The notes under the pieces: generated by a model
Seen by the model: the letters and a program-made list of their open reading frames with translations, nothing else
Told to the model about the DNA's origin: nothing
Database searches by the model: none
Part shown: positions 1 through 64,000 of the stretch, piece after piece
Layout: the number at the start of each line of letters is the position of its first letter
Numbering within the stretch: the first letter of the stretch is position 1
IMG/VR virus record: IMGVR_UViG_3300045988_167796
Span: 68,032 to 132,031 of that record
Origin: a virus
Reading direction: 5' to 3' (one strand)
Length of the DNA: 64,000 nucleotides
Position numbers and translations under genes: made by a program

Positions 1-99
1 ATGGTATGCATCTAAAGTTAGTTATCGAACATATATGATAACAAATATAACTGGTTTTATTTTGATAATTGCTGCTTTTATTTATGTAATTTTAGTGAA

Positions 100-720
100 A
101 TGACGAAGATAAATTTTAAAAATGGTAGTTGCATAGAAGAAGTACGTGCAGATTCAAAACTAGTAAGAGGTAAAAGAGCTTTGCTTTATCCTATTGTATT
201 TGAATACGAAAAAGCTAATCCGGAAGAGGTAAATGAAATTATGGAAGCAGATATTAAAGAACTTGAAAAACAGAAGGAAGAATTAGAGTTAAAAATTAAA
301 GAGTATTATAAAGATGAAGAAGGTGCGCGAGTAAAGAGATATGAAGAGGAATATGCTGGTAAGTGCTTTAAGATTACTGACGGAAATGAAACAGTGTATA
401 TGAAATGTCTGAGTGGTTTATCGTGCAATACATATTGTTTTATGCATTGTATGAGATTTGTTTTACCAATTAACGTTGGATTTAAACGAGCGCTTACTAT
501 AAATAGAGATACTAAATATAATTATGTTTTTGATGACAACTTGTTATGCTTTGATGAAATGACAATTAAAACTTCGTCGTCATTTAGTATCAATAATATA
601 AAATACGCAGAAGAAATTCCTGTAGAAGAATTTGAAGCAGCTTTAAAAGAATATGGAAGACAATTAATTGAAGTATCCAGAGACGATTATACGATGAATG
701 GTAAGTATTTTAAGGAGTAA
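100..720 (+). CDS. hypothetical early protein (Cys-containing, no recognised domain)
   Basis: ORF track; co-oriented tightly packed early operon. Confidence 0.35.
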   Translation: MTKINFKNGSCIEEVRADSKLVRGKRALLYPIVFEYEKANPEEVNEIMEADIKELEKQKEELELKIKEYYKDEEGARVKRYEEEYAGKCFKITDGNETVYMKCLSGLSCNTYCFMHCMRFVLPINVGFKRALTINRDTKYNYVFDDNLLCFDEMTIKTSSSFSINNIKYAEEIPVEEFEAALKEYGRQLIEVSRDDYTMNGKYFKE

Positions 721-722
721 AT

Positions 723-923
723 ATGAGTCTCGACAAAGCAATAGAACACGGAAAAGAAAAGAGAAAACCATATATAGGCGCAAAAGCTAGAGATTGTACT
801 TGTAGGAATCATGGTAGTTGCGAATGGTGTAGAGGAAATCGGTTACATCAACAAATACGAGCTGACGAAGTAAGTAGACAGGAGTTGGAGGATTATTATG
901 ACAGTCAGAGAATTAGTAAATGA
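723..923 (+). CDS. hypothetical small Cys-rich protein
   Basis: ORF starts 3 nt after previous stop; CxC...CxxC pattern. Confidence 0.3.
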   Translation: MSLDKAIEHGKEKRKPYIGAKARDCTCRNHGSCEWCRGNRLHQQIRADEVSRQELEDYYDSQRISK

Positions 924-1275
924 ATTAACTAGACATTCTATTGATTGGGACTTAGAAGTACATGTTTGTATTACTGATAATATAGTTAAAAGTGGCGAAC
1001 CAACACAATGGGAAGACGTTAAAATAGACGCATGTGATTTATTTAATCCAACATGGTATGAAGGAAAAAGAAGATGTCATTTGGTTCTTGAGAGAATAGA
1101 TAAAAAGAAGAATATGGATAAACATAAGATTATCAAAAAATTAGACAGGCTTAAAGAAGATAATCCAAACCAGATTATATCTATTGAAACACCAAATAGA
1201 TGTGTTGAATGTAAAATTGGTGATGCTAACATTTACGAAGGATGTAATGGAGAGATTGTAATTGATAGCGAGTAA
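898..1275 (+). CDS. hypothetical protein
   Basis: ORF track; overlaps previous stop (operon coupling). Confidence 0.3.
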   Translation: MTVRELVNELTRHSIDWDLEVHVCITDNIVKSGEPTQWEDVKIDACDLFNPTWYEGKRRCHLVLERIDKKKNMDKHKIIKKLDRLKEDNPNQIISIETPNRCVECKIGDANIYEGCNGEIVIDSE

Positions 1276-1437
1276 AGAAATTTTGTATAAAAAGTATAAA
1301 TATGGGAAAAGCAAAAAGAAAACAAAGACCACAACCTCCTTGGTGGTGGAATTTAGACAATGACAATTGTTGGTTCTGTAAAAATAGGAATAATTGTAAT
1401 CAATGTAAACTATTAAAGGAGTTCAAACGAAAGAAAC

Positions 1438-1800
1438 GTGAATAATATAGAAGATATCAGAACTTATATGGGTGGAGATAATGAAGATGTTCCGGTTTAT
1501 CAACCTGCGGTGGATCATCTTCAATATTTAATAGATAATTGCGAAAAATATAATCTCCCATTACCAGAGATCTTCCCATGGATAGGCGGGAATGGTGTAC
1601 AAGCAGAGTGGGAATATAATAATGATTGGTATATAGAGATTGATAGTTCGTCTAATGGAATCATCGGATTATTTTTAAAAGATAGACATAATAACGGATA
1701 TGACGATACTATTTCATGTAGGTTTAATACTATAAAAGATGCTTTTCTTTTAGTAAAGGTATTTTTAGAAAGCGTGGTAAATAAAAATGTTTGCAAATAA
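1438..1800 (+). CDS. hypothetical protein
   Basis: ORF track. Confidence 0.3.
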   Translation: MNNIEDIRTYMGGDNEDVPVYQPAVDHLQYLIDNCEKYNLPLPEIFPWIGGNGVQAEWEYNNDWYIEIDSSSNGIIGLFLKDRHNNGYDDTISCRFNTIKDAFLLVKVFLESVVNKNVCK

Positions 1801-2044
1801 TATAGATGAAGCTTTAGAGCTTATTAAAAAAGAAAACAATCGTAATGAACATATAATTAATAGGTTAAGAGAAGATTTTCGGAAACTAAGAGACGAATAT
1901 GATAAAGACGAAGAGATTCAGGAAATGAAAGCCGAAGTAAAACATATACGTGCTGATCTTAACAGAGGATTTCCTATTTCTGAAGAAGAAGAAAAAAAAT
2001 TGAAGAATGGCAGAAAAAGCATGATAAAGAAGTACATGGATTAA
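1787..2044 (+). CDS. hypothetical charged coiled-coil protein
   Basis: ORF overlaps upstream stop by 14 nt; K/E-rich. Confidence 0.3.
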   Translation: MFANNIDEALELIKKENNRNEHIINRLREDFRKLRDEYDKDEEIQEMKAEVKHIRADLNRGFPISEEEEKKLKNGRKSMIKKYMD

Positions 2045-2193
2045 ATACATTAGAAAAGAAAATTGCTGCCGGAGGATGCATAGGCGGTCGATATTCTTAT
2101 CATTTCATACCTACAAGTATTGGGACAGTTGGAAAGTGTAGATGTAGTTGCGGAGCAGAATTTGTGTTCCAGGATTTGTAAGGAGATATAATT

Positions 2194-2415
2194 ATGATCA
2201 AAACAACAGTTACTAAAACAATAGAGAAATATGATGAAGATGGTAATCTTATTGAGAAAACAACCAGAACAGAAACAGCTGAGGATGATGAAACAAGATA
2301 TCCGGTGTATTCAAATGTTACTCCTGCATCACCTAATCCTAATACAACTCCTTGGTGGCAGCAACTATGGTGTACGACTACATGTACAAATGGAAATAAT
2401 GTAACACTACCATAA
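2194..2415 (+). CDS. hypothetical protein
   Basis: ORF with GGAG-like RBS (aggagatataattATG). Confidence 0.3.
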   Translation: MIKTTVTKTIEKYDEDGNLIEKTTRTETAEDDETRYPVYSNVTPASPNPNTTPWWQQLWCTTTCTNGNNVTLP

Positions 2416-2455
2416 GACATATGAGCTTAAAACTATCTCATAGGAGAAGTACTAA

Positions 2456-2677
2456 ATGATAAGATATCTGATTGAGTGGTATGAAGCTATGTATGATGAA
2501 AGAGATGATCAATGGTTCCTCATGCCGGTTGGTGAAATACATAGAGAAGTTTTTGAAGATGAATGTGAGTTTAATAAAAGACTTACTGAATTAGGAAATT
2601 ATAAAAATGGTTATATTGAAGATGTAATCATAGATGGAATTTATACATGTGAATTGCATAGAGTTACAAGTAGATAA
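2456..2677 (+). CDS. hypothetical protein
   Basis: ORF with RBS ggagaagtactaaATG. Confidence 0.3.
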   Translation: MIRYLIEWYEAMYDERDDQWFLMPVGEIHREVFEDECEFNKRLTELGNYKNGYIEDVIIDGIYTCELHRVTSR

Positions 2678-2696
2678 TTATTAGTTAGGAGAAATT

Positions 2697-3194
2697 ATGG
2701 AATTAAAAGATTTGAGCAAAATTAAATACATTTATAAAATATATGAGTCCGTAGATAACGTAGATAATGTTCTACATTTAGAAAAATATCCGGTTATTTA
2801 TATAAATAGTGAAATGTTATATTTTAAGGTGCACGGAAGTAAAATGCTTCATAGTATTTATTTAAGTAGCATCTTAGATAGTTATACTGAATATAAAAAA
2901 CATTTTTGGTCAAAATTTTTCTTTGGTATTTCAACAGATATAAATGATATATTTGAAGATTTAAAGAAACAACAATCTAAATATAAGCTAAAACAAGAAA
3001 AAGATAAATATGAAAAAGCATTGAATGAATTAAAAAAACTATATGAACAATCAATCAAACAGTTAGACACAGTGAAGAAATTACGTGAAGAAGTAGATAA
3101 GATTAATAATGATGAAGTGGATGCAGAAATAGAAAAATATGGCAAACTATTTGATGAAATACAAAGGTGTTTACAGAGTAAAAGCGAATATTGA
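2697..3194 (+). CDS. hypothetical coiled-coil protein
   Basis: RBS aggagaaattATG; K/E-rich C-terminal half. Confidence 0.35.
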   Translation: MELKDLSKIKYIYKIYESVDNVDNVLHLEKYPVIYINSEMLYFKVHGSKMLHSIYLSSILDSYTEYKKHFWSKFFFGISTDINDIFEDLKKQQSKYKLKQEKDKYEKALNELKKLYEQSIKQLDTVKKLREEVDKINNDEVDAEIEKYGKLFDEIQRCLQSKSEY

Positions 3195-3852
3195 TGAAAC
3201 AACAAATGACTTTCCAAGAAATAAATCTGGCTCTATAGAAACAGATGATTTATACATAAAATGTGCTTATGGAAATCAGATTTATCATTACGGTAGATCA
3301 ATTTTAGTTGCATATATTCCTTCAATTGGAAGGGGCCATAACATTTTAAGAGGACTTGCAGAAGAACTTTGTGGGATTGAGAATTCTAAAGAAAATGATG
3401 CTGTAAAAATACCATTCGAAGAATTATATGGCGCGCTTTTAAAAGAAGGAACAATAAAAGATATTAAAGAATATGATGAAGAAATTGAGTTCAAATTTAA
3501 TGCAAAAGATATTGAATTAATAGCAAAATATTTGAAACCACAGACTGGTGGGGCAGATATCAGTCCGTTCTCTACAAAGAACCTGCCGAAACAAAATTAT
3601 GTGATACCAGACTCGGATTTATCATCATATCAAGATACGATTAAAGATGTTGCGAAAGAGGATATCTTGGTTATCTCTCATATTACACGCAGTTTTATTT
3701 CTAATAAACTCGCTAAAAGTAAGCTGTATAAGTCGAAAGATATAAAGGCTGAGATGCGTAAAAGTATGTTAAAAGGTAAGGAATTTATTCATTATAGTGG
3801 GTACTGGAAACAATATTTAGATTATTTAAAAAAAGAATTACATAAGGAGTAA
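3139..3852 (+). CDS. hypothetical protein (true start probably downstream of 3139)
   Basis: ORF overlaps previous ORF by 56 nt in another frame. Confidence 0.35.
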   Translation: MANYLMKYKGVYRVKANIDETTNDFPRNKSGSIETDDLYIKCAYGNQIYHYGRSILVAYIPSIGRGHNILRGLAEELCGIENSKENDAVKIPFEELYGALLKEGTIKDIKEYDEEIEFKFNAKDIELIAKYLKPQTGGADISPFSTKNLPKQNYVIPDSDLSSYQDTIKDVAKEDILVISHITRSFISNKLAKSKLYKSKDIKAEMRKSMLKGKEFIHYSGYWKQYLDYLKKELHKE

Positions 3853-3858
3853 AAAATT

Positions 3859-4410
3859 ATGGCAAAAAGAGTAGCTAAGTTTGAAAAAGTAAGTTTTGAA
3901 CAGTTTAAGAAAGATTGGGAAGATACATATAATAATCCGAACTTATTGACAGATGAAAGTATTAATGACGCTTATTCTGTTGTTCTTCCAGAAAGAGCGA
4001 CAAAGTTTTCTGCAGGATATGATTTCTATTCACCGTTAGATTTTTCTCTTGAACCTGGAGAATCAATTAAAATACCAACAGGAATAAGGTGCGGAATAAA
4101 TACAGACTATGTTTTAATGTTGTATGTGAGAAGTAATGTTGGTTTTAAGTATAAAGTTGTACTTGCAAATGGTACTGGTATAATTGATTCTGATTATTAT
4201 AGTTCTGATAATGAAGGACATATTTTTATTAAACTTGTAAATAATGGAAATGTCCATTTTTATGTAAAAAAAGGTGAAGCTATCTGTCAGGGAGTATTTT
4301 TAGAGTATGGTATTACAGAGGATGACTGTGTAGAAACAACAAGAAATGGTGGATTAGGATCTACAAACGCTATAGATGAGTCAAGTACAGAAGGTGTAAC
4401 AAATGAATAA
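3859..4410 (+). CDS. dut: dUTP diphosphatase (trimeric dUTPase)
   Basis: motifs SAGYDFY, RSN(S), GTGIIDSDY, RNGGLGST typical of dUTPase motifs I-V; RBS aaggag. Confidence 0.8.
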   Translation: MAKRVAKFEKVSFEQFKKDWEDTYNNPNLLTDESINDAYSVVLPERATKFSAGYDFYSPLDFSLEPGESIKIPTGIRCGINTDYVLMLYVRSNVGFKYKVVLANGTGIIDSDYYSSDNEGHIFIKLVNNGNVHFYVKKGEAICQGVFLEYGITEDDCVETTRNGGLGSTNAIDESSTEGVTNE

Positions 4411-4660
4411 TGTTTCATACTATTTCTGTGATTTAAAAACAAAAGATATTACATGTCCAAAAATGCATGAATGTAAACGGTACGAGCCTATCAAGGACGT
4501 ACCGTATGACAAATATAGCGAACTTGGTTTTGCAAAACTGCATAATATATGCAATGATGATAATGGATATAAGATGTTTTTGAAGATGGACAAAACATAT
4601 GATCATAATCTGGAGGAAGATAATATTGAACAAAATGTTAGTAAAACTGAGCACGATTGA
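4403..4660 (+). CDS. hypothetical protein
   Basis: ORF overlapping dut stop. Confidence 0.3.
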   Translation: MNNVSYYFCDLKTKDITCPKMHECKRYEPIKDVPYDKYSELGFAKLHNICNDDNGYKMFLKMDKTYDHNLEEDNIEQNVSKTEHD

Positions 4661-4871
4661 AAATGCAAAAGAGTTTTGTGAAATTGTAAGCAGTGAACAA
4701 TATCGTGATGTTGATATAGATCTATCATGCGGAAGATATGTCATAGATGCTAAATCTATTCTAGGTATTTTAAGTATGGATATAACAAAGAAAATGACGG
4801 TAACGTTTCATGGTGATGGATTTCAGAGAAGAAAAGAATTTTTTGAGAAGTTAAATAAATGGAAGATTTAA
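4599..4871 (+). CDS. hypothetical protein
   Basis: ORF track; last gene before terminator. Confidence 0.3.
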   Translation: MIIIWRKIILNKMLVKLSTIENAKEFCEIVSSEQYRDVDIDLSCGRYVIDAKSILGILSMDITKKMTVTFHGDGFQRRKEFFEKLNKWKI

Positions 4872-4897
4872 AGGAGAGTGCAAGCTCTCCTTTTATA
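4871..4897 (+). terminator. rho-independent terminator closing early operon
   Basis: aaggagag-tgcaag-ctctcctt stem-loop followed by TTTTAT. Confidence 0.5.
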
Positions 4898-4940
4898 GGA
4901 AGATGGTGTATATAATATAGACATAAATAATAATGATGTA

Positions 4941-6149
4941 TTGAAATTTGCAGTTGATAAAGGTATAATAAATTTATCATACGTGCAAGAACAAATTGAA
5001 ATGAATAAAAGAAAAGAATACTTAGATCAGCATATGTATTCAATTAGTCAAGGAAAGGACGGGAAGTGGAGAACGTATCTCCCGGATGATGAGCACGGGA
5101 GAAAGATGATAAAACGAGTAAATAAAAAAGATATAGAAGATATTGTTATTGAGTATTACAAAAATAAGGAAGTAAAAAAAATACCAGAAACATTTGATAA
5201 TGTTTATCATCATTGGAGAAAGGTGCAGGACGTATTAGTATCAGATAATACAATTGCAAAATACAATACAGATTATAAAAGGTATTTTTTAAATTCAGAT
5301 TTTTCTCAAAAACAAATAGAAAATATATCAGAAGAAGACATTAAAGTTTTTATTTGCAATACAGTGAAATCATTAAAACTATGTAAAAAAGCATGTAAAA
5401 CTTTGTTTGGATATGTTCATAATGTAATGAATAGTGCTATAATCAATAAAATAATCAAAGAAGATCCTACAAAGTTTTTAACAGCAAAACAATTTTATAA
5501 ATATTGTACATCAAATATAAAACCAGCAGAAACACGAATTGTATCTGATGAAGATATGAGTAAATTGTACAGACAGTTTAAAGATGACTATTTCAAACAT
5601 CCAAATTATATTCCTACATATGCCGTTCATCTCGCAACATTAACAGGAATGAGAGTAGGAGAGATCTCTGCTCTTACATGGGATTGTATTACTGACAAAT
5701 ATATAATCATTAACAAGTCTGAAAAATATAATCGTATAACGAAAGAATATTTTATTGATAAAACAAAAAATGGTAAAGAAAGAGTATTTCCTATTACTAA
5801 TGAAATAAAGTGCATTCTAGAAAAAGTAAAAAAAGTAGAAATACAGAACGATTATATTTGTGAGTGGGTGTTTGCTAATGAAAATGGAAGAATTCATGCC
5901 CCGGTCATTTCATCTTGTTCAAAGAATAAGTGTAGACAAATAGGCATAACAGAAAAAGGAATACATGCATATCGAAGAACGATCAATTCAAAAATGAGAT
6001 GCGAAGGAGTATCTGCTGTTGTAGCTGCTTCAATCTTGGGACATACAGAAGAGGTTAATGATAAATACTATACATTTGATGTCAGTAGTTTAGAAGAAAA
6101 AACAATGATTATATCTCGAATAAACTCTGAGATTGGTATTGCAAGGTAA
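4941..6149 (+). CDS. int: tyrosine recombinase / phage integrase
   Basis: R..GEISALTWDCI box, HAYRRT (HxxR) and C-terminal Y region; adjacent to att-like repeats. Confidence 0.85.
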   Translation: MKFAVDKGIINLSYVQEQIEMNKRKEYLDQHMYSISQGKDGKWRTYLPDDEHGRKMIKRVNKKDIEDIVIEYYKNKEVKKIPETFDNVYHHWRKVQDVLVSDNTIAKYNTDYKRYFLNSDFSQKQIENISEEDIKVFICNTVKSLKLCKKACKTLFGYVHNVMNSAIINKIIKEDPTKFLTAKQFYKYCTSNIKPAETRIVSDEDMSKLYRQFKDDYFKHPNYIPTYAVHLATLTGMRVGEISALTWDCITDKYIIINKSEKYNRITKEYFIDKTKNGKERVFPITNEIKCILEKVKKVEIQNDYICEWVFANENGRIHAPVISSCSKNKCRQIGITEKGIHAYRRTINSKMRCEGVSAVVAASILGHTEEVNDKYYTFDVSSLEEKTMIISRINSEIGIAR

Positions 6150-6207
6150 TCAAAAATAATTAAAAAGGTAATCAAAGGTAATCAAAAGTAATCAGAACAT
6201 TTGTTTC
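6144..6207. repeat. left arm of attP-like site: 3-4 tandem GGTAATCAAA units followed by AACATTTGTT
   Basis: ggtaatcaaa at 6145, 6167, 6177 plus agtaatcaga; mirrors 6331-6375. Confidence 0.55.
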
Positions 6208-6211
6208 CATC

Positions 6212-6238
6212 AAGTCTGGAAACCATTGATTTTACTGG
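6212..6238. repeat. 27-nt imperfect direct repeat copy A (AAGTCTGGAAaCCaTTGATTTTACtGG)
   Basis: repeated at 6290-6316 flanking the tRNA-like core. Confidence 0.5.
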
Positions 6239-6244
6239 TTTCAA

Positions 6245-6290
6245 TCGGGGCAACAGGATTTGAACCTGCGACCTCACGGAGCGCAAATAA
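6245..6290 (-). other. tRNA 3' fragment (variable loop + T-arm GGTCGCAGGTTCAAATCCTG + acceptor 3' strand), probable attP core
   Basis: reverse complement gives GAGGTCGCAGGTTCAAATCCTGTTGCCCCGA, a T-arm like Firmicutes tRNA-Met family; no matching 5' acceptor strand nearby so not a complete tRNA. Confidence 0.55.
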
Positions 6291-6316
6291 AGTCTGGAAC
6301 CCTTGATTTTACAGGC
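6290..6316. repeat. 27-nt imperfect direct repeat copy B
   Basis: AAGTCTGGAAcCCtTTGATTTTACaGG. Confidence 0.5.
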
Positions 6317-6330
6317 TTTTTCAGAGGGCA

Positions 6331-6375
6331 AAATCAAAAGGTAATCAAAAAGGTAATCAAAACATTTGTTCGATT
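6331..6375. repeat. right arm of attP-like site: tandem GGTAATCAAA units followed by AACATTTGTTCG
   Basis: ggtaatcaaa at 6340 and 6352; same order as left arm. Confidence 0.55.
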
Positions 6376-6627
6376 TTTCCATAATTTTATAGGAAAGGAG
6401 TATCTTGCACGTATGATGAAAAAATATTAATTTAAGTCAGTAGTATTTATTGATTTAAATTAGTATTTTTTTACAGTAAAGAAGAAAGAACCAATACCTA
6501 TCAGCGTGCAATAATAGGTATGGCTCAATCCTCAATAATACTTATTCGTCGTTTACAATTATATAATACTACATGATAATATAAAAATCAATTTCTTTCG
6601 TTCGAGATAGTTCGATAAATAATCTCG

Positions 6628-6655
6628 TTTACAACTATACAATTTGTGGTATAAT
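6628..6655 (+). promoter_or_regulatory. sigma-70 promoter (TTTACA-16-TGnTATAAT)
   Basis: near-consensus -35, extended -10. Confidence 0.55.
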
Positions 6656-6685
6656 ATTCCAAAAGGATACAAGGAGGAACCACCA

Positions 6686-6949
6686 ATGCCTAGAGGAAGA
6701 AAACGAGTAGTAGAAATGTCAGCAGCAGACATCAAAGTTAAGATCGAATCTAATACTGATAGAATTGATGAACTTACAAACGAAATCAAAACTCTGAAAT
6801 TAGAAAATAAAAATCTTTTGAAAGATCTGACAGTAGCTGAATCTAAAGAAAAAGAAGAGGCTGCGAAAAGAGAGATAGAAGAGATTGCCGAGATGATTAA
6901 GAATAGCGGTAAGTCTTTTGAAGAAATAAAAGCATTATTAGAAAACTAA
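6686..6949 (+). CDS. small coiled-coil protein (88 aa, MPRGRKRVV...)
   Basis: ATG 8 nt after aaggagg RBS; ORF track lists longer upstream start 6644. Confidence 0.5.
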   Translation: MPRGRKRVVEMSAADIKVKIESNTDRIDELTNEIKTLKLENKNLLKDLTVAESKEKEEAAKREIEEIAEMIKNSGKSFEEIKALLEN

Positions 6950-6953
6950 AAAA

Positions 6954-6988
6954 ATGGGCAGAAGAGTATCAAAAACTCAACTGCCCAT
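6954..6988. terminator. bidirectional hairpin between convergent genes
   Basis: atgggcag...ctgcccat 8-bp stem. Confidence 0.4.
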
Positions 6989-7234
6989 TAATTCGTCTTT
7001 TAATAACCATTCGTCTTCATATGGAATAACTTCTCTTGCGTCGTCTAAGACATGACATCCGATTTTGCATTTTTCGTCTCCGCAAGTACATGCCATTTCA
7101 ACTTTCCTATAATTCCCTGATTGTCCTTCGTATTTTACAGGCCACAATCCATTGTAATGAAGTTTTTCACAGAATCCATATGGATAATCATATTTCTCGT
7201 TCATTGCAGCACCTCCATAAATATAGTATAACAT
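6977..7234 (-). CDS. small Cys-rich protein (CxCx4CxxxC)
   Basis: RBS ggaggtg; own TTGTCA-17-TATACT promoter. Confidence 0.45.
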   Translation of the reverse strand: MLYYIYGGAAMNEKYDYPYGFCEKLHYNGLWPVKYEGQSGNYRKVEMACTCGDEKCKIGCHVLDDAREVIPYEDEWLLKDELMGS

Positions 7235-7300
7235 TTCATTATTTTATTGACAAATAGAACAAATGTTCGTATAATGAAATCAATAAAGAACAAACGTTCT
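7225..7300. promoter_or_regulatory. divergent back-to-back promoters sharing the -35 region, with two GAACAAAYGTTC inverted-repeat operator-like sites
   Basis: plus: TTGACA(7247)-17-TATAAT(7270); minus: TTGTCA/TATACT; operators at 7257-7268 and 7288-7299. Confidence 0.55.
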
Positions 7301-7316
7301 GATTGGAGGTGCTGAC

Positions 7317-7535
7317 ATGATCATTAATAAAAATAGCCAGATAATGTGTGAAAATCGTAATGCTGAATTGCTATTAGAAGGAATCTTTCTTATTGACTCT
7401 GAAGTAGAATTTGAAATCATTGGTGATGAAATAACAGAACACGAAGCTTTACTTGTATACTGTGCAGTAGAAGAACGTGTAAGCTACTCTGACGGACGAA
7501 AAATGATTTATATACCAATTCTTAGTGTAGCGTAA
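7317..7535 (+). CDS. hypothetical protein
   Basis: ggagg RBS, consensus promoter upstream. Confidence 0.4.
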   Translation: MIINKNSQIMCENRNAELLLEGIFLIDSEVEFEIIGDEITEHEALLVYCAVEERVSYSDGRKMIYIPILSVA

Positions 7536-7539
7536 AAAA

Positions 7540-7575
7540 ATGGGATAGAGAGCCGTATAGCTCGTCTATCCCATA
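7540..7575. terminator. bidirectional hairpin terminator
   Basis: tgggataga...tctatccca stem after A-run. Confidence 0.4.
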
Positions 7576-7578
7576 ATG

Positions 7579-8133
7579 TTATTCATCAATTACTTCCCAT
7601 GTTTCTGATTCTGGTTCGCATGTACTATGTACAAAAGAGTTCTTTCCACCAGCTGCTTCATAAGAACGTATTAAATCATTGAAAGATTCCTTGTCCATAG
7701 ATGTCCATTTTTGCTCTTTATGATAAAATCTATATGACTGAGAAATTCTATCTTTAATTTTTGCTCTATCTTTAGAATCATTCTTTTCTTGCATATCTTG
7801 TATTGTAACAACTAAACCATTCACAATATTTTTAATGTCAATAAGAGAACTTTCTATGCTTTCCTGCTTTTCAGTCAACTGTTTTTGAATATCAAAAGAT
7901 TGTTCCCTGTCATGAACACGATTAGTTTTGAATTCGTCAATTTCTTTTTGCATATTATCTAATCGTTCTGTCAGTTTCTCTTTTTCAATACTTTTATTTG
8001 TTCTAAGACCAAGCGCCACGAGCACTTTTCCACCTAATTCTTTAGCTCCTATGATAATAAGAGCAGCCAAAATAATGCATATCAAAAACGTACTAAAACC
8101 TATTTCATTCACTCTATTAATATACTCTATCAT
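7579..8133 (-). CDS. putative holin or lysis-associated membrane protein (single N-terminal TM + coiled coil)
   Basis: hydrophobic segment FSTFLICIILAALIIIG; directly downstream of endolysin. Confidence 0.3.
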   Translation of the reverse strand: MIEYINRVNEIGFSTFLICIILAALIIIGAKELGGKVLVALGLRTNKSIEKEKLTERLDNMQKEIDEFKTNRVHDREQSFDIQKQLTEKQESIESSLIDIKNIVNGLVVTIQDMQEKNDSKDRAKIKDRISQSYRFYHKEQKWTSMDKESFNDLIRSYEAAGGKNSFVHSTCEPESETWEVIDE

Positions 8134-8169
8134 ACCCTCAATCGCATCCCTTCTCTCTTATATTATTTA

Positions 8170-9810
8170 TCATGCATATAATGCTATTAACGTGTTGTAC
8201 CCTACGATTCCATCAACCGTTAAATTACCTTTTGATTTCTGATATTTTTTTACAGCTGACTCAAGTCCTGAACCGAATGATCCCGGGCATTCAACACCTT
8301 TTGGATCAATATTATTTAAAAGCATACTAATCTCGAGCACCGTAACAAGATATCCTTTCGAACCCTTTTTCATATTTACATGCTTCATGACTTCTTTAGT
8401 GTTATCACCAATTACTCCGTCAATTTTAAGACTACAATCTAAGTCTTTATTCAATGCAATCTGCAATGCCTTGCATAAAGTCTTTTTTGTCTCGGGGCCA
8501 TTTACACCGTCAGTTTTAATATCACATCCAACAAAATTATTCAAATGAATCTGAGCATTTTTAATAAGCTGATTTTCTGCAGAAGTGTCAGGAGCAGAAG
8601 GTTTAGAAGATGTATTTGTAGAGCCATTAGAAGTGATATCAGAGAAGTCAATTCCTTTGCCTGTGAACCTTAATCTCTTGTCCCACCCTTTAGAGTACAG
8701 GTACCACGACTGAGTTCTAATTTCGTTTCCAGAGTTATCAATTGTATCTGAAGTTCCTTCAGAACTTCTTGCATGAACAATATTATCTTTATCAATTGCA
8801 AGAGCAACATGATAATTAATATTTAACTCAATATCACCTTTTTGCATCTGTGCATGAGCGGTCTGATTTGTTGCTACAACTTCAAATCCGCAATTCAGCA
8901 TCTTCATCATATTACCTGTATATGAGCAATTCGCTTTGAGATATGTAGCCTGTTTTGTAAGACCATTTTTGATAAAAGCATAATAGAATGCAGTACATAC
9001 TAAACTAGAACAGTCAAATGATTTCGGCGTGTCAATGTTATATAAACTTCTAATTTTCTGACTGTATCCATGAGTATTATCTTTTGCAATATTTACAGCA
9101 AATTCAACAGCATCATTGATTACATTTTTGATAATTTCAGATGCAAGAGGAGCATTTGGAGTAGCAGTAGAAGTCGTATTTTTCAAGTTTCTACAATCCA
9201 GATATTTCTCTGTATAGCATACATCAAGATCAACAGTTGATCCATTAATTCCAGATACTTTTCCTGATTCACTATACTGAAAAAAATCACACGAAATAGG
9301 AGGAGTATGCATGGTTTGAGATGAATTATAGTGTGCAATCCACAAAGCATATCCTTTATTTTTTACTTCATCTGAATAGTAATTTTTATAAAAATCCATA
9401 TTAGCATAATATCCAGGTGTGTACCCGGATTTCTTGATAGCTTCGCAGAATTCAATTGTGAATTTAGAGCATTCATTTTTACCTAATGTAACACCTTTAT
9501 TCTTTGCTTTTGTTATTGTGTCATACTCGAAATCAAAGAAAATTGGTAAGTCAATATTATAATTCTTTATAGTTTCAATACATTTCGCAACTTCTTTTCT
9601 TACCTCTGCGAGAGTGGTAGAGTAGCAGAACCAATAGACACCAATCTTGATTCCATTGAGAGCACAAGATTTTGCATATGTATAGAAATTAGGATCTACT
9701 GTAGTTCCATATCCGGCACGAATAATCACATGATTATAATCTGCTTTTTTCAACTTTGCAAAGTCGATTGTACCTTGCCAGTATGAGATATCTATTAATT
9801 TTGTTGACAT
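8170..9810 (-). CDS. endolysin: GH25 muramidase + NlpC/P60 endopeptidase + PG_binding_1 domain
   Basis: N-term DISYWQG...D..G GH25 signature; FDCSSLV Cys/His NlpC-P60-like; C-term GxxT..AL..FQ-type peptidoglycan-binding repeats; aaggagg RBS. Confidence 0.85.
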   Translation of the reverse strand: MSTKLIDISYWQGTIDFAKLKKADYNHVIIRAGYGTTVDPNFYTYAKSCALNGIKIGVYWFCYSTTLAEVRKEVAKCIETIKNYNIDLPIFFDFEYDTITKAKNKGVTLGKNECSKFTIEFCEAIKKSGYTPGYYANMDFYKNYYSDEVKNKGYALWIAHYNSSQTMHTPPISCDFFQYSESGKVSGINGSTVDLDVCYTEKYLDCRNLKNTTSTATPNAPLASEIIKNVINDAVEFAVNIAKDNTHGYSQKIRSLYNIDTPKSFDCSSLVCTAFYYAFIKNGLTKQATYLKANCSYTGNMMKMLNCGFEVVATNQTAHAQMQKGDIELNINYHVALAIDKDNIVHARSSEGTSDTIDNSGNEIRTQSWYLYSKGWDKRLRFTGKGIDFSDITSNGSTNTSSKPSAPDTSAENQLIKNAQIHLNNFVGCDIKTDGVNGPETKKTLCKALQIALNKDLDCSLKIDGVIGDNTKEVMKHVNMKKGSKGYLVTVLEISMLLNNIDPKGVECPGSFGSGLESAVKKYQKSKGNLTVDGIVGYNTLIALYA

Positions 9811-9865
9811 ATGTGTACCTCCTTTACTTATTGATGCTTTATTTTAATAAAAATAATGTCATGTA

Positions 9866-9894
9866 TTGACAATTGTATATACATTGTTTAAAAT
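9866..9894 (+). promoter_or_regulatory. sigma-70 promoter TTGACA-17-TAAAAT
   Basis: consensus -35, good -10. Confidence 0.55.
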
Positions 9895-9936
9895 AGACTA
9901 TAGTGGCAGAAAATTTATATTTTGGGGGAAACCTTT

Positions 9937-10302
9937 TTGAAAAATAGAATCTGCGTTATCGTTTCGGTAGTACTATCCATACTGTTATGTATGTGCTTGT
10001 TTTATAATCTTGTCGCAGGTGCTCCAGAGGAATATGAATCTGCAATAAGATACATGATAAGCGCTGCTGGATTTTCTGTTATTGTCTCTGGCTTAGTCGG
10101 ATACTCCCTCTATAAAATTTTCTTGTTTGAAATATCAAAAGAGAAAAAAGATGTTAAAGAAACAAAGAAAATAACAGACAAATCATATCAAGATTCCTTA
10201 ACTGCATTAGTTAGTGCATTTGAAAAAGAAGGAGCGTTATCAGAAGATGAGATAAATAATCTACGCTCTTATTTAGACAAAATAGACAAATCGGAGGAAT
10301 AA
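9937..10302 (+). CDS. small membrane protein, partner of the M56 protease (ORF track start 9922)
   Basis: 2 TM segments; TTG start after gggggaa RBS; 4-nt gap to next gene. Confidence 0.45.
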   Translation: MKNRICVIVSVVLSILLCMCLFYNLVAGAPEEYESAIRYMISAAGFSVIVSGLVGYSLYKIFLFEISKEKKDVKETKKITDKSYQDSLTALVSAFEKEGALSEDEINNLRSYLDKIDKSEE

Positions 10303-10306
10303 CAGT

Positions 10307-11593
10307 ATGTTGCTATTATGGATGTCAGTTGCTGGATCAATTCCTCTGATTGTGTTTCTAATAACATGGTTTATTCAGAAAAACAGTTTTAATTATTCAC
10401 TTGGGAAGATATTGCTGTATCTGAGTATGATGTTCTACCTTGTGCCTTTTCAATTATTGACCAGGATGCTCCCAAATATCATGTACAATAATAACATCGT
10501 TAATAAAATTAGAATATTTAATTCATTGGAGTATCATTTTGAATATGATAAATCTGCATATATAAATATAGACGATGGAATTATGTGGGTCCCAAGATGG
10601 ATTATTTTCATTTTGCATATTTGGTTTATTATTGTTGTGTTTTTTGCAATATATCAAATAATGAAGTATAGAAAGTCTATACATTATATTTTAAAAGATT
10701 CCGAAGAAAGATCTTACGATATTAATGGTGCAGGAACTGTTTCTATTTTGATAAACAATAATATTACAACACCGTATACAGTTGGATTTATTCGTTTACA
10801 CATTGTCTTCCCGGAAAACATTATAGAATCCCAATATTCTTATTTGGTTTATAGACACGAGTTATGTCATGCGAAAAACTACGATGCGTTAATTAAACTT
10901 ATTTGCTTGATTATCATATGTCTTCATTGGTTTAATCCTATATCAATATTACTTTTGTTTTCGTATAGCACTTTATGTGAATATATAAGTGATGATTACG
11001 CTACAAAAGGACTGACTCATGAAGAAAAAAGAGAGTATGCAAAACTACTCTTGGATGTAGTGTCATCAAAAACAATGCCTGTTGTATGGAGAAATAACTT
11101 TTTGAGCACGGAATACCTATTGAAAAGGAGGCTGACGTATATTATGAAAAAGAAATTTTCAAAGATTCAAAAATTAATCACAGTTATAGTTTCAATTGTT
11201 ACGGTTTTAGCATGTGCTGTAACAGTATTTGCATACGAACCATTTGTGTCAACTACAGATAACGCAATAATTGAACTTTCGGATGGAGATTTTGTTGATT
11301 TTGGTTTTATTGAATCATTTGATAGTATTACAGATGAAATTAATTTCCATGGACATGAAGAAATATTCATTACAGATGACGGAGAGTATATTATTATCGA
11401 CAACGACCATTCATCATATGCCATTTGTAATCATACATTTGCAGATGGCAGATACTCAAAACATATCAGCAATAGTACTGGTGGATGTACGGTAAAGATC
11501 TATGATGCGCAGATTTGTACAAAGTGTAAATATGTCGTTGTAGGAGATCTTATTAGCACTACGACATATGTTACGTGCACCCATACTAGCTAA
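10307..11593 (+). CDS. BlaR1/MecR1-like M56 family membrane metalloprotease with Cys-rich C-terminal domain
   Basis: multi-TM N-term; HELCH (HExxH) followed by HWFNP, as in M56 signal transducers; C-term lacks a penicillin-binding fold and is Cys/His-rich. Confidence 0.65.
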   Translation: MLLLWMSVAGSIPLIVFLITWFIQKNSFNYSLGKILLYLSMMFYLVPFQLLTRMLPNIMYNNNIVNKIRIFNSLEYHFEYDKSAYINIDDGIMWVPRWIIFILHIWFIIVVFFAIYQIMKYRKSIHYILKDSEERSYDINGAGTVSILINNNITTPYTVGFIRLHIVFPENIIESQYSYLVYRHELCHAKNYDALIKLICLIIICLHWFNPISILLLFSYSTLCEYISDDYATKGLTHEEKREYAKLLLDVVSSKTMPVVWRNNFLSTEYLLKRRLTYIMKKKFSKIQKLITVIVSIVTVLACAVTVFAYEPFVSTTDNAIIELSDGDFVDFGFIESFDSITDEINFHGHEEIFITDDGEYIIIDNDHSSYAICNHTFADGRYSKHISNSTGGCTVKIYDAQICTKCKYVVVGDLISTTTYVTCTHTS

Positions 11594-11620
11594 ATTCACA
11601 TATGCATACACACGGCATTG

Positions 11621-11656
11621 AAAAGAGAGGCGTAATTGCCTCTCTTTTACATTTTA
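11621..11656 (+). terminator. rho-independent terminator
   Basis: aagagaggc-gtaatt-gcctctctt then TTTACATTTT. Confidence 0.6.
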
Positions 11657-11662
11657 TACGCA

Positions 11663-11691
11663 TTGACAAAACAAACAAATGTTCGTATAAT
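11663..11691 (+). promoter_or_regulatory. sigma-70 promoter TTGACA-17-TATAAT with AACAAATGTTCG motif in spacer
   Basis: consensus hexamers; drives short ORFs 11713-11975. Confidence 0.55.
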
Positions 11692-11978
11692 ATACATACA
11701 GAGGTGATATTTATGACAAATGATTATATGGTAACAGTCCCAACAAAAAAAACAAGGAATTTCTGTAATAGCATCATTTTCTACGAATGGTGATATTATG
11801 CCTTTATACTTTCAAACAGTTGAGAATGAAGAAAAGTATTCATTTCGTGTCAGAGTAATCGGTAAAAAAGAGAATAATGTTATATATTCATTCAATTGTA
11901 CTTACAATCACGTAGGCATAGAAAAACATGTATGTCTGAATTATTGGATAAGAGATCATATATGGACTATATAAAATA

Positions 11979-14420
11979 TTATACTTCTACAAGCGTATAA
12001 ACACCATTACTGTTTGTATTACATTCATCAATAAATGTGAAATACCTGCAATTTGCTGTAGTAGTGAAGTCCAATACTAATCCGCCTCTTGGTTCGTTAT
12101 TTTGTACACATCCATTTTCCATATATAAATATACTTTATTCTCATCATAACATCTAGGTGCAATAGTACAATCATTATTAAATATATCTTTCGTATTATT
12201 TCTGGTTATTGTATACCTGGTATTTGGTTTTACTTTGATATAACCATTATATATCGCCCTAGTACCATCGCTAGTTACAAACTCACCATTAGATAATGTT
12301 ATATCAGCATTATAAAGAATTTTAGATGTACTTATTGTATAATCAAATCCTGTACTAATTGTGATCCTTATTCCGTCTTCATGTACAGAACTTCCGTTAC
12401 TGTATGTATAGTATACACTTACATATCCCTCGTTTACTGAAACGTCGCTTGTTGCATTTCCCTTCATGCATTCAAGAGATCCTTCATAATTTGTATCCCA
12501 ATACCATGTTAAATCGGAACCAGATACCGTTATTGTAGTGTCATCCATAAATGTAATAATAGCAACAGCATCAGAAGGATCGAATGCGTCTCCATATTGA
12601 TAATTTGTTTTTGGCATTGTTTGAAATGTGATACTCTTTGGTACACTTCCTTCTAATGCTTTTAATCTGTCCATAAGACTATCTATAATACTTAAAGTCA
12701 CAGTTTCAGTAGAATTGTCACCTTTAGTGTATGTAATAACATTCTCATCTGCGCTTAATGATTTAATGTATGTTGTTGTAATTTTCTGATTTGACGAATC
12801 GTTGGTTGCTTTTAGAGAAGCGGTAGCAGTATTGGCGTTCCCATCAAGATTTCCTATGAAAGTATTTGCAACAATTTTACCGTTATCTTTAATAACCATA
12901 AGATTAGTAAAATTACTGCCAGAATCAAGACTCTGCTGAAATGAGAAAACTTCTGTGTCATCAGTTGAATCGTTTGTTAAGTTAATTCTTTGTTGATATG
13001 TGCCGTTATCCCAACATAAATGTTGTGGCCCAACAAATTTTATATTACCAGTAATAGTATCTCCATTTTTATTTACAGGAGTATATCCAAGTGCATTTGT
13101 AATATTTGATGATGTGATTTCACTACGAATTGTAGCAGAAGATTTATTTTCAACGTTTCCAAGACCTATATCCGTTTTATTTACATCTAAATATAAGCAT
13201 AATCTGCCATTTTTATATTGATAAATTGGATGTGTTGCAGAAATGTTCCCTCTATATGTATCATATGCATCACCAATATATATATATACATATTCGTCTT
13301 CAGACTCCGGCAATTGTTGAGAATACATTTCATCAGAAATATAAAATAAACCATTAGCAATTATCCCTTTAAGATAAATTGGTTTATTTGCTGTAAGTGT
13401 CTGACCGCAATTTAATGTATATCTTAAATCTGTATTTGAAAATGCCTGATATATTCTTGCTCCTGTTAATGAACCGGATGAAATTTTATTATTATTCCCA
13501 GGATTAAAGAAATATATTTCCTGCGGGTAAAAACCAGATGTGTTTTTAGATTTTGTTGTACCAGTTCCAGATGCAGTTACTATACTTTGAAATGTATTTT
13601 TTGTTGAATCACGCATAATTATAGTGTATCCATATACTCCATTTGTTCCAGCAGTCACACTAGATATGTCTTTATGTAATTGTGATATTGTATTATTATC
13701 GCCGGATTCTTGTAAACCATTATTACTTCCATCAAATTCATTATATCCGCTATAATTAGTACTTCCAGTCCCAGGCACATCAGAAAATTTACATATTGTA
13801 TCATAAAATGAGAAAATACAATTATCCTGTTCTATTAATTCTATTTTGAATGTCCTTGCATATGATGACGACGTTGGATTTGCGGAGCTTCTTAGACCAA
13901 TACCTACCAAATGCCCATAACCATTTGTATATCCTGTAGAAGTACATGAATATAAAGTATGATAATATAACGTTCTATAAGAAGTGGAATAATGAGCATT
14001 TGTACATTTATATATTGTTCTTAATGATTGTGAACCCCATAATTCTACTTCAAAGAATCCTGTATAATTATTTTGGCCAGGCACTGAAGAAGAAATTCTA
14101 TATTTTATATGCCATTCATCATAATATGTATTAGGTCTAATATAGCCGAAATAAAATGTCCCTTCATTGAAATTGTTTGCAGATGCATATATGTTTGAAT
14201 ATGTATGTGATTCTATAATAGTTTTTTGCGCATTAGGAGAACCAATGTATGGAAGAGACATCCATGTAGACGTACCGTTCCCTATTTTATAATGCCCATT
14301 ATTAATTCCGTCTTTTGTATACGCTTTTTCACCAAGTAATAGTACTGGATTAGAAGAAGACCATTCACTTTCAGTCTTATAGGCATTTATTATTCTTGTT
14401 TTTAAGGTATTAGTTGCCAA
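11979..14420 (-). CDS. tail fiber protein 2 (N-terminus paralogous to 14496..17072)
   Basis: MATNTLKTRI... shared N-term; S/T/N/Y-rich beta-rich fibre composition. Confidence 0.55.
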   Translation of the reverse strand: MATNTLKTRIINAYKTESEWSSSNPVLLLGEKAYTKDGINNGHYKIGNGTSTWMSLPYIGSPNAQKTIIESHTYSNIYASANNFNEGTFYFGYIRPNTYYDEWHIKYRISSSVPGQNNYTGFFEVELWGSQSLRTIYKCTNAHYSTSYRTLYYHTLYSCTSTGYTNGYGHLVGIGLRSSANPTSSSYARTFKIELIEQDNCIFSFYDTICKFSDVPGTGSTNYSGYNEFDGSNNGLQESGDNNTISQLHKDISSVTAGTNGVYGYTIIMRDSTKNTFQSIVTASGTGTTKSKNTSGFYPQEIYFFNPGNNNKISSGSLTGARIYQAFSNTDLRYTLNCGQTLTANKPIYLKGIIANGLFYISDEMYSQQLPESEDEYVYIYIGDAYDTYRGNISATHPIYQYKNGRLCLYLDVNKTDIGLGNVENKSSATIRSEITSSNITNALGYTPVNKNGDTITGNIKFVGPQHLCWDNGTYQQRINLTNDSTDDTEVFSFQQSLDSGSNFTNLMVIKDNGKIVANTFIGNLDGNANTATASLKATNDSSNQKITTTYIKSLSADENVITYTKGDNSTETVTLSIIDSLMDRLKALEGSVPKSITFQTMPKTNYQYGDAFDPSDAVAIITFMDDTTITVSGSDLTWYWDTNYEGSLECMKGNATSDVSVNEGYVSVYYTYSNGSSVHEDGIRITISTGFDYTISTSKILYNADITLSNGEFVTSDGTRAIYNGYIKVKPNTRYTITRNNTKDIFNNDCTIAPRCYDENKVYLYMENGCVQNNEPRGGLVLDFTTTANCRYFTFIDECNTNSNGVYTLVEV

Positions 14421-14439
14421 AAACGGCTACCTCCTTTCT

Positions 14440-14480
14440 ATATAAAAATTGCCAGAGAGTATTTCATCCCTGGCAATCTG
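14440..14480 (-). terminator. rho-independent terminator
   Basis: attgccag...ctggcaat stem then T-run on minus strand. Confidence 0.55.
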
Positions 14481-14495
14481 AAATTATTCTATACT

Positions 14496-17072
14496 TTAAA
14501 TTGTTCCATCTAAAATTAATGTATCAGATGATGCAATAGTAAGTTTAGCAGCGTCAACAGAAGTAACTGGAATAGAGATATTTGCTGTTCCATTAAAACT
14601 TGTAGCTGTTCCAACACAAGCTCCTGAAAGCGCAATTGTTCTAGCCGTAGTTAATTGCGCAGCTTTAGATGCAGTTGCTGCATTTCCAGTACAACTTCCG
14701 GAAGATCCTGATACGTTACCAGTTACATTTCCTGTTAAATCACCAGAAAATGTAGTTGCAACCAGTTTACCTGCTACCGTATCAAGATATACTCCGGTAT
14801 CAAATACTTGCGTTCCAGTATTTGTTGTTGTAGACGTAGTTCCAGTTACGTAAGCTTTTGTCGTTGTTGCAAGTGTATTAGTTACTTTGGTATCTGTGTT
14901 CGTATCTACGTTAATGTCTCCGATTAATTCCCAATTAGTTCCATCATATATGAATTCATAAACTCTGTTTGCAGCAAGATAACCAGCTGATATTGCTGCT
15001 CCTCTATACATAATTGATTTTGCCCCAGTACCGTTGACATTAAGCGTTGGTGAAGCTGCAGTGTTTGTAACAGTAAATTTAATTGTAATTCTCGCTCCAG
15101 AAGCCAGAACGAATCCAGATAAAGTTACTACTTTTGCTGCAGTAGCAGCAGCTGTAGAACATTCTGAAAAATGGTGTATATTTGCAGTTCCGTTAAAATT
15201 CATACCGTCAATAGTCCTAGATGTTTCAAGTTTAGTTGCGGAACCAGAATTACCAGTAACTGACGTAGGAGCTGCTGGCATAGTCATTGTTGTTGTACTG
15301 CTGGTTGTAATATGACCCTGTTCATCATAAGTTACAGAAGGTATCTTGAATGTATCACCAAATGAAAGTGTTTTACTATCATCGCCTTTTGCTGTTCCTG
15401 CATTTACACTGTTGCTATGATTAATCTGTGTCCCAGAAAAAGTAAGACCTGATCCTGCAGAATATGTAGTATTTGTAGAAGCAATTGTAATCTTATCATT
15501 TGTTGCGTCTGGAGTAATCGTTACATTATTTCCAGCTACCAATGTCAGTGTGTCTGTTTTGCTATCTGCAGCTACAGTTGTACTTCCAACTACTACATTA
15601 CTGAATGCATTCTGGTTTGCTTCTGCGGCATTCCACTTTGTTCTTTCATCAGAAGTAATATGAACTGTAGTATCTCCGGTGTGAGTTGAGATTGTACTAT
15701 TAACATTTCCAATTTGTTCATCAACATATGAAGCAACAGCTGCAGTAGTCGGGAGGTTGGTAGACGCAGATCCAGAAGATATAGAAGAGTCAACCTGTTT
15801 TGTTGCACCTTCTGCTAAAGTGATTGCTCCAGTCTTTGCAGACGTTGTTAAATTCTGAGTAGTCTTACTGTATTTAATCGTAGTTTCATTTTCATTACCT
15901 GATGGAACATATGCCCAGTTTGTTGTATTTGCTTCAATACTTCCACTATTTAAAGCAATGATTAAATCTCCTACTTTGCAAGAAGACCCAGCCCATGTTC
16001 CTGCAGTAATAATTTTATAAGTATCACCTTTAACAACTCCACTTGTTGGAACAGCTGTAACTGTACCATCCGTTCCGAGTGTTCCTTTAAATACCATTGC
16101 ATCAGATGCCGCAATCTTGGTTGTGATCTGCGTGTCCACATACTGTTTTGTAGCAGCTCCAAGAGCAGAAGATGGATCTGCGTTTAAAGTAACCGCACCA
16201 GTAAAAGTACCTCCTGATTTAGGCATTGCATTATCAGCTTTTGTTCCTTGAGCAGCAGTAGCATAAGCTGAACTTTCAGTATATGCAGCACTACCAAGAC
16301 CCTTTACAGAGATATTGTCTGTAGATGTACCGTCAACAGTTAATTTTAACGTACCGTTCTTCGTACCGGATGATAAAGATACACTACCGATTTTGCTATC
16401 TGCAGTTGATTGAGCGTTGGATGCAGCTGTGTTTGCTGTATTCGCTAAATCATATGCAGATTTTACACTACTTGGTGTTGCAGCAGTAGTGGTTGATGTG
16501 CTTGATGTACTATTTGTTAATTGTAAAATACCTTTTGCAGATGTTGAACCATTTGCTACAGTAAATGTAATTTTATCATTTGTTTCATCCGGAGTGATTG
16601 TCACATTACTTCCAACCAATGTAAGAGTATCAGTTTTAGAATCTGCTGCAATGGTAGTTGAACCAACAACGATATTACTAAAAGCATTTTGATTAACTTC
16701 TGCTCCATTTGCAATTCCATTTAATTTTGTCAGTAATTCTGTAGTGAAACTAGCAGTTGTTCCATCTAAAATAGACTTATTGCTGTGACTATGGGAGCTT
16801 GCAGAAATTAAAGCCTGAACTTCCTCTGGTGTCAAATTTGCAAATGCAAGATCTGCAATAGTATTTGTACCGTCACCAATTTTTATTTTTTTCAGATCAG
16901 AATAGATACAAACTTCACCTTTCAGTGGGACTGTTGCACTATATGTCTCAGATGACCACTCGGCAGATGTTTTATTATTTAAAACAATACGTGTTTTTAA
17001 TGTATTATTTGCCATTCTATTGTACTTCCTTTCTATAATAAAAGGTGTTACTAAATCAGTAACACCCATCAA
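14496..17072 (-). CDS. tail fiber protein 1 with internal ~45-aa duplicated module
   Basis: MANNTLKTRI N-term; repeats NQNAFSN(I/V)VVGSTT(I/V)AADSKTDTLTLV...ITPD(E/A)TNDKIT. Confidence 0.55.
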   Translation of the reverse strand: MMGVTDLVTPFIIERKYNRMANNTLKTRIVLNNKTSAEWSSETYSATVPLKGEVCIYSDLKKIKIGDGTNTIADLAFANLTPEEVQALISASSHSHSNKSILDGTTASFTTELLTKLNGIANGAEVNQNAFSNIVVGSTTIAADSKTDTLTLVGSNVTITPDETNDKITFTVANGSTSAKGILQLTNSTSSTSTTTAATPSSVKSAYDLANTANTAASNAQSTADSKIGSVSLSSGTKNGTLKLTVDGTSTDNISVKGLGSAAYTESSAYATAAQGTKADNAMPKSGGTFTGAVTLNADPSSALGAATKQYVDTQITTKIAASDAMVFKGTLGTDGTVTAVPTSGVVKGDTYKIITAGTWAGSSCKVGDLIIALNSGSIEANTTNWAYVPSGNENETTIKYSKTTQNLTTSAKTGAITLAEGATKQVDSSISSGSASTNLPTTAAVASYVDEQIGNVNSTISTHTGDTTVHITSDERTKWNAAEANQNAFSNVVVGSTTVAADSKTDTLTLVAGNNVTITPDATNDKITIASTNTTYSAGSGLTFSGTQINHSNSVNAGTAKGDDSKTLSFGDTFKIPSVTYDEQGHITTSSTTTMTMPAAPTSVTGNSGSATKLETSRTIDGMNFNGTANIHHFSECSTAAATAAKVVTLSGFVLASGARITIKFTVTNTAASPTLNVNGTGAKSIMYRGAAISAGYLAANRVYEFIYDGTNWELIGDINVDTNTDTKVTNTLATTTKAYVTGTTSTTTNTGTQVFDTGVYLDTVAGKLVATTFSGDLTGNVTGNVSGSSGSCTGNAATASKAAQLTTARTIALSGACVGTATSFNGTANISIPVTSVDAAKLTIASSDTLILDGTI

Positions 17073-17319
17073 TAATTTCTATATTATTATAATCATTCAA
17101 GGAATAATATTTTAGTTGTACATTATCCCAACGATAACTTTTATTTGCAGTTTTATCTATGTAAATAGTGTTTGATTTTCCGGTGGTAGGAAACAGAAGT
17201 GACGAATCGTATTCTAAAACACTATCCCTTGACTCAACTATTTCGTCCTGAACATATTTTTTTATTTCATCTACAAGGACGATTACACCGTCTTTGGTTA
17301 AAATAGATGTTTTTTCCAT
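17056..17319 (-). CDS. hypothetical protein
   Basis: aaggagg RBS; overlaps downstream start. Confidence 0.4.
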   Translation of the reverse strand: MEKTSILTKDGVIVLVDEIKKYVQDEIVESRDSVLEYDSSLLFPTTGKSNTIYIDKTANKSYRWDNVQLKYYSLNDYNNIEIIDGCY

Positions 17320-17379
17320 AATTCGCCTCCTTATTAATAGGGAGTGCTATTTAAACACTCCCTAATACACGCTAAACTA

Positions 17380-18633
17380 TTAAGCGAAAAGTCCACGAAT
17401 TTCTGATTCACTACATGCAACAAAACCTGCCCCAACTTTTCCTTCAAGAGCCGTGATTCTATCAGCCTGTGAAGAAGAAGCGCTCTGAAGGGAACTAATA
17501 TTTGTTTCGTTTGTACCAACTCTTGTGTTAATACCAGAAACAGTAGTAGTAAGATTATTTACATCCGTCTGCGCTTTTGCAGCAGCCTGAGCAGCATCTG
17601 TTCCGGCTTTCTTTGCATCCTTGATCGCAAGGTCTACACTTCCGCCTTCTCCAATTGCAGTTTCAATAGTGGAAACCTTACCTTCGACAGTTGTCATTCT
17701 GTCGTTCATAGCATTGTTCTTTGTGTCAGTATAGTCTTTCGCATCAGAAAGTGCATTATTAGCTTTTTCTGTTGCATCTGCAGCTGCAGCCGTAATTGCT
17801 TCCTGTTTAGCAGTTGCAATCTCTGAACTAAAATCTACAGAAGAAACTTTTGCATTAATGTATTCAATAACTGTTTTTGCACTTGTACCTTCTGGAAGAG
17901 TTCCAACAAACGTTTCAAGCTTTGCAATTGCATCAGCGTTTGCAGAGATGTCGCCTGCCATTTCTGCAGCTTCTGCACTGTGGGTAGCACAGTAATCAAT
18001 TAATTCTTTGTATGTATTTACAACGTTATCATCGGATATTTTAGTTGCAAAATCATTAAATGCATCATCAATCTGTTTCTTTACAGAACCTGCACCTGTA
18101 CCTTTTAAAGTTGCAATTTCAGTTTCTGTTGCAGATACTCTTGGAGTAAGTGCATCTACATCGTTCTGTGCAGCGTCAGCAGCATCCTTTGCAGCAGCGA
18201 TTGCAGAATCTTTACCATCTGCATATTCTTTTGCCTTTGCAAGAATACCAGTTGTTTCATTGTTAATTGCATTAATAGCTGTTTCATTTGCGGTCGCTTT
18301 ATCGCTGACAGCTTGTACTTCGGACTTAACAGCAATATCAGATACTTTTACTCCTCCGTCTGCAATAGTTCCTTCTGCTGTTGTCATAGCAACGTTTCCG
18401 GCAACCTTTGTAGTAAGTTTTGGAATCAGGCCACTTAAATCAGATTCAGGTAACTCAATGGTATAAGCTGGAAGTGAATCGCCTACCGGTTCTTCTTCTC
18501 TGTAAAATTTTAAAGTATTTCCATCAATAGTTACTGTTTTTAATGCCTTTGCACTTGCAGTGTTGATTTCTCCTTTTGTAAGTTCGACTAAAAGCGCGGC
18601 ATTTTCAAGGGTTAAAATTTTCATCTGTTCCAT
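17380..18633 (-). CDS. Ala-rich coiled-coil fibrous structural protein
   Basis: long A/T/E-rich heptad-like C-terminal region; within tail module. Confidence 0.4.
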   Translation of the reverse strand: MEQMKILTLENAALLVELTKGEINTASAKALKTVTIDGNTLKFYREEEPVGDSLPAYTIELPESDLSGLIPKLTTKVAGNVAMTTAEGTIADGGVKVSDIAVKSEVQAVSDKATANETAINAINNETTGILAKAKEYADGKDSAIAAAKDAADAAQNDVDALTPRVSATETEIATLKGTGAGSVKKQIDDAFNDFATKISDDNVVNTYKELIDYCATHSAEAAEMAGDISANADAIAKLETFVGTLPEGTSAKTVIEYINAKVSSVDFSSEIATAKQEAITAAAADATEKANNALSDAKDYTDTKNNAMNDRMTTVEGKVSTIETAIGEGGSVDLAIKDAKKAGTDAAQAAAKAQTDVNNLTTTVSGINTRVGTNETNISSLQSASSSQADRITALEGKVGAGFVACSESEIRGLFA

Positions 18634-18655
18634 ATTAGAACCTCCTTATTTTTTT

Positions 18656-19480
18656 TTATATAAACAAGTCATAGACTTGTTCATTACTGAGTGGTTGTAT
18701 TTTTTCTTCTAATTTTTCATCGATTTTTTGATCAATCGTATCGCTAAATGTGCTATCTATTATGTTTGATATGTATGTCTCTGCGTCTTCTTTTGTAATA
18801 TAATTAAGCGCAGAAATTCTATTATCTACATAATCAGAAGTTACATATCCATTTTCTTTTAAATATTCAACTGTTAAAACATCAGAATATTTAACAGAAT
18901 CTGACACAATGAAATCTGATACACCAATTGCAGATATTTTTTTTATATATACAACATCTGTTTCGTGCTGAACCAAGAATATATTTTTAACAGCGCTAGA
19001 ATACAACGTATCTTCTTTGTTTGAAATCTTGTATACTCCGTCGATATAATATGTGCCATTATCAAGTGTATCTATAATGATTTTTTTATCTAGTGTCCCA
19101 GTTAAATTAATAATAGGTTTGTTACCTAATGTGTCATAATCTATTTCTGATAGTTCTGATAGAGGAGATACATAAAATACATCATTTAAATTTCTGTTTA
19201 CTATGTATCCTTTATATTTACCATTTACAAGTATACTTACTATTTGCCCTTCATATGTGTCGGACGCATTTTTCAAAAATGTTTCAGCAGATTCAATGTC
19301 TGAGAATCGGTATATTTTAGATTTAATTGGTATAATTGAATGATCTTCAGATATAATTACAAATTCTTTGGTGTCTTGACAAATTATCATGTCAAACTCA
19401 TCTAGTTTTCCATCATTTATTGCGTCTTGAATTTTGTCAAAATCAGTATATATAAAGCGAGAATGTTTATTATAATTCAT
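18656..19480 (-). CDS. hypothetical tail/baseplate-associated protein
   Basis: position in tail module. Confidence 0.4.
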   Translation of the reverse strand: MNYNKHSRFIYTDFDKIQDAINDGKLDEFDMIICQDTKEFVIISEDHSIIPIKSKIYRFSDIESAETFLKNASDTYEGQIVSILVNGKYKGYIVNRNLNDVFYVSPLSELSEIDYDTLGNKPIINLTGTLDKKIIIDTLDNGTYYIDGVYKISNKEDTLYSSAVKNIFLVQHETDVVYIKKISAIGVSDFIVSDSVKYSDVLTVEYLKENGYVTSDYVDNRISALNYITKEDAETYISNIIDSTFSDTIDQKIDEKLEEKIQPLSNEQVYDLFI

Positions 19481-19492
19481 TGTATTTACCTC

Positions 19493-20152
19493 TTATATTT
19501 TAATTACGCTTATATTACCTTGAGTTGTTCCACCAATTTCGACCAATTCATTATTTAGATCTTCAAGTTTGATTCCTGTTCCAATCTTTTTATCATTTGA
19601 CACCAAATATATTTCTCCTGACTGAACATCAAGAGTGATATTGTCTGCTTTATTATCATTTATAATATTTGCTGTATCTAATAAAGCCTCTATTTGAGCT
19701 TTGTTACTTAAATACAAATCTGCTAATTGGGAAAGTCCATCATCACTTACATGGAACCAGCTTGTAATTGGTACTATCTCAAGATATGTAGGAGATAAGT
19801 TTCGCACTCTTTTGATCATATTTCCATTAACATCTAATTCCACTTTTACAAAAGATAAATTTAATTCAACTGTACCTGGTTCTCCTGATATAGTATTTGC
19901 TTTTGACGGTATGACATATCTTAAATATTCATCTTTATAATTATCGTCAATAAGTTCTAGCTGCATAATTCTATTTGTTTTGCTTATCGGAAGTAAATAT
20001 TCAAGTAATAAGTCAAACGTGGAAAGATCATATCCGTTATATTCTTTTGGAGTAATAAACTGTATTTCGTCAACACAATTGCTTTTTTCCATAATAGGAG
20101 TTTGTGTAGATAAAATAATAGTATTGTCTTCTTTTATCAAATATGAATTCAA
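19493..20152 (-). CDS. hypothetical tail-associated protein
   Basis: position. Confidence 0.4.
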   Translation of the reverse strand: MNSYLIKEDNTIILSTQTPIMEKSNCVDEIQFITPKEYNGYDLSTFDLLLEYLLPISKTNRIMQLELIDDNYKDEYLRYVIPSKANTISGEPGTVELNLSFVKVELDVNGNMIKRVRNLSPTYLEIVPITSWFHVSDDGLSQLADLYLSNKAQIEALLDTANIINDNKADNITLDVQSGEIYLVSNDKKIGTGIKLEDLNNELVEIGGTTQGNISVIKI

Positions 20153-20303
20153 TATTAATCACCTCCAGAAACGATACGCTCAAATTCTGATTGTGTTATT
20201 TTTTTATCCTTGAGCATTTTATTTATTTGTTCAGTATTGATTTTTCTCTTTTCATATAAACGCTTTATGCTTTCTATCATATTGGTATAATGTGTTTCAT
20301 TCA

Positions 20304-20618
20304 CTACAAAACACCCCTTTCAATTAGTTCCATAGTGTAATTATCTATGATGTCTTCCGGAGTAGATAAATTATATAGTTTCAATGTTTTATATTCGTGT
20401 TCATCTATTTCGCTAATTGATACATTTAAGTATTTATCAACAGGGAATTTGTTGCATGTTGATATATGATAAGCTGTATTTTTGTCAGAACTTAATATTC
20501 CCTGAGCTTCATTTTCGTTGCACAAAAGCAGCACATCATGTTTTTTCTGGTACTTTACATATATCAACTCATCAAGTACGTCTATCACTTTTTGTTTATG
20601 AAGTATTTTAAAAAACAT
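20304..20618 (-). CDS. hypothetical protein
   Basis: ORF track. Confidence 0.35.
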   Translation of the reverse strand: MFFKILHKQKVIDVLDELIYVKYQKKHDVLLLCNENEAQGILSSDKNTAYHISTCNKFPVDKYLNVSISEIDEHEYKTLKLYNLSTPEDIIDNYTMELIERGVL

Positions 20619-20631
20619 ATTTTTCCCTTTC

Positions 20632-20667
20632 TAATCAAAAATGCTGCCACTATTATGTGACAGCATT
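20632..20667 (-). terminator. rho-independent terminator after giant fibre gene
   Basis: aatgctg...cagcatt stem, T-run on minus strand. Confidence 0.5.
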
Positions 20668-20678
20668 TAAAATACAAG

Positions 20679-23600
20679 CTAAATTGATAATTCAATAAGT
20701 ACATACTTTTTATATGTTGCATAGGAATATCCATCTACGTATCCTGGGGAATTATTATCACCAGATATTGATATAAAATAAGTTGAATATCCCGTATTAG
20801 GAGATCTCGTCCAATAAGATCCAAGAACCCCATCATATGTATAACGCGCCCTTGTTGCGTCAGAAGTAATAAAAGGAGTAACGGTTCCTTCGTAGTTATA
20901 TGGTTCACGGTTATAACTTGAATCGAGTTCTACGATTGCAGGTATTGTAATATAGCAATCTGATGTAATTGTTTCTGATGATTTATTACCAGCTGTAGAA
21001 GGTATCTTACATTGTTTCAGAAGTTGCCTCCATTGAATTGGTATGGCATTATAAAACCTGTTATTTAACGTAGTTTTAAGTGAAGTATTTGCCCATCCGC
21101 CATCATTTGATGAAGAATTTTTATTTAAAATCATCTGATTTTCAAGAAGGTTTGCTCCTAAAAACGTCATAGATGTTTTTGATCCAGACCCATCGGATAG
21201 ATAATACTTCCTAAATCCAGACATTTCTAATGTTATGTTCTCATGCGTCCATGCGGCAATATCTCTACATACACTATCTCCAAGGTCTGAATACCATAAT
21301 TTACTCCAATATACTGTCCCTATAGCATAATTTTCGTACACGCCATCATCTGCACGCGCACATCCAAATACTAATGTTTGAGTTCCTGCTACAGATCTTG
21401 TTGCTTTTAATGTGCTATATTCAATATTATCCGAAGATAAATTACTCCTATATACATGAATTTGAGTATCACCTTTTTTGTGACGCATAACAAGCATATC
21501 TCTATCATTTACACCAGAGCTATTTGTTGATGAAGTTCCCCATGTTACACGATATTGTGATGAATACCATAATTTAAATCCATTTGATCCGTCTCCTTGA
21601 TAACATTGCATCAGAACAGAATTTTCTGTATTAGATTCTGACCATTTATAATCAACAGCAAGCGTCCAATCTTTATCTATATTCAAAAGATCTATTTTTG
21701 TGTCTATATAATTACTTCCAGAGAATACAGTTTTATCAGAAATTAATACTACTTCTGATATGTCATCACAATGATAATCAATTCCCATATTAAATGATAT
21801 AGAATCTTTAAGCTGTACATATGTCTGTTCTTTACCTAATTTTTTTAAAGCATATATTTGTACTGGTCGCATATCTGAAATATCTAAATCATCAAAACAT
21901 CCATCTGTATATTCAAATGAATCAAAAATAGCATTAATATCTTTATTCCCATCTATATATCCACTTTTATCCCAATGAGAAAATAAATAATAATTATATG
22001 CAGGTTCTTCTTCTGTATACACTGGGACATCTCCAACGTATTGTATAATACTTCCATATGGACCTGAAGATTCATAAAGTACTACGCCATGATTCAAATA
22101 ACGTACAGTATATTCACGAATTTTTTCAGAATATGTTGCAGTATATGTTTTGTTTGAGAACATTGGTACAAATTCAATATCCCATGAATCGAACGTAAAA
22201 TCTGTACTTACAGTACTTTCTTTTGTTGGTATGTCAATAGGATTTGTATCCCTTGTAATAGGATCTACTGCATATTCACCTTTGTCAACATATTGCACAT
22301 CAAGTATAGTACCATCATCATTCATAAATGTTGCTGTGAATTGTATAATTAATGTGCTGTATGATATGATAAGATCAGGCCATGCTTCAGTATAATCCGC
22401 TAATAAGTTTTGTTTTACAATAGGAGAATAAAAGTTTCCTGAAAGCACAGAAACCAATGAATTATAACCGTTGTTATCAATACCTGCAATGTTGATTAAT
22501 CTGTCAAGAATAGAAGTGTCTGCGATTCCTTCATCAGTTCCCCAGTCAATACCAATAAGACGAACATTAGTAAGAGCAGGAGAAGATGTTATGTATTCAT
22601 AAGAGTTAATAGCAGGAGTGTTTTCAATGGTTAAAGTTCTCAGATTTTCAAATCCAGCTAACTGTAAATCTGTAATATATGAAAGATTTTTAACTGTAAG
22701 AGATGTTACTGCTGGGATATGCGCAATTCGTATCTTTCCGCCATTGGCAAATGATACACCTGTTAAACCAGAACCTTCTGCATAAAACTCTAATAAATTT
22801 GGACATCCAGTAAGATTTAAACTCATTACAAGATTTGGAGTGTTTTTAATATTCAGATATTCAAGGAGAACATTGTTGCCAATGTTAAGATTTGTTAAGA
22901 ATCCATTAGAGTAACCTGCTGTATCATTACCAATGATAAGTTCTTTAAGCTTAACAGCTTTTGAGAAATCATTATCATGAATATAGCAAGCAGATACGTC
23001 TCCAAGAGACTGTATACGAGACGCACAATAAATAAGAACAGCAGTGTCATCCATGGTTTCAAATGGACATTCTATATCATATTGCACTCCAGCTTTTGCA
23101 CGGATCTGAGTACGATATGTTGCCCCAAACATGACTGATAAATACATATCACTATACGGAGTTAAATGAAGTGTATAATTTGGAGTCACAATAGCATCCA
23201 CAGGAGTATTACATCTGAACATGATTTGATCAGAAGTAGCAGTGGTTCCAAAATATTTTGTAGCAATATATTTTTCCTGGTCACGTTCAAACTGCCTTCT
23301 CTGATATTTCTTTTTACCATTCATCATAGATACTAAGAATCTAGGCGTGCCACCTTCATAAGTTCTTCTATATTTTCTGATATAATCAATTCTCCAAAGT
23401 TCTTCCGGGAAAGAAGATTGAGCTTCATCGAATTGATTAATAAGACCTTCTGCGCTCCATGCACCTTTACTTTCACATTGCAAGAACATATTTACTAATT
23501 CATCGTGCATTAAATCTCTGATACGACAGAAGAATTTTGACTCTGCTGCGTTGAAGATATAACCTGAAGAAGGATCACCGTCAGTACGATAATCTGTATC

Positions 23601-26600
23601 TTCTTTACCATATGTCATGGTAAGCTCGCCGCTGTTATTTATTCCAAGGCCTGTATCGTTATCATAATTCCACAATTCAAATCTATAACCATTATTAATT
23701 GCAGCTGCTTCATCGTCAATTGTATAATATTTTGCATCTTCACCCAAAGCTTCAGCTTCTTCTTTAGATATATATACTTTTGAATAATGCCAAAAAGTGT
23801 TTTTGGCTCTGTTGTCAATCATCGTATATCTTTCTGTAAACAGATAGAAATACAAAGCAGAATCAACAATAAACCAATTCTTTAATCCGGATACAAATTC
23901 CTCGTCTGTAGATGTTGAAACGAAACGATAGAATTCTCTCCATTTCGCCATGTTAGCTTGATGTTGTTCGTCAGTGATTCCGTCTATTTCATATCTAAAT
24001 CCATATGTTCCCTTTTCATCAAACTTATCTGCGTCAAGAGCAGCAAGAGCTTCTTCCGTTCCTGAGAATGTAGAATTTGGAAGTGTATTATCCATAATCT
24101 CTACTACAAATTCATTAGGATCGTTTACGTCAGCAACTCTTGTATAGTCAGTTTTTTTAGAATCGCCGATGTTACCCAACGCATAAAAATGCCATTCACA
24201 ATCCTGAAATTCTCTATGTGTTGATAAATCAGGATCTGATTCTTTTAAGAATACAATACAATCAACAAATTCCATTGTATTTTTAACATTTGGATTCTTT
24301 TTCTGAGCAACGCTTGTATACGGGAGATAATCATTGTAACGCTTCTGTAATTTTGCATTATTTTCATTTTCTGAAGAAGCAATATTTACTTTTATATTAC
24401 AGTAATTAGTAGGTACAGAATTTCTCGTTAAAGTAATTTTACCAGTACCATCTTCATATCTTGTACCGTCACCCATAGTAAGAATAGTCTTATAATTTTC
24501 ATCATAAGTAATTTTGCTGTTTGTATATACTCCATCGAAGCACATCAAAAGGTCTAAATTCCTTCCAGCATATCCATATTCATTAGAAGTAGTACCCTGG
24601 CCGCTATGATAACAGTTAATTGCTTTCCAGTTATCTAGAACAGGATCACCACCAGTATGGATGCATTCTACAGATGTATCTTTTACAAAGTCTTTCTTAT
24701 CATTTGTGAAATGAGGGCATTCAATCTTAATAACCTTTTTATCTGGACATGCTTTTGCTGCTGATTCAGGTGTAAGCTGATTATTTTCATCATATATCTG
24801 GTTTTTTGTATATCTTGAAATCATTTCTGTAGCATTACGTGCATCAGCAATATAATTAGATAAAACACCGGAATCGGTAAGACTACTTGAATATGCTTTC
24901 ATTCTGTAAATAAGTACATCACAATCATTTGAACCTATAATAATAGGCACCGGAGTTGTTTGAGTAAATGTATGGTCGGAAGTATAAATCATAGGTCTTC
25001 CAGGAGTACCATCTTCATAAGAAAGCACAAGCGGAATTTCTGTATCTTTGAAAATATTAAATTCAAATTCAATGATATCTTCTTCACTATACGGTATATA
25101 TAATTTATCAACAGAAGAACGCACATAAGCTTCATGGACATTCATCTGCAAACCAATCTCTGGATTGTCGGTCTGACATGTCAAGAATGTAGCATTACTT
25201 TTACTAACATTTTCAGTTTTGAAAATCAGCTTAAATTCTTTACCGTTTTTTCTTGCGTCATCAGCAAAAAGATTGTAAGAGAACGTTGCTGAAGTACCAG
25301 CTTTTACACAGAAATACTGATCACCATTAGAATCTAACTGATAACCACCATTAACCCAGTCAAAGTTATCAGATACGGTCATAGCAACTGTACTGTTATT
25401 TTCATCATACCAAAGTTTGTTTTCGTCATTATTTGAACGTCCAGTTGGATTGAAATCAAAAGCAAGATTCGCTGTTACTGGTTCTACATTAATATTCAGC
25501 TTTTCAATTGTTACATTAATGGTTTTTACTACATCGCGGCATTGAATAGTTAATACATGAGGACCAATTTCGTCAGATTTGAACTGCCATGTTTGAGTAG
25601 GAGAATCAAGTGTAAGAGTAGATGTAACAACACCATCAACAGAAAGAGTTACTTTTGGAGATTCAGTATTTGGATCATATACCGTATAGATTATATTTGT
25701 AGAATCATACTGCATTGCAGTAAAATTCTGATAGATACATCCAATTACAGGTACATCGCTTGTAGAGTCATACCAAAGAATATCTTTATATATATGATTT
25801 GTTTCAATTGTTGAGTTATTAATTTCTGCTGTGATATAAACATCTAAAAGATGCGCTCCGTGAGTCTGCTCTGGAAGCGTATAAGACATTGGTAGACCAG
25901 AAGATGATGTAACTACAGTGCCAATTTCTTTACCGCCAAGAACGAAATGTACTGTTTTTTCAATAGAACCATATGGAGTATAATCAAATGCTATAGTTCC
26001 AATAGGGTATGTATATCTATCATTAAAACTACTTTCGATACGTACATCAATCATTTGCACAGTCCATGTTTTAACTGAAATAGCTCCAGCAGCATCTGTA
26101 ATAGTAAGAGTAAGTTTTTGAGTACCAACAGATATATATTCAGTTGCATCAAAAGTATTTTCGCCCTGTATAGCGATTGTTGTTGCAATTATTGTATTTC
26201 CAAGTTTCCATACAGCGGTACCTTCTCCGGTATCATCGCCAGAACTATCTACTGATGAAAAGTTATATTTAATAATAGCCTTATCGTTCTTTGTAATAGT
26301 AACAGGAGAAGTAGTAATACGGTCGATTGTAATCGTTGTAGAAGTTGATCCCCCGCCACCACCTCCTACAATTGTACTTGCGCTGACAACTGTTTCTGTC
26401 TCAGTTCCGTCTTCATTTTCAGAAACTTCAATAAGTTGAAATAATCCCGTTTCTGGATCATAAGTGTGTCTATAGTGTACAGTTGGATCAGTATTCGCAT
26501 TATTAATTTGCTCCTCTAATTCTGAAAGCTTAGAAGAGATAGCTGTAATATTAGATTTATTTGTATCAGTTGAACTTTTTATCTGATCAATGTTTGACTG

Positions 26601-27794
26601 AATAGATGAAATATCTGTACTATTTACTTTGTCTTTTAATTTCTCATCAATCTGCGTAGATGTATAATAATTGCTTTCAAGCATACTATTTGTATTACTT
26701 ATATCTTTTTGCAATTGTGTAACTGTTTCATCGTTAGATGTTTTATACTCATTTAACGCATCAGATACCACGCCAACTGTATTATCAATATCTGTTTTTA
26801 AAGAAGATTTAAACGTAGACGTCCATTCAGATGTTGGATTTGTAGAAAGTTCATGCGATACAATAAGTTCTTCGCCATTTTTAAATAACATAATATTAGT
26901 AGAACTATCATAATCAACCTTAAGATTTGCAAGTCCGTCGATAGCGTCAATTTTATTTTGCACTTCTTCAAGAACATTAGAAAAGTCCATATTATTAATA
27001 ATCTGGTCTACTTCACTTTTTGTATAATAATTCTGTAATGTAATAGCTAACTCTGATTTTACATTTGATGTAATATCGTCAGAAACATTTGAAACCTTTT
27101 CGTCTACTGTATTAGCTATAGCCTGAGCTTGATTAGCTGCTTGCCGCGCAGATTCAACATATGAATTTGCTTCATTTACGAGATTTGAAACTTGTTGAAG
27201 ATATGTATCCCATCCTTGTGATGGTTCTATTGCTCCATTACCAGATAATGATTCTAGTATACTGATACTATTCTTATTTGGTCTTGTTTTCCACACATAG
27301 TTTTTATCACCTTTAGTTGTAGAAATTGTACCGGATGCTATAATTTCAAATTCAACATAACCTTTAACTGCACAAACAGACGCATCTGCTAACCAGTAAA
27401 ATCTTATTTTTTCTGAATTCGCAACTACGTTAATAGGGACGCTAAGACCATCATATCCATTTGCATTAACATAATGAATTTGAAAAGTCATATTTGTTAA
27501 ATCAATGCCGTCATAATACCTTGGTAATTCAAATGGGATGACCTGACTGTTTTCTTCTTGTGTAATATTAATTTGATTAACGCTGGTTCGTATATTCTTC
27601 AAATCATCCACATACGAATAATCGTTATCTTCATAATCGTCTATCCAATCATATAAAGCATTTTGTACTCGTATATATGGGTCATCTACATTTTCTATTA
27701 ATGATACTGTCGTATTTTTGTTATTAGCAACAGTAGAAGTCTGAGAATCTACATTAGAAGCTGCAACAATAGCTTGATTAAATGAACTAGACAT
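20679..27794 (-). CDS. giant (2371 aa) receptor-binding / tail fibre protein with coiled-coil, poly-Gly linker, LRR-like and LamG/concanavalin-like regions
   Basis: LRR-like L..L.L..N periodicity around residues 1500-1620; C-terminal LamG-like block; GGGGGGS linker. Confidence 0.55.
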   Translation of the reverse strand: MSSSFNQAIVAASNVDSQTSTVANNKNTTVSLIENVDDPYIRVQNALYDWIDDYEDNDYSYVDDLKNIRTSVNQINITQEENSQVIPFELPRYYDGIDLTNMTFQIHYVNANGYDGLSVPINVVANSEKIRFYWLADASVCAVKGYVEFEIIASGTISTTKGDKNYVWKTRPNKNSISILESLSGNGAIEPSQGWDTYLQQVSNLVNEANSYVESARQAANQAQAIANTVDEKVSNVSDDITSNVKSELAITLQNYYTKSEVDQIINNMDFSNVLEEVQNKIDAIDGLANLKVDYDSSTNIMLFKNGEELIVSHELSTNPTSEWTSTFKSSLKTDIDNTVGVVSDALNEYKTSNDETVTQLQKDISNTNSMLESNYYTSTQIDEKLKDKVNSTDISSIQSNIDQIKSSTDTNKSNITAISSKLSELEEQINNANTDPTVHYRHTYDPETGLFQLIEVSENEDGTETETVVSASTIVGGGGGGSTSTTITIDRITTSPVTITKNDKAIIKYNFSSVDSSGDDTGEGTAVWKLGNTIIATTIAIQGENTFDATEYISVGTQKLTLTITDAAGAISVKTWTVQMIDVRIESSFNDRYTYPIGTIAFDYTPYGSIEKTVHFVLGGKEIGTVVTSSSGLPMSYTLPEQTHGAHLLDVYITAEINNSTIETNHIYKDILWYDSTSDVPVIGCIYQNFTAMQYDSTNIIYTVYDPNTESPKVTLSVDGVVTSTLTLDSPTQTWQFKSDEIGPHVLTIQCRDVVKTINVTIEKLNINVEPVTANLAFDFNPTGRSNNDENKLWYDENNSTVAMTVSDNFDWVNGGYQLDSNGDQYFCVKAGTSATFSYNLFADDARKNGKEFKLIFKTENVSKSNATFLTCQTDNPEIGLQMNVHEAYVRSSVDKLYIPYSEEDIIEFEFNIFKDTEIPLVLSYEDGTPGRPMIYTSDHTFTQTTPVPIIIGSNDCDVLIYRMKAYSSSLTDSGVLSNYIADARNATEMISRYTKNQIYDENNQLTPESAAKACPDKKVIKIECPHFTNDKKDFVKDTSVECIHTGGDPVLDNWKAINCYHSGQGTTSNEYGYAGRNLDLLMCFDGVYTNSKITYDENYKTILTMGDGTRYEDGTGKITLTRNSVPTNYCNIKVNIASSENENNAKLQKRYNDYLPYTSVAQKKNPNVKNTMEFVDCIVFLKESDPDLSTHREFQDCEWHFYALGNIGDSKKTDYTRVADVNDPNEFVVEIMDNTLPNSTFSGTEEALAALDADKFDEKGTYGFRYEIDGITDEQHQANMAKWREFYRFVSTSTDEEFVSGLKNWFIVDSALYFYLFTERYTMIDNRAKNTFWHYSKVYISKEEAEALGEDAKYYTIDDEAAAINNGYRFELWNYDNDTGLGINNSGELTMTYGKEDTDYRTDGDPSSGYIFNAAESKFFCRIRDLMHDELVNMFLQCESKGAWSAEGLINQFDEAQSSFPEELWRIDYIRKYRRTYEGGTPRFLVSMMNGKKKYQRRQFERDQEKYIATKYFGTTATSDQIMFRCNTPVDAIVTPNYTLHLTPYSDMYLSVMFGATYRTQIRAKAGVQYDIECPFETMDDTAVLIYCASRIQSLGDVSACYIHDNDFSKAVKLKELIIGNDTAGYSNGFLTNLNIGNNVLLEYLNIKNTPNLVMSLNLTGCPNLLEFYAEGSGLTGVSFANGGKIRIAHIPAVTSLTVKNLSYITDLQLAGFENLRTLTIENTPAINSYEYITSSPALTNVRLIGIDWGTDEGIADTSILDRLINIAGIDNNGYNSLVSVLSGNFYSPIVKQNLLADYTEAWPDLIISYSTLIIQFTATFMNDDGTILDVQYVDKGEYAVDPITRDTNPIDIPTKESTVSTDFTFDSWDIEFVPMFSNKTYTATYSEKIREYTVRYLNHGVVLYESSGPYGSIIQYVGDVPVYTEEEPAYNYYLFSHWDKSGYIDGNKDINAIFDSFEYTDGCFDDLDISDMRPVQIYALKKLGKEQTYVQLKDSISFNMGIDYHCDDISEVVLISDKTVFSGSNYIDTKIDLLNIDKDWTLAVDYKWSESNTENSVLMQCYQGDGSNGFKLWYSSQYRVTWGTSSTNSSGVNDRDMLVMRHKKGDTQIHVYRSNLSSDNIEYSTLKATRSVAGTQTLVFGCARADDGVYENYAIGTVYWSKLWYSDLGDSVCRDIAAWTHENITLEMSGFRKYYLSDGSGSKTSMTFLGANLLENQMILNKNSSSNDGGWANTSLKTTLNNRFYNAIPIQWRQLLKQCKIPSTAGNKSSETITSDCYITIPAIVELDSSYNREPYNYEGTVTPFITSDATRARYTYDGVLGSYWTRSPNTGYSTYFISISGDNNSPGYVDGYSYATYKKYVLIELSI

Positions 27795-27877
27795 TTTTCC
27801 TCCTTCCCGCGCAAAAAGCGCTATTGAAAAAACGATATATTTTATCTGTCTTAATAATTTTTTATTTAATTTATCCT

Positions 27878-28321
27878 TTATTTTTCAACGAACAACTCCA
27901 ATACATCTAATTCTGCGTCAGTTAATTCGCCATCATTTTGAGTTCCGTATAAAATAAATTCAGATTCAGGGATCATATAAAAATCTAATTCAATTTTCTG
28001 AGCTGATAATTCATTTAGTTTTTCCTGCTGAATCGTTTTAAATTCTGAAATAAATTCATATTTAATTCTAAGTCCTTCATTATCTTCGACCGCCTTGTCC
28101 TGCGCTTTAAATTCGTCAAATAATTCAGAAATAATCTCGTTAATCATTTCTACAATCATTTTATTTGCATTCTCAATTGTTTTACAATTAAACTTTAATG
28201 CCTGTCGTACGGCCATTCTTGTTTTTAAATTTTTCTTTCTAATAAGTCCTTTATGTTCGTCATCTCCAAAAAGTATATGTGAAATTGTATATATTTCTCC
28301 ATTTGTTAAAGTTTTCTTCAT
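27878..28321 (-). CDS. hypothetical acidic protein (possible fibre chaperone)
   Basis: ggagg RBS; sits between spike and giant fibre. Confidence 0.4.
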   Translation of the reverse strand: MKKTLTNGEIYTISHILFGDDEHKGLIRKKNLKTRMAVRQALKFNCKTIENANKMIVEMINEIISELFDEFKAQDKAVEDNEGLRIKYEFISEFKTIQQEKLNELSAQKIELDFYMIPESEFILYGTQNDGELTDAELDVLELFVEK

Positions 28322-28402
28322 AACTATTATTCCTCCTAATTATTTGTATATAATTTTTATATTGAGTTCATCCGATTGCTTTGACAGAAAAAGATAAGTG
28401 AT

Positions 28403-28691
28403 ATGCTTATTAAAACCAACACCGTAACCAACACCAACATCAGAACAAGAAAAAATAATATATCCAAAACTTAATAAAACTAATCTTACTCTTGCTGTTA
28501 AACAAACTTATGCATTAAAAGTTATAAAGAAAAGTAGTACTGATAGCATAAAAAACTATAAATCATCTAATTCAAGCATTGCAACAGTATCTAAATCCGG
28601 GAAAATTACAGCAAAGAAACAAGGAACATGCTATATCACTGTAATAATGAACAGCGGGAAATACTCAAGAATAACTATTGTTGTGAAATAA
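28403..28691 (+). pseudogene. orphan frameshifted Big_2 (bacterial Ig-like) domain remnant on opposite strand
   Basis: ATG then TAA after 23 codons; +1 frame continues into a clean Big_2-like 75-aa block resembling the Big_2 near the TMP C-terminus. Confidence 0.35.
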
Positions 28692-28698
28692 GCATTTT

Positions 28699-28730
28699 AA
28701 AGAGAACCGTCTATCTGGGCGGTTCTCTTT
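28699..28730. terminator. 11-bp stem hairpin (bidirectional terminator)
   Basis: aaagagaaccg...cggttctcttt. Confidence 0.45.
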
Positions 28731-28751
28731 AAATATATATTATACGTTGAT

Positions 28752-31700
28752 TTATCTTGAAACAGCTTGACAGTTACTATTTGTACTATAAACTTTAACG
28801 TTGCTAATATAATTTGCTATTTCTGAAACAGTTATAGCTGCTTGTGCGCTCATAGAGAATCTAAATTTACTTGCATTTGATGGAGCTACAAAGCTTATTG
28901 ACTTATCTGTAAGACCGCCGTTTAAGAATCCAGTTGCATTGTCATACAATAGAATAATTGGATTGGCTTTAACCGTCTTAGATGTATCTCCCATGACATA
29001 AATTGTATCATTTGCTGTACTTACTACATTTTCAGAAGAATCATAGAAACAACCGAACATTGCTTTCATTGATCCGTCTGAAGATCCATCAGTATATGTA
29101 ATCGTGATAATATCTCCTTCATTACATGAGTAATCATTCAATGGTGTAATTGAACCATCGGAGAACGGATAGTTCTTACCGACTGTTTGAGTTTCGCCGC
29201 TAGGTACAGTATATTTGGAACTTGATGCTGACCAACATATACCTGTTGCATCCCAGTCCGTCAGATAATCTGTTCCTGTTACAAGAGAATCAATCAATGT
29301 TCCGAAATCTGTTACATCTGTTCCTTCATCTCCACCACCAGATGAGCTACCATTAAACAGTTCATCATACTTCTTAGTAAGAGCATCTGCAATTAGTGTT
29401 GCTAACACATCTGCTCCTGTATTGTTCGGATGTTTATATCCATCTGTTTCTGCATCCAAATAAGTGGCGTAATTTGAACTATCCCATGCAGTTGTACAAT
29501 CTACACATAAAATATTTCTGGCAGAGCAGAATGATTTCATTCTATCTGCATAATCAAGAACTGTGAAACCAGAACTATTCTGACCGGAAATTCCTAAATT
29601 CAATTCATAACAATAATGAGGTGTGAAGAAAATCAACAGTGCATTTGGATTATCAGTTCTAATTTTTGTATACATCTTGGTCAGCCAAATTTCATATCCA
29701 TCCAATGATACATTGTTTAGCCAATCATTGATACCTGATTCATACGTGATAATATTTGCTTTACCAATATAATCATTATAGTTACTATTTTGTGATGATG
29801 TCACATTGTTAGTAATATTTGAATATATTCCTGCAGTTGTCTGTCCTCCATATCCGCACCATCCTATTTTGTTTGGATATTCTGATAGATAATAGAATTT
29901 ATTTCTCAACGCTGGAATTACCACTGCTTTTTCTGTAATACTATCACCGATACACAAATATTGTGTAGATGCCTTTTCAAAGTATGTTACAGTAAATGTT
30001 GTATCGTCTGTCAACGATCCGCTATCTCCGCTATCTCCAGTATCACCAGAACCTTCACTTCCTCCTGAAGAGCTTCCGCCATTATTAGAAGATCCTGTAA
30101 ATATCTTATAAATATCGGCAGGAGAGAGTACGATAACATTAGGCCCAGCGTTTGTAAATGTACTTTCCAATGCTGACGCATCAAGTCTTTGGGTGACAAT
30201 AAATGATGAATCTTGTCCAATATTCCCTGTTGTTCCGTATGGTATAAATTTATACGCTTGATCAGTACATCCATTTTTATGGTCATCAATATGAAAAGTT
30301 CCAATAGACTGAATTGGATTACAGAATATTACTCCATTAAATTTTACATTGGAATCAGAAATAAATGATCTTACCGTATCACTGATAGAACCATTTTTAT
30401 CAGATTCCCATTTTCGTATATATCCAGCAGATGACGACCAAACTCCTTCAAAATTTGTGTTCTCACATGCCTGAATATATACACCATGTCCCATACTTTC
30501 CATGATATGTATTTTTGAATACTTTGCTATTCCGCCCCTTACATTTAATCCATAATAATTCGGTTCATATCTGCCGTTTGCACTGTAATTTTCAGATTCA
30601 CTACCAAATAATAATCCTTTCCCACTACGTTCAATGAAGAAATTACTAAATGTACAGTTTCCTCCAGAGCAAACGTATAAACCATCTCTAAAACTTCTAC
30701 AAATCTGGAAATGATCAAAATCGTTATCTGTACTTCTTGTAATCATTCCATAACCACAATCATCAATCCTAATATGATGCGGTGCTATAACCCAAACACC
30801 TAATTCTACAGCTATACCAACTGCAAATTCTTGAATCTGTAAATTTTCAAATACTGAATGGTACAATCCATTATAATCAGCTTGTGTTTCTGGTGTATAT
30901 CCGTCTTTTCCTATTTTCAATCCAATGTGTGTAGTATAAGTTTTCTCTCTGTTTGGATAACTTTGATATTCAATTGTTTGCTGTAAAATTGTTTTATAAT
31001 TATCCATATTTGATACATGCTCACTATTTCCATAATTGAATGATCCACGTATAGTAATATTCTTAATGCCGCACGGTCTTGGATATCCTTCTTTATCTTC
31101 TATGTTTTCAATATAGACAGCAGGCACATTTTTATATGTACTCATATATAAGACTGCACCTTTAGTCTCTCCCTCAATTACAACGTTATATGGAATTGTA
31201 ATAGTGTCATCAATATGATATGTACCAATTGGGAAATACATTTTACCGCCACCAGAATCAGATAATGATTGTAACGCGGAATTGATCGCTGTTGTATTTG
31301 CAGTTGCAGCAGAACTGTCATCTACAATAACATCATAATTTAAGATATTTGTTATCGATGAATCAACAGTAGTTGAGCTGCCTGTTCCACCTTCTGGAAT
31401 ATTTATAGTAATATCTGATAATCCAGTGTATGTCTTAGTGACAGCTCCAGTAAAATTAATTTTTCCGATGCCGATATTTGTTGGTGTAATTTCTATAGAC
31501 TTTGCAGTACTACCATCGTAAGTATCTGAAATCCATTCATCATTTGTACCATTTCCTTGCCTAATTGTTAAAGTTGCGTTAGTATTTGCAGAACCATTTG
31601 ATGTAGGATACGTTGGAACTACTAAGAATCCGTCATCTCTTATTTTAACTTGCACTGTATCGTCTGATGTAGCAGAATATGCCTTGATACCACCCAATGT

Positions 31701-32579
31701 AGTTGATGTAGCCTTAGATAGTTCATAAGATATTGTATCGGATTGTTCTATTTGTGTAACAGTGATAACATTTTTATCTGTCAGTTTTATTGAAACACTT
31801 CCTGTATTGCAAGACATGTTGGCTACAAATGCTGTAGTTGACAGATCATCCGAATCGTAAAACCAATACGCTTTTCCATATCCACCAGAATAAACAAACC
31901 ATACATCACCGCCAGAAGAATTTACTGATAATATTTCATTAAAAGTTTTATCACTTGAATAGCTGCCATTATTATTTGTGATTGTTACATCATAACGTTT
32001 TGGTGCCTTTTTATTTAATTCGTTTGTAACCAATTTATTTTGTACAGCGTTTTCACTTGTGTCTGATAAAGATGAATCTATTTTTGGAATGTTAATAGTA
32101 ACATCTTTACTTGCATTAAAAACTTCATCAACTGCACCAGTAAAAAACAACGATCCATTTAAAGAAGAACCATTACCAATTTTACTCTCAAGTTCATTGA
32201 CTTTGAGCTGTAAGCTGCTTAATGTTATTTCGCCTGTGTTTTCAACATAAACATAATCATTAGGCATTTCCCTTTTCCTTACTGGAAGTTTTACAAAATA
32301 TTTCGTTCTTGAAATGTTATCTTGTGATACATATATACAAATTCCAATAATAATTGGTTCAAATTTTTGAAGTAGAAGATTAGGAATAATAATCTTTATA
32401 CTATTACCAACTAATTCAGTATTAATAACAAAAGAATGTTTTCCGCAGCTATCATTGAAATACGCAATAGGAGATGATGTAAACCCAACATTATCAATAT
32501 AAATTACCTGGTTTAAATCCCATTGTGTCAAAGCATGTATAGTATCACCATTACTATCATACGCAGTTAATTCAAACAC
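28752..32579 (-). CDS. tail spike: right-handed beta-helix (pectate-lyase-like) depolymerase + SGNH/GDSL hydrolase + C-terminal beta-rich domain
   Basis: repetitive beta-helix rungs (ITIRGSF, FENLQIQEF...); LCIGDSIT (GDS block I) and DGYKHPN (DxxH block V). Confidence 0.55.
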   Translation of the reverse strand: MFELTAYDSNGDTIHALTQWDLNQVIYIDNVGFTSSPIAYFNDSCGKHSFVINTELVGNSIKIIIPNLLLQKFEPIIIGICIYVSQDNISRTKYFVKLPVRKREMPNDYVYVENTGEITLSSLQLKVNELESKIGNGSSLNGSLFFTGAVDEVFNASKDVTINIPKIDSSLSDTSENAVQNKLVTNELNKKAPKRYDVTITNNNGSYSSDKTFNEILSVNSSGGDVWFVYSGGYGKAYWFYDSDDLSTTAFVANMSCNTGSVSIKLTDKNVITVTQIEQSDTISYELSKATSTTLGGIKAYSATSDDTVQVKIRDDGFLVVPTYPTSNGSANTNATLTIRQGNGTNDEWISDTYDGSTAKSIEITPTNIGIGKINFTGAVTKTYTGLSDITINIPEGGTGSSTTVDSSITNILNYDVIVDDSSAATANTTAINSALQSLSDSGGGKMYFPIGTYHIDDTITIPYNVVIEGETKGAVLYMSTYKNVPAVYIENIEDKEGYPRPCGIKNITIRGSFNYGNSEHVSNMDNYKTILQQTIEYQSYPNREKTYTTHIGLKIGKDGYTPETQADYNGLYHSVFENLQIQEFAVGIAVELGVWVIAPHHIRIDDCGYGMITRSTDNDFDHFQICRSFRDGLYVCSGGNCTFSNFFIERSGKGLLFGSESENYSANGRYEPNYYGLNVRGGIAKYSKIHIMESMGHGVYIQACENTNFEGVWSSSAGYIRKWESDKNGSISDTVRSFISDSNVKFNGVIFCNPIQSIGTFHIDDHKNGCTDQAYKFIPYGTTGNIGQDSSFIVTQRLDASALESTFTNAGPNVIVLSPADIYKIFTGSSNNGGSSSGGSEGSGDTGDSGDSGSLTDDTTFTVTYFEKASTQYLCIGDSITEKAVVIPALRNKFYYLSEYPNKIGWCGYGGQTTAGIYSNITNNVTSSQNSNYNDYIGKANIITYESGINDWLNNVSLDGYEIWLTKMYTKIRTDNPNALLIFFTPHYCYELNLGISGQNSSGFTVLDYADRMKSFCSARNILCVDCTTAWDSSNYATYLDAETDGYKHPNNTGADVLATLIADALTKKYDELFNGSSSGGGDEGTDVTDFGTLIDSLVTGTDYLTDWDATGICWSASSSKYTVPSGETQTVGKNYPFSDGSITPLNDYSCNEGDIITITYTDGSSDGSMKAMFGCFYDSSENVVSTANDTIYVMGDTSKTVKANPIILLYDNATGFLNGGLTDKSISFVAPSNASKFRFSMSAQAAITVSEIANYISNVKVYSTNSNCQAVSR

Positions 32580-35500
32580 TAATAATCACATCCTTTCTCT
32601 AATTGTTCTATACGAGATTTTAATTTCATGTTTTCATTTTTTATATATTCTATTTCCCTAAAAGCCTTTTGTATCATATGTGTATTCAATGGAGTCATTT
32701 CTTCATATCTTAGCGAATATAAATAGTCGTTAACTCCAAAGGAAGAGAATGGATTATTTTGTTCGCCATTTTCATTTTCAAATGTATTTACATCGTCCTT
32801 GCACAAAAATGCATAATCAATTGCTGATATACCATTATTGTTCATAGATTGTTCTACTTCTTGAGCAATATATCCTCCATGTGTTCTATCATGCAAATTC
32901 TGGTTAGAACCATTTTTGAATGTATATAGGCATGGCTTTAATTCCATAAACATTGATTCAAAACGCTCATCAAATTCCTTTACATCTTCTTTTAGTCGCG
33001 CATCCGATGTGGAAATTGTTGATGTGTCTGCATAGATATTCCCCCATTTCAAACTTGGAGAACCTAAAGAAGTTCCAATTTTACTATTAGATAAAAATTC
33101 TGATGTTGGACGGAAAGATGATTGATTTGTAGCTGAATTGTAGTATGATATAAATATATTTGTATCTTTATAATCTGTATTTGACATATTCCCACAGGAC
33201 AATCCGGTGTGCTTATGATTGCTCCAAGACACAGATGTTCCATCAGTCTTTACTATATTGTTTGCTGATATTTCATTAAATAACACATTGGAATTTGGGC
33301 TAGAAATAGCACCGCTAAATGATACGTTATTTGCTTTAAAAGAAATAGTACTTCCATATTCACCGCCAGAACATATTTCGATACCACAATTGCATTCCCA
33401 CTGTGGATTTGATTCTTCACTACCGTAAATTAAGCTTGGCCCAATCAACAGAGTCTTATCATCGCCACTCCAAGATCTTGATGCTATAATTGTAGATTCA
33501 TTTGGTACTGCATTCCCTCCGCCAAGTACAAAATTATCTGGATTATAAAATAATGAAATACTATCTTGTGCTGTTATTTTTGTTGCAGTTACATTACCAA
33601 TTAATTCTGCGTTAACTGCTTTGAAATTTCCTACGGATGTAATTTCAGCATATGTACCATTCTCTTTATTTCCGATAAGTAAACATCCGCCTATAATCGT
33701 GGGAGAGATGATACTTTTTCCATCAATCTGTGTGGTTGGATCATATCCAAGACTTTTCTTTAACTCCTCTAATTCGCCTGAACTTTCCGATGGCGCTCCA
33801 CCTTCATTTTGCCACGTGATAATTCCATTTACATATAGTTTCCCATTTTTATAAACAAGTCCACCATTAGCTATATTAAATTCATCTGCAAAAAGTTCTC
33901 CAAAAATACTTTTTTTAGCAGAGATAACATTTAATTCCATAGTGTCAATAACAACATCTTTTACTTTTGCTCCAAATGTTTCTGTATTCAACAATTTTGC
34001 AAGGATAGTGTCGCTCAGATATTTGTTATCTAACAGATCTCCAGATGACTTTCCATTACCTGTTGAATAACTGGAAATTCCATCTGCAATTGAAAGGTTG
34101 AATAAATAACTGGCATCATACCGTTTCGATTTGGAAACAATATAATTACTGAATCCAACAGATAAATCGTTGGTATATGGATTAAATGGATTGAACTGGT
34201 ATTGAGATAATCGTAATTGCATATATGTATTATCGCGTAATTGAACATATATGTAATTGCCCAGTTGAAAATCATTTTCAATGGGTTCGAATTCTGGAAT
34301 AGATAGAAGATTGTTAATTTCTGCAGAAAATACTAATTGCGGACGAGAGTATATTTCCAGTTTTTCTCTGGAATCTTGTAATAATTCCTCTTGTTTTTCA
34401 AGCATTGAAACAGAGTTATCAATAGAAGTGGTTAGGATATTTTCATTAGAATACTCAGCATCTTTATACAAAAAACATAACTGTTTCCGTTCGTCTTCTG
34501 TGAAATAATTTTCATAAGAAACTTCAGATTTAATCTTATTGCGTATTTCATTTATTTCTTCCTGTTTTTTATTTAATTCATTCAACTGAAGTGTAAGCAC
34601 ATTATCAAGATAATCAGTTGCACCTACCCAATTATCATAATATTTTATATAAAGTTCATATGACTCTTCGTATTTAGTTTGTACAGAACTATATTCAGTT
34701 CTTTCTAAATCTGTCATCTGACTCCATGTTTTTATTTCATATGAATCCGAATCTACAGGACATACAGTTTTATTTTTTATCTGTATCGCCATATTATTTT
34801 TATATGTAAATATCTTTGTTTTTAATTCATTTATACCATACAATCCCCATTGAGTCTGCCAATAGTTTATAGCATCTTCATATTTATTTTTATTTTCTTC
34901 AGACCATTTTGAAGTATCTGAATAATTAGGAAATGTTTCAATAGCAGCTTCGATCTGAATAATAATATTCTGATATGCAACATAATCACAATAGTATTCA
35001 GTATTCTTTATATATTCTTCATTAATACTTCCGTCTTCATTGAGTCCAACAGACCCATAATCCTCTTTGTAAAGAGTTTTCAAAGTTAATAGTGAATTCC
35101 TATATGAATTAAGAGACTCATTCAAAAGATCTAAACTGTATTTTCCCCAGTCATCCTTTAAATCTTCGTCTGGTACTCTATTCATAATTTCTGAGATTTT
35201 ATCAAGATTCTCATTATATTTTTTTGTGTATTCAACCCATATTAAACGTTGTTCTTCTCGGAAATTTCTATATGCAAAATATTTATCAGCTAATTCATCA
35301 CTTACGTAGATCCTATTCCCAGAATCGTCTTTAGCGCTAATTTTATATGTCAAGTCTTCAATATATTCTTGTCCTATATTTACATCACTTATAGATAATC
35401 CGTCTGCCCCAGAAACATATAATCTGGTTGCAAGATTAGATTCATCATAAGTGATGTTCAATGAATTAACCAAAGTTTCATAAGATAATATAATACCTGT

Positions 35501-36535
35501 ATTATTTCCTATCTTATCTGCTGGCATTACATTGACTTTCCTGTGCTTAATATCAAAATAGACAACACATTCAATCGCTTGAGCCAGTGTTTGAGTAAGG
35601 AAAGAATATATGGATTCATTTATCTCAAAACTAGTTCTCCTGTTACATAATGTATAATCGCCTTCTGATAGTCCGTAAACTTCTCCTACAGTCCAGTTAC
35701 CCTCCATTTTTTTCAATGCAATATCAAGAAGACTTATTTTAGAACGGTTCCTTTCGTAAAAACTAATCAACTCTTTAATTCTTATTTGAAAATTAGATGA
35801 TAGGAAAATAGAAGATATTGTTGATTTTTGATCGTCATTGTATTCATATGACATAAATATTTTTTCTGTCAGAATATCATTTCCATTTTCATCAATACTT
35901 TTTGATAATCTTGATTTTAGTCTTGGAATTAATGTAGCAATATCATTTAATTTTGATATTTTCTCTTTATCCGTAACTGTGATATCTTTATTTGGTGTAC
36001 CATAGAATCCGGAATCATAATCAACTAAAAATTCTTGTAACTGTTGTGGGAATGTATTATATAAAACAATATAATCATATGGAATCCCAGTATATTCATT
36101 TAATACGAGTTCTGATTCACCATCCTCATATGTAATAAGAAATTCCTCAGAATCAGTTTCTCCCATATTTATCTTAACATTCAGTGATTTTTCTTCTAAT
36201 TCACAGTCGCAACTTTGTGCAGTGATTTCTTTTGTTTCAATAATTCCATCAGAATTTATTATAGGAGTAGATACTTTAAATAGTCCTACTTTTTCTAATG
36301 CTAAATAAGAACCATCTACTAGAAGATCATATCCAGGGCTTTTTATTATTTTTCCATCTATTTCTACAACACTGTTATATGAAAATGTAAGCTCATATTT
36401 TTGATTTAATGCAACAGAAAGATTTGAAGTTGTATCATCAATTCCTGAAGACAGACATAAAATAGGATTTCCATAAGGAGTTGATAAATATAATTTCAAT
36501 GGTTCTTTTTTCCCTAAAATATCTATAGTAAACAT
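32579..36535 (-). CDS. tail-associated lysin/Tal-like tail tip protein with C-terminal peptidase-S74 intramolecular chaperone domain
   Basis: position after Dit; C-term TSDARLKEDV...YLYSLRYEEM matches the auto-cleaving chaperone domain (SDxRxK). Confidence 0.55.
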   Translation of the reverse strand: MFTIDILGKKEPLKLYLSTPYGNPILCLSSGIDDTTSNLSVALNQKYELTFSYNSVVEIDGKIIKSPGYDLLVDGSYLALEKVGLFKVSTPIINSDGIIETKEITAQSCDCELEEKSLNVKINMGETDSEEFLITYEDGESELVLNEYTGIPYDYIVLYNTFPQQLQEFLVDYDSGFYGTPNKDITVTDKEKISKLNDIATLIPRLKSRLSKSIDENGNDILTEKIFMSYEYNDDQKSTISSIFLSSNFQIRIKELISFYERNRSKISLLDIALKKMEGNWTVGEVYGLSEGDYTLCNRRTSFEINESIYSFLTQTLAQAIECVVYFDIKHRKVNVMPADKIGNNTGIILSYETLVNSLNITYDESNLATRLYVSGADGLSISDVNIGQEYIEDLTYKISAKDDSGNRIYVSDELADKYFAYRNFREEQRLIWVEYTKKYNENLDKISEIMNRVPDEDLKDDWGKYSLDLLNESLNSYRNSLLTLKTLYKEDYGSVGLNEDGSINEEYIKNTEYYCDYVAYQNIIIQIEAAIETFPNYSDTSKWSEENKNKYEDAINYWQTQWGLYGINELKTKIFTYKNNMAIQIKNKTVCPVDSDSYEIKTWSQMTDLERTEYSSVQTKYEESYELYIKYYDNWVGATDYLDNVLTLQLNELNKKQEEINEIRNKIKSEVSYENYFTEDERKQLCFLYKDAEYSNENILTTSIDNSVSMLEKQEELLQDSREKLEIYSRPQLVFSAEINNLLSIPEFEPIENDFQLGNYIYVQLRDNTYMQLRLSQYQFNPFNPYTNDLSVGFSNYIVSKSKRYDASYLFNLSIADGISSYSTGNGKSSGDLLDNKYLSDTILAKLLNTETFGAKVKDVVIDTMELNVISAKKSIFGELFADEFNIANGGLVYKNGKLYVNGIITWQNEGGAPSESSGELEELKKSLGYDPTTQIDGKSIISPTIIGGCLLIGNKENGTYAEITSVGNFKAVNAELIGNVTATKITAQDSISLFYNPDNFVLGGGNAVPNESTIIASRSWSGDDKTLLIGPSLIYGSEESNPQWECNCGIEICSGGEYGSTISFKANNVSFSGAISSPNSNVLFNEISANNIVKTDGTSVSWSNHKHTGLSCGNMSNTDYKDTNIFISYYNSATNQSSFRPTSEFLSNSKIGTSLGSPSLKWGNIYADTSTISTSDARLKEDVKEFDERFESMFMELKPCLYTFKNGSNQNLHDRTHGGYIAQEVEQSMNNNGISAIDYAFLCKDDVNTFENENGEQNNPFSSFGVNDYLYSLRYEEMTPLNTHMIQKAFREIEYIKNENMKLKSRIEQLEKGCDY

Positions 36536-37416
36536 TAAAATCCATCCACCATCCTTACAAATCTTGCTGTAAATTCAATTTTTGTTACAGAATTCAGTTT
36601 TGATACGTTAAAAATATAATCATTTACGCCATCTACCAATCTTGGCCAATATATTGACGTACTTCCTGAATATAAATTTTCATATATATTTTCATTGGTA
36701 AATCCTAAATCGTACAAAGGAATTATTCTATTAGAATGGGAGAGTATCTGTTTGTTTTTGCAATCTATAGTAATGTATTCTTTATCTGGCAATTTAATAG
36801 TTAAAGATTGTTCGTTGTCAGATTTATTTGTGATAGACAATGTACTATTTGATCCTGCAGACTGATTAATATATACTTTTATTGTTGGATACACATAATC
36901 ATATTTATCACCATTAGAACATACATATTGCCATTCTTTTTCAAATTTATTGTTTGGATACTGTAATATTTGCGTCATAGGAACAGAAAATCCGTGTGGT
37001 GCATTACATTTAAATGTTAAATTTAAACCGTAACAACTTGTGCCAACGATAAAAGGTTGAACATCTGTAAAAATGCCAAAATAACAAATTGTTTCCTCTT
37101 CATATTGAAATATATTTTCAACTTTTAATTCTTTTGATGTCTTTGGGCTTTCTAACCATTTTCGTATTTCATTTAGTTCCATCTGAGAAAGTTTACCGTT
37201 ATCACTGTATAAACATGGATCCTTAATAATACAAAAATCTAATTGAAGAGTGTCGTCATAATTCACTCCGATAATATATAACGATTCTTTTACAGGTGTT
37301 TGTTCATTAGATATTAGTGATCTACTAATAAAACTTTGTTCTCCATCTGGTTTTGTCATGATCATTCCAAAATCAGATAATTTATATCCATCATAATAAA
37401 AATCAGTCCCTACCAT
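36535..37416 (-). CDS. distal tail protein (Dit) candidate
   Basis: canonical position between TMP and Tal; start overlaps Tal stop. Confidence 0.45.
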   Translation of the reverse strand: MVGTDFYYDGYKLSDFGMIMTKPDGEQSFISRSLISNEQTPVKESLYIIGVNYDDTLQLDFCIIKDPCLYSDNGKLSQMELNEIRKWLESPKTSKELKVENIFQYEEETICYFGIFTDVQPFIVGTSCYGLNLTFKCNAPHGFSVPMTQILQYPNNKFEKEWQYVCSNGDKYDYVYPTIKVYINQSAGSNSTLSITNKSDNEQSLTIKLPDKEYITIDCKNKQILSHSNRIIPLYDLGFTNENIYENLYSGSTSIYWPRLVDGVNDYIFNVSKLNSVTKIEFTARFVRMVDGF

Positions 37417-37440
37417 TTTTTCACTTCCTTTCCAATAGAA

Positions 37441-37466
37441 AAGGACTGGCGTATCAACCAGTCCTT
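37441..37466. terminator. strong hairpin immediately upstream of Dit RBS
   Basis: aaggactgg-cgtatcaa-ccagtcctt, T-run on minus strand. Confidence 0.4.
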
Positions 37467-37621
37467 AGAGTTTTGTTTGTATTGTATTTACTTTTTCTGC
37501 ATTTATCATTTCTTTTTTTATACTAATGGGTGCATTACCATCAAAATCTTTAACTTTAACTGTTTTTGATGGAATCAATTTATATATATCGTTATAATTA
37601 CCAAATATCTTATCCATATTA

Positions 37622-38308
37622 TTATAAAAAACTATTAGTGTTTATATATTCGATATCAATTTGATTATTTATTGATCCATCATATTGAACTCCATAATTT
37701 ATAGTGTCATTAAATAATAAAACTATATCGTCCAAATTTGTTGGCGTATTTTCTTTCATTTTCATTTCAAAATAGTTTAAATGAACGTCTTCTCCTAAAT
37801 AAAAATACTGTATATCGTCACTTGATACTATCATATCTGATGCAAATCGCAATTCTTTTTCGTTCGATAAACAATATCTTTTTGCAATATACTTATCACC
37901 AAATTTTGCTCCCGCAACAAAAACAACATCATACTCTTTATTATCTTCCATGGCAGTATAAAACTTTCTGTCCAATTCTGTGAAAAAATCACAAGGATTC
38001 CCCCAAACATATGCATTATTTAAAGTCATGTCTTTATTAAAAATCGGATGTAAATATAAATAAACATCTTGAATATTACCTGTAAAACCTAATAGTATAT
38101 TCTCCTTCTTAAATATTTTTTTTATCTTATTTCTTTCAGCGTTATTATTTAATTTAGTATCGCTCAATAATAAAGCGCATGTATTATGAAGCATCAAATT
38201 TACTACACTCATGTCTGTTCTCCCATCCTGATATATAATTTCTTCTATTATATACCATATTTCGACAGGAGAACAGCCAGAATATATTTTCATTGCCATA
38301 TTCAACAT
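37622..38308 (-). CDS. hypothetical 228-aa protein inserted between TMP and Dit
   Basis: ORF track; no recognised domain. Confidence 0.45.
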   Translation of the reverse strand: MLNMAMKIYSGCSPVEIWYIIEEIIYQDGRTDMSVVNLMLHNTCALLLSDTKLNNNAERNKIKKIFKKENILLGFTGNIQDVYLYLHPIFNKDMTLNNAYVWGNPCDFFTELDRKFYTAMEDNKEYDVVFVAGAKFGDKYIAKRYCLSNEKELRFASDMIVSSDDIQYFYLGEDVHLNYFEMKMKENTPTNLDDIVLLFNDTINYGVQYDGSINNQIDIEYINTNSFL

Positions 38309-38340
38309 AAGGGCAGAGAACTTTCCCTACCCTAATCATC

Positions 38341-41300
38341 TTACAATATTCTTCTTGGAACTCCGGCAGCATAAGCATCTTTTGCAATATTATTACTTAT
38401 CTTTCCGGTCATACTGTTAACGAATTCTCTGTTATTTACAAGCTGTTTCGATAATGCCTTTAAATCATCCATTACATTTTTGTCAACATTACCATTCACA
38501 GTAATCAAAGAATCATAATGTACTATAGGAGCATTTTCCGTATTATTGTAATATGTAGCATATTTATTTATGTTCTCACTAAATGCTTTCATAATATCCA
38601 TAGAAGGCTTTATGTTCTTCGCAAATTCTTCAGGTATTACATATTCCCCAGGTTTAATTCCAATGACTCCTTTATCGCCATTTGCTATCACAGCTTCACC
38701 GAGGAATCCTAACATATTAGCCGGGATATAGTTGTCAACGATACCACCTTTTGAATATCCTGCTTTCTTTAACTGGTTTAACAACCAAATATTCTGAGTA
38801 GCAGTACCAGAATACGTGCCAGATCCTTTCAGATTCTTCCAAAGTTGTGTTCTAGCAGCGTTATCAGATTTATAGCCATAATAAGCCATTCTATCTACGA
38901 TCGATACATCCTTGCTAAGGCTACTATTACCTTTCATGGATGTATCTTTTGCAATACCAGACCATATATCTGTATTTGTTGTTCCTGTTGTTGTATTATT
39001 TCCTTCTAAACTTCCAGTCCACTTCAACTCATCATTTTGAGTCGCGTTGTTATTATCTGCCAAAGTCCCGAACGTGCCAGGCTTTTCAACAACTGTAACT
39101 TTACAAGTAGATTTCTTTTTAGAACGTGCTTCCTCAACAGTAATTATTGCTGTACCTTTAGAGACAGCAGTGACAACACCTGTATTTAGAACTTTTGCAA
39201 CTTTGGGACTGCTTGAAGACCATGTGAAATTCGCAGGAGCATTTTCCGGAATGACATTTGCTTTTAAAGTGATCTTATCACCAATAAACATCGTCACTCT
39301 TGACTGGTCTAAAATAACCTTATCGGCTGAAACATATTCAATACCAGTTCCACCACCTAAAGAGTTATTACTGTTATTCACAGTATCTGCAACTTTAGAA
39401 GTGTTTCCAGATGTGAGAACTTTAAGTCCAGTATTATTGGAAGCCTGAACTGCTGTATCTGCTTTTGTATCTTTAGCGCTTCCGGTATTGAACACATTGG
39501 AAACTTCCTCATATGCAGATTTTGATTGCTCTAAAACTTCTTTTAGCTTCTGTTCAACAGTATCAAGTGAATCATTAAAAGTTTCTGATAACACAAGACC
39601 ATGGTTCTCAATAATAGAATCAAGATTACTAAAAGTACTTTCATACGATGTAGTTACTTGTGCAAGCATACTGTCAATAACCTGATTCTGCATCTCTGTG
39701 TTAGTACGCAGAGAATTAAGAGTGTTATCAAGATTCTTGTCAATATCTTCACTCAACTGATCGTATGCATCAGACTTCATTTCATATTCATGATTGTATC
39801 TGGTTTCTTCAAGTTCATCCTCTGCATCTGCAATCTGAGCCTTGATTTTAGCAAGACGGGCTTTTGAACTGGCATCCGTAACACCTTCAAGGGCTGCTGC
39901 CTGTGCTTTCAGAATATTCAGTTCCTTAGTCTGATTTTTCAGTTGTTTATCATAATCATGATATTTTTTCTTAGCGTCCAGAGCGTTCTTGTATCCAGTA
40001 ATATCTTCCTGCATTAACTCATTTTTCTTCTGTAGCTGTTCCTCATACAAATCAAGTATAGACTGCTTATATGTTTCAGCAGCTTTAGCAGAGTCAAGAA
40101 GACCATCCTGTAACTCTTTCAGCTTTTCATTATATTCTTCCTGTGACCAGTTACCGTTTGCATATTGCTCATTGAGATTATCAATCTGCTTTCTGTAATT
40201 CGCCATCTTGGTTTTGGTGGCATCAATACTTTCCTGGAGAAGCAGGAGATTAGTCAAGCCATTTTCTGTAAATGAACCATCCGAATCAGAAATGAATGTA
40301 TCAGAATTCATAAGGTCACGAAGAGAATCATATTCAGACACAAGATTGCTCAATTTTTCCTGTGCATCATCAAACGGCTTCCAACGAAGTTCCATCATTG
40401 AATTCTTAAGTTCTTCATTATCAGCAGAAAGATTCAATATTTCTACGTCAAGCTGAGAAATTTCATCTGCATACTTCTGATATTCTTCGCTGTTATATGC
40501 ATATTTCTCCATGCTCTTAGCTTTTTCTTCACGTTCCTTATACAGAGCTGCAATCTGACTGTTGTTATTTTTAATCTGCTCTCTGTAGTCTTGCTCAGTA
40601 ACAGTATAACCATCAGCAACTTCTTTATAATTCGTAGCAGCATCCAACTTATCTGATACGCGACTATATTTATTAACACGCCATTCCGTAATCTGTTCTC
40701 TGGACTCATCCAGTGTTTTCGTCCATTCTGTAAGGGATGTCATACTCTCATATAAAGCCCGTCCAACACCAGTAAGATTGGCCTGCATTTCGCGGTATGC
40801 TGTTGATTCTGTACCATATTTCTTACCGTATTCTGCAAGTTGCTTTTTATATGCATTGTATTCAGCCTTCAGCATTGCAATATTGCTCTTTTCATATGCA
40901 ATCTGTTGCTGGATCAGTTTTGTATAGCCGGAACCAGGAGAAATGGTCATACCGCTTGTTTCACGGTAATCCAATTTTGCACTGACTAAATCTTGACCTG
41001 TTTTATTCTTATTTATATAAGAATCGTATACATCCAATATATTAGAAAGTTTCTGTGCGGCAAGTTCTACCTGTTCAGCATATTTTTCTTCTGCTGACTG
41101 ACGGGCGGCAATAGCCTTGTCATACCATTTTGAATATGCTTCCACCTTGCTCAGTTCGTCTTCTGAAAGCTGTTGGATGTCTACAATACCTTCTTGAACT
41201 TTCTTTTTTAGTTCAGCAGATAATCCAACCTGAGAAGCAACATTGTCGGCATAAGCCATGTATTTTTTATAAGCATCTTTATAATATTTTACTTCTTTGC

Positions 41301-44300
41301 CTGTTAACGTTTCGGCAAGAGTGATATTCTTATTCTTCTGATTGATAGAAGACTTGTTTTCGGAAATTGCCTTGTACAGGTTGATCTTACTTTCTGTTCT
41401 GGATATGAGTGTTTCAATCCAATCTTTAACATTATCAGAGATTTTCTTGATAAGGTCTGAGAGTGCTTCGCTGGCTGTTGAAATAGAATCTGCAGAAGAA
41501 GAAAGATCGGAAGCGGCTTTTTCTAAGTCTTTAGAAGTCGATGAATCTGATGTTGTATTTTTATTACCGCCAATAGTTTGTCCTGAACTATTTATGGTAG
41601 CATAAGCAGGCATACCATTATAAGCTAATGTACCGGACGCAAGGGCACGAGCATGTCCTTTTGCTTTACCATGCTTCATAAGATCTTCTGTTTGTTGTGC
41701 GTTTAAAACTATGTCGCCTTTCTTTAATGCCTGTGTATGCATTCCAGGAGGTAGTAACATCCATTTATCCCCACGGACAATTGACTCACGACCTAACTCA
41801 TTTACTAAAGCAACTTCGTCATGTTCTAATGCTACTTTTCCATTTGAATATGCATTCTTATAATTAATTGCATTATATGCTGTTCCATAAGCATGTGTAG
41901 GAACTGAAGATGGAGACGACATTGTACCATGAGCAACCCCATTACCACTTTTATTTACTGTGATAGTAGCAGTTCTATGATTTATGCTTGCAACAGCTGC
42001 ATTTACTGCATTTATAAGATTGTTTGTATTACCATCAATTTTAATGGTTGCAGTTCTATGATTAATGTTTGCAACAGTTGTGTTTGCTACATCTATAGCC
42101 TGAGATGGGTCTGCATCAATTTTAATTTGTGGTTCTTGGTCTTTTGCGTATTCTACAGTTTCGTCTACTTTTTCTTTTGCTGGCTCATTATTACCATCAA
42201 TCGTAATTTCTGTAGTATTTTGGCTTGCAAGTAATTGACCAAATTGGTCTTCAGCCATCCTGACTGTAACAGATGCATCTGCGCCTTCTTTAATTGTCTG
42301 TAATGACTCACGTATTGCAGATAATTTTTCTGTAGCACCTTCATCATTAACGTCAACACCACATTTAACAGCAAATTCAGGATCTTCCATACCAAGTAAA
42401 GCATCAATATCGCCATTTGTATTATTTAAAGCAAGATTTACTTTTTGTTGTATTTCAGTTTGTTCTATCAACGAACATATAGCATCGTACTCATCTGTTT
42501 CTGGAACAAGTTTTGCTTTGATATTAATCAGATCGGTATATCTTTGTGAAAGCTCGTCATCTGACATTTCAGAAATATTGGCGGTCAAATCAATATTTGA
42601 ATTAATCTGACCGAGTTCCTGCATCCTTTCAAGCTTAGTAATACCATCTTGTACAGACTGAGTATCAACATCAACTTTTGGTTTTAAAGCACCAATAGCT
42701 TGTAGTGCGTTCAAAAGCTGAGATACTTGTTCTTGTGATAATCCGGCCTGATCTGCAATTGCCTGTAAAGCATCTTCGGCAGCTGTCATATCACCAGATA
42801 CATCATATTGTCCATTTTCTAATTTGATATTCTGTAAATCTTCTGCACTATACTGGCGCAGTACATCGAAATAGTCTTTAAACGCATCTTTTTGTTCTAT
42901 CAACTTAAATTTTGTTGTGTCAAAATTCTTAGTTTCTTCTGGTGATAAAGATAATCCTAAGTCTTCAGCTGATAATGGATTTTCTATAGAACCAATTCCT
43001 GCGTCTTTTATTGCTTGATTTAAAGAAGTTTCGTCAACTTCGAAGTTGGTAATTTTTACGCCGTACTCTTTTCCAAGATTCTCAATTACTTTACCAAGAC
43101 CTTCTGCTAATTGAGTATTTCCGGATTTTTCAGCTTCTTTTCTTATTTTATTTAAATAAGATACTTGATCTTTTAAACTTGAAAGACCTTCTGCATATGA
43201 TTCTGCGGAAACCTGTTTATATGTTTCTGTAGCAGTGGTCAAATCAATAACCTGACCTTTTAACTGCTCAATAACTGCCATTTGATCTGCAATTGCTGTT
43301 TCGGAAGCGCCTGATGATTGCATTTCAGCAAGTTTTGCATACGCATCTACGAGTTTTGTATTTGCTTCCTGTATCTTTTCTGTTCCTTCTGTTTCAGAAA
43401 GAACAGTAGTATCAACAAATCCATAATCCTGTGTTTTAGCAAGAACATCATTAAAGAATTCTTGTCCCATATCCATATCATAAGCTGCCTTTTTAGCATC
43501 TTCGATATTAATTTTCCAAGACTTTACTCCGTTAGCAAGAGTTTCATATGTAGCGTATCCTTTTTTATTTAAATCTTCTAAGAAGTTTACTACACCTTTA
43601 GAAGAATCTTCTGTAAGATATCTTTGAGCTTTTGCATAGTTTTCTGCAAAGTTAGCAGCGTCTTCAAAACCGTTAGGAGATAAGTACTTAGCAACAGTTT
43701 TGAAATCATCTGTTCCAACTAAGTTTTTATCATATGCTTCTTTTGCGGTCTTTAAATCAGAAATCATCTGATCATAATTACTTCCGGCATTCTTTGTGTT
43801 CTTAGCATCTTGAATTGCCTGGAAATCAGACATTTGTTCCATCTGAGATTTATACTGAGCAAAATATTGAGCTTGTCTCTGCATTAATCCTTCAAGATTA
43901 CTTTGCATTGCCTGTAATTTAGAATCAGTATTTCCTAATCCTATTTGATCCTGATAAGACTTAATAGCATCTTTCTGACGGTTGATTTCTTCAGTAAATT
44001 TACCTTCCTGAATGGAATTTTGTTGATTGATAAAATCTTTAAGAGCAGAAGTGTTGACTTTTACACCTTTAGCTGATAAATAGAATACAGAAGACGGATC
44101 GTATCCTTCAAGGTCACTAAACTGAGTATTCAGCGCTTTTATTGAATCATTCGTTAATCCTGTTTCAGACTGAAGTTCGCTCATTGCAGATGAGAGAGAA
44201 GAAGAGAGATTTTCAGCATTTGTCACCGGAAGATTCTGCATAGCTTCAGTCCACTCATACTGACTAACAAGCATATTATCTATAGATGCATTGCATTCAT

Positions 44301-46638
44301 CTATAGCATTTTGATATTCTTTTGCTTTTTCAGGATTATCGTTATACGACTTTTTAAGATTCTCATTTTCTTTAATTTGCTCTTTAAGATTTGTAATCTG
44401 ATCATTACCATTAGATATTAATTTCGCATAGTCTGATTCATTTACTTTTAATCCAAGAGCAGTTTTATTATCCATATCTGACTGAATTCGAGAAGCATCA
44501 TTTTGAATATATGATAAATCTTTTCCAAGATCTGCTAATTTCTGTGTATTGACATCAATTTCAATCTGAGGTCTTAATGATTCAATTTTGGCAATCCATT
44601 CAGTAATTGTTGCATATGCCATTGACGGATCTGCTGAAAGCTTCAAAATTGCAGTCATTGCGTTTTCATCACCGGCATATTGTGACATTAATTTATTAAT
44701 GTTATTACCAAGAATTTCCTTATTAAAATCAGAACCGGCAGAAGCAAATAAATTGTCACTTATAATTTTCTGGATATTATCAAAGCTAATATCCGACATA
44801 TTCACAGAATCCAATAATGTCTGTATGTATTTCTCAACATTCTTCTTTTTTTCAGGATCTGTTATATCTTTAGTTTTTTCACGAATACCAATAAGTGACT
44901 CGTTAAGATTTGATAATGTTAATTTAGACAATCCTTGTTCAAGATTATCTGTCTCAGATGCAAGTTCCGGAAATTGTTGAATCAAATCTGTAATATCAGA
45001 ACTCTTAAAGTCTCCAGATTTCAAAGAATCCATAGCGGATTTTATAGATGATATATTAGACTGTAATTTGTCTGTAATATCTTGAATAGTAGAAGGAGCC
45101 TCTTCGCCTTTATCTAATAAATCCTCTAAGGAGATTGGATTTTCTTGAAGCACTTCTTTTGCTGCATCTTGTGCTTTCTTAAAATTATAAGAAATATCTT
45201 CGAGATTCCAATCAGAACCATCAAGATTTTGAGTTGAATAATAATTCCAGAAGTTTTCTATTTCTTTATCTGTCTTATCATTAAAGAAATCAAATAAACT
45301 TGGCCCAAAAACATTTTCGTCTTTTAAGAAAATATCTTTTAAGTTTTGTTTGATTCCATCTATATTATAAGCATTTGGATCCGCTATATACATGATTTGA
45401 TCTGCTAAAGTTTCAGCACTAATTCCTGCTTTATCTAAAGCATCAGACAATCCTTCTATTTCAGAAATTTTTGATATAATAGCGTCTTTTCCTTGTTTCT
45501 TCCCTAATCTAACAAGACTTTCTTCGACATTTTCAAATTTTGCTTTTGCAAATATGTTATTGATTTTTTCTACTTGAGATTTTGCCGCGTCTACACCTGT
45601 AGAGTAATTATTGTTCATATTATTTACTCTATCAACAATGCTCTCATATCCCGTCTTAACATTTCCGTTTACATCATAAAAATACGAAGCAGATTCATTA
45701 ATATCTGTTATATTCTCAGATATCTTATTATTAAGATCGCTAATCTCTTTTTCATATTCTTTAATTTGTCTTGTATTAGAATTATATTCGCGTTTATCCC
45801 AGAATTTTGTTAGATCTAAATTTGCTTGTTGTTTATAAAGTTCATCGCGTCTTTGCTGAACAAATTTCATTCTTTCGATCATACTGTTTGTATCATCAAT
45901 AATATCATTATTTGTATACGTTTCAGCACCATCTTCTGAGAATGTATATTTTTTATCTTTTGTTTCTAACTTTGTTTTTGCGTCTTTTGTAGCTTGTTCT
46001 TCTTGGATAGTTGCAATTTTTTGTTTTATTGCAATTTGCGCTTCCAGAAGGTCATTTTGTGTTTGCAAGTTACTTAATTCTGCCTGATCAACAATAGATA
46101 AATTTTCCATTGCATTTAATTCAGCAATTCTTGATTTTGTTGTTTCAAGCTGAGAATTTAATGAATCTAATTCTGATTTTGTAGATGTGAATGTACTGGA
46201 AGATTCGTCAAAATGCTTATTTGCAGTTTTTTGTGTGAAAACAAATTTATCATCTAATTTTTTAAATACTGCAAATGCCGCTGCAGATGCTACAATAGCT
46301 CCTGTAAGAAGAGGAAATGCAGTTACAACGCCTTTTATAACCGTCCACAGTCCAGTAAGAGCATTCTTACCAGTGCTAGCCATTTCTGCAAGTTTTCCAC
46401 CGACACCAGTTGCTGCGGTACCGACATTATTGAGAGCAGCTTCTGCTTCAGCTATATCACCAAGATTGAATGCTTTATATAATGCTTGAACGTTAGTATC
46501 TTTACCAAGATTTGAATATTTTGATAACAATTCTGCTGCTTTTTCTACGGAACCAGTCCCTTTTAACAGTTTATATAAATCATCTATGTTAGAAGTCTGT
46601 ATTGCTTTTATAATTTTCCCGATATTACTTAATGACAA
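38341..46638 (-). CDS. tape measure protein, distal segment (2765 aa; hydrophobic TMP core, long coiled coils, C-terminal Big_2 domain)
   Basis: N-term GVGGKLAEMASTGKNALTGLWTVIKGVVTAFPLLTGAIVASAAAFAVF typical TMP hydrophobic block; annotated TTG start has no RBS and the frame is open upstream to 46683. Confidence 0.6.
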   Translation of the reverse strand: MSLSNIGKIIKAIQTSNIDDLYKLLKGTGSVEKAAELLSKYSNLGKDTNVQALYKAFNLGDIAEAEAALNNVGTAATGVGGKLAEMASTGKNALTGLWTVIKGVVTAFPLLTGAIVASAAAFAVFKKLDDKFVFTQKTANKHFDESSSTFTSTKSELDSLNSQLETTKSRIAELNAMENLSIVDQAELSNLQTQNDLLEAQIAIKQKIATIQEEQATKDAKTKLETKDKKYTFSEDGAETYTNNDIIDDTNSMIERMKFVQQRRDELYKQQANLDLTKFWDKREYNSNTRQIKEYEKEISDLNNKISENITDINESASYFYDVNGNVKTGYESIVDRVNNMNNNYSTGVDAAKSQVEKINNIFAKAKFENVEESLVRLGKKQGKDAIISKISEIEGLSDALDKAGISAETLADQIMYIADPNAYNIDGIKQNLKDIFLKDENVFGPSLFDFFNDKTDKEIENFWNYYSTQNLDGSDWNLEDISYNFKKAQDAAKEVLQENPISLEDLLDKGEEAPSTIQDITDKLQSNISSIKSAMDSLKSGDFKSSDITDLIQQFPELASETDNLEQGLSKLTLSNLNESLIGIREKTKDITDPEKKKNVEKYIQTLLDSVNMSDISFDNIQKIISDNLFASAGSDFNKEILGNNINKLMSQYAGDENAMTAILKLSADPSMAYATITEWIAKIESLRPQIEIDVNTQKLADLGKDLSYIQNDASRIQSDMDNKTALGLKVNESDYAKLISNGNDQITNLKEQIKENENLKKSYNDNPEKAKEYQNAIDECNASIDNMLVSQYEWTEAMQNLPVTNAENLSSSLSSAMSELQSETGLTNDSIKALNTQFSDLEGYDPSSVFYLSAKGVKVNTSALKDFINQQNSIQEGKFTEEINRQKDAIKSYQDQIGLGNTDSKLQAMQSNLEGLMQRQAQYFAQYKSQMEQMSDFQAIQDAKNTKNAGSNYDQMISDLKTAKEAYDKNLVGTDDFKTVAKYLSPNGFEDAANFAENYAKAQRYLTEDSSKGVVNFLEDLNKKGYATYETLANGVKSWKINIEDAKKAAYDMDMGQEFFNDVLAKTQDYGFVDTTVLSETEGTEKIQEANTKLVDAYAKLAEMQSSGASETAIADQMAVIEQLKGQVIDLTTATETYKQVSAESYAEGLSSLKDQVSYLNKIRKEAEKSGNTQLAEGLGKVIENLGKEYGVKITNFEVDETSLNQAIKDAGIGSIENPLSAEDLGLSLSPEETKNFDTTKFKLIEQKDAFKDYFDVLRQYSAEDLQNIKLENGQYDVSGDMTAAEDALQAIADQAGLSQEQVSQLLNALQAIGALKPKVDVDTQSVQDGITKLERMQELGQINSNIDLTANISEMSDDELSQRYTDLINIKAKLVPETDEYDAICSLIEQTEIQQKVNLALNNTNGDIDALLGMEDPEFAVKCGVDVNDEGATEKLSAIRESLQTIKEGADASVTVRMAEDQFGQLLASQNTTEITIDGNNEPAKEKVDETVEYAKDQEPQIKIDADPSQAIDVANTTVANINHRTATIKIDGNTNNLINAVNAAVASINHRTATITVNKSGNGVAHGTMSSPSSVPTHAYGTAYNAINYKNAYSNGKVALEHDEVALVNELGRESIVRGDKWMLLPPGMHTQALKKGDIVLNAQQTEDLMKHGKAKGHARALASGTLAYNGMPAYATINSSGQTIGGNKNTTSDSSTSKDLEKAASDLSSSADSISTASEALSDLIKKISDNVKDWIETLISRTESKINLYKAISENKSSINQKNKNITLAETLTGKEVKYYKDAYKKYMAYADNVASQVGLSAELKKKVQEGIVDIQQLSEDELSKVEAYSKWYDKAIAARQSAEEKYAEQVELAAQKLSNILDVYDSYINKNKTGQDLVSAKLDYRETSGMTISPGSGYTKLIQQQIAYEKSNIAMLKAEYNAYKKQLAEYGKKYGTESTAYREMQANLTGVGRALYESMTSLTEWTKTLDESREQITEWRVNKYSRVSDKLDAATNYKEVADGYTVTEQDYREQIKNNNSQIAALYKEREEKAKSMEKYAYNSEEYQKYADEISQLDVEILNLSADNEELKNSMMELRWKPFDDAQEKLSNLVSEYDSLRDLMNSDTFISDSDGSFTENGLTNLLLLQESIDATKTKMANYRKQIDNLNEQYANGNWSQEEYNEKLKELQDGLLDSAKAAETYKQSILDLYEEQLQKKNELMQEDITGYKNALDAKKKYHDYDKQLKNQTKELNILKAQAAALEGVTDASSKARLAKIKAQIADAEDELEETRYNHEYEMKSDAYDQLSEDIDKNLDNTLNSLRTNTEMQNQVIDSMLAQVTTSYESTFSNLDSIIENHGLVLSETFNDSLDTVEQKLKEVLEQSKSAYEEVSNVFNTGSAKDTKADTAVQASNNTGLKVLTSGNTSKVADTVNNSNNSLGGGTGIEYVSADKVILDQSRVTMFIGDKITLKANVIPENAPANFTWSSSSPKVAKVLNTGVVTAVSKGTAIITVEEARSKKKSTCKVTVVEKPGTFGTLADNNNATQNDELKWTGSLEGNNTTTGTTNTDIWSGIAKDTSMKGNSSLSKDVSIVDRMAYYGYKSDNAARTQLWKNLKGSGTYSGTATQNIWLLNQLKKAGYSKGGIVDNYIPANMLGFLGEAVIANGDKGVIGIKPGEYVIPEEFAKNIKPSMDIMKAFSENINKYATYYNNTENAPIVHYDSLITVNGNVDKNVMDDLKALSKQLVNNREFVNSMTGKISNNIAKDAYAAGVPRRIL

Positions 46639-46660
46639 TATGATAAATAAGATGTATAAT
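46632..46660 (+). promoter_or_regulatory. sigma-70-like promoter ATGACA-17-TATAAT for cargo genes
   Basis: hexamers upstream of aaaaaaggagag RBS. Confidence 0.45.
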
Positions 46661-46686
46661 ATAAATAAAAAAGGAGAGCGATTTCA

Positions 46687-47112
46687 ATGTTAATAAAATG
46701 TCCTGAGTGTGGTAAAGAAGTATCAGATCAATCTGAAGCATGTATTCATTGTGGATATCCGCTGTTAAAAAACAGGAGATCGTCTGTGACTGAGTACCAT
46801 GGAGAATGCCCATTCTGTCATGCAATAGATAATTGGAGAATAGATACTGAAAAAGGAGAAGCTATTTGTAATAAATGTGGATGGCGAGAAACTATTGATG
46901 ATACGCAGTGGAAAATATATTGCAAGCTACAAAGAGAACGTGAACAAAAAGAATCCGAAAAAAAACAATCCGAGAATCTTCCAAAATGTCCAAAATGTGG
47001 TTCAACATCTATAGGAACAAAGAATAGAGGATATTCTCTTATCTGGGGATTTTTAGGATCCGGAAGCCCTAGAAATGTATGCCAGAAATGTGGCTATGAG
47101 TGGAGGCCGTAA
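46687..47112 (+). CDS. triple zinc-ribbon protein (3x CPxCG...CxxCG)
   Basis: strong RBS; three CxxC..CxxC pairs. Confidence 0.55.
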
Positions 47113-47134
47113 ACTTACCAAAAGGATATACACT

Positions 47135-47896
47135 ATGATTACAAATAATGAAAACGACAGAAGAATCATTAAAGAAACATACGATTATTTCAATAAAAAC
47201 GCTTATAGCATACAAGAAATGAGTATTGATAATATATATGTATGCAATGATATTCAAAACGACATTAATATATTTTTAAACAATGATCATATAAATAAGC
47301 AATGTAATGGTCATACTATTTATAAAAATGCAAAAAAAACTGAAGATATAATTATTTTAGTAGAATTGCGTGAAAATATGCCAGATAACATAATAACATT
47401 ATTCCACGAATTTATTCATGTGTATGATATCAAGTTGTTCTTACAAAAATATCATACTCTTGATAATGATTATTTTTATGCATATACAGTATGGAGTGAA
47501 TTTCATGCTTGTTATATAAGTGAAAAATTATTAATAGAATACTATAAAAATAATGGTATCCCAAATATAATAAATGATTTTTTAAGTACAAAAGAAGAAC
47601 AAATCAATGAAATACTTAAATATATAAGAATTGCTCACAACCGCGAGATGTCAATATTTGATAAAATGAATATTTTTGCTAAGCTTTTTCTTTTCGGGTA
47701 TTATGAAGATTGCGGCTATCATTTTGTATATGAATTTATAGACCATTTTTATAATGATTTAGAAGATCGTATTAAAAATTATAATATTACAAATTATTTA
47801 TATCAATGTTTGGAAAATGATTTTAATATTGACACTATTACTTATTTTAAAGAGTTGATTTTTGTTAAAGATATTAGCGACTCATCTACTTCATAA
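47135..47896 (+). CDS. HExxH-motif protein, possibly ImmA/IrrE-like metallopeptidase (ORF track start 47075)
   Basis: HEFIH motif; aaaaggat RBS before ATG 47135. Confidence 0.45.
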   Translation: MITNNENDRRIIKETYDYFNKNAYSIQEMSIDNIYVCNDIQNDINIFLNNDHINKQCNGHTIYKNAKKTEDIIILVELRENMPDNIITLFHEFIHVYDIKLFLQKYHTLDNDYFYAYTVWSEFHACYISEKLLIEYYKNNGIPNIINDFLSTKEEQINEILKYIRIAHNREMSIFDKMNIFAKLFLFGYYEDCGYHFVYEFIDHFYNDLEDRIKNYNITNYLYQCLENDFNIDTITYFKELIFVKDISDSSTS

Positions 47897-47910
47897 TACG
47901 TAAAACATTA

Positions 47911-47945
47911 AAAGAGCAGATTATTCTTTCTGCTCTTTATCATCT
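47911..47945 (+). terminator. rho-independent terminator (10-bp perfect stem)
   Basis: aaagagcaga-ttattctt-tctgctcttt. Confidence 0.55.
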
Positions 47946-48036
47946 TTATAAAATATTTTATTATCATCAATACATATTCCATGACATATAATTGTGCTAG
48001 AATCGATTATTTGATATCTATCTTTACATATAAACA

Positions 48037-48501
48037 TTAATTCCAATTCACCATCCATGATATCACCTCTTCAATTGTCATTTCTGGAAATACTGTTTTC
48101 ACTATTTCAAAAGTATGCTTTTTTACTATTGTTTCATTTATCTCTTGAAAATAATAATGTACTAATTCTTCAATAAAAATAAATAATTGCATATGTTTAT
48201 TATTGCATCTAATGATTTTTTCCATTGAATAAATAATCAATGGCATACATCTCCCATATGTTGTAATAATTTCTTCTGTCACTGAAAAACTTCCATCTTT
48301 AGAAAAAATTAAATTAACCGGAAGATACTTAGAAGGATCTATTTGTTTTTCGTACAACGATCTGCTTAAAGCTTCTAATCCTTTTGTAAATAAGCATGCC
48401 AACTGTTCTGGAACTTCATATAAAGCATTCATATGAATCCTATCAGAAAAATATGGCGGAGCTATAGGAGCATAAGTTTTTACTGAATTATCTATTCTCA
48501 T
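48037..48501 (-). CDS. hypothetical 154-aa protein inside TMP intervening sequence 2
   Basis: ORF track; aaaggatt RBS. Confidence 0.4.
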   Translation of the reverse strand: MRIDNSVKTYAPIAPPYFSDRIHMNALYEVPEQLACLFTKGLEALSRSLYEKQIDPSKYLPVNLIFSKDGSFSVTEEIITTYGRCMPLIIYSMEKIIRCNNKHMQLFIFIEELVHYYFQEINETIVKKHTFEIVKTVFPEMTIEEVISWMVNWN

Positions 48502-48911
48502 ATTGATATAATCCTTTGTATTATTTGTATGATTATATCATAAATAATTAAATATGCAAACTGTTTTTACCTTCATCAGCAAACGGCAGAAGAGTAGTGC
48601 CGAGTGGAATACCACTATTTTTTTACCTTGGAACATTCATTAAAAGCATATACAATTATGGCATGTATATACTCTCAGGAAGGGTGCTCTCTCTACACTT
48701 CCTAACTTTTTATATGTTTCCCTCGCCATTGCTTGCGCAACTTCTACTAACGTATCACATATTACTAAACGTAAGTTAGGTTGGCTCGTGCGTCACCGCG
48801 GAACATAAATATATTTCTATAAATATGCTTTTGTTTCATCCTTTTTCGCTGTAGCGGCTTCGACGAATTAATCCTGTATTTATTTTATGCCGATCATAAT
48901 CACTGCATTGA

Positions 48912-49385
48912 TTACCACGCCATTATGTGGTTCTCTTTACAATAACAGCCCCATAAGTTATATCGGGAATAACAGCCTGGATTTGGCTGAGCTACGGCAT
49001 TGCTAAGTCCTCCGGACTTAAAGAATTTAAATAATTGTGAAAGACCATTTTTACCAAATGATAAGCCAGCGATTGTGGCTACCAAAGTTTTGATTGGTCC
49101 AACTGTTTGTGCTAGATCTGTAAACGCCTCTGTAAGACTTATTACAAAATCCAGTATGTTTTTAGTTCCTGCAGAATCATAGAATGACAACCAGAACTCA
49201 TCCATTTGAGCTTTTATTTTAGTTATCTTACCTGTAAATGATTCTTCGTATTTTGCCTGATTCTCAAGTGCATTTCCTTGTGAATTTGTTGCTTCTGTAG
49301 CTAAAGACATAGCATCTGACCAGGCTGTAAGTATATTTTTGAATTTTGATGACTGTCTTGTCGATAAATTAAATACGATTCGCAA
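48912..49385 (-). CDS. tape measure protein, middle segment (about 130 aa of TMP-like sequence; 3' end probably intronic read-through)
   Basis: TMP-like hydrophobic GPIKTLVATIAGLSFG; no RBS; frame open upstream to HE stop. Confidence 0.45.
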   Translation of the reverse strand: MRIVFNLSTRQSSKFKNILTAWSDAMSLATEATNSQGNALENQAKYEESFTGKITKIKAQMDEFWLSFYDSAGTKNILDFVISLTEAFTDLAQTVGPIKTLVATIAGLSFGKNGLSQLFKFFKSGGLSNAVAQPNPGCYSRYNLWGCYCKENHIMAW

Positions 49386-49418
49386 GATCGTACCGATATT
49401 GTTAATTATTTTCTCCTT

Positions 49419-50333
49419 TTATTCTTCTATAAAAACTCCATATTTTATAAACATATCAAATAATATATCATCCATAAATAATTGGTCCCAGTATGGAATT
49501 CTAATAAGTTTAATATTATTTTGTTTACAGTAATCTGTTTTTATTTTATCTCTTCTTTGAACTTCTGCAAATCTGTTATTTGCTTCTTGTTCTGACATTT
49601 TATTTCCTATTCTAATTGATTTATGATGGAATTCTCCGTCGTATTCTATAGCAATATTATATTCATCTAAATAATAATCAAACGGAAGAGTGTATTTATC
49701 CTTACAATCGCTAAATCGTTTTTCTCTTGTGTATTTTAAATTCCACATATCCAGTATTTGTCCGATCATATTTTCGTAGAAATGACTTTTACAATGAGGA
49801 CAACTTGTGCTTTTTAATAAATTTCCTGAAAACTTTTCTTGAACACCAACATTTTTATGTTTGTTACATATATATTTTATATATGTATGGTTATTTTTAC
49901 TATAAGATTCTACAAATGTAAAATCTCTTTTCTTGCATTCTTCCTTCCAATAATCATTATTTTTTTTATGAGAATTTATTGTCTTTTCTCTTCCGCACAT
50001 AAAACATCCTATTCCTCTTAATAAGTCACATAAATTAATTTGCTGTATGCCATAATCAGGATGTTGTTTACATATATACTTCATTTTAGTTGTGTAATTT
50101 ACATATACTGTATCAAGTAATGTATAACCCTTTTTATCAAATAATTCTTTTACTTCTTGATATGTATAAATTTTTGTATTGTTTACAGTTTTTTCTTTTC
50201 TAATTAAACGAAGTCTTCTTCTTTTAGCTTTTATAGATTCTTCTGTAGTTTGAAAAAATTCAGACAATTCTTTATCTGTTTTATCTTTCCATAATTCTTT
50301 TAATTTATCTTCGTTTTCTTTTGTCCACTTCAT
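49419..50333 (-). CDS. intron-encoded homing endonuclease (tandem Zn-finger-like modules + PD-(D/E)xK/DUF559-like nuclease)
   Basis: two repeats KYICxxHxxxGxQ....LL..xxCxxC; C-term IEYDGEFHH...KTDYCKQNNIKLIRIPY; aaaggag RBS. Confidence 0.55.
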   Translation of the reverse strand: MKWTKENEDKLKELWKDKTDKELSEFFQTTEESIKAKRRRLRLIRKEKTVNNTKIYTYQEVKELFDKKGYTLLDTVYVNYTTKMKYICKQHPDYGIQQINLCDLLRGIGCFMCGREKTINSHKKNNDYWKEECKKRDFTFVESYSKNNHTYIKYICNKHKNVGVQEKFSGNLLKSTSCPHCKSHFYENMIGQILDMWNLKYTREKRFSDCKDKYTLPFDYYLDEYNIAIEYDGEFHHKSIRIGNKMSEQEANNRFAEVQRRDKIKTDYCKQNNIKLIRIPYWDQLFMDDILFDMFIKYGVFIEE

Positions 50334-50353
50334 ATATTATCTCCTTTGTATTA

Positions 50354-50548
50354 TCAATTTTTTGCATAAAAAATCGCCAGGGCTTTAAATAGCTCTGACG
50401 TTTTCGTGTACTTATATGTTGTTACTTCATTTATTACTTTTGTAAACGAAGGTTTTATACCGATACTCAATAAATATTCCTTTTCTGGAGTATATTGAGT
50501 AGAATATTCTTTATCATATTTTTTCATTATTCTATCATTAATTAACAA
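50354..50548 (-). CDS. small ORF within intron (uncertain)
   Basis: ORF track only. Confidence 0.2.
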   Translation of the reverse strand: MLINDRIMKKYDKEYSTQYTPEKEYLLSIGIKPSFTKVINEVTTYKYTKTSELFKALAIFYAKN

Positions 50549-50902
50549 TATCCTTATATTTTCATATAAGTCTAGACTATATCTTCACCTTCAGCATTAC
50601 CTGTTCAGGGTACACCATTTCCATTTAAGGGATTTTCACCTACTTCATTTGCGGTTAAGCCGTACTCCTATTGTTATAGATATTTATTCTCTAGTCTATA
50701 ACCCGACATGGGGATAGTCGTTAAGCGTTCTCCATATATAAAAATTATATTTAGGAGCTTCGTTGTGGATTGCCTATTGTTGCATCTTCTTATTTTTTAT
50801 AACATTCATATTACTTTTCAATAATATTGTAGTATAAAAAGCTTTAAGGGTTCCCACAGTTAGATGTATTCTTAATATATATTTCTATATATTCAGCCCA
50901 AA

Positions 50903-53900
50903 TTAAGCTGCTACGTTATATGAAATGTTACTTTGCTGTGCGTCGGACAGAGTATCCCACTTAGCACTCAGTTCACTCAAAATAACGTCAAGATCACGGA
51001 ATGATCCGTCAACATTGTATACTTCAATTCCAACTTCATGAAGAGATTTAGAAGCGTTAGATAATTCTTCATTACTTACATCTGAAGCATATTGCGGCAT
51101 TTTACCGACTTTTGATATTCTAGTAACAATTGTCTTTATTGCGTTTCCGATGGATCCACCATCTTCACGTGTTCTTTCGGCCACTTTTGCAGAAACAGCA
51201 GCTAACTGTTCATAAGACATACCTGCATCATATGCAACCTGACCAGAAGCTTGCACAGCATCAGAAATAACCTTTATTCCACGCGCATAATCTATTGCGA
51301 CGTTCGATGAAATCTTATCCAATACATCAACTACATGCATAGAAGCATCTGCAGCACTTTGAGATCCATCTTCAAGCATATTGAACTGCTGTAAAATGCC
51401 TTGTACCTGGTCAGCAGCAGTAGAAGTATCAACGCCGCTTAAGTTACTCAGAATAGCTGTAGGTTTTGCAGTTTCATTAATCTCTTCTGCAGTGGTATTC
51501 ATATTTGCATAAATCTGATAGATATCCATTGCATTTTCAAGAGACATAGAAAGATCCTGCGCCATATCAATAGCAGATTGACCTAAACTATTAAGCTGTT
51601 CTTTGGTAATATCCATTGTATAGCTAATAGTAGTAAGATTATCATCATATGCTTTAAGCGTTGAAAATCCTTGTTGAAGTTGATTTATCATTGTAGATAT
51701 AATTCTATAGCTACTTACATATGAAGTAACCATTTGCATAATGTCTTTAAGACTTCCACCAGCAATACTTCTTAATGCACTTCCAAATGTTTTGAATGAT
51801 GCATTAGCTTTTGATTGCTCTGTAGATGTAATACGAAGTGCATTATTATATGTTTGTAATGTACCAGTTACAGTTGTGATTGCTCCTGCTTCGTTTTGAA
51901 ATTGAATTGTCGCAGTACCTGCATTTTCATTTACTTTAGATGATACTTCCTTACCAAGAGAATTTAATTCTGCATATTGTTTTACTCCTGCAATAACATC
52001 AGATATATCTTTTGTAATACCTTCGCTACCAGAAATGAGAGTTCCTTTACTGTTAGTCTTATCATATGCTTTTGCATTTTTAGAAAATTCTTTGATTTTA
52101 TCTGACAGTTCATCTAACTGTTTTATTTTTTCATCAGTGTCAGTTGTATCGTTTGATAAAATACCATTAAAAGCTTCTGCAAATGAATTAATTTTTGTAG
52201 TGTAAGATGCTACTTTATCTGAAGAATTAGCAAGCTTATTTAAATTTGAAATTTGCTCTTCAATGTTAAGCGCTTTTCCGCCAAATCCATCTTTCCAAAA
52301 AGCCATTGTGTTTGATGCTTTTTGACTTGCTTCTATAAACTTCTGGCTATATGTAGACGCATCTCCGTTATAATCTCTTGTTAATTTATTAATTTCTTCC
52401 TGTACGCTAGCAATATCATTTTTTGCCTGAGCAGAAATAGATCCTGTTTCTTTTATCTTAGATGCAAATGTTTCTAACTGATTAGTAATTTTCTGATTAT
52501 TAGATGCTAATGAATCAGTAGTTTTTGAATCAAAAATAGACTGAATATTACCAATAGCATTTTGCTGGAAATCCTGTCCGTAGATATTATTAACTTCTTT
52601 TTTTAAACTTTCATAAGATGCTCTAACAACTTCCATTGCATATATCTGTTTATCAATATCTCCTGAAAGAAATTGAGAATTATTTTTACCGGACATTTGT
52701 AGAATTTTATTCTCAGAATCTCTCATAGCAGTGTAAGATTTCTTCATAGCTTCTACAAGATTATCATTGTTGTTCTTTGAATTCTCAATTGCCTTTGTAT
52801 ATGATTCATTATACTTATCTACTTTATCAGGACCTAAGATACTTTTATTTTTAGATAAGAAATCACTTTTATAAAAAGTATCTACCTCGGACTTTAATGC
52901 GGAAACTTTATTTTTTGCATTTTCAATTTCAGACGTATAGTCTGCGAACGGATTGTTTGCTTGTTTACCTTGAAGAGAGAATAATTCATTCTGAGCTTTT
53001 TCTAACTCTTTTACTTTTGCAAGAGCCTTATCGTATTGATCAATAATCGGTTTCTTTACTTCTTGATTATCCTTTGTATTTTTGAGATTGTCTGTAGATT
53101 TTCTTAAGTTTAATTCTGCATCTCTATATGCATTAGCAATGTCTTTTGAAATAAATTTATCTTTATCTTTAAAAAGATCATTACTAATAATTGAGTCTAA
53201 AGATTTTTTGTCAGATTTAATATTTTTATTTAAATCCTCAATTATTTGCGAATTTTGTTGATCAGAAGATTTACTTATTTCTTTTGATAAATCATTTTGT
53301 AATTTAGATATATTCTTTGAAAGATTTATCGCTTGTTTTACTTTGTTTGTTATGTATTCATATATCGCATCAACATTATTAAAAGCAGAAGTGCTTTCTG
53401 TAGGCAGGTTTATATTACCAAAATTTTCAGATGCATTATTCTTGTCAATAATTGAGAGCCATTTATCCCAGTTAGATTTAAAGCTTTCTGTAACAATTGG
53501 TAATGATTGTTCTGATTTATTTAAAGACTTGAATTTTGCATCAAATATAGATAAATCAAGATTTGTAGATGCACCAGATAATATATTACGAAGATTTTCT
53601 ATTTGAGACGCAACTTGATCAGAATACTTGAAAGAGTCTTTCAATCGTTGTTCAAGATCATTCAGTTCTTGTTCTTTTGCCTTTTTCTTTTCATCAAGTA
53701 AAGCATTCTTTTTATTAGAATCAGATATTCTTTTGTTGTCTTTTTCTAAATTTTGCTGTTGCTTTATTTGTGTATTACATTCAGAAATTGAGTCGCGTAG
53801 TTTACCAGCAGCTTCTGCTTGTTCGTAGATACCAGATGCATCCTTTAATTCTTCATTTAAATCTAACATCCTACCTACTGACTCAGACAATTCGTCTGAT

Positions 53901-56131
53901 GGATCATTTAAAGCATTAAAAGCACTAACAACGCTACTTACTGTTGATTGCAAATTATTAACACCAAATAAATCTTTCTGATTTGTTTTAGAAGAAGAAA
54001 ATATCTTTTTCTTTTCTGCTTCAACACGTTCCATGGATTGAGCAAGACCGTCGATTTCATCAACAGAAAATATATGTTTTAATCCCATATATCCATCTAA
54101 TTGCATTGCATTAATTTTGCCGCCCATTTGAAGGTCTATATTAGCAAGGAATTTATCTAATTTTTCATTTGCTTTTTGTACTTTTACAGATTCTTTTTCT
54201 GCTTCTGTTTTAAGACGCTTCATGTCTTCAACAATACGTTCTGAAGATACTTCTAATGTTCCTTCATCTGTAGGAGAGTAAGTGGTAGAAGTGGTAATAT
54301 ATGCATTTTGATCTTTTTCTGTTTTTACTTGAGTATGCGAACGAATATTCCCATCAGAATCCTTTATAGTTATTAGCTTATCAGAATCTCCTTTTGCAGG
54401 AATAGCGTCTTCTGTGACTGCTTTCATTTCTTTTCGTTCTTTTTCTATTGCTTGTGAAGACTTCTCTGCACCGGCAGCAACCATCTGATTCGCACTATTA
54501 AAGTTTTCTTTTGCAGTAGCAGCTTTTCCAGCAGCTTTTTCAACTTTCTCAAATGCTTTTGATTCATTTTCAAGCTGTTCATTTGACTCTTCTGTATTTG
54601 TCTGTGGTAACGCTGGAGTTTGATTAGAAGCGTCAGGAGCATCAGGAGATTGACTTGGTTTATGAGAAATTGGAGTAGAAGGAGTATTTGATACAGGTTT
54701 TTCTTCTGATTTTTGCTTATCTGTTACTTTAGGTTTTTCTTCTTGTTTTTTCTTTTTAGAATTTGCCGTTTCAGTTTTTTTCTTCTGTTTAGCAACCTCT
54801 TGTTTCGTTTCATCAAGTTTCTTTTCTGATTCAGCTTCCTGGTTATTCGCATCTACGATTGCCTTTGCTTCTTCTTGCAAAGGTTTTGTGTCAACTTTAG
54901 GAGCCTGAATTTCTGCCAGCTTTTTAGAGAACTGCTCGTCTGTCATAAAAAGAACATCAGAAATCGTACTTTTAGCCAATTCGTATTCTTTACTAAGTCC
55001 TTGAATGTAATTTTCAATTATATCATTAGGCTTATTACCATGTTTTTTATATACAGCATAATCTCCTAAGAAATTCATAATTTTAGTAGGAGTTTCTAAT
55101 TCATCCAACGCGATTTCAAGATCCTTCGCTTCTCTTGTTTTACCTTGATAATCTTTTAATATCTTGTTTACATTCTTTCTAGCTTGCTCTGGTTTTTGTG
55201 TACGAAAACGAGACATTTTACCAAACATTTTATTATATTCATTTTGATTTTTTAATGCCTCTTTTGCATTGTCGCTATATGAATACTCTAACGCTGCTAT
55301 TCCTTCATCTAGTTTTTTAGTATACTTTTCAAACTGTGTAGAACTAAATTCTTTTCCTTCATTTACACTATTAATATACTTATGGATTCCAGATCCATCA
55401 TAAATACTCTGTATTAATCCTTGCCTTATTTTATCATATTGAGATTTTGGATCTACTTTATTAATTTTTTTTATAACATCGCTTCGTAATTGCTTACCGT
55501 CATCTTTATTTATTTCATTTAATGTTTTTATCAATGAATAATATAATTGAGCTGAATCTCTATACTTCTTAATTGCATCCGGATTCATTGATGAAATATT
55601 TGGAAACGAACCTGTGCGCTGAGTGAATTCACTTTCTAATTGCGTAATTGCCTTTTCAATTCTTTTTATTTTTGTATATCTATCTGTGAGTTCTGTTCTT
55701 TCTACTTCAGATAGTGTCTTACCTATTCTTTTTTCATAATTAGTAACATAAGTTTTTACTGTACGCTTTCCAGAATTGTCTAACTCTGGAACGTATTTCT
55801 CTATAGTGTTCCAATTTGCTTTTGGAGGTTTATTTCGAGTAAAGTCTTTATTAACGCTGTGTACAATTTTTTGTATTCCATCTTTAATTGTTTTTTCAGC
55901 ATTTTTAGAAAGAGTTGGCGTTACAAGAACTTCGATATCTTTAATACCTTCCAATTTTTTCAATCCTGATGTATCAACTTTTGGTTTTATATTCGATTTT
56001 TCTTTATCTAATTTTTCTAAACTTTCTGTAAGTTTATCTATCTTATTGATCGGCTCATCTAGTTTATTTGCAAGAATATCTCCGCCTTTTACTGCATCCG
56101 ATATGTCAATACCACCATTTTTTATTCCCAT
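50903..56131 (-). CDS. tape measure protein, proximal segment (1742 aa; K/E-rich coiled coil + TP901-family TMP core domain truncated at the C-terminus)
   Basis: C-terminal ~350 aa resemble the TMP conserved core (…AILSNLSGVDTSTAADQVQGILQQFN…VISDAVQASG…); ends abruptly …SNISYNVAA*. Confidence 0.6.
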   Translation of the reverse strand: MGIKNGGIDISDAVKGGDILANKLDEPINKIDKLTESLEKLDKEKSNIKPKVDTSGLKKLEGIKDIEVLVTPTLSKNAEKTIKDGIQKIVHSVNKDFTRNKPPKANWNTIEKYVPELDNSGKRTVKTYVTNYEKRIGKTLSEVERTELTDRYTKIKRIEKAITQLESEFTQRTGSFPNISSMNPDAIKKYRDSAQLYYSLIKTLNEINKDDGKQLRSDVIKKINKVDPKSQYDKIRQGLIQSIYDGSGIHKYINSVNEGKEFSSTQFEKYTKKLDEGIAALEYSYSDNAKEALKNQNEYNKMFGKMSRFRTQKPEQARKNVNKILKDYQGKTREAKDLEIALDELETPTKIMNFLGDYAVYKKHGNKPNDIIENYIQGLSKEYELAKSTISDVLFMTDEQFSKKLAEIQAPKVDTKPLQEEAKAIVDANNQEAESEKKLDETKQEVAKQKKKTETANSKKKKQEEKPKVTDKQKSEEKPVSNTPSTPISHKPSQSPDAPDASNQTPALPQTNTEESNEQLENESKAFEKVEKAAGKAATAKENFNSANQMVAAGAEKSSQAIEKERKEMKAVTEDAIPAKGDSDKLITIKDSDGNIRSHTQVKTEKDQNAYITTSTTYSPTDEGTLEVSSERIVEDMKRLKTEAEKESVKVQKANEKLDKFLANIDLQMGGKINAMQLDGYMGLKHIFSVDEIDGLAQSMERVEAEKKKIFSSSKTNQKDLFGVNNLQSTVSSVVSAFNALNDPSDELSESVGRMLDLNEELKDASGIYEQAEAAGKLRDSISECNTQIKQQQNLEKDNKRISDSNKKNALLDEKKKAKEQELNDLEQRLKDSFKYSDQVASQIENLRNILSGASTNLDLSIFDAKFKSLNKSEQSLPIVTESFKSNWDKWLSIIDKNNASENFGNINLPTESTSAFNNVDAIYEYITNKVKQAINLSKNISKLQNDLSKEISKSSDQQNSQIIEDLNKNIKSDKKSLDSIISNDLFKDKDKFISKDIANAYRDAELNLRKSTDNLKNTKDNQEVKKPIIDQYDKALAKVKELEKAQNELFSLQGKQANNPFADYTSEIENAKNKVSALKSEVDTFYKSDFLSKNKSILGPDKVDKYNESYTKAIENSKNNNDNLVEAMKKSYTAMRDSENKILQMSGKNNSQFLSGDIDKQIYAMEVVRASYESLKKEVNNIYGQDFQQNAIGNIQSIFDSKTTDSLASNNQKITNQLETFASKIKETGSISAQAKNDIASVQEEINKLTRDYNGDASTYSQKFIEASQKASNTMAFWKDGFGGKALNIEEQISNLNKLANSSDKVASYTTKINSFAEAFNGILSNDTTDTDEKIKQLDELSDKIKEFSKNAKAYDKTNSKGTLISGSEGITKDISDVIAGVKQYAELNSLGKEVSSKVNENAGTATIQFQNEAGAITTVTGTLQTYNNALRITSTEQSKANASFKTFGSALRSIAGGSLKDIMQMVTSYVSSYRIISTMINQLQQGFSTLKAYDDNLTTISYTMDITKEQLNSLGQSAIDMAQDLSMSLENAMDIYQIYANMNTTAEEINETAKPTAILSNLSGVDTSTAADQVQGILQQFNMLEDGSQSAADASMHVVDVLDKISSNVAIDYARGIKVISDAVQASGQVAYDAGMSYEQLAAVSAKVAERTREDGGSIGNAIKTIVTRISKVGKMPQYASDVSNEELSNASKSLHEVGIEVYNVDGSFRDLDVILSELSAKWDTLSDAQQSNISYNVAA

Positions 56132-56150
56132 ATAATTTCACCAACTTCCT

Positions 56151-56729
56151 TTAACTAAACATTCTAAATAACAAATATGTAGATAGTACTTTATCAGCAC
56201 AACTATCCAATACATTTTTTATACGATCACTGTTTTTATATGAATTAATTTCAGATTCAATCATATTTGAAGCAGACATTGAAGAATAAGCAACTGATCC
56301 CCATATACGCCATGGAATACCAGTTGTTTGAGACGGGTGAGGTGTTCTCCACCATGGTGTGTCAGGATTTGGATGATTTTTTCCACGAATAGCTCCTCCA
56401 TGCCATCCCTCCTCAAATACATGTTCAAATATATATTCACTGCTTACTCTATGAGAATCAGGCATTAAATCAGATCCTACTTCCCATCCTATGTATGTTC
56501 CGTTAAGCGTAATATTGTACGCTTTTTTTAAACTATTTGTTCTTCTATAATAAATAGGAGAGTATGCAGCATAAAATTTATCTACACATTGATCAAAAAT
56601 ATTTTTTATATCTTGATATATTATAGGAGCAGCCATAGATGCAATTTTTTGTGGTATGACTTTTGGAGCATCTCTTTGTACTTGCTCTAATGCATTTTTT
56701 AATACCATTAAGCTTGGAATACCTCCCAT
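56151..56729 (-). CDS. hypothetical protein upstream of TMP (W/H/P-rich C-terminus)
   Basis: ORF track; position of second tail chaperone. Confidence 0.35.
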   Translation of the reverse strand: MGGIPSLMVLKNALEQVQRDAPKVIPQKIASMAAPIIYQDIKNIFDQCVDKFYAAYSPIYYRRTNSLKKAYNITLNGTYIGWEVGSDLMPDSHRVSSEYIFEHVFEEGWHGGAIRGKNHPNPDTPWWRTPHPSQTTGIPWRIWGSVAYSSMSASNMIESEINSYKNSDRIKNVLDSCADKVLSTYLLFRMFS

Positions 56730-56746
56730 TTACTACACCTCCATGT

Positions 56747-57316
56747 TTATTTTATGCTTTTTACAATATCCATTATCTTATCTTTATCATTCAATAAACT
56801 AACCAATTCTTTTGCTCCTTCATTTGCAAACACACCTACAGTTGTAGCAAAATAATTTACATATTTTGAAATATAGGCATCCAAAGTTTTGTTTTCAGAT
56901 TCATAGTTTTCAATAATAGATCCTTGAACGGACATTAGTTCATTAAGTTCACGTTCCCCAATAATTCCACATATAATATTCATAATATTTCTTTCAAATA
57001 ACATATCATAATCTTCAAATGCGTTTGATTCGCTATTTTCATTTTTCTCAATATTTATTTTTGTATATAACAACAGAACAGTAGTAACGAAATTCACTTT
57101 CTGCAGAAATACATCAATATACGATACATTCTTATCTGTTTTAATAATTGTCTTCTCTAACATAGACTGAAGAATAACCTTCTTTTCAAGTATTGGACAA
57201 TACTTTCTCCATATGACAGATTCAACAAACTGATTCTTCTGTTCATCAGTTTTCAACATATCATATCTGCGAACAAATTCTTTTACATCTATTTTTCTTT
57301 CAATTTTTTCAGACAT
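56747..57316 (-). CDS. tail assembly chaperone-like protein
   Basis: position upstream of TMP; aaaaggag RBS. Confidence 0.35.
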   Translation of the reverse strand: MSEKIERKIDVKEFVRRYDMLKTDEQKNQFVESVIWRKYCPILEKKVILQSMLEKTIIKTDKNVSYIDVFLQKVNFVTTVLLLYTKINIEKNENSESNAFEDYDMLFERNIMNIICGIIGERELNELMSVQGSIIENYESENKTLDAYISKYVNYFATTVGVFANEGAKELVSLLNDKDKIMDIVKSIK

Positions 57317-57500
57317 ATTTATTCTCCTTTTGTTTCCGTATTATATATAATAATTTTGTTGATTTTCGTTGTTTTTACCATTATACTTAATACTGAATAT
57401 GAAAGTGATTATAGGTATACGCATTATAATCCGTTGCACGACTTTATATTTAGCTTGCCGGAGTGCAAGTTATGCGCCCTGTACAAAGGAGAATAAATAA

Positions 57501-57662
57501 ATGAATGTAATATTATCATTTATTCTTCTCGCAATGATTATATTGTGCGGAACCATAGTGTTAATATTAGTGCTCACCAGGCATGACAATATTAAACAAC
57601 TTGACTTCCATATCAGTATTAAGAATGGTGTAGAAGTTAAAAGCCTCTTCTACAAAAAGTAG
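57501..57662 (+). CDS. small single-TM peptide (53 aa) antisense to late operon
   Basis: aaggag RBS, hydrophobic ILSFILLAMIILCGTIVLILVL, followed by two hairpins. Confidence 0.4.
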   Translation: MNVILSFILLAMIILCGTIVLILVLTRHDNIKQLDFHISIKNGVEVKSLFYKK

Positions 57663-57693
57663 AAGTGCAGGATTACAAGAAAAAGAAAAATTC

Positions 57694-57717
57694 GCATCAA
57701 ACCAGATGCGATTTTTC
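57694..57717. terminator. bidirectional terminator between convergent genes
   Basis: gcatc-aaacca-gatgc then TTTTT. Confidence 0.5.
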
Positions 57718-57740
57718 TATATAAAATTATATCTTTATAT

Positions 57741-58178
57741 TTATTTGATTATAAACTCAATCTCAGTTCGTGGATTTTCTTTATCATATCCAGTTTTTAA
57801 AGTGAGAGAGTGTAAATGCTTTTCATCATCGTCAACAATTAACCCGGCCTCAGTAAAGCCATCTAAAATGAACTTTGGCGTCAAGTTATCTACATCGTGC
57901 CTTCTTTTAGTGTCAAAAAAGACAGTTAAAACAATATCAAAATTGTCTAACTGCCTATTTTCTAATCCTTCTAACTTAACCCAAAACTTCACGAAATCTT
58001 TCCATTTCTGTTTAAGAGCGTTCATTTGTATTCGTGGTAAAATACACCATGTATTTATAGAAGGATGATATGGTTTTTCAATTGGTATTTTCTTGGCTTT
58101 TGGATGCTGCAAAAAATAATATGTATTATATTTGTCCAAGACAGACTGATCTAACGTCAATTTCAATACATCACTCAT
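57741..58178 (-). CDS. rusA: RusA-family Holliday junction resolvase (ORF track start 58235)
   Basis: RRHDVDNLTPKFILDGF resembles RusA catalytic D-x-D-N block. Confidence 0.6.
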   Translation of the reverse strand: MSDVLKLTLDQSVLDKYNTYYFLQHPKAKKIPIEKPYHPSINTWCILPRIQMNALKQKWKDFVKFWVKLEGLENRQLDNFDIVLTVFFDTKRRHDVDNLTPKFILDGFTEAGLIVDDDEKHLHSLTLKTGYDKENPRTEIEFIIK

Positions 58179-58560
58179 TGATATACCGTCCCGATATTTC
58201 AAAATATATATTATAATTATCATCCCAATTATCATTTATAATTATTTTATCAATATAACATTCATCAAAAATAAATTCTTCAATTTCATTTCGTACACAA
58301 TCTTCCTGATTATAAATCTCTTGCTTATTTATAATATTTTTATGAATTATTATTTTCCTTATTTTACTTTTATCTTTATGTTTATCTAATATCGTACTAT
58401 TAATGTATCCTGAATGTATTTTCAATCGCACCATATTTTCTCTTTCAAGATATTCTTTCACGCATACATTTGATATATTTACTGTATTATCTTGAAATAT
58501 AATTTCTATATTTTCAGTACAAACAATAAAATATTCTTTTACTAATTCTGTATTATTCAT
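58171..58560 (-). CDS. hypothetical protein
   Basis: ORF track. Confidence 0.35.
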   Translation of the reverse strand: MNNTELVKEYFIVCTENIEIIFQDNTVNISNVCVKEYLERENMVRLKIHSGYINSTILDKHKDKSKIRKIIIHKNIINKQEIYNQEDCVRNEIEEFIFDECYIDKIIINDNWDDNYNIYFEISGRYINE

Positions 58561-58610
58561 ATTAGTTTACTCCTTTTATTCCATAAAAATAGAGCAGTAG
58601 TAATATAAAA

Positions 58611-58871
58611 TTAAACCCGCTCATTAATCAAACTGTATGTAATTTCAACCGGAATAATCACAAGGTCCATATTATCTCCGGTGTCACTATAATAATAATC
58701 AAGTATGATCTGTGCCACATCTTTTGAAATTGTTTTTGTTGCGTATTCAATATCATCAGTAAATACATATTTTTTCTGTTGATAAACTTTTTTCACATAC
58801 ATTGTTGGTGCCCCAAGAGTAGCAATAACATACTTTGTAACTTTCTTCTCTAAAATTTTATCCATTTCCAT
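58611..58871 (-). CDS. hypothetical protein
   Basis: ORF track. Confidence 0.35.
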   Translation of the reverse strand: MEMDKILEKKVTKYVIATLGAPTMYVKKVYQQKKYVFTDDIEYATKTISKDVAQIILDYYYSDTGDNMDLVIIPVEITYSLINERV

Positions 58872-58878
58872 ATACGCC

Positions 58879-59193
58879 TCATTTCAATTCTCTATTTAAC
58901 CAGTCTTGATATAATTCTTTAGTTTCTTCTCTTAAGAAAATATAAACATTAATATCGTTACCATTATCATCAATACTAGGATATATATCTATTGGAAATA
59001 CCCTATGTTTTATATATAAATCTCGTTGTTTCGGATTAATAATTCTACATACTTCATTAGTCGTATATGGTCTATATTGCAAATTCGGTTTAATCAAATC
59101 AGACTCATTTTTCATCCTTTTTCTCCTTGAGTAAAAAAAGGGTATAGCTCGAATAGTGAACCATACCCCCTTTATTATTTTATTAATCACCAT
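58879..59193 (-). CDS. hypothetical basic protein
   Basis: ORF track. Confidence 0.35.
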   Translation of the reverse strand: MVINKIIKGVWFTIRAIPFFYSRRKRMKNESDLIKPNLQYRPYTTNEVCRIINPKQRDLYIKHRVFPIDIYPSIDDNGNDINVYIFLREETKELYQDWLNRELK

Positions 59194-59200
59194 TCAAATA

Positions 59201-59554
59201 CTATTTTTTCTTGTTACTATATTTCATGCGTTTTGGACGATTCGCTGTTTCTAAAGATACATCATTAATATATTCTTTTTCTTCTTCGTCCTGTTTTAAT
59301 ATATCATCTAAAATATCAATAACACTTTGATGATATTGTTTTTTATCAGAAAGATCGCATTTTGACAATCTCTCTATTGCTTGTTCTTTTGTAATTTCTC
59401 CTGCTTTGTAATTTGTGGCAGTCATAAATATCTCTCTGCAATTATTCGAGCAGTAAAGTGCCATCCATCTTGGGAGATGATCAAATTCTTCGCATCGATT
59501 ACAAAATGTGTATAGATTTTTACACAAAATACATGTCTTATTATCACGTAACAT
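59201..59554 (-). CDS. Cys-rich zinc-finger protein (possible late regulator)
   Basis: CxxC...CxxC...CxxxC pattern. Confidence 0.4.
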   Translation of the reverse strand: MLRDNKTCILCKNLYTFCNRCEEFDHLPRWMALYCSNNCREIFMTATNYKAGEITKEQAIERLSKCDLSDKKQYHQSVIDILDDILKQDEEEKEYINDVSLETANRPKRMKYSNKKK

Positions 59555-59624
59555 ATGACTACCTCCGCTTTACTTAATTAAAATTAGCTAATACGCTTTG
59601 ATACGTATTAGCCATGAAAATAAA

Positions 59625-60404
59625 TTATTCTTCGTCTTCTTCAGCCATATAGATGTGATACAAAGCTTTATCAGCTGAGCAGTAATCCACCTGAAGAGAA
59701 CCACTGTAAGCCTGCTGTGCATCAGTTGTAAGACTAATTTCAACTTCCGGAGATACCTGGAAGGAAGGCAGAACAATATAGCATGCTCTCAGAGTATCTG
59801 CAGAACACGGATCTACAGCCAGAGCCTTCAGAGTAAGTTTTACAGTTGATGGGAATTTATCTGCTTTATTAGAAATTGCAACGCCAGATTTAACAGTTCT
59901 ATCGTATTTAACGATAAACTGTGCAGATGCTTCATCTGTAGGAAGGGACAGTTTCCCTTCTTCTGTAATTGCAAAATCTGTTTCTGTTGCAGATACACCT
60001 TTCTTATAAGATGTTCCCATAGCACCATTTGTACCAAGTGCGCTTACTTCAACAGTACCATCAACATAGTCTGTCAGAGTAACTTCTTCACCCTTTTTAA
60101 CAACGATAATTTTCGGCATCTGAATGGGCGCCTCATTTGTTGCAACAATTTTACCTTCGCCGGATGCAGCTCCAATAACATTCAGGTTAATCATAGCGTT
60201 ATTAGCTGTGAATTCACCTGATTTACCTTGCCAGAAACGTTTGATCAGAGTACCTGTGTTGTCAACAGCGTCTTTGGAATCAGCAGAAATACTAATTGTA
60301 GCATCCGCAAGCTGAGTAAGAACATACAGCGGATTACCATTAAAATCTTCTGCAAAACCATACTGAACACGGTCAATAATAATATCATCTAATTTAAATG
60401 CCAT
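59625..60404 (-). CDS. putative major tail (tube) protein
   Basis: A/G/T/V-rich beta-type composition, size; guess only. Confidence 0.35.
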   Translation of the reverse strand: MAFKLDDIIIDRVQYGFAEDFNGNPLYVLTQLADATISISADSKDAVDNTGTLIKRFWQGKSGEFTANNAMINLNVIGAASGEGKIVATNEAPIQMPKIIVVKKGEEVTLTDYVDGTVEVSALGTNGAMGTSYKKGVSATETDFAITEEGKLSLPTDEASAQFIVKYDRTVKSGVAISNKADKFPSTVKLTLKALAVDPCSADTLRACYIVLPSFQVSPEVEISLTTDAQQAYSGSLQVDYCSADKALYHIYMAEEDEE

Positions 60405-60484
60405 GTTTATTTTCCTCCTTTTATAATGAATTGAGTTATATTAAACTAACTTCAATGTAAAAAAAATAACTAAGCCATAACGAC

Positions 60485-61249
60485 TTAGCGCGATATTTCT
60501 CTCATGAAGTTAAGTTCTTCCTTATTTATAATTTTCGTTACATCTACAAAACCGCTATAAATTCCTTTGAGCAGAGCGGTAGAAGATTCATATACTTGCA
60601 ATCTTTTAACGCTATCCATAAACTCTACAATACCTACATTTCGTAATTCATTTTTCTTATATTTAAATCCGGGATGATTCAGACATGAAGATATAAGAGG
60701 TAATAGAGTTGATTGATACGGATCATTCTTATGCAATTCGTATTTTTCTTCATCTTCTTCAATTATCCATTCTTTTGTAGATTTTCCCTTTGCTTTTTCT
60801 GTCTTCGGGAAATAATTGAACATAAATCTTATATAATTTGAAATTTGATAATGTATGTTTTCATCAATTAAAACATCTTGTTCTTCGTTATATAAATAAT
60901 AATATGGGTTCCCATTGTCTAACGTGTAACTGTCAAGTTTGAATAATTGGAAATTTAAGTCACCGAATAGCAACTCTGTAGATGACATATCTAATTGATC
61001 ATATAATATACAAAAAAGTTGAAAGTCGTTTATTTTATTCCAGTCAATGTTTTGCTTCCATAATGGCAAACGATACATTGTAGGATTAGCTACAAATATA
61101 TTCACACCAGAATAAACTGTTTGTTCGCCTCGATCTATAATATCACCAATAGATGGTTGGTATATAGTTATATCATTTCCTGCGTCTGTATTAATAACAT
61201 GTGGAACTCCAAAGTATAATTGCAAAATATCAAATTCTGAATCTGTCAT
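60485..61249 (-). CDS. hypothetical structural-module protein
   Basis: ORF track, translationally coupled neighbours. Confidence 0.4.
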   Translation of the reverse strand: MTDSEFDILQLYFGVPHVINTDAGNDITIYQPSIGDIIDRGEQTVYSGVNIFVANPTMYRLPLWKQNIDWNKINDFQLFCILYDQLDMSSTELLFGDLNFQLFKLDSYTLDNGNPYYYLYNEEQDVLIDENIHYQISNYIRFMFNYFPKTEKAKGKSTKEWIIEEDEEKYELHKNDPYQSTLLPLISSCLNHPGFKYKKNELRNVGIVEFMDSVKRLQVYESSTALLKGIYSGFVDVTKIINKEELNFMREISR

Positions 61250-61838
61250 ATTTGTTATTCATACCTGAATGTGAACTATTTGGAGATTCCGCTTTAAATT
61301 TTAATGTTCTACAATAATATCTTGAATCGATAATATCTGGCATATCATAAAAGCATTTTAAATGCGGACCTAATGCATTTGACCAATTTAGTATATCCTT
61401 AACAAGACAACTTAATAAATCAGTTCTTACTATATCATATTCTGTTTCCATATCATCTTCATGGACAAGACACATCACGATTAATATTTGATTTTTTATA
61501 GAATCGTTATAATATAGTAGATCGTCATCAGCAATGTCAAACATTAAAAAATTTAACACTTCTTTATTAATACCATTCAGTTTTAAGTACGGGATGATTT
61601 GAGGTCTTTCAATTTTTTGATTATACTCAATAATTTCATTTCTTTTTACTAATTCTTCTTTTGTTGGATGATTTGGATCATTATATTTATTTAATGGTCG
61701 TTTGTTTTTTCTACCAAGTATTTCTATAATATCTGGATCTTCGCTAAACATCTTTTCTAACTTTTCTTTCTTAATAATAATATCGCTATTTCCTTTATTC
61801 TCAAGATCTCTCTTTATACTTTCTATATCTCTTGTCAT
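61230..61838 (-). CDS. hypothetical structural-module protein
   Basis: overlapping start/stop with neighbours. Confidence 0.4.
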   Translation of the reverse strand: MTRDIESIKRDLENKGNSDIIIKKEKLEKMFSEDPDIIEILGRKNKRPLNKYNDPNHPTKEELVKRNEIIEYNQKIERPQIIPYLKLNGINKEVLNFLMFDIADDDLLYYNDSIKNQILIVMCLVHEDDMETEYDIVRTDLLSCLVKDILNWSNALGPHLKCFYDMPDIIDSRYYCRTLKFKAESPNSSHSGMNNKYDRFRI

Positions 61839-63028
61839 TCAAACACCTCCAAATCAATAGAGGATGCATAATTTCCATAAGGATCGCTTACTGATAATAC
61901 AAAATGTTTTTTTATTAAACTTTTCGCTTTACCTGGTTTTATAGAGATAATACGATCATCAATAATATCCATTTTAATCAATCCTTCATAATATAATCTA
62001 TCTTTATCATTGCATCCAATTTCGTTTAGCTGTATATGCCATTCTGGATTAATTGATTGATCTGTATCAGAAAAAGAAACTTGATAATAAGATGTTGTGC
62101 CAAGTTTAATAGAAGTGTCAACATAGTTTAACTCTTCTAATTCGTTATTATTATTTACTATAAGAGATGAAATAGTGCTTGTTTTATTTAAGAGATTATT
62201 TTGTATTTCATTCAATTTAGATTCTCCTGAATCTAAAAAGTAATCACATATTCTCAAGTCTACATTATCTCTATCATGATTTAATTCGTCTTGTTTTAAA
62301 GATAATTTAATCAATCCTTTTGGAACTATATCTATAACCTTTGTTACTTGATACACTTTTGGATCTATCATATTATTTGTTAACATAAAACGCATATCAT
62401 ATGTAATTGTTCTATTATCATATAAATTTAAATCCGATGCATACTTTCCGTATACATAAGTAATATCCGGGAGCCAAGCAGCCATAAGATTGTCCAAGCT
62501 TGCAGATATTTCGTCCACCCACTTGCCAGAGGTATAAGAATTAGCACTTCTTACACAGCCCCAACATTTATATACTTCTCCTTTATACATCCATTTAAAA
62601 TTCCAATTACATTGTAAAATATTATACCTGACAAACATATTTGAATTATCACGACCAGTTATCATCCAAAGCTGATCTATATATTCATCAGGCATTGCAA
62701 AAGGATTATTTAAATACTTTTTTGGAATATTTATATCATCATCTGTATCATCTGGCACAAAAACATAACTCCCTATTGGATAATGTACTTTTGGCCTAAA
62801 TTGCAGATAGTAATCCACTGCATCTTTTAAAATAGATGGCGTAGTATGAATTTGATATTTTGCATCTTCATATTTCCATCCATCTTTTGTTAAAATATAC
62901 ACTTTTTTATAATTAGGATCACCGGTAAAAGTATCATTAATAATGTTATAAGATTGTTTTTTTCTTATTTCAGATAGATTTCTACCGTGTGACGACAAAT
63001 CATTTTTACACATGTCTAATGTAATCAT
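61835..63028 (-). CDS. hypothetical 397-aa protein
   Basis: ORF track. Confidence 0.4.
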   Translation of the reverse strand: MITLDMCKNDLSSHGRNLSEIRKKQSYNIINDTFTGDPNYKKVYILTKDGWKYEDAKYQIHTTPSILKDAVDYYLQFRPKVHYPIGSYVFVPDDTDDDINIPKKYLNNPFAMPDEYIDQLWMITGRDNSNMFVRYNILQCNWNFKWMYKGEVYKCWGCVRSANSYTSGKWVDEISASLDNLMAAWLPDITYVYGKYASDLNLYDNRTITYDMRFMLTNNMIDPKVYQVTKVIDIVPKGLIKLSLKQDELNHDRDNVDLRICDYFLDSGESKLNEIQNNLLNKTSTISSLIVNNNNELEELNYVDTSIKLGTTSYYQVSFSDTDQSINPEWHIQLNEIGCNDKDRLYYEGLIKMDIIDDRIISIKPGKAKSLIKKHFVLSVSDPYGNYASSIDLEVFE

Positions 63029-63042
63029 AGAAATCCACCTCT

Positions 63043-63366
63043 TTATCTTATTTCATCTACCAGTGAATGTGCATCTAATATTAATTTTCTATACGCCTTA
63101 TAATCAAAATTTTCTTTTCTCGTTTCTATTAATGCTGCCTGAAGTAAACTCATAATAGATATAATTTCTATAGGGTATAGTAAAATTTCATTTAATCCAT
63201 CAATTTTTTTCATTAAATTAACAAAGTATTTTTCAAAATCAATATCTTTATATTTGTTTTGAGTATTTGGATCTTTATATAAAAGTAGCCAAAACATTTC
63301 TTTATGTAGCTGAATTTTGTATTGTTCAAATTGTTCATCGTTATAATTCCCGTATAATGTTTTCAT
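63043..63366 (-). CDS. hypothetical protein
   Basis: ORF track. Confidence 0.35.
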   Translation of the reverse strand: MKTLYGNYNDEQFEQYKIQLHKEMFWLLLYKDPNTQNKYKDIDFEKYFVNLMKKIDGLNEILLYPIEIISIMSLLQAALIETRKENFDYKAYRKLILDAHSLVDEIR

Positions 63367-63830
63367 GAATTATTACCATCCAAATAAGTATTCCATATGT
63401 ATCCACGATCTCTAATCATAGACCTTTGATCTCTGACAAGTTGTTTTTTTATATCTTGTAATGTTTTTAAATGTCCGGACTGGCTATAAAACTTTTCTTC
63501 CTTAGAACCATATACTTGTACGATATTTGTAAGACTATATATTTTTGGTTGTATCCATTCAATCAACATTCCTATTCCTAAAATATCCAAAATAAAATCT
63601 TTGTCATAATCAGGATCAATAGAATACTTTAATTCATATTTAACATACTGTATTTCGTCATCTGTTGTTAACATAGAGAATAATCTATGAACATGTGGTT
63701 TACTTAATGCGGCATGTAACCATCCACATAAAAATTCAGCAATATTATTATTCGTTAATTCTAATAAATCGTATGTTTTTGCTTTTAAATAAAGACTTGA
63801 ATATATTTCATCGTATTTTAATGAGGCCAT
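63363..63830 (-). CDS. hypothetical protein
   Basis: ORF track. Confidence 0.35.
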   Translation of the reverse strand: MASLKYDEIYSSLYLKAKTYDLLELTNNNIAEFLCGWLHAALSKPHVHRLFSMLTTDDEIQYVKYELKYSIDPDYDKDFILDILGIGMLIEWIQPKIYSLTNIVQVYGSKEEKFYSQSGHLKTLQDIKKQLVRDQRSMIRDRGYIWNTYLDGNNS

Positions 63831-63846
63831 TAACTACCTCCAGTCT

Positions 63847-64000
63847 TTATTCGCCAAAAAGACCTGTCATCATCATCATTTCGGTATCATAGATTTTGTC
63901 AAGACACTTAATCTTTTGCACGCTATCAAGAGTACCATTACTGATCATTTTTGACGCAAGATGTTTAATAGAATCTCTTGCTCCTTCTGGAAGAGCTAAT
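63847..64000 (-). CDS. 3' end of a gene continuing beyond the window
   Basis: open minus-strand frame to window edge ending ...MMMMTGLFGE*. Confidence 0.35.
   Translation of the reverse strand, partial: LALPEGARDSIKHLASKMISNGTLDSVQKIKCLDKIYDTEMMMMTGLFGE

Follow-up and report, generated by a model that had tools for sequence, protein, structure and literature searches.

Group I introns in tape-measure protein (TMP) genes have been known since 2008, when Tourasse and Kolsto (PMC2504315) reported three such intron sites, TMP-IVS1, IVS2 and IVS3, from Bacillus cereus-group prophages. These self-splicing introns belong to the subgroups IA1/IA2 and occur up to two or three per TP901-like gene; related ones fit different sites via P1/P10, and among related phages some have them and others do not (PMC2504315). 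An earlier note on the DNA studied here considered an intron in a TMP of this size unusual, which is overstated as to kind in view of these three sites. A second point of reference is the intron in lysK of the Staphylococcus phages K/A5W; the A5W annotation gives lysK as a CDS joined from two pieces around the intron-encoded I-KsaI, an HNH endonuclease. The third is I-Bth0305I ('EDxHD'), an intron-encoded phage endonuclease with a Vsr-like C-terminal catalytic domain and conserved acidic and histidine residues (PMC3239194).

The DNA analysed, a stretch of 64 kb referred to as the window, belongs to a contig of about 172 kb of a large human gut phage with SPbeta-like tail genes, whose host is probably a Ruminococcus-like Clostridium. 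Its TMP gene very probably contains a group I intron (intron 1) and, with less certainty, a group-I-like intron (intron 2), which would divide it into three exons. All genes of the TMP region described here are on the minus strand, except for antisense ORFs inside intron 2. Exon 1 (50906..56131) has 1,742 codons and ends with GCA GCU, i.e. ..VAA. Exon 2 (48994..49361, 368 nt), recognised by TIGR01760 and by its position after exon 1 in homologues, reads TRQSSKFKNIL...GGLSNA plus GU. Exon 3 (38341..46627, 8,287 nt with the stop codon) starts U AAU AUC GGG, i.e. (V)NIGK... The doubly spliced CDS has 13,881 nt, is in frame, contains one stop and encodes 4,626 aa. The sum of about 4600 aa given in the earlier note agrees with this size, but requires the removal of two introns, of which the second gap, 48993..46628, had been missed. 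If every one of the 4,626 residues measured 0.15 nm, the tail would be about 690 nm long. Compared by description, the locus shares with the Bacillus cereus-group introns the occurrence of group I introns at several sites of a TP901-like TMP and their presence or absence among related phages. It differs in the host clade (gut Clostridia versus Bacillus for TMP-IVS1-3), in the size of the TMP (4,626 aa versus >1,200 aa) and in the endonuclease, which is complete and Vsr-like. Group I introns in TMP genes are already known, and intron 1 adds a member.

The first interruption of the tape-measure gene

The 1,742-aa ORF (56131..50903, including the TAA) ends ..SNISYNVAA inside the TMP core, as the earlier note had described: Pfam PF10145 was found on residues 1518-1736 of exon 1 (profile 2-195 of 201), and the break falls inside TIGR01760. 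TMP sequence is carried on by an ORF at 49385..48912. It was correctly characterised as lacking a ribosome binding site, no Shine-Dalgarno sequence being present at 49385, and as open in frame back to the stop of an internal ORF, 36 nt away in the same frame and belonging to a 304-aa protein. A near relative, L001, carries an intron-less allele that is about 96 % identical (94-97 % in the flanks), lacks exactly 1,544 nt and reads GCAGCG joined to ACACGC across the site. Both ends of intron 1 are fixed because this allele is intron-less. The bounds 50902-49390 proposed before were shifted to 50905..49362; a hairpin and the terminal G belong to the final 28 nt, past 49390. Intron 1 (49362..50905, minus strand) starts with UAAUUUGGGCUG and ends with ..UUUAUCG, and the TAA ending the 1,742-aa ORF is intron sequence.

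The predicted spliced junction, GCAGCU joined to ACAAGA, is in frame, connects ..YNVAA to TRQSS.. and reproduces the ..VAATRQ(S/T)SKFK.. of uninterrupted homologues; six proteins (P0001, P0002, P0006, P0009, P0017, P0025) are continuous across this site. Alignment of the spliced product to the TMP profile gave a single uninterrupted TIGR01760 match across the junction (profile 14-340 of 349, 101 bits). Around this junction the ligated sequence is predicted to be ..CATATAACGTAGCAGCT joined to ACAAGACAGTCATCA.., and the peptides spanning the junctions of intron 1 and intron 2 would be ..ISYNVAATRQSSK.. and ..SGGLSNAVNIGK.., respectively.

The catalytic core P1-P9 was located at 50553..50915 (minus strand) by Rfam alignment. 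RF00028 (Intron_gpI) matched 50915..50553 over its full length (model 1-253/253) with 43.8 bits, short of the 50 set as gathering score, at E = 4.4e-10 in a search of 386 nt. Scaled to 64 kb, the E-value is still about 7e-8, and the match exceeds chance. Neither a scan of the whole 64-kb window at the gathering score nor a scan of 4.8 kb at E<=10 gave any match; because of filter sensitivity, intron 1 was seen only in the 386-nt scan. P1 is formed by the exon bases CAGCU (50910..50906) and the guide GGGCUG (50899..50894), and the last exon base, U 50906, is opposite a guide G as a U·G pair at the 5' splice site. The elements ACGACUA (50721..50715) and UAGUCU (50579..50574), suspected earlier to be a group I P7, are indeed both strands of P7 in the Rfam alignment. 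RNAalifold recovered P1, P2, P7 and P9 with compensatory changes. Among three sequences (window, L015, L018), 18 of 74 predicted pairs, in P2, P7, P8 and P9, were kept by double changes, and the P7 pairing survived two of these (GACUA/UAGUC versus GAUCA/UGAUC).

The 3' end of the intron (49362..49405, minus strand) is marked by complementary 11-mers, a P9.2 hairpin and the terminal G at 49362. UUAACAAUAUC (49405..49395) pairs with GAUAUUGUUAA (50552..50542), closing the ORF-bearing loop; these 11-mers are kept in L014, L015 and L018. The stem of P9.2 (49392..49374) covaries (UACGAU/AUCGUA, UAUAAC/GUUAUA, GUAGU/ACUAC, GCAUGA/UCAUGC), and the TTG 'start' of the resuming ORF at 49385 is inside its loop. 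A P10 pairing was not evident.

The core shares 79.7 % identity over 123 nt (window 50673..50551, P8-P7'-P9) with the lysK intron, to which it is homologous as judged by this similarity. Introns of this type are common in phages of Gram-positive bacteria. A megablast of 7 kb against phage genomes yielded only a 38-nt core match, in a Vibrio phage. Like intron 1, the lysK intron breaks a phage structural or late gene and brings its own endonuclease. However, I-KsaI is an HNH enzyme encoded upstream of the conserved 3' core, whereas in intron 1 a P9 extension that follows the entire core holds the ORFs, one of them for a Vsr-like enzyme. With the full-length RF00028 match, the lysK homology and the L001 allele, the initial reading of a TMP gene interrupted by a group I-like intron was borne out, and a mobile group I intron is supported by these sequence comparisons. 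Splicing would proceed by guanosine-initiated transesterification and attack at the terminal G (49362), joining GCU to ACA to give ..YNVAA-TRQSS... We infer splicing, and its autocatalysis, for intron 1 as well as for intron 2.

Genes and presumed mobility of intron 1

Two ORFs are carried by intron 1. The larger one (49419..50333, minus strand) encodes a homing-endonuclease-like protein of 304 aa; an AAGGAG box lies 9 nt ahead of the ATG. The two zinc-finger-like repeats and the PD-(D/E)xK-type nuclease, as well as the ribosome binding site, had been recognised in the earlier note; they correspond to two zinc ribbons, a Vsr-like domain and this AAGGAG box. The protein matched phrog_559 at 1e-44, and in addition phrog_9084 and phrog_7140 (PHROG nuclease families). 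Its homologues bear DUF723, DUF4379 and CapR. In 40 homologues, the repeat cysteines C110, C113, C178 and C181 are invariant, C88 and C156 nearly so, and D219, E230, D232, H236 and D262 are invariant as well. Searches of the PDB by sequence, with the protein alone and as a profile, gave no match. An AF2 model with a pLDDT of 93 had no fold match in the PDB at E <= 0.001. The top match was a mitoribosomal protein (E 0.0094), followed in second and third rank by the Vsr structures 1vsr and 1cw0 (probability 1.00, E 0.0099, TM 0.61 relative to 1vsr). The nuclease domain is assigned as Vsr-like and related to PD-(D/E)xK. By description, the protein resembles I-Bth0305I: it is intron-encoded and has a Vsr-like domain with conserved acidic and histidine residues. 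The DNA-binding parts differ, since I-Bth0305I uses NUMOD/helix-turn-helix motifs and the 304-aa protein has two zinc ribbons of the DUF723/DUF4379/CapR type. The structure 3R3P was absent from the top 50 fold matches.

The smaller ORF (50354..50527, minus strand), located 5' of the endonuclease gene, is conserved and has 57 aa from ATG, or 64 aa from the TTG at 50548. It is also present in L014, L015, L017 and L018, and has 95 % nucleotide identity to a counterpart in the L001 intron at another TMP site. Family searches with the 57-aa product had no match.

The two zinc ribbons of the endonuclease would bind DNA and the Vsr-like domain would catalyse cleavage. We infer from the sequence that the empty site is the target: the enzyme presumably cuts intron-less alleles, and repair would copy intron 1 in together with a short flanking exon tract. 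Between the window and L001, 13 mismatches fall within -1..+32 of the junction, all of them synonymous, versus 10 in the other 534 nt. Such a cluster of synonymous changes beside the insertion site resembles a co-conversion tract between two about 96 % identical phages. L001 has its own intron at a different TMP site. At least five insertion sites occur in this TMP family within about 250 codons of one domain, and related ribozymes come with different endonucleases.

The second interruption of the tape-measure gene

The gap 48993..46628 (minus strand, 2,366 nt, 3' end ..UCAUUAAG) is probably also a self-splicing intron, from a divergent family of group-I-like introns, as indicated by covariation, exon-guide pairing and continuous homologues. 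A ribozyme-like core with covarying structure forms its 5' end (48530..48993). In the derivation set, 95.1 % of the cells were paired with 22 compensatory pairs, and the covariation was 0.297 versus 0.159 for shuffled and 0.04-0.05 for slid alignments. The architecture was found again in 11 sequences outside this set, with 95.1 % paired and 21 of 41 pairs compensatory. A P3/P7 pseudoknot together with P4-P6 and P8 follows the canonical group I order. P3 and P7 (5' strand at 48689..48685) are 100 % paired, each with one compensating column, and P4, P5, P6 and P8 have several each. The compensating P7 column has the pairs AU 4, CG 4 and UA 2 in the A3 alignment and AU 10 and GC 1 in the A5 alignment; both together present all four Watson-Crick pairs at one position.

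One guide, UCGGCA (48893..48888), would pair with the last six exon bases (..UGCCGU), and the loop of a separate hairpin with the 10-12 bases opening the next exon. In the window, this loop, UUCCCGAUAU (48969..48960), is complementary over 10 bp to the first bases of exon 3, AUAUCGGGAA (46625..46616), and the 3'-exon pairing is perfect over 10-12 bp in all nine loci compared, with three sequence variants. The exon bases and the 5'-exon guide change together in five exon variants (UGCCGU/GCGGCA, AGCCGU/GCGGCU, AGUCGU/GCGACU, AGAACCU/GGGUUCU, AAAACCU/GGGUUUU). The base opposite the splice-site U is a G in eight of ten close relatives and in most metagenome members, an A in the L028 class, and a U in this window and in L001. 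The intron has a terminal G at 46628; the one in L009 ends in A. Splicing would join GU to U, giving the junction GCCGU followed by UAAUAUCGG and the protein ..SNAV-NIGK..; the ligated sequence is predicted as ..CTTAGCAATGCCGT joined to TAATATCGGGAAAAT... A 3' splice site 8 nt further upstream, between SN and SLSNIGK, was rejected: the conserved U would no longer stand at -1, and the pairing to the 3' exon would no longer directly adjoin the splice site. A TTG at 46638, 11 nt ahead of where exon 3 is predicted to begin, could in principle start an independent protein. In four relatives (L004, L006, L007, L010), the conserved coding sequence SLSKIGN.. cannot start at this place because a TAG directly precedes it.

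Distant TMPs of 1,700-5,600 aa run uninterrupted over both the exon 2 and the exon 3 parts. These homologues required an exhaustive HMMER search; a word-indexed protein search with the junction had only two matches, and a search for related loci in viral contigs with the spliced exon 2/3 protein as query found no relative. As the linker is poorly conserved, homologues without an interruption cannot confirm exactly where the junction lies.

Like canonical group I introns (RF00028), intron 2 has in the same order P1, P3, P4(P5), P6, P7, P3', P8, P7' and P9 with the P3/P7 pseudoknot, A-rich junctions after P3 and around P5, the U·G and the terminal G in most members, and guides to both exons. It departs from them in lacking an RF00028 score and P2, in an insertion of about 100 nt with three hairpins in the P1 loop, and in a P7 sequence different from the usual ACGACUA/UAGUC. 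Its 3'-exon guide is a separate hairpin loop of 10-12 bp, in canonical introns a few bases beside P1, and its cargo of 1.1-2.8 kb frequently has an antisense zinc-ribbon gene in place of a recognisable endonuclease. Rfam searches at E<=10 with the cores of the window and of L004 had no match, RF00028 included; neither did blastn of the core against 50,697 phage records. A literature search found no description of the family. At least 90 metagenome contigs contain a 19-nt motif of the core. In close relatives, intron 2 looks fixed rather than polymorphic.

Within intron 2, an ORF of 154 aa (48037..48501, minus strand) matched phrog_33355 at 6e-8, a family of unknown function, and has a homologue in the L009 intron. 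Two further ORFs are antisense to the TMP gene, thus the pre-mRNA must be read against two genes. The first, of 273 aa (47075..47896, plus strand), had no match in family searches, and its place is taken by unrelated ORFs in relatives. The second, of 141 aa (46687..47112, plus strand), matches Pfam Zn_Ribbon_1 and Zn_ribbon_3 and starts about 60 nt from the 3' end of the intron. This zinc-ribbon gene is kept in all close relatives with a readable intron 2 (L001, L004, L006, L007, L009, L010, L013), L005 and L014-L018 gave Zn-ribbon Pfam matches at the corresponding place, and the gene is present in 21 of 39 metagenome loci. Its product may be a factor of a new kind for mobility or maintenance.

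Alternative readings and meaning of the introns

Several other explanations of the second gap were discarded. A group II intron was rejected for the lack of a GUGYG start, a domain V, an Rfam group II match and a reverse transcriptase. An intein does not agree with broken frames and antisense genes inside, nor does recoding or readthrough of a stop codon with coding parts separated by 2.4 kb with antisense genes. The 10-bp complement does not represent transposon inverted repeats, as one copy is in the loop of a covarying internal hairpin and the other in conserved coding sequence outside.

The alternative that survives best is that only intron 1 is real. The 2.4-kb gap would then be an island of inserted genes separating two genuine genes, one for a TMP of about 1,865 aa and one for a tail protein of 2,765 aa, and the structured RNA a 3'-UTR, regulatory or processing element. 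The missing Rfam match is in line with this reading, as are the window's U-U in place of G·U at the presumed splice site, the antisense genes and variable cargo, the TTG found 11 nt before the predicted exon 3 in precisely the two U-U loci, and the same split made everywhere by gene callers. We nevertheless consider it unlikely, since the two RNA guides covary with the end of one coding region and the start of the other, the fold has the group I helix order with its pseudoknot, four relatives are without a possible start codon, and both parts are fused in uninterrupted homologues.

Quite improbable is a decaying prophage with both introns real but dead and a TMP that has ceased to be made as a single protein. 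The U-U mismatch within P1 of intron 2 and the rearranged, prophage-like context of L004, with an integrase beside a TMP fragment, could be taken as signs of decay; however, 13.9 kb of exon sequence are open in one frame, the pairings are intact in both ribozyme cores, the endonuclease keeps all invariant residues, and the near-identical L001 retains an exon 3 of 2,704 aa. Free-standing endonuclease genes are frequent between phage genes and TTG starts can be assigned at 49385 and 46638 from the ORF listing, but three separately translated TMP proteins with a free-standing selfish endonuclease gene in between are hardly credible when neither TTG has a Shine-Dalgarno sequence, the one at 49385 sits in a covarying hairpin loop and the one at 46638 is replaced by a stop codon in relatives, the endonuclease gene is flanked by a group I core with the right bases at the splice sites, the interruption splits a single conserved domain that relatives have in one piece, and L001 lacks exactly the 1,544 nt.

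The reading of a TMP gene with two introns has consequences for annotation. Gene callers split the TMP genes of this family into two to four 'proteins' and 'hypothetical' fragments; recognising the introns gives back single TMPs of 4,600 aa or more, which alters estimates of tail length as well as the protein-family statistics of abundant gut phages. The TMP family represents a dense natural experiment for intron biology. Chances are about even that intron 2 stands for a structural family of group-I-like introns outside Rfam and unmatched in deposited phage genomes, dedicated to one site of very long gut-phage TMP genes, with a multi-hairpin insertion in the P1 loop, a 3'-exon clamp of 10-12 bp and a role as carrier of exchangeable cargo. 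If confirmed, intron 2 would be a new structural variant among group I introns, and accessory genes would have a stable landing place in an intron within an essential structural gene.

Group I intron 1 of the tape-measure gene

The tape-measure gene begins with a 1,742-aa ORF (56131..50903, minus strand), which represents the exon 1 side, contains a PF10145 domain at residues 1518-1736 and ends in ..SNISYNVAA, as the earlier note had read it. A stretch of about 350 nt without ORF is followed on the same strand by a small ORF (50548..50354), a 304-aa ORF with an AAGGAG box in front (50333..49419), a 157-aa ORF (49385..48912), another stretch of about 400 nt without ORF, a 154-aa ORF (48501..48037) and, last in reading order, a 2,765-aa ORF (46638..38341). 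All genes in this part of the window are located on the minus strand save two opposite-strand ORFs (47075..47896 and the zinc-ribbon ORF 46687..47112), which lie together with the 154-aa ORF inside the predicted intron 2. Among the tail and head genes, an ORF for a RusA-like Holliday-junction resolvase (57741-58235, minus strand; phrog_1682, 3e-16) was present directly upstream of tape-measure chaperone-like ORFs.

Rfam scans of the whole window and of a 4.8-kb piece gave no match to intron 1. A scan of 50540..50925 yielded a group I intron match (Intron_gpI) over the whole model (1-253) with 43.8 bits, below the gathering score of 50, and E = 4.4e-10. In this alignment, exon CAGCU and intron GGGCUG form P1 with a U·G pair at the splice site, and the elements ACGACUA and UAGUCU, previously noticed as resembling a P7 helix, are indeed both strands of P7. 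RNAalifold recovered P1, P2, P7 and P9 from the window and two loci with the same intron, L015 and L018; among the three, P7 changes from GACUA/UAGUC to GAUCA/UGAUC. Over 123 nt of its 3' portion (P8-P7'-P9), the core is 79.7 % identical to the lysK intron of Staphylococcus phage K and relatives, lysK being the endolysin gene; in the record of phage A5W, the lysK CDS is joined from parts on either side of the HNH gene I-KsaI. Thirty-eight nucleotides of the core (50573-50610, J8/7-P7') were 97 % identical to an unannotated region of Vibrio phage 1.187.O (MG592553.1, 93312-93349). Distant blastn matches to the core in 98 Vibrio and 139 Staphylococcus phage records indicate that it is widely shared.

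The 84-kb contig L001, the closest relative, lacks the 1,544 nt of intron 1, has flanking exons 94-97 % identical to the window and reads ..AACGTAGCAGCG directly followed by ACACGCCAAAGT.. across the site. Based on this intron-less sequence and the group I rules (U ahead of the 5' site, intron ending in G), intron 1 is placed at 50905..49362, with GCAGCU joined to ACAAGA as predicted ligated sequence. Thus, the intron proposed at 49390-50902 was real in kind and needed small corrections of its coordinates. The predicted spliced protein reads ..YNVAATRQSSKFKNIL.. across the junction, uninterrupted homologues read alike (66-98 % identity), and a single TIGR01760 match (profile 14-340 of 349) restores the continuity anticipated in the earlier note. 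Rfam match, intron-less L001 and this continuity bear out the central proposal, a tape-measure gene interrupted by a group I intron with a nuclease gene. Between the spliced window and L001, 13 mismatches fall within -1 to +32 of the junction, none changing an amino acid, and 10 in the other 534 nt. Such a cluster would be expected from co-conversion in the course of homing or from selection for endonuclease resistance.

The coding cargo of intron 1

The entire catalytic core of intron 1 is situated within its first 350 nt. GAUAUUGUUAA (50552..50542) and UUAACAAUAUC (49405..49395) are complementary, thus placing both ORFs of the intron in a 1.1-kb loop. Then follow a hairpin (49392..49374) with a stem covarying in L014, L015 and L018, 12 nt and the terminal G; the TTG read by the ORF finder as start of the next ORF is inside the hairpin loop. 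Upstream, the endonuclease gene adjoins a 57-aa ORF (50354-50527, minus strand) with a counterpart of 95 % DNA identity in L001 (8676-8849). The introns sharing this ORF differ in their site within the tape-measure gene and in their endonuclease; the ORF could represent a shared module or a helper protein.

The 304-aa protein matched PHROG families of nucleases with the annotations HNH, homing or intron-encoded (phrog_559, 1e-44). Zinc-ribbon domains of the types DUF723, DUF4379 and CapR occur in its homologues, some of which were named Vsr endonucleases by their source. In 40 homologues, the zinc-ribbon cysteines C110, C113, C178 and C181 are invariant and C88 and C156 nearly so; D219, E230, D232, H236, D262 and K265 are also invariant. 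The AlphaFold model (pLDDT 93) had no PDB fold match of the C-terminal domain at E <= 0.001, and E. coli Vsr (1vsr, 1cw0) ranked second and third (E 0.0099) behind a mitoribosomal protein, so the fold-level support for a Vsr-like C-terminal domain is modest. Two zinc ribbons and a nuclease tail had been suspected from the sequence, and the conserved cysteines, the nuclease families and the Vsr-like fold agree with that reading. The predicted structure resembles the I-Bth0305I ('EDxHD') homing endonucleases in its Vsr-like fold, whereas I-Bth0305I has NUMOD motifs in place of zinc ribbons.

The second gap and a predicted intron 2

Exon 2 of the window reads on into ..GGLSNAVAQPNPG.. and a stop codon, and all homologues between 50 % and 98 % identity are interrupted behind the corresponding ..N(A)V or ..KN(V/L/I). 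The following 460 nt are conserved in ten relatives and structured in appearance. In all of them, the third coding block starts at G, followed by UCAUUAAG and UAA(A/U)AUCGG. [quoted passage not shown] In 9/9 loci and in three sequence variants, the second hairpin has a loop with perfect complementarity to a run of 10-12 bases that begins 2-4 nt into the downstream coding block. Under the same rules (U preceding the 5' site, terminal G), intron 2 would span 48993..46628, GU + U giving Val and a predicted product ..GGLSNAV joined to NIGKIIKAI... In the window and L001 only, the splice-site U faces U instead of G in the guide (48888-48893 in the window), and intron 2 of L009 has A as last base.

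The doubly spliced CDS would be in frame with 13,881 nt and 4,626 aa, close to the roughly 4600 aa summed earlier for three segments. An exhaustive HMMER search with the predicted exon 2/3 product retrieved many proteins ending and many beginning at the junction, as well as uninterrupted tape-measure proteins of 1,700-5,600 aa aligned across it (P0181, P0182, P0200, P0211, P0237 and others). Closer relatives (P0175, P0178, P0187, P0197; exon 2 identity 38-60 %) continue without break. Conservation is poor in the linker at the junction, so homologues support continuity, not the exact splice point. Uninterrupted homologues of over 5,000 aa exist (P0187, 5,292 aa; P0197, 5,576 aa; P0237, 5,229 aa), so the predicted product is within the family range. 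The main rival, an island between two separately translated genes, is unlikely: L004, L006, L007 and L010 have a TAG codon just ahead of the third coding block and conserved amino acids after it, thus translation cannot start there. A splicing intron is the probable nature of the second gap. At 11 nt upstream of the predicted start of exon 3, relatives carry TAG, and TTG is present in the window and L001, the two loci with U in the guide.

Covariation supports the helices P1, P3, P4(P5), P6, P7, P3', P8, P7' and P9 in intron 2, which follow the group I order including the P3/P7 pseudoknot. In the ten sequences, paired cells amount to 95.1 % and compensatory changes occur in 22 pairs; the covariation score was 0.297 versus 0.159 ± 0.011 for shuffles (0/500 reached 0.297) and 0.04-0.05 for slid partners. 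Because the structure was derived from these sequences, it was tested on 11 sister-group sequences from metagenomes: 95.1 % pair, 21/41 pairs are compensatory, and the score was 0.330 versus 0.168. One P7 position occurs as A:U, C:G, U:A and G:C across both sets. The core had no Rfam match and no blastn match in 50,697 phage records; its 19-nt motif was present in at least 90 metagenome contigs, mostly human gut, and two genome matches name a Ruminococcus and a 'Melainabacteria' MAG. Three cores of this type within 3.2 kb of L095 (Ga0153972_1000166, 1796-4959), one with the 5' half replaced, could be tandem or decaying introns.

The interior of intron 2 varies by locus, with lengths of 1.6-3.3 kb. 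The only feature constant among the loci is the 5' ribozyme, joined in close relatives by an antisense zinc-ribbon gene whose start codon is about 50-60 nt away from the intron's 3' end; this gene is one of two antisense genes in the window's intron and occurs in 21/39 metagenome loci. Its protein (46687-47112, plus strand) has N- and C-terminal zinc ribbons (MLIKCPECG...RCPKCGS..CQKCGY.W) and homologues in L001, L004-L007, L009, L010 and L013-L018. No catalytic domain was recognised in it, and no nuclease domain was found in any ORF of intron 2.

Intron sites in the tape-measure family

At least five intron sites lie within about 250 codons of the tape-measure family. The homologue P0028 breaks off where the window's ORF does, in P0011, P0012 and P0030 another intron follows two codons further on, and P0039 and P0051 end after ..DY(A/S)K; P0030 begins from an intron ORF fused ahead of ..TAADQVQ. 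In L001, a DUF4379 endonuclease is carried by another intron in the same domain (8275-9976, equivalent to window ~51127), which lies 220 nt upstream of the site used in the window. Loci L014-L018, found via endonuclease homologues (53-58 % identity), all have the same three-exon layout. In L004 (6595-10987), a tyrosine integrase and a 630-aa ORF directly precede a tape-measure fragment starting mid-domain, which points to rearrangement or integration of the element.

For Bacillus cereus-group prophages, three tape-measure gene sites with group I introns were published in 2008, with related introns retargeted via P1/P10 (PMC2504315). Intron 1 thus adds to an already known kind, and the view that an intron in a tape-measure gene is unusual was overstated. 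Splicing of both introns is a prediction. Intron 1 has good support and is of an ordinary kind, its host gene being extraordinary, and the predicted neighbouring intron 2 is the more interesting object.

Follow-up and report, generated by a model that had tools for sequence, protein, structure and literature searches.

A conserved opposite-strand gene for a predicted membrane peptide, and a RusA-family resolvase gene, in the late operon of a probable SPbeta-like phage

The viral DNA analysed here (64,000 nt, referred to as the window) carries, on the plus strand at 57501–57662, an ORF for pep53, a predicted 53-aa single-pass membrane peptide with a conserved C-terminal motif. On sequence grounds, pep53 is a real gene belonging to a family without earlier description. 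It lies in the spacer of 424 nt that separates rusA from o189, two genes of the minus-strand late operon. The joint explanation that we consider reasonably probable as a whole is that the window derives from a temperate SPbeta-like siphophage or prophage; that in this lineage the part of the late operon from the tail tube gene to the tape measure protein (TMP) gene is a conserved stretch given over to cargo; that the spacer is an autonomous opposite-strand cassette made up of a promoter, a leader of approximately 100 nt, the peptide ORF, a hairpin at the stop codon and a terminator; and that this cassette is moron-like and supplies a prophage-expressed membrane peptide, the neighbouring resolvase serving in late debranching.

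The pep53 peptide family

The initial annotation had described a 53-aa ORF with a single transmembrane (TM) segment and a perfect ribosome-binding site (RBS), and both features were recovered. A hydrophobic segment extends over approximately residues 3–25 (Kyte–Doolittle up to 3.2), the predicted topology is N-out/C-in, and an AAAGGAG Shine–Dalgarno (SD) sequence lies 9 nt ahead of the ATG. SD matches of at least 6 nt were present in only 3 of the 109 unannotated 40–70-aa ATG ORFs in the window. No gene had been called on the pep53 ORF in the source contig, and its codon score (−0.10 per codon) resembles that of spurious ORFs, against 0.11–0.40 for annotated genes; its TM-rich composition could account for the poor score. 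Gene callers can overlook small ORFs on the opposite strand of phage late operons that are nevertheless genuine genes.

Searches with pep53 alone, by word-indexed protein search and by back-translated scans of IMG/VR, metagenomes and GTDB genomes, returned no matches. Homologues surfaced in a scan of related loci for opposite-strand, SD-preceded TM ORFs and were confirmed by an exhaustive profile search, in which the family comprised 63 clusters at 50% identity with the same length and architecture. Conservation in related elements, on which the initial annotation had made its reading depend, was found in this way. A phmmer comparison of pep53 with the cluster representatives gave close 53-aa homologues (E 1e-21 to 1e-10) that have a common DNIKQLDFHIS..KSLFYKK tail, and the C-terminal tail of the family as a whole carries a conserved h-x-h-x-h..G-h-[DE]-h..S-F-Y motif. 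When pep53 was compared with 10,810 ORFs by phmmer, nine family members ranked at the top, and the same top ranking was obtained with the C-terminal 29 aa alone. An HMM of the C-terminal part alone, built mostly from L053-type sequences, gave pep53 no significant score (E 0.46); we therefore relied on these rank statistics and on the close homologues.

The dN/dS ratios were 0.07–0.32 for L053-type and 0.12–0.27 for pep53-type sequences; for the window sequence, the value of 0.39 comes from the comparison with the related locus L181 only, L180 and L182–L185 having been left out owing to misalignment at a one-residue indel. These ratios show purifying selection on the family at the sequence level. 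No Pfam family matched pep53 or five family members at E ≤0.1–1, and NCBIfam and PHROGs contained no significant family for pep53, phrog_251 (MokW-like) reaching E 0.04 over the TM segment only. The peptide has 63 homologous clusters, yet no Pfam or PHROG family. Almost all family members of known context are encoded opposite to the late operon, close to the TMP gene. A family peptide was present in just 3 of 141 loci retrieved through RusA or tube homology, so pep53 is dispensable.

Elements of the pep53 cassette

The same layout was found at approximately 70% DNA identity in six other cassettes, at least three of which are antisense to late genes in similar phages. The cassette is shown to be a recurrent unit, present in other phages in antisense orientation to the late genes there. 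SD and ATG have been kept in each of the seven cassettes. A promoter-like site, TTGATT-17-TATACT (57359–57387, plus strand), matches the consensus at 9 of 12 positions and aligns with the TATAAT −10 box of the homologues; the frequency of promoter-like sites is no higher than in shuffled sequence. A TATAAT at 57425–57430 was considered as the −10 box and rejected, since in the alignment it is the 3′ strand of the leader stem P2, and the −10 box is the TATACT at 57382–57387.

The interval 57391–57490 (plus strand) corresponds to a structured 5′ leader RNA with stems P1 and P2 and a hairpin, in which an AUGCG ahead of the SD is a candidate pseudoknot partner for a CGCAU loop. A covariance model built from other leaders matched this interval with 26 bits (E 0.0016 in 210 kb), and at E ≤10 it gave only two matches in the window, the second with 12.3 bits (E 1.8). 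The model also matched L180 and L181, the leader is homologous in L180–L185, and the minimum free energy fold reproduces P1 and P2. Changes on both sides were observed for 16 of 33 pairs, and 97.8% of cells are paired, compared with 27–41% when the partners are slid; the observed value was attained in none of 500 shuffles. The whole-cassette alignment (approximately 70% identity) contains compensatory changes in P2 and in the terminator. The helices of the leader contain G-U pairs, by which the structure is assigned to the sense strand of pep53. This pattern of covariation shows the leader to be a conserved RNA structure. Rfam 15 gave no match at the gathering score in eight loci, and no meaningful matches at E ≤5 in L144 or at E ≤1 in the window, where the hits were at chance level only. 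Absent from Rfam and with strong covariation support, the leader RNA is a candidate new cis-regulatory element of abundant gut Firmicute phages.

L053-type leaders are long and structured, are conserved better than the coding sequence (CDS), and are predicted to sequester the SD; the consensus fold contains an SD:anti-SD helix, in which only one-sided changes were seen. That anti-SD part is missing from the window copy, in which a less stable hairpin (−10.3 kcal/mol, z = −2) contains the SD. Its short leader was considered as a deletion derivative, an idea set aside on the basis of the homologous cassettes, in which this is the normal leader of the pep53-type subfamily.

A hairpin spanning the pep53 stop codon (57645–57668, plus strand; −10.2 kcal/mol) is followed by a conserved GTGCAGGA, and CTCTTCTA..TAGAAGTGCAGGA is kept in all seven cassettes. 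The convergence of pep53 and rusA across a bidirectional terminator, as initially annotated, was borne out by a predicted intrinsic terminator on both strands at 57692–57711, with a hairpin of −15.8 kcal/mol (z = −6.95). This terminator is part of the cassette, homologous hairpins in L180, L182, L184 and L185 having kept the AACCA loop with compensatory changes in the stem. For either strand of 57390–57725, the predicted fold is much more stable than that of shuffled sequence (z = −6.2 and −5.1). On the minus strand, a near-consensus promoter-like site directed towards o189, TTAACA-16-TATAAT (57537–57564; 11 of 12 matches), lies inside pep53 and, when the alignment is read by eye, is not conserved in L180 and L181.

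The resolvase and the segment between the tail tube and tape measure genes

The source contig (171,722 bp), from metagenome ERZ27229639, has Pfam matches to the YomU tube and to the TMP, an integrase gene lies within the window, and the hosts of related cassettes are Lachnospiraceae (e.g. Roseburia, Kineothrix). Prophages of Lachnospiraceae bacterium A4 and Roseburia sp. 1XD42-69 are examples of relatives that can be cultivated. In an annotated phage collection, neither the region nor the tube protein had a match in DNA and protein searches. The position of the block between two tail genes, all on the minus strand, held up: the tail tube gene (59625–60404; 259 aa, SPbeta YomU type) has a precomputed match to PF27173 YomU_Tube at E ≤1e-5, and the TMP gene (50903–56131; 1742 aa as an ORF) matches PF10145 at residues 1518–1736 (E 6e-21). 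The tube protein matches SPbeta YomU in BLASTP with E 3e-4 and has 62 relatives at 57–76% identity; PF27173 was also matched in L146, L148, L150 and L151. A terminator-like hairpin, consisting of a 12-bp stem and then a T-run, is located 3′ of the tube gene (59585–59614, minus strand).

The order tube-o117-o104-o86-resolvase-o189-o192-TMP was seen again in more than 60 related phage contigs; o254-o259-o117-o104-o86-rusA-o189-o192 occurred as such in 62 loci, and slight variations of it in many others. The block had been described as an island wedged into the late operon, a description that is at odds with this synteny. The presence of recombination and regulatory genes in the tail module had also been called atypical, which is wrong for this lineage, where the resolvase slot is conserved and taken by three resolvase genes, and where SPbeta is similar. 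In comparison with relatives, the only indels of this segment are the 424-nt rusA–o189 spacer and a 129-aa ORFan. The corresponding spacer in relatives is 1–57 nt long with an RBS only and without a terminator, or else contains other inserted genes, and the gap from o86 to rusA is 11 nt in most of them.

The Cys-rich 117-aa protein o117 (59201–59554, minus strand) is conserved in the lineage, with tblastn matches at the same position in 110 loci; its 7 Cys residues include C8xxC11 and C18xxC21, in agreement with the CxxC protein first noted, its pI is 7.5, and among PHROGs it matched only phrog_4616, weakly, a family of unknown function. The conserved small protein o104 (58879–59193, minus strand; matches in 107 loci) is 104 aa in its longest reading, and 78 aa in the gene call, which starts from 59115 with a CAAGGAG SD ahead; its pI is 9.55 with the doubtful long start only, and 5.75 for the 78-aa version. 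The conserved small acidic protein o86 (58611–58871, minus strand; 86 aa) has matches in 96 loci and a pI of 4.98. The genome-specific indel o129 (58171–58560, minus strand; pI 4.92) is a 129-aa ORFan that is the single member of its 90% cluster, with a GC content of 0.21 against 0.30 nearby and no homologues in 141 related loci or IMG/VR. The pI values of o86, o129 and the 78-aa o104 contradict the several small basic proteins of the initial annotation. The conserved late gene o189 (56747–57316, minus strand) has matches in 99 loci and none in family searches, and o192 (56151–56729, minus strand), conserved in 87 loci, lies directly upstream of the TMP gene. The label chaperone-like given to these two is unsupported, o192-like genes, such as the o192 equivalent in L148, only weakly matching PF27376 YomN. 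The literature on YomN, YomU, YomV and YomW proteins yielded nothing useful.

The rusA gene (57741–58178, minus strand) encodes a RusA-family Holliday-junction resolvase of 145 aa, as had been proposed from the sequence. Its true start is M20: relatives align from approximately M20, the contig gene call is also 145 aa, and the ATG there (58176–58178) and the o129 stop overlap by 8 nt. Translational coupling of rusA to o129 is probable. The resolvase matches phrog_1682 (E 3e-16) and phrog_34 (E 1e-14), and a profile from 20 homologues matched only E. coli RusA (1q8r, 2h8c) among PDB sequences, with E 3e-4. The Pfam RusA model gave no match at E ≤0.1, so the match to RusA is a distant one. The stretch RRHDVDNLTPKF..DDDE aligns with RRRDLDNLQKA..DDAQ of E. 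coli RusA. In the 20 homologues, D95, N98, K102 and D116–118 are invariant and D97 nearly so; the aligned acidic and lysine positions correspond to D70, D72, K76 and D91 of the E. coli protein, which we take to be its catalytic residues. The homology to E. coli RusA (PDB 1Q8R, 2H8C, 2H8E) and to PHROG 34/1682 is at the profile level, with conserved RRRDLDNL-K and DD stretches, whereas the window protein differs from E. coli RusA in an N-terminal extension of approximately 35 aa. Its gene lies in a late tail operon, a setting that is not described for the annotated Lactobacillus and Rhizobium phage matches.

In relatives, the slot contains the window-type RusA, a second RusA type or RecU. RusA type 2 (186 aa; phrog_34, E 2e-25) takes the same slot in loci without the window type, and in L146 a RecU-type resolvase gene (PF03838; phrog_843, E 1e-21) is directly upstream of an o189-sized gene of 196 aa. 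The occupation of one tail-operon slot by two RusA types and RecU suggests that late-expressed DNA debranching is under selection in the lineage. Produced late, the resolvase would clear replicated or recombined DNA of branches ahead of packaging.

The yomU–yomI segment of SPbeta (NC_001884) resembles the window in having the same tube family and many non-tail genes, approximately ten, between tube and TMP; these include the recombinase gene yomM and yomL, an envelope-protein gene on the opposite strand with stem-loops on either side. SPbeta is only a very distant relation: the window tube protein found nothing by tblastn in 50,697 phage records, the cargo genes of SPbeta are not homologous to those of the window, and no resolvase is annotated in the SPbeta segment.

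Competing explanations and candidate function of pep53

It is very improbable that the ORF is incidental, its codons staying untranslated and the spacer serving in regulation (a terminator, then a promoter that restarts o189–TMP) or as a non-coding RNA. Although ORFs of 40–70 aa are common in this AT-rich window (109 unannotated in 64 kb), and although the null-like codon score, the silence of the gene caller, the near-consensus minus-strand promoter within pep53 and the good folding on both strands would fit such an element, conservation of the amino-acid sequence is accompanied by synonymous variation (dN/dS 0.07–0.39), the 63 protein clusters agree in length and architecture, the SD and ATG persist in 7/7 cassettes, and the G-U pairs assign the leader structure to the sense strand of the peptide. 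An invertible promoter of 154 bp, flanked by 15-bp inverted repeats and switching transcription between pep53 and o189–TMP, is scarcely credible. The perfect 15-nt repeat that invites this idea consists of the o189 RBS and spacer (left arm, 57316–57330) and the pep53 RBS and spacer (right arm, 57485–57499); the arms are its only copies in the window, the cassette promoter and leader lie between them, and each arm ends at or ≤1 nt from a start codon, so that inversion would keep both RBSs. A third copy (11/12) at 57518–57529 can pair with the pep53 SD. Inversion is opposed by the AAAGGAG part of the repeat, which belongs to the cassette itself in L180, L181 and L185, by the conserved leader between the arms, functional in one orientation only, by the lack of an adjacent invertase gene, and by the phage death that would follow from switching off the essential tail operon; the orientation is known from one contig, the sole carrier of the sequence. 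To a recent acquisition of the RusA block (57741–59554) as a recombination and regulation island inserted into the tail operon we give hardly any weight. In phages that have been studied well, recombination genes usually belong to the early region, o129 is a true ORFan insertion of very low GC, and the identities are mosaic, the best RusA match (84%, L001) having a tube protein just 27% identical; but more than 60 loci keep the gene order, the spacers of relatives are tight and operon-like, the slot has been refilled by RusA type 2 or RecU, the GC content of the block resembles its surroundings, and a cargo segment equivalent to this one separates tube from TMP in SPbeta. With protein identities of 50–84%, the relatives are not one recent clone.

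A true type I locus is unlikely, though it has more in its favour than a small peptide with one TM segment and a gene unannotated in the source contig. In such a locus, pep53 would be a membrane-damaging toxin with a leader-held mRNA and a dedicated cis-antisense small RNA, stabilising the prophage or aborting infection. The long, structured L053-type leader, better conserved than the CDS and predicted to sequester the SD, the occurrence of two cassettes in some phages, the proximity of some cassettes to defence or CRISPR genes, and the folding of 57390–57725 on both strands would be in keeping with this. Structured toxin mRNAs are a feature of type I systems that the pep53 cassette has in common with them, and SPbeta of B. 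subtilis has the type I systems bsrG/SR4 and yonT/SR6. Comparable unannotated small peptides are the type I toxins of C. difficile prophages (34–47 aa), which have convergent antitoxin RNAs (PMC7699646). Firmicute prophage systems of this kind (C. difficile CD0977.1/RCd11) resemble the cassette in their unannotated hydrophobic peptides of <60 aa, in their convergent or antisense setting and in the possibility of several copies; pep53 differs from them in its conserved C-terminal motif and in having no detected antitoxin RNA gene or toxin homology. The cis-antisense RNA partner that the initial annotation had proposed to look for did not emerge as a dedicated gene in the window or in homologous cassettes. 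No conserved antisense promoter was seen, the site inside pep53 being absent from L180 and L181 and none appearing in a scan of the L053-type cassette of L151, and a transcript from the promoter-like site at 57755–57726 would meet the terminator within approximately 30 nt. No toxin family was matched significantly (phrog_251 over the TM segment only; nothing in Pfam or NCBIfam), and the conserved C-terminal motif suggests a specific interaction, not a simple cationic tail. Classical Gram-positive type I toxins have strongly cationic tails, in contrast to the cytoplasmic tail of most pep53-family members. As no antitoxin RNA was found, we do not call pep53 a type I toxin–antitoxin system; the late-operon transcript would be the only candidate antisense RNA. 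A further reading, likewise unlikely, is that SPbeta-like phages of Lachnospiraceae have in the leader, the peptide and the terminator a module, without earlier description, that combines regulator and effector. The leader, with its candidate pseudoknot and its covariation, would be the sensor, and the late transcript, antisense to the cassette over its full length, would act as antitoxin in lytic growth. In such a type-I-like system without a dedicated small RNA gene, the leader would work in the manner of a riboswitch or be targeted by an RNA or protein of the phage, and would permit translation of a peptide with toxic or excluding action in one particular state only.

In the moron-like explanation that we favour, host RNA polymerase would transcribe the cassette from its putative sigma-A-type promoter independently of the late operon, e.g. 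in a lysogen. The leader would gate pep53 translation, the anti-SD pairing with the SD in L053-type leaders and a hairpin with codons 6–10 being able to do likewise in the window copy. The peptide would insert into the membrane in the N-out/C-in orientation, and late-operon transcription across the cassette would oppose cassette expression. A bidirectional terminator in an essential late operon requires read-through, a polymerase that ignores terminators or a downstream promoter. The type I toxin or superinfection-exclusion peptide suggested in the initial annotation is reasonable as a functional guess. Our own guess is that pep53 is a protective or maintenance membrane peptide, with superinfection exclusion or an HK97 gp15-like membrane defence at somewhat less than even chances; a type-I-toxin-like peptide is a weaker candidate, and something else would take up the remainder. 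If pep53 is an exclusion factor or a toxin, it would bear on prophage competition and stability in the gut microbiome.

In HK97, the gene 15 moron is situated between the genes for the tail chaperone and the TMP; its product, expressed from the prophage, is a small exclusion protein of the inner membrane (PMC3594210). Like HK97 gp15 (YebO-like), pep53 is by prediction a small single-pass membrane protein from a self-contained tail-operon insertion just upstream of the TMP gene; unlike it, pep53 is encoded on the opposite strand behind a long, conserved, structured leader. No relation to gp15/YebO was detected in the Pfam search, in which neither pep53 nor the five family members matched any family. 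The deviant base composition that is a hallmark of morons is absent, because the GC content of the cassette (0.30) equals that of its flanks (regional mean 0.303). As in morons, the spacer is an addition between two operon genes, 424 nt long where relatives have 1–57 nt, of a cassette found elsewhere; its terminator is clear and cassette-borne, and its candidate promoter is the 9/12 match aligned to the TATAAT of the homologues.

Phage identity and late gene layout

The window has a GC content of ~30%, carries its late genes on the minus strand, and comes from a metagenome contig of 171,722 bp (ena:ERZ27229639:k119_175764). The 259-aa tail tube protein o259 (59625-60404, −; late ORFs are named by aa length) matches PF27173 (YomU_Tube), the SPbeta tail-tube family, and a 1742-aa ORF (50903-56131, −) matches the tape measure protein (TMP) family PF10145. 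Tail-fibre genes and the endolysin gene lie downstream of the TMP gene, and the window also contains a tyrosine integrase gene (4941-6149). Searches of annotated phage records revealed no relative of the window at the DNA level or of the tube protein at the protein level. Because of these tube and TMP matches, the integrase, and the lack of a similar annotated record, the phage is assigned as a very distant, temperate, SPbeta-like siphophage.

The minus-strand order, 5' to 3', is o259, o117, o104 (78 aa in the source-contig gene call), o86, o129, rusA, a 424-nt gap, o189, o192 and the TMP gene, with a terminator-like hairpin directly after o259. The TMP ORF stops just past its PF10145 domain (residues 1518-1736 of 1742), and is followed by an HNH or homing endonuclease gene (49419-50333) and a zinc-ribbon protein cassette (46687-47896, +). 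It is possible that mobile elements split or interrupt the tape-measure region.

Several other features were observed. Two small ORFs and a 2765-aa ORF with Big_2 and DUF3597 domains also follow the TMP ORF, within 38341-56131. The TMP ORF ranges from 606 to 1786 aa in relatives, and one relative (L148) carries IS605 tnpA/tnpB ~1 kb downstream of it. The endolysin gene (8170-9810) lies far downstream of the tube-TMP segment, and is adjoined by a gene pair (9922-11593, +) encoding a BlaI-like repressor and a BlaR1-like M56 peptidase; holin genes lie within the tube-TMP segment in L146, L148, L150 and L151, together with an Amidase_2 gene in L151. A dUTPase gene (3859-4410, +) is located near the integrase gene. 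Two small ORFs outside the set of large ORFs treated as genes (723-923, +, 66 aa; 47921-48058, −, 45 aa) each have a strong Shine-Dalgarno (SD) sequence, and are probably real genes.

The resolvase slot of the tail operon

The identification of a RusA-like resolvase in the initial annotation was supported by matches to PHROG RusA families (E 3e-16 and 1e-14). A profile of 20 homologs, searched against all PDB sequences, matched only E. coli RusA (E 3e-4), and the residues aligned to the RusA RRRDLDNL-K and DD stretches are conserved across these homologs. Although the ORF was listed at 164 aa, its true start is M20 (58178), as relatives align from approximately this residue, a 145-aa protein was called in the contig, and the stop codon of o129 overlaps this ATG. 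The CxxC protein is likewise confirmed as o117, with 7 Cys residues and two CxxC motifs, but the neighboring small proteins described as basic are not.

To compare gene order, 141 related loci were gathered from IMG/VR by searches with RusA and the tube protein. The co-directional order o254-o259-o117-o104-o86-rusA-o189-o192 was present in 62 of them, with near variants in many more. In relatives with this order, the spacer between rusA and o189 is 1-57 nt long and contains only an RBS, so that the two genes form one operon. Loci without a detectable window-type RusA encode a different RusA-like protein of 186 aa in the same slot (phrog_34, E 2e-25), and in the more distant relative L146 a RecU-type resolvase gene lies immediately upstream of an o189-sized gene (196 aa). 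The shared order, the operon, and the refilling of the slot by a second RusA type or RecU indicate that carriage of a junction resolvase gene in the late tail operon is conserved, and that non-orthologous replacement has maintained it. The block is therefore not an island, and a resolvase within the tail module, previously considered atypical, is ordinary for this lineage. A resolvase made late would debranch DNA ahead of packaging.

The proposed synteny comparison did identify two insertions relative to relatives, o129 and the 424-nt spacer, the remainder of the block being shared. ORF o129 (58171-58560, −, 129 aa) is an ORFan with a GC content of 0.21: searches of the related loci and of IMG/VR returned no homolog, and it is the sole member of its 90% cluster. 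The strong SD of o129 and its overlap with the start of rusA suggest possible translational coupling of the two genes. SPbeta is organized in the same way, with ~ten non-tail genes between the tube gene yomU and the TMP gene yomI, including the site-specific recombinase gene yomM and the opposite-strand, stem-loop-flanked yomL, encoding a signal-peptide protein.

The pep53 gene and its leader RNA

The 424-nt spacer encodes the 53-aa peptide pep53 (57501-57662, +) on the opposite strand. The single TM segment and good RBS noted previously were both recovered, as a hydrophobic stretch at residues ~3-25 and AAAGGAG 9 nt before the ATG. A comparable SD match was present in only 3 of 109 unannotated window ORFs of similar size, the other two lying between annotated genes or bordering on them.

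First searches with pep53 alone as query gave no homologs, and Pfam, PHROG and NCBIfam contained no matching family. A scan of the related loci for intergenic TM ORFs that lie on the opposite strand and are preceded by an SD yielded peptides of 50-63 aa in L072, L053 and L049, sharing a C-terminal pattern with pep53. Profile searching extended these to 139 proteins of 48-63 aa (one of 83 aa) without a Pfam domain. An HMM built without pep53 ranked it first among 470 window ORFs (E 7.6e-6). In phmmer searches of the 10,810 ORFs of all loci, pep53 retrieved nine family members as top-ranked hits, and its 29 C-terminal residues alone again ranked family members at the top. An exhaustive search of 1.84 billion representatives gave 63 clusters, including close 53-aa homologs such as MNIYVFIILAMILLCGILCLVLVLTKCDNIKQLDLHISLNSGIELKSLFYKQQ (phmmer E 1e-21 to 1e-10 against the retrieved representatives), so that the conservation in related elements on which the initial annotation had made the peptide depend was found. 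The dN/dS ratio was 0.07-0.32 in one peptide subfamily and 0.12-0.27 in the pep53 subfamily (0.39 for the window versus L181). These comparisons show that pep53 is a real, conserved gene, and it belongs to an undescribed family.

In the other subfamily, the L053 type, the ~220 nt upstream of the peptide gene are more conserved than the coding sequence. The consensus fold comprises stems P1 and P2, in which compensatory changes are numerous, additional hairpins, an invariant CCAGAAAGGAC, and pairing between the SD and an anti-SD. In the 5' domain, both-sided changes occur in 16 of 33 pairs, and 97.8% of cells are paired, versus 27-41% with the partners slid; none of 500 shuffles reached the observed value. 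No Rfam family corresponds to this leader, and the leader RNA of the cassette is undescribed. A covariance model of the 5' domain matched the window directly upstream of pep53 (57391-57490, +, 26 bits); a single further match in the window at E≤10 scored 12.3 bits. From alignments read by eye, the pep53-type loop CGCAU could form a candidate pseudoknot with the conserved AUGCG just before the SD; the L053-type counterparts are CCACA and UGUGG.

The model also matched upstream of other, unrelated small TM ORFs (L049:10227-10352, −; L150:3955-4080, +; L055:5147-5259, −; L079:11009-11124, −), and some phages therefore contain two such cassettes. One of these ORFs encodes the 57-aa peptide MTTIIILSLIVIALVLLIILVFTFNTFSKDVKNAKCKIQFSKYIKFEYSLSLRKNRR and another an unrelated TM protein of ~60 aa; a terminator-like hairpin follows in all three loci inspected for one (L049, L150, L055).

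Six additional pep53-type cassettes (L180-L185) align with the window over their full length at ~70% identity. They share the -10 box, P1, P2 with its conserved loop, CCTGTAC plus SD, the ORF, and a hairpin spanning the stop codon, with GTGCAGGA after it. The bidirectional terminator proposed between pep53 and rusA was verified as a hairpin (57692-57711) with T-runs on both strands, and in four of the six cassettes the terminator keeps the AACCA loop, with compensatory changes in the stem. The cassette is thus an autonomous opposite-strand unit, consisting of a selected membrane peptide, a conserved structured leader, and its own terminator.

A perfect 15-nt inverted repeat (57316-57330 and 57485-57499) gives the divergent o189 and pep53 an identical RBS plus spacer (AAAGGAGAATAAATA), and a third copy (57518-57529, 11/12 match) is found in codons 6-10 of pep53. 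Of the repeat, only AAAGGAG is present in homologous cassettes. The repeat may have arisen by chance, by gene conversion, or through selection for RNA pairing.

Proposed working, analogs and occurrence of the cassette

Transcription of the cassette would be by host polymerase and not tied to that of the late operon, as for instance in the lysogen, and the leader would gate pep53 translation. A 12-bp hairpin between the SD and pep53 codons 6-10 (-10.3 kcal/mol) could also gate translation in the window. During lytic growth, late transcription crossing the cassette would interfere with its expression. Since the cassette terminator lies inside an operon that relatives transcribe uninterrupted, the downstream late genes need either read-through or the near-consensus promoter-like site on the minus strand (57564-57537), which was not conserved in L180 or L181 in an alignment read by eye.

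By position and product, the closest functional analog is gene 15 of HK97, a moron that encodes a small exclusion protein of the inner membrane and is located between the genes for the tail chaperone and the TMP (PMC3594210). In its RNA and peptide features, the cassette is closest to prophage type I toxins (PMC7699646). The suggested search for a cis-antisense partner found no antitoxin RNA gene for pep53, and membership of the type I toxins is therefore not claimed.

Related cassettes occur in the genomes of Lachnospiraceae bacterium A4, Roseburia and Kineothrix. The cassette is sporadic, with a family peptide encoded in only 3 of the 141 loci of the initial retrieval. The peptide gene is opposite the late-operon strand in L053, L072, L146, L147, L148, L150 and L151. 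In L146-L148 and L151 it is convergent with the tube-side genes, and divergent, at ~265 nt, from a gene for a 142-158-aa protein (weak YomN match) preceding the TMP gene. The pep53-type cassettes of L183 and L185 and, judged from its o117 and o104 homologs, that of L182 are antisense to the late genes, and lie downstream of the tube or o117 gene by ~6-7 kb. GmrSD_N and TIR-domain genes adjoin the cassettes in L144/L145 (3237-5637), and Cas1-Cas2 lies ~3.5 kb from that in L180 (300-1507), hinting at a defence-island-like neighborhood in these loci.

An RAGATH-18 RNA (Rfam RF03064, 72 bits) is present in L072 (148-222, +). In L072 (9336-9500, −) and L053 (7016-7216, −), the gene downstream of the TM peptide gene, on the same strand, encodes a small soluble protein of 54-66 aa, which may be a partner of the peptide; the two proteins share an MEYI(H/K)QNN motif, and the window lacks this protein.
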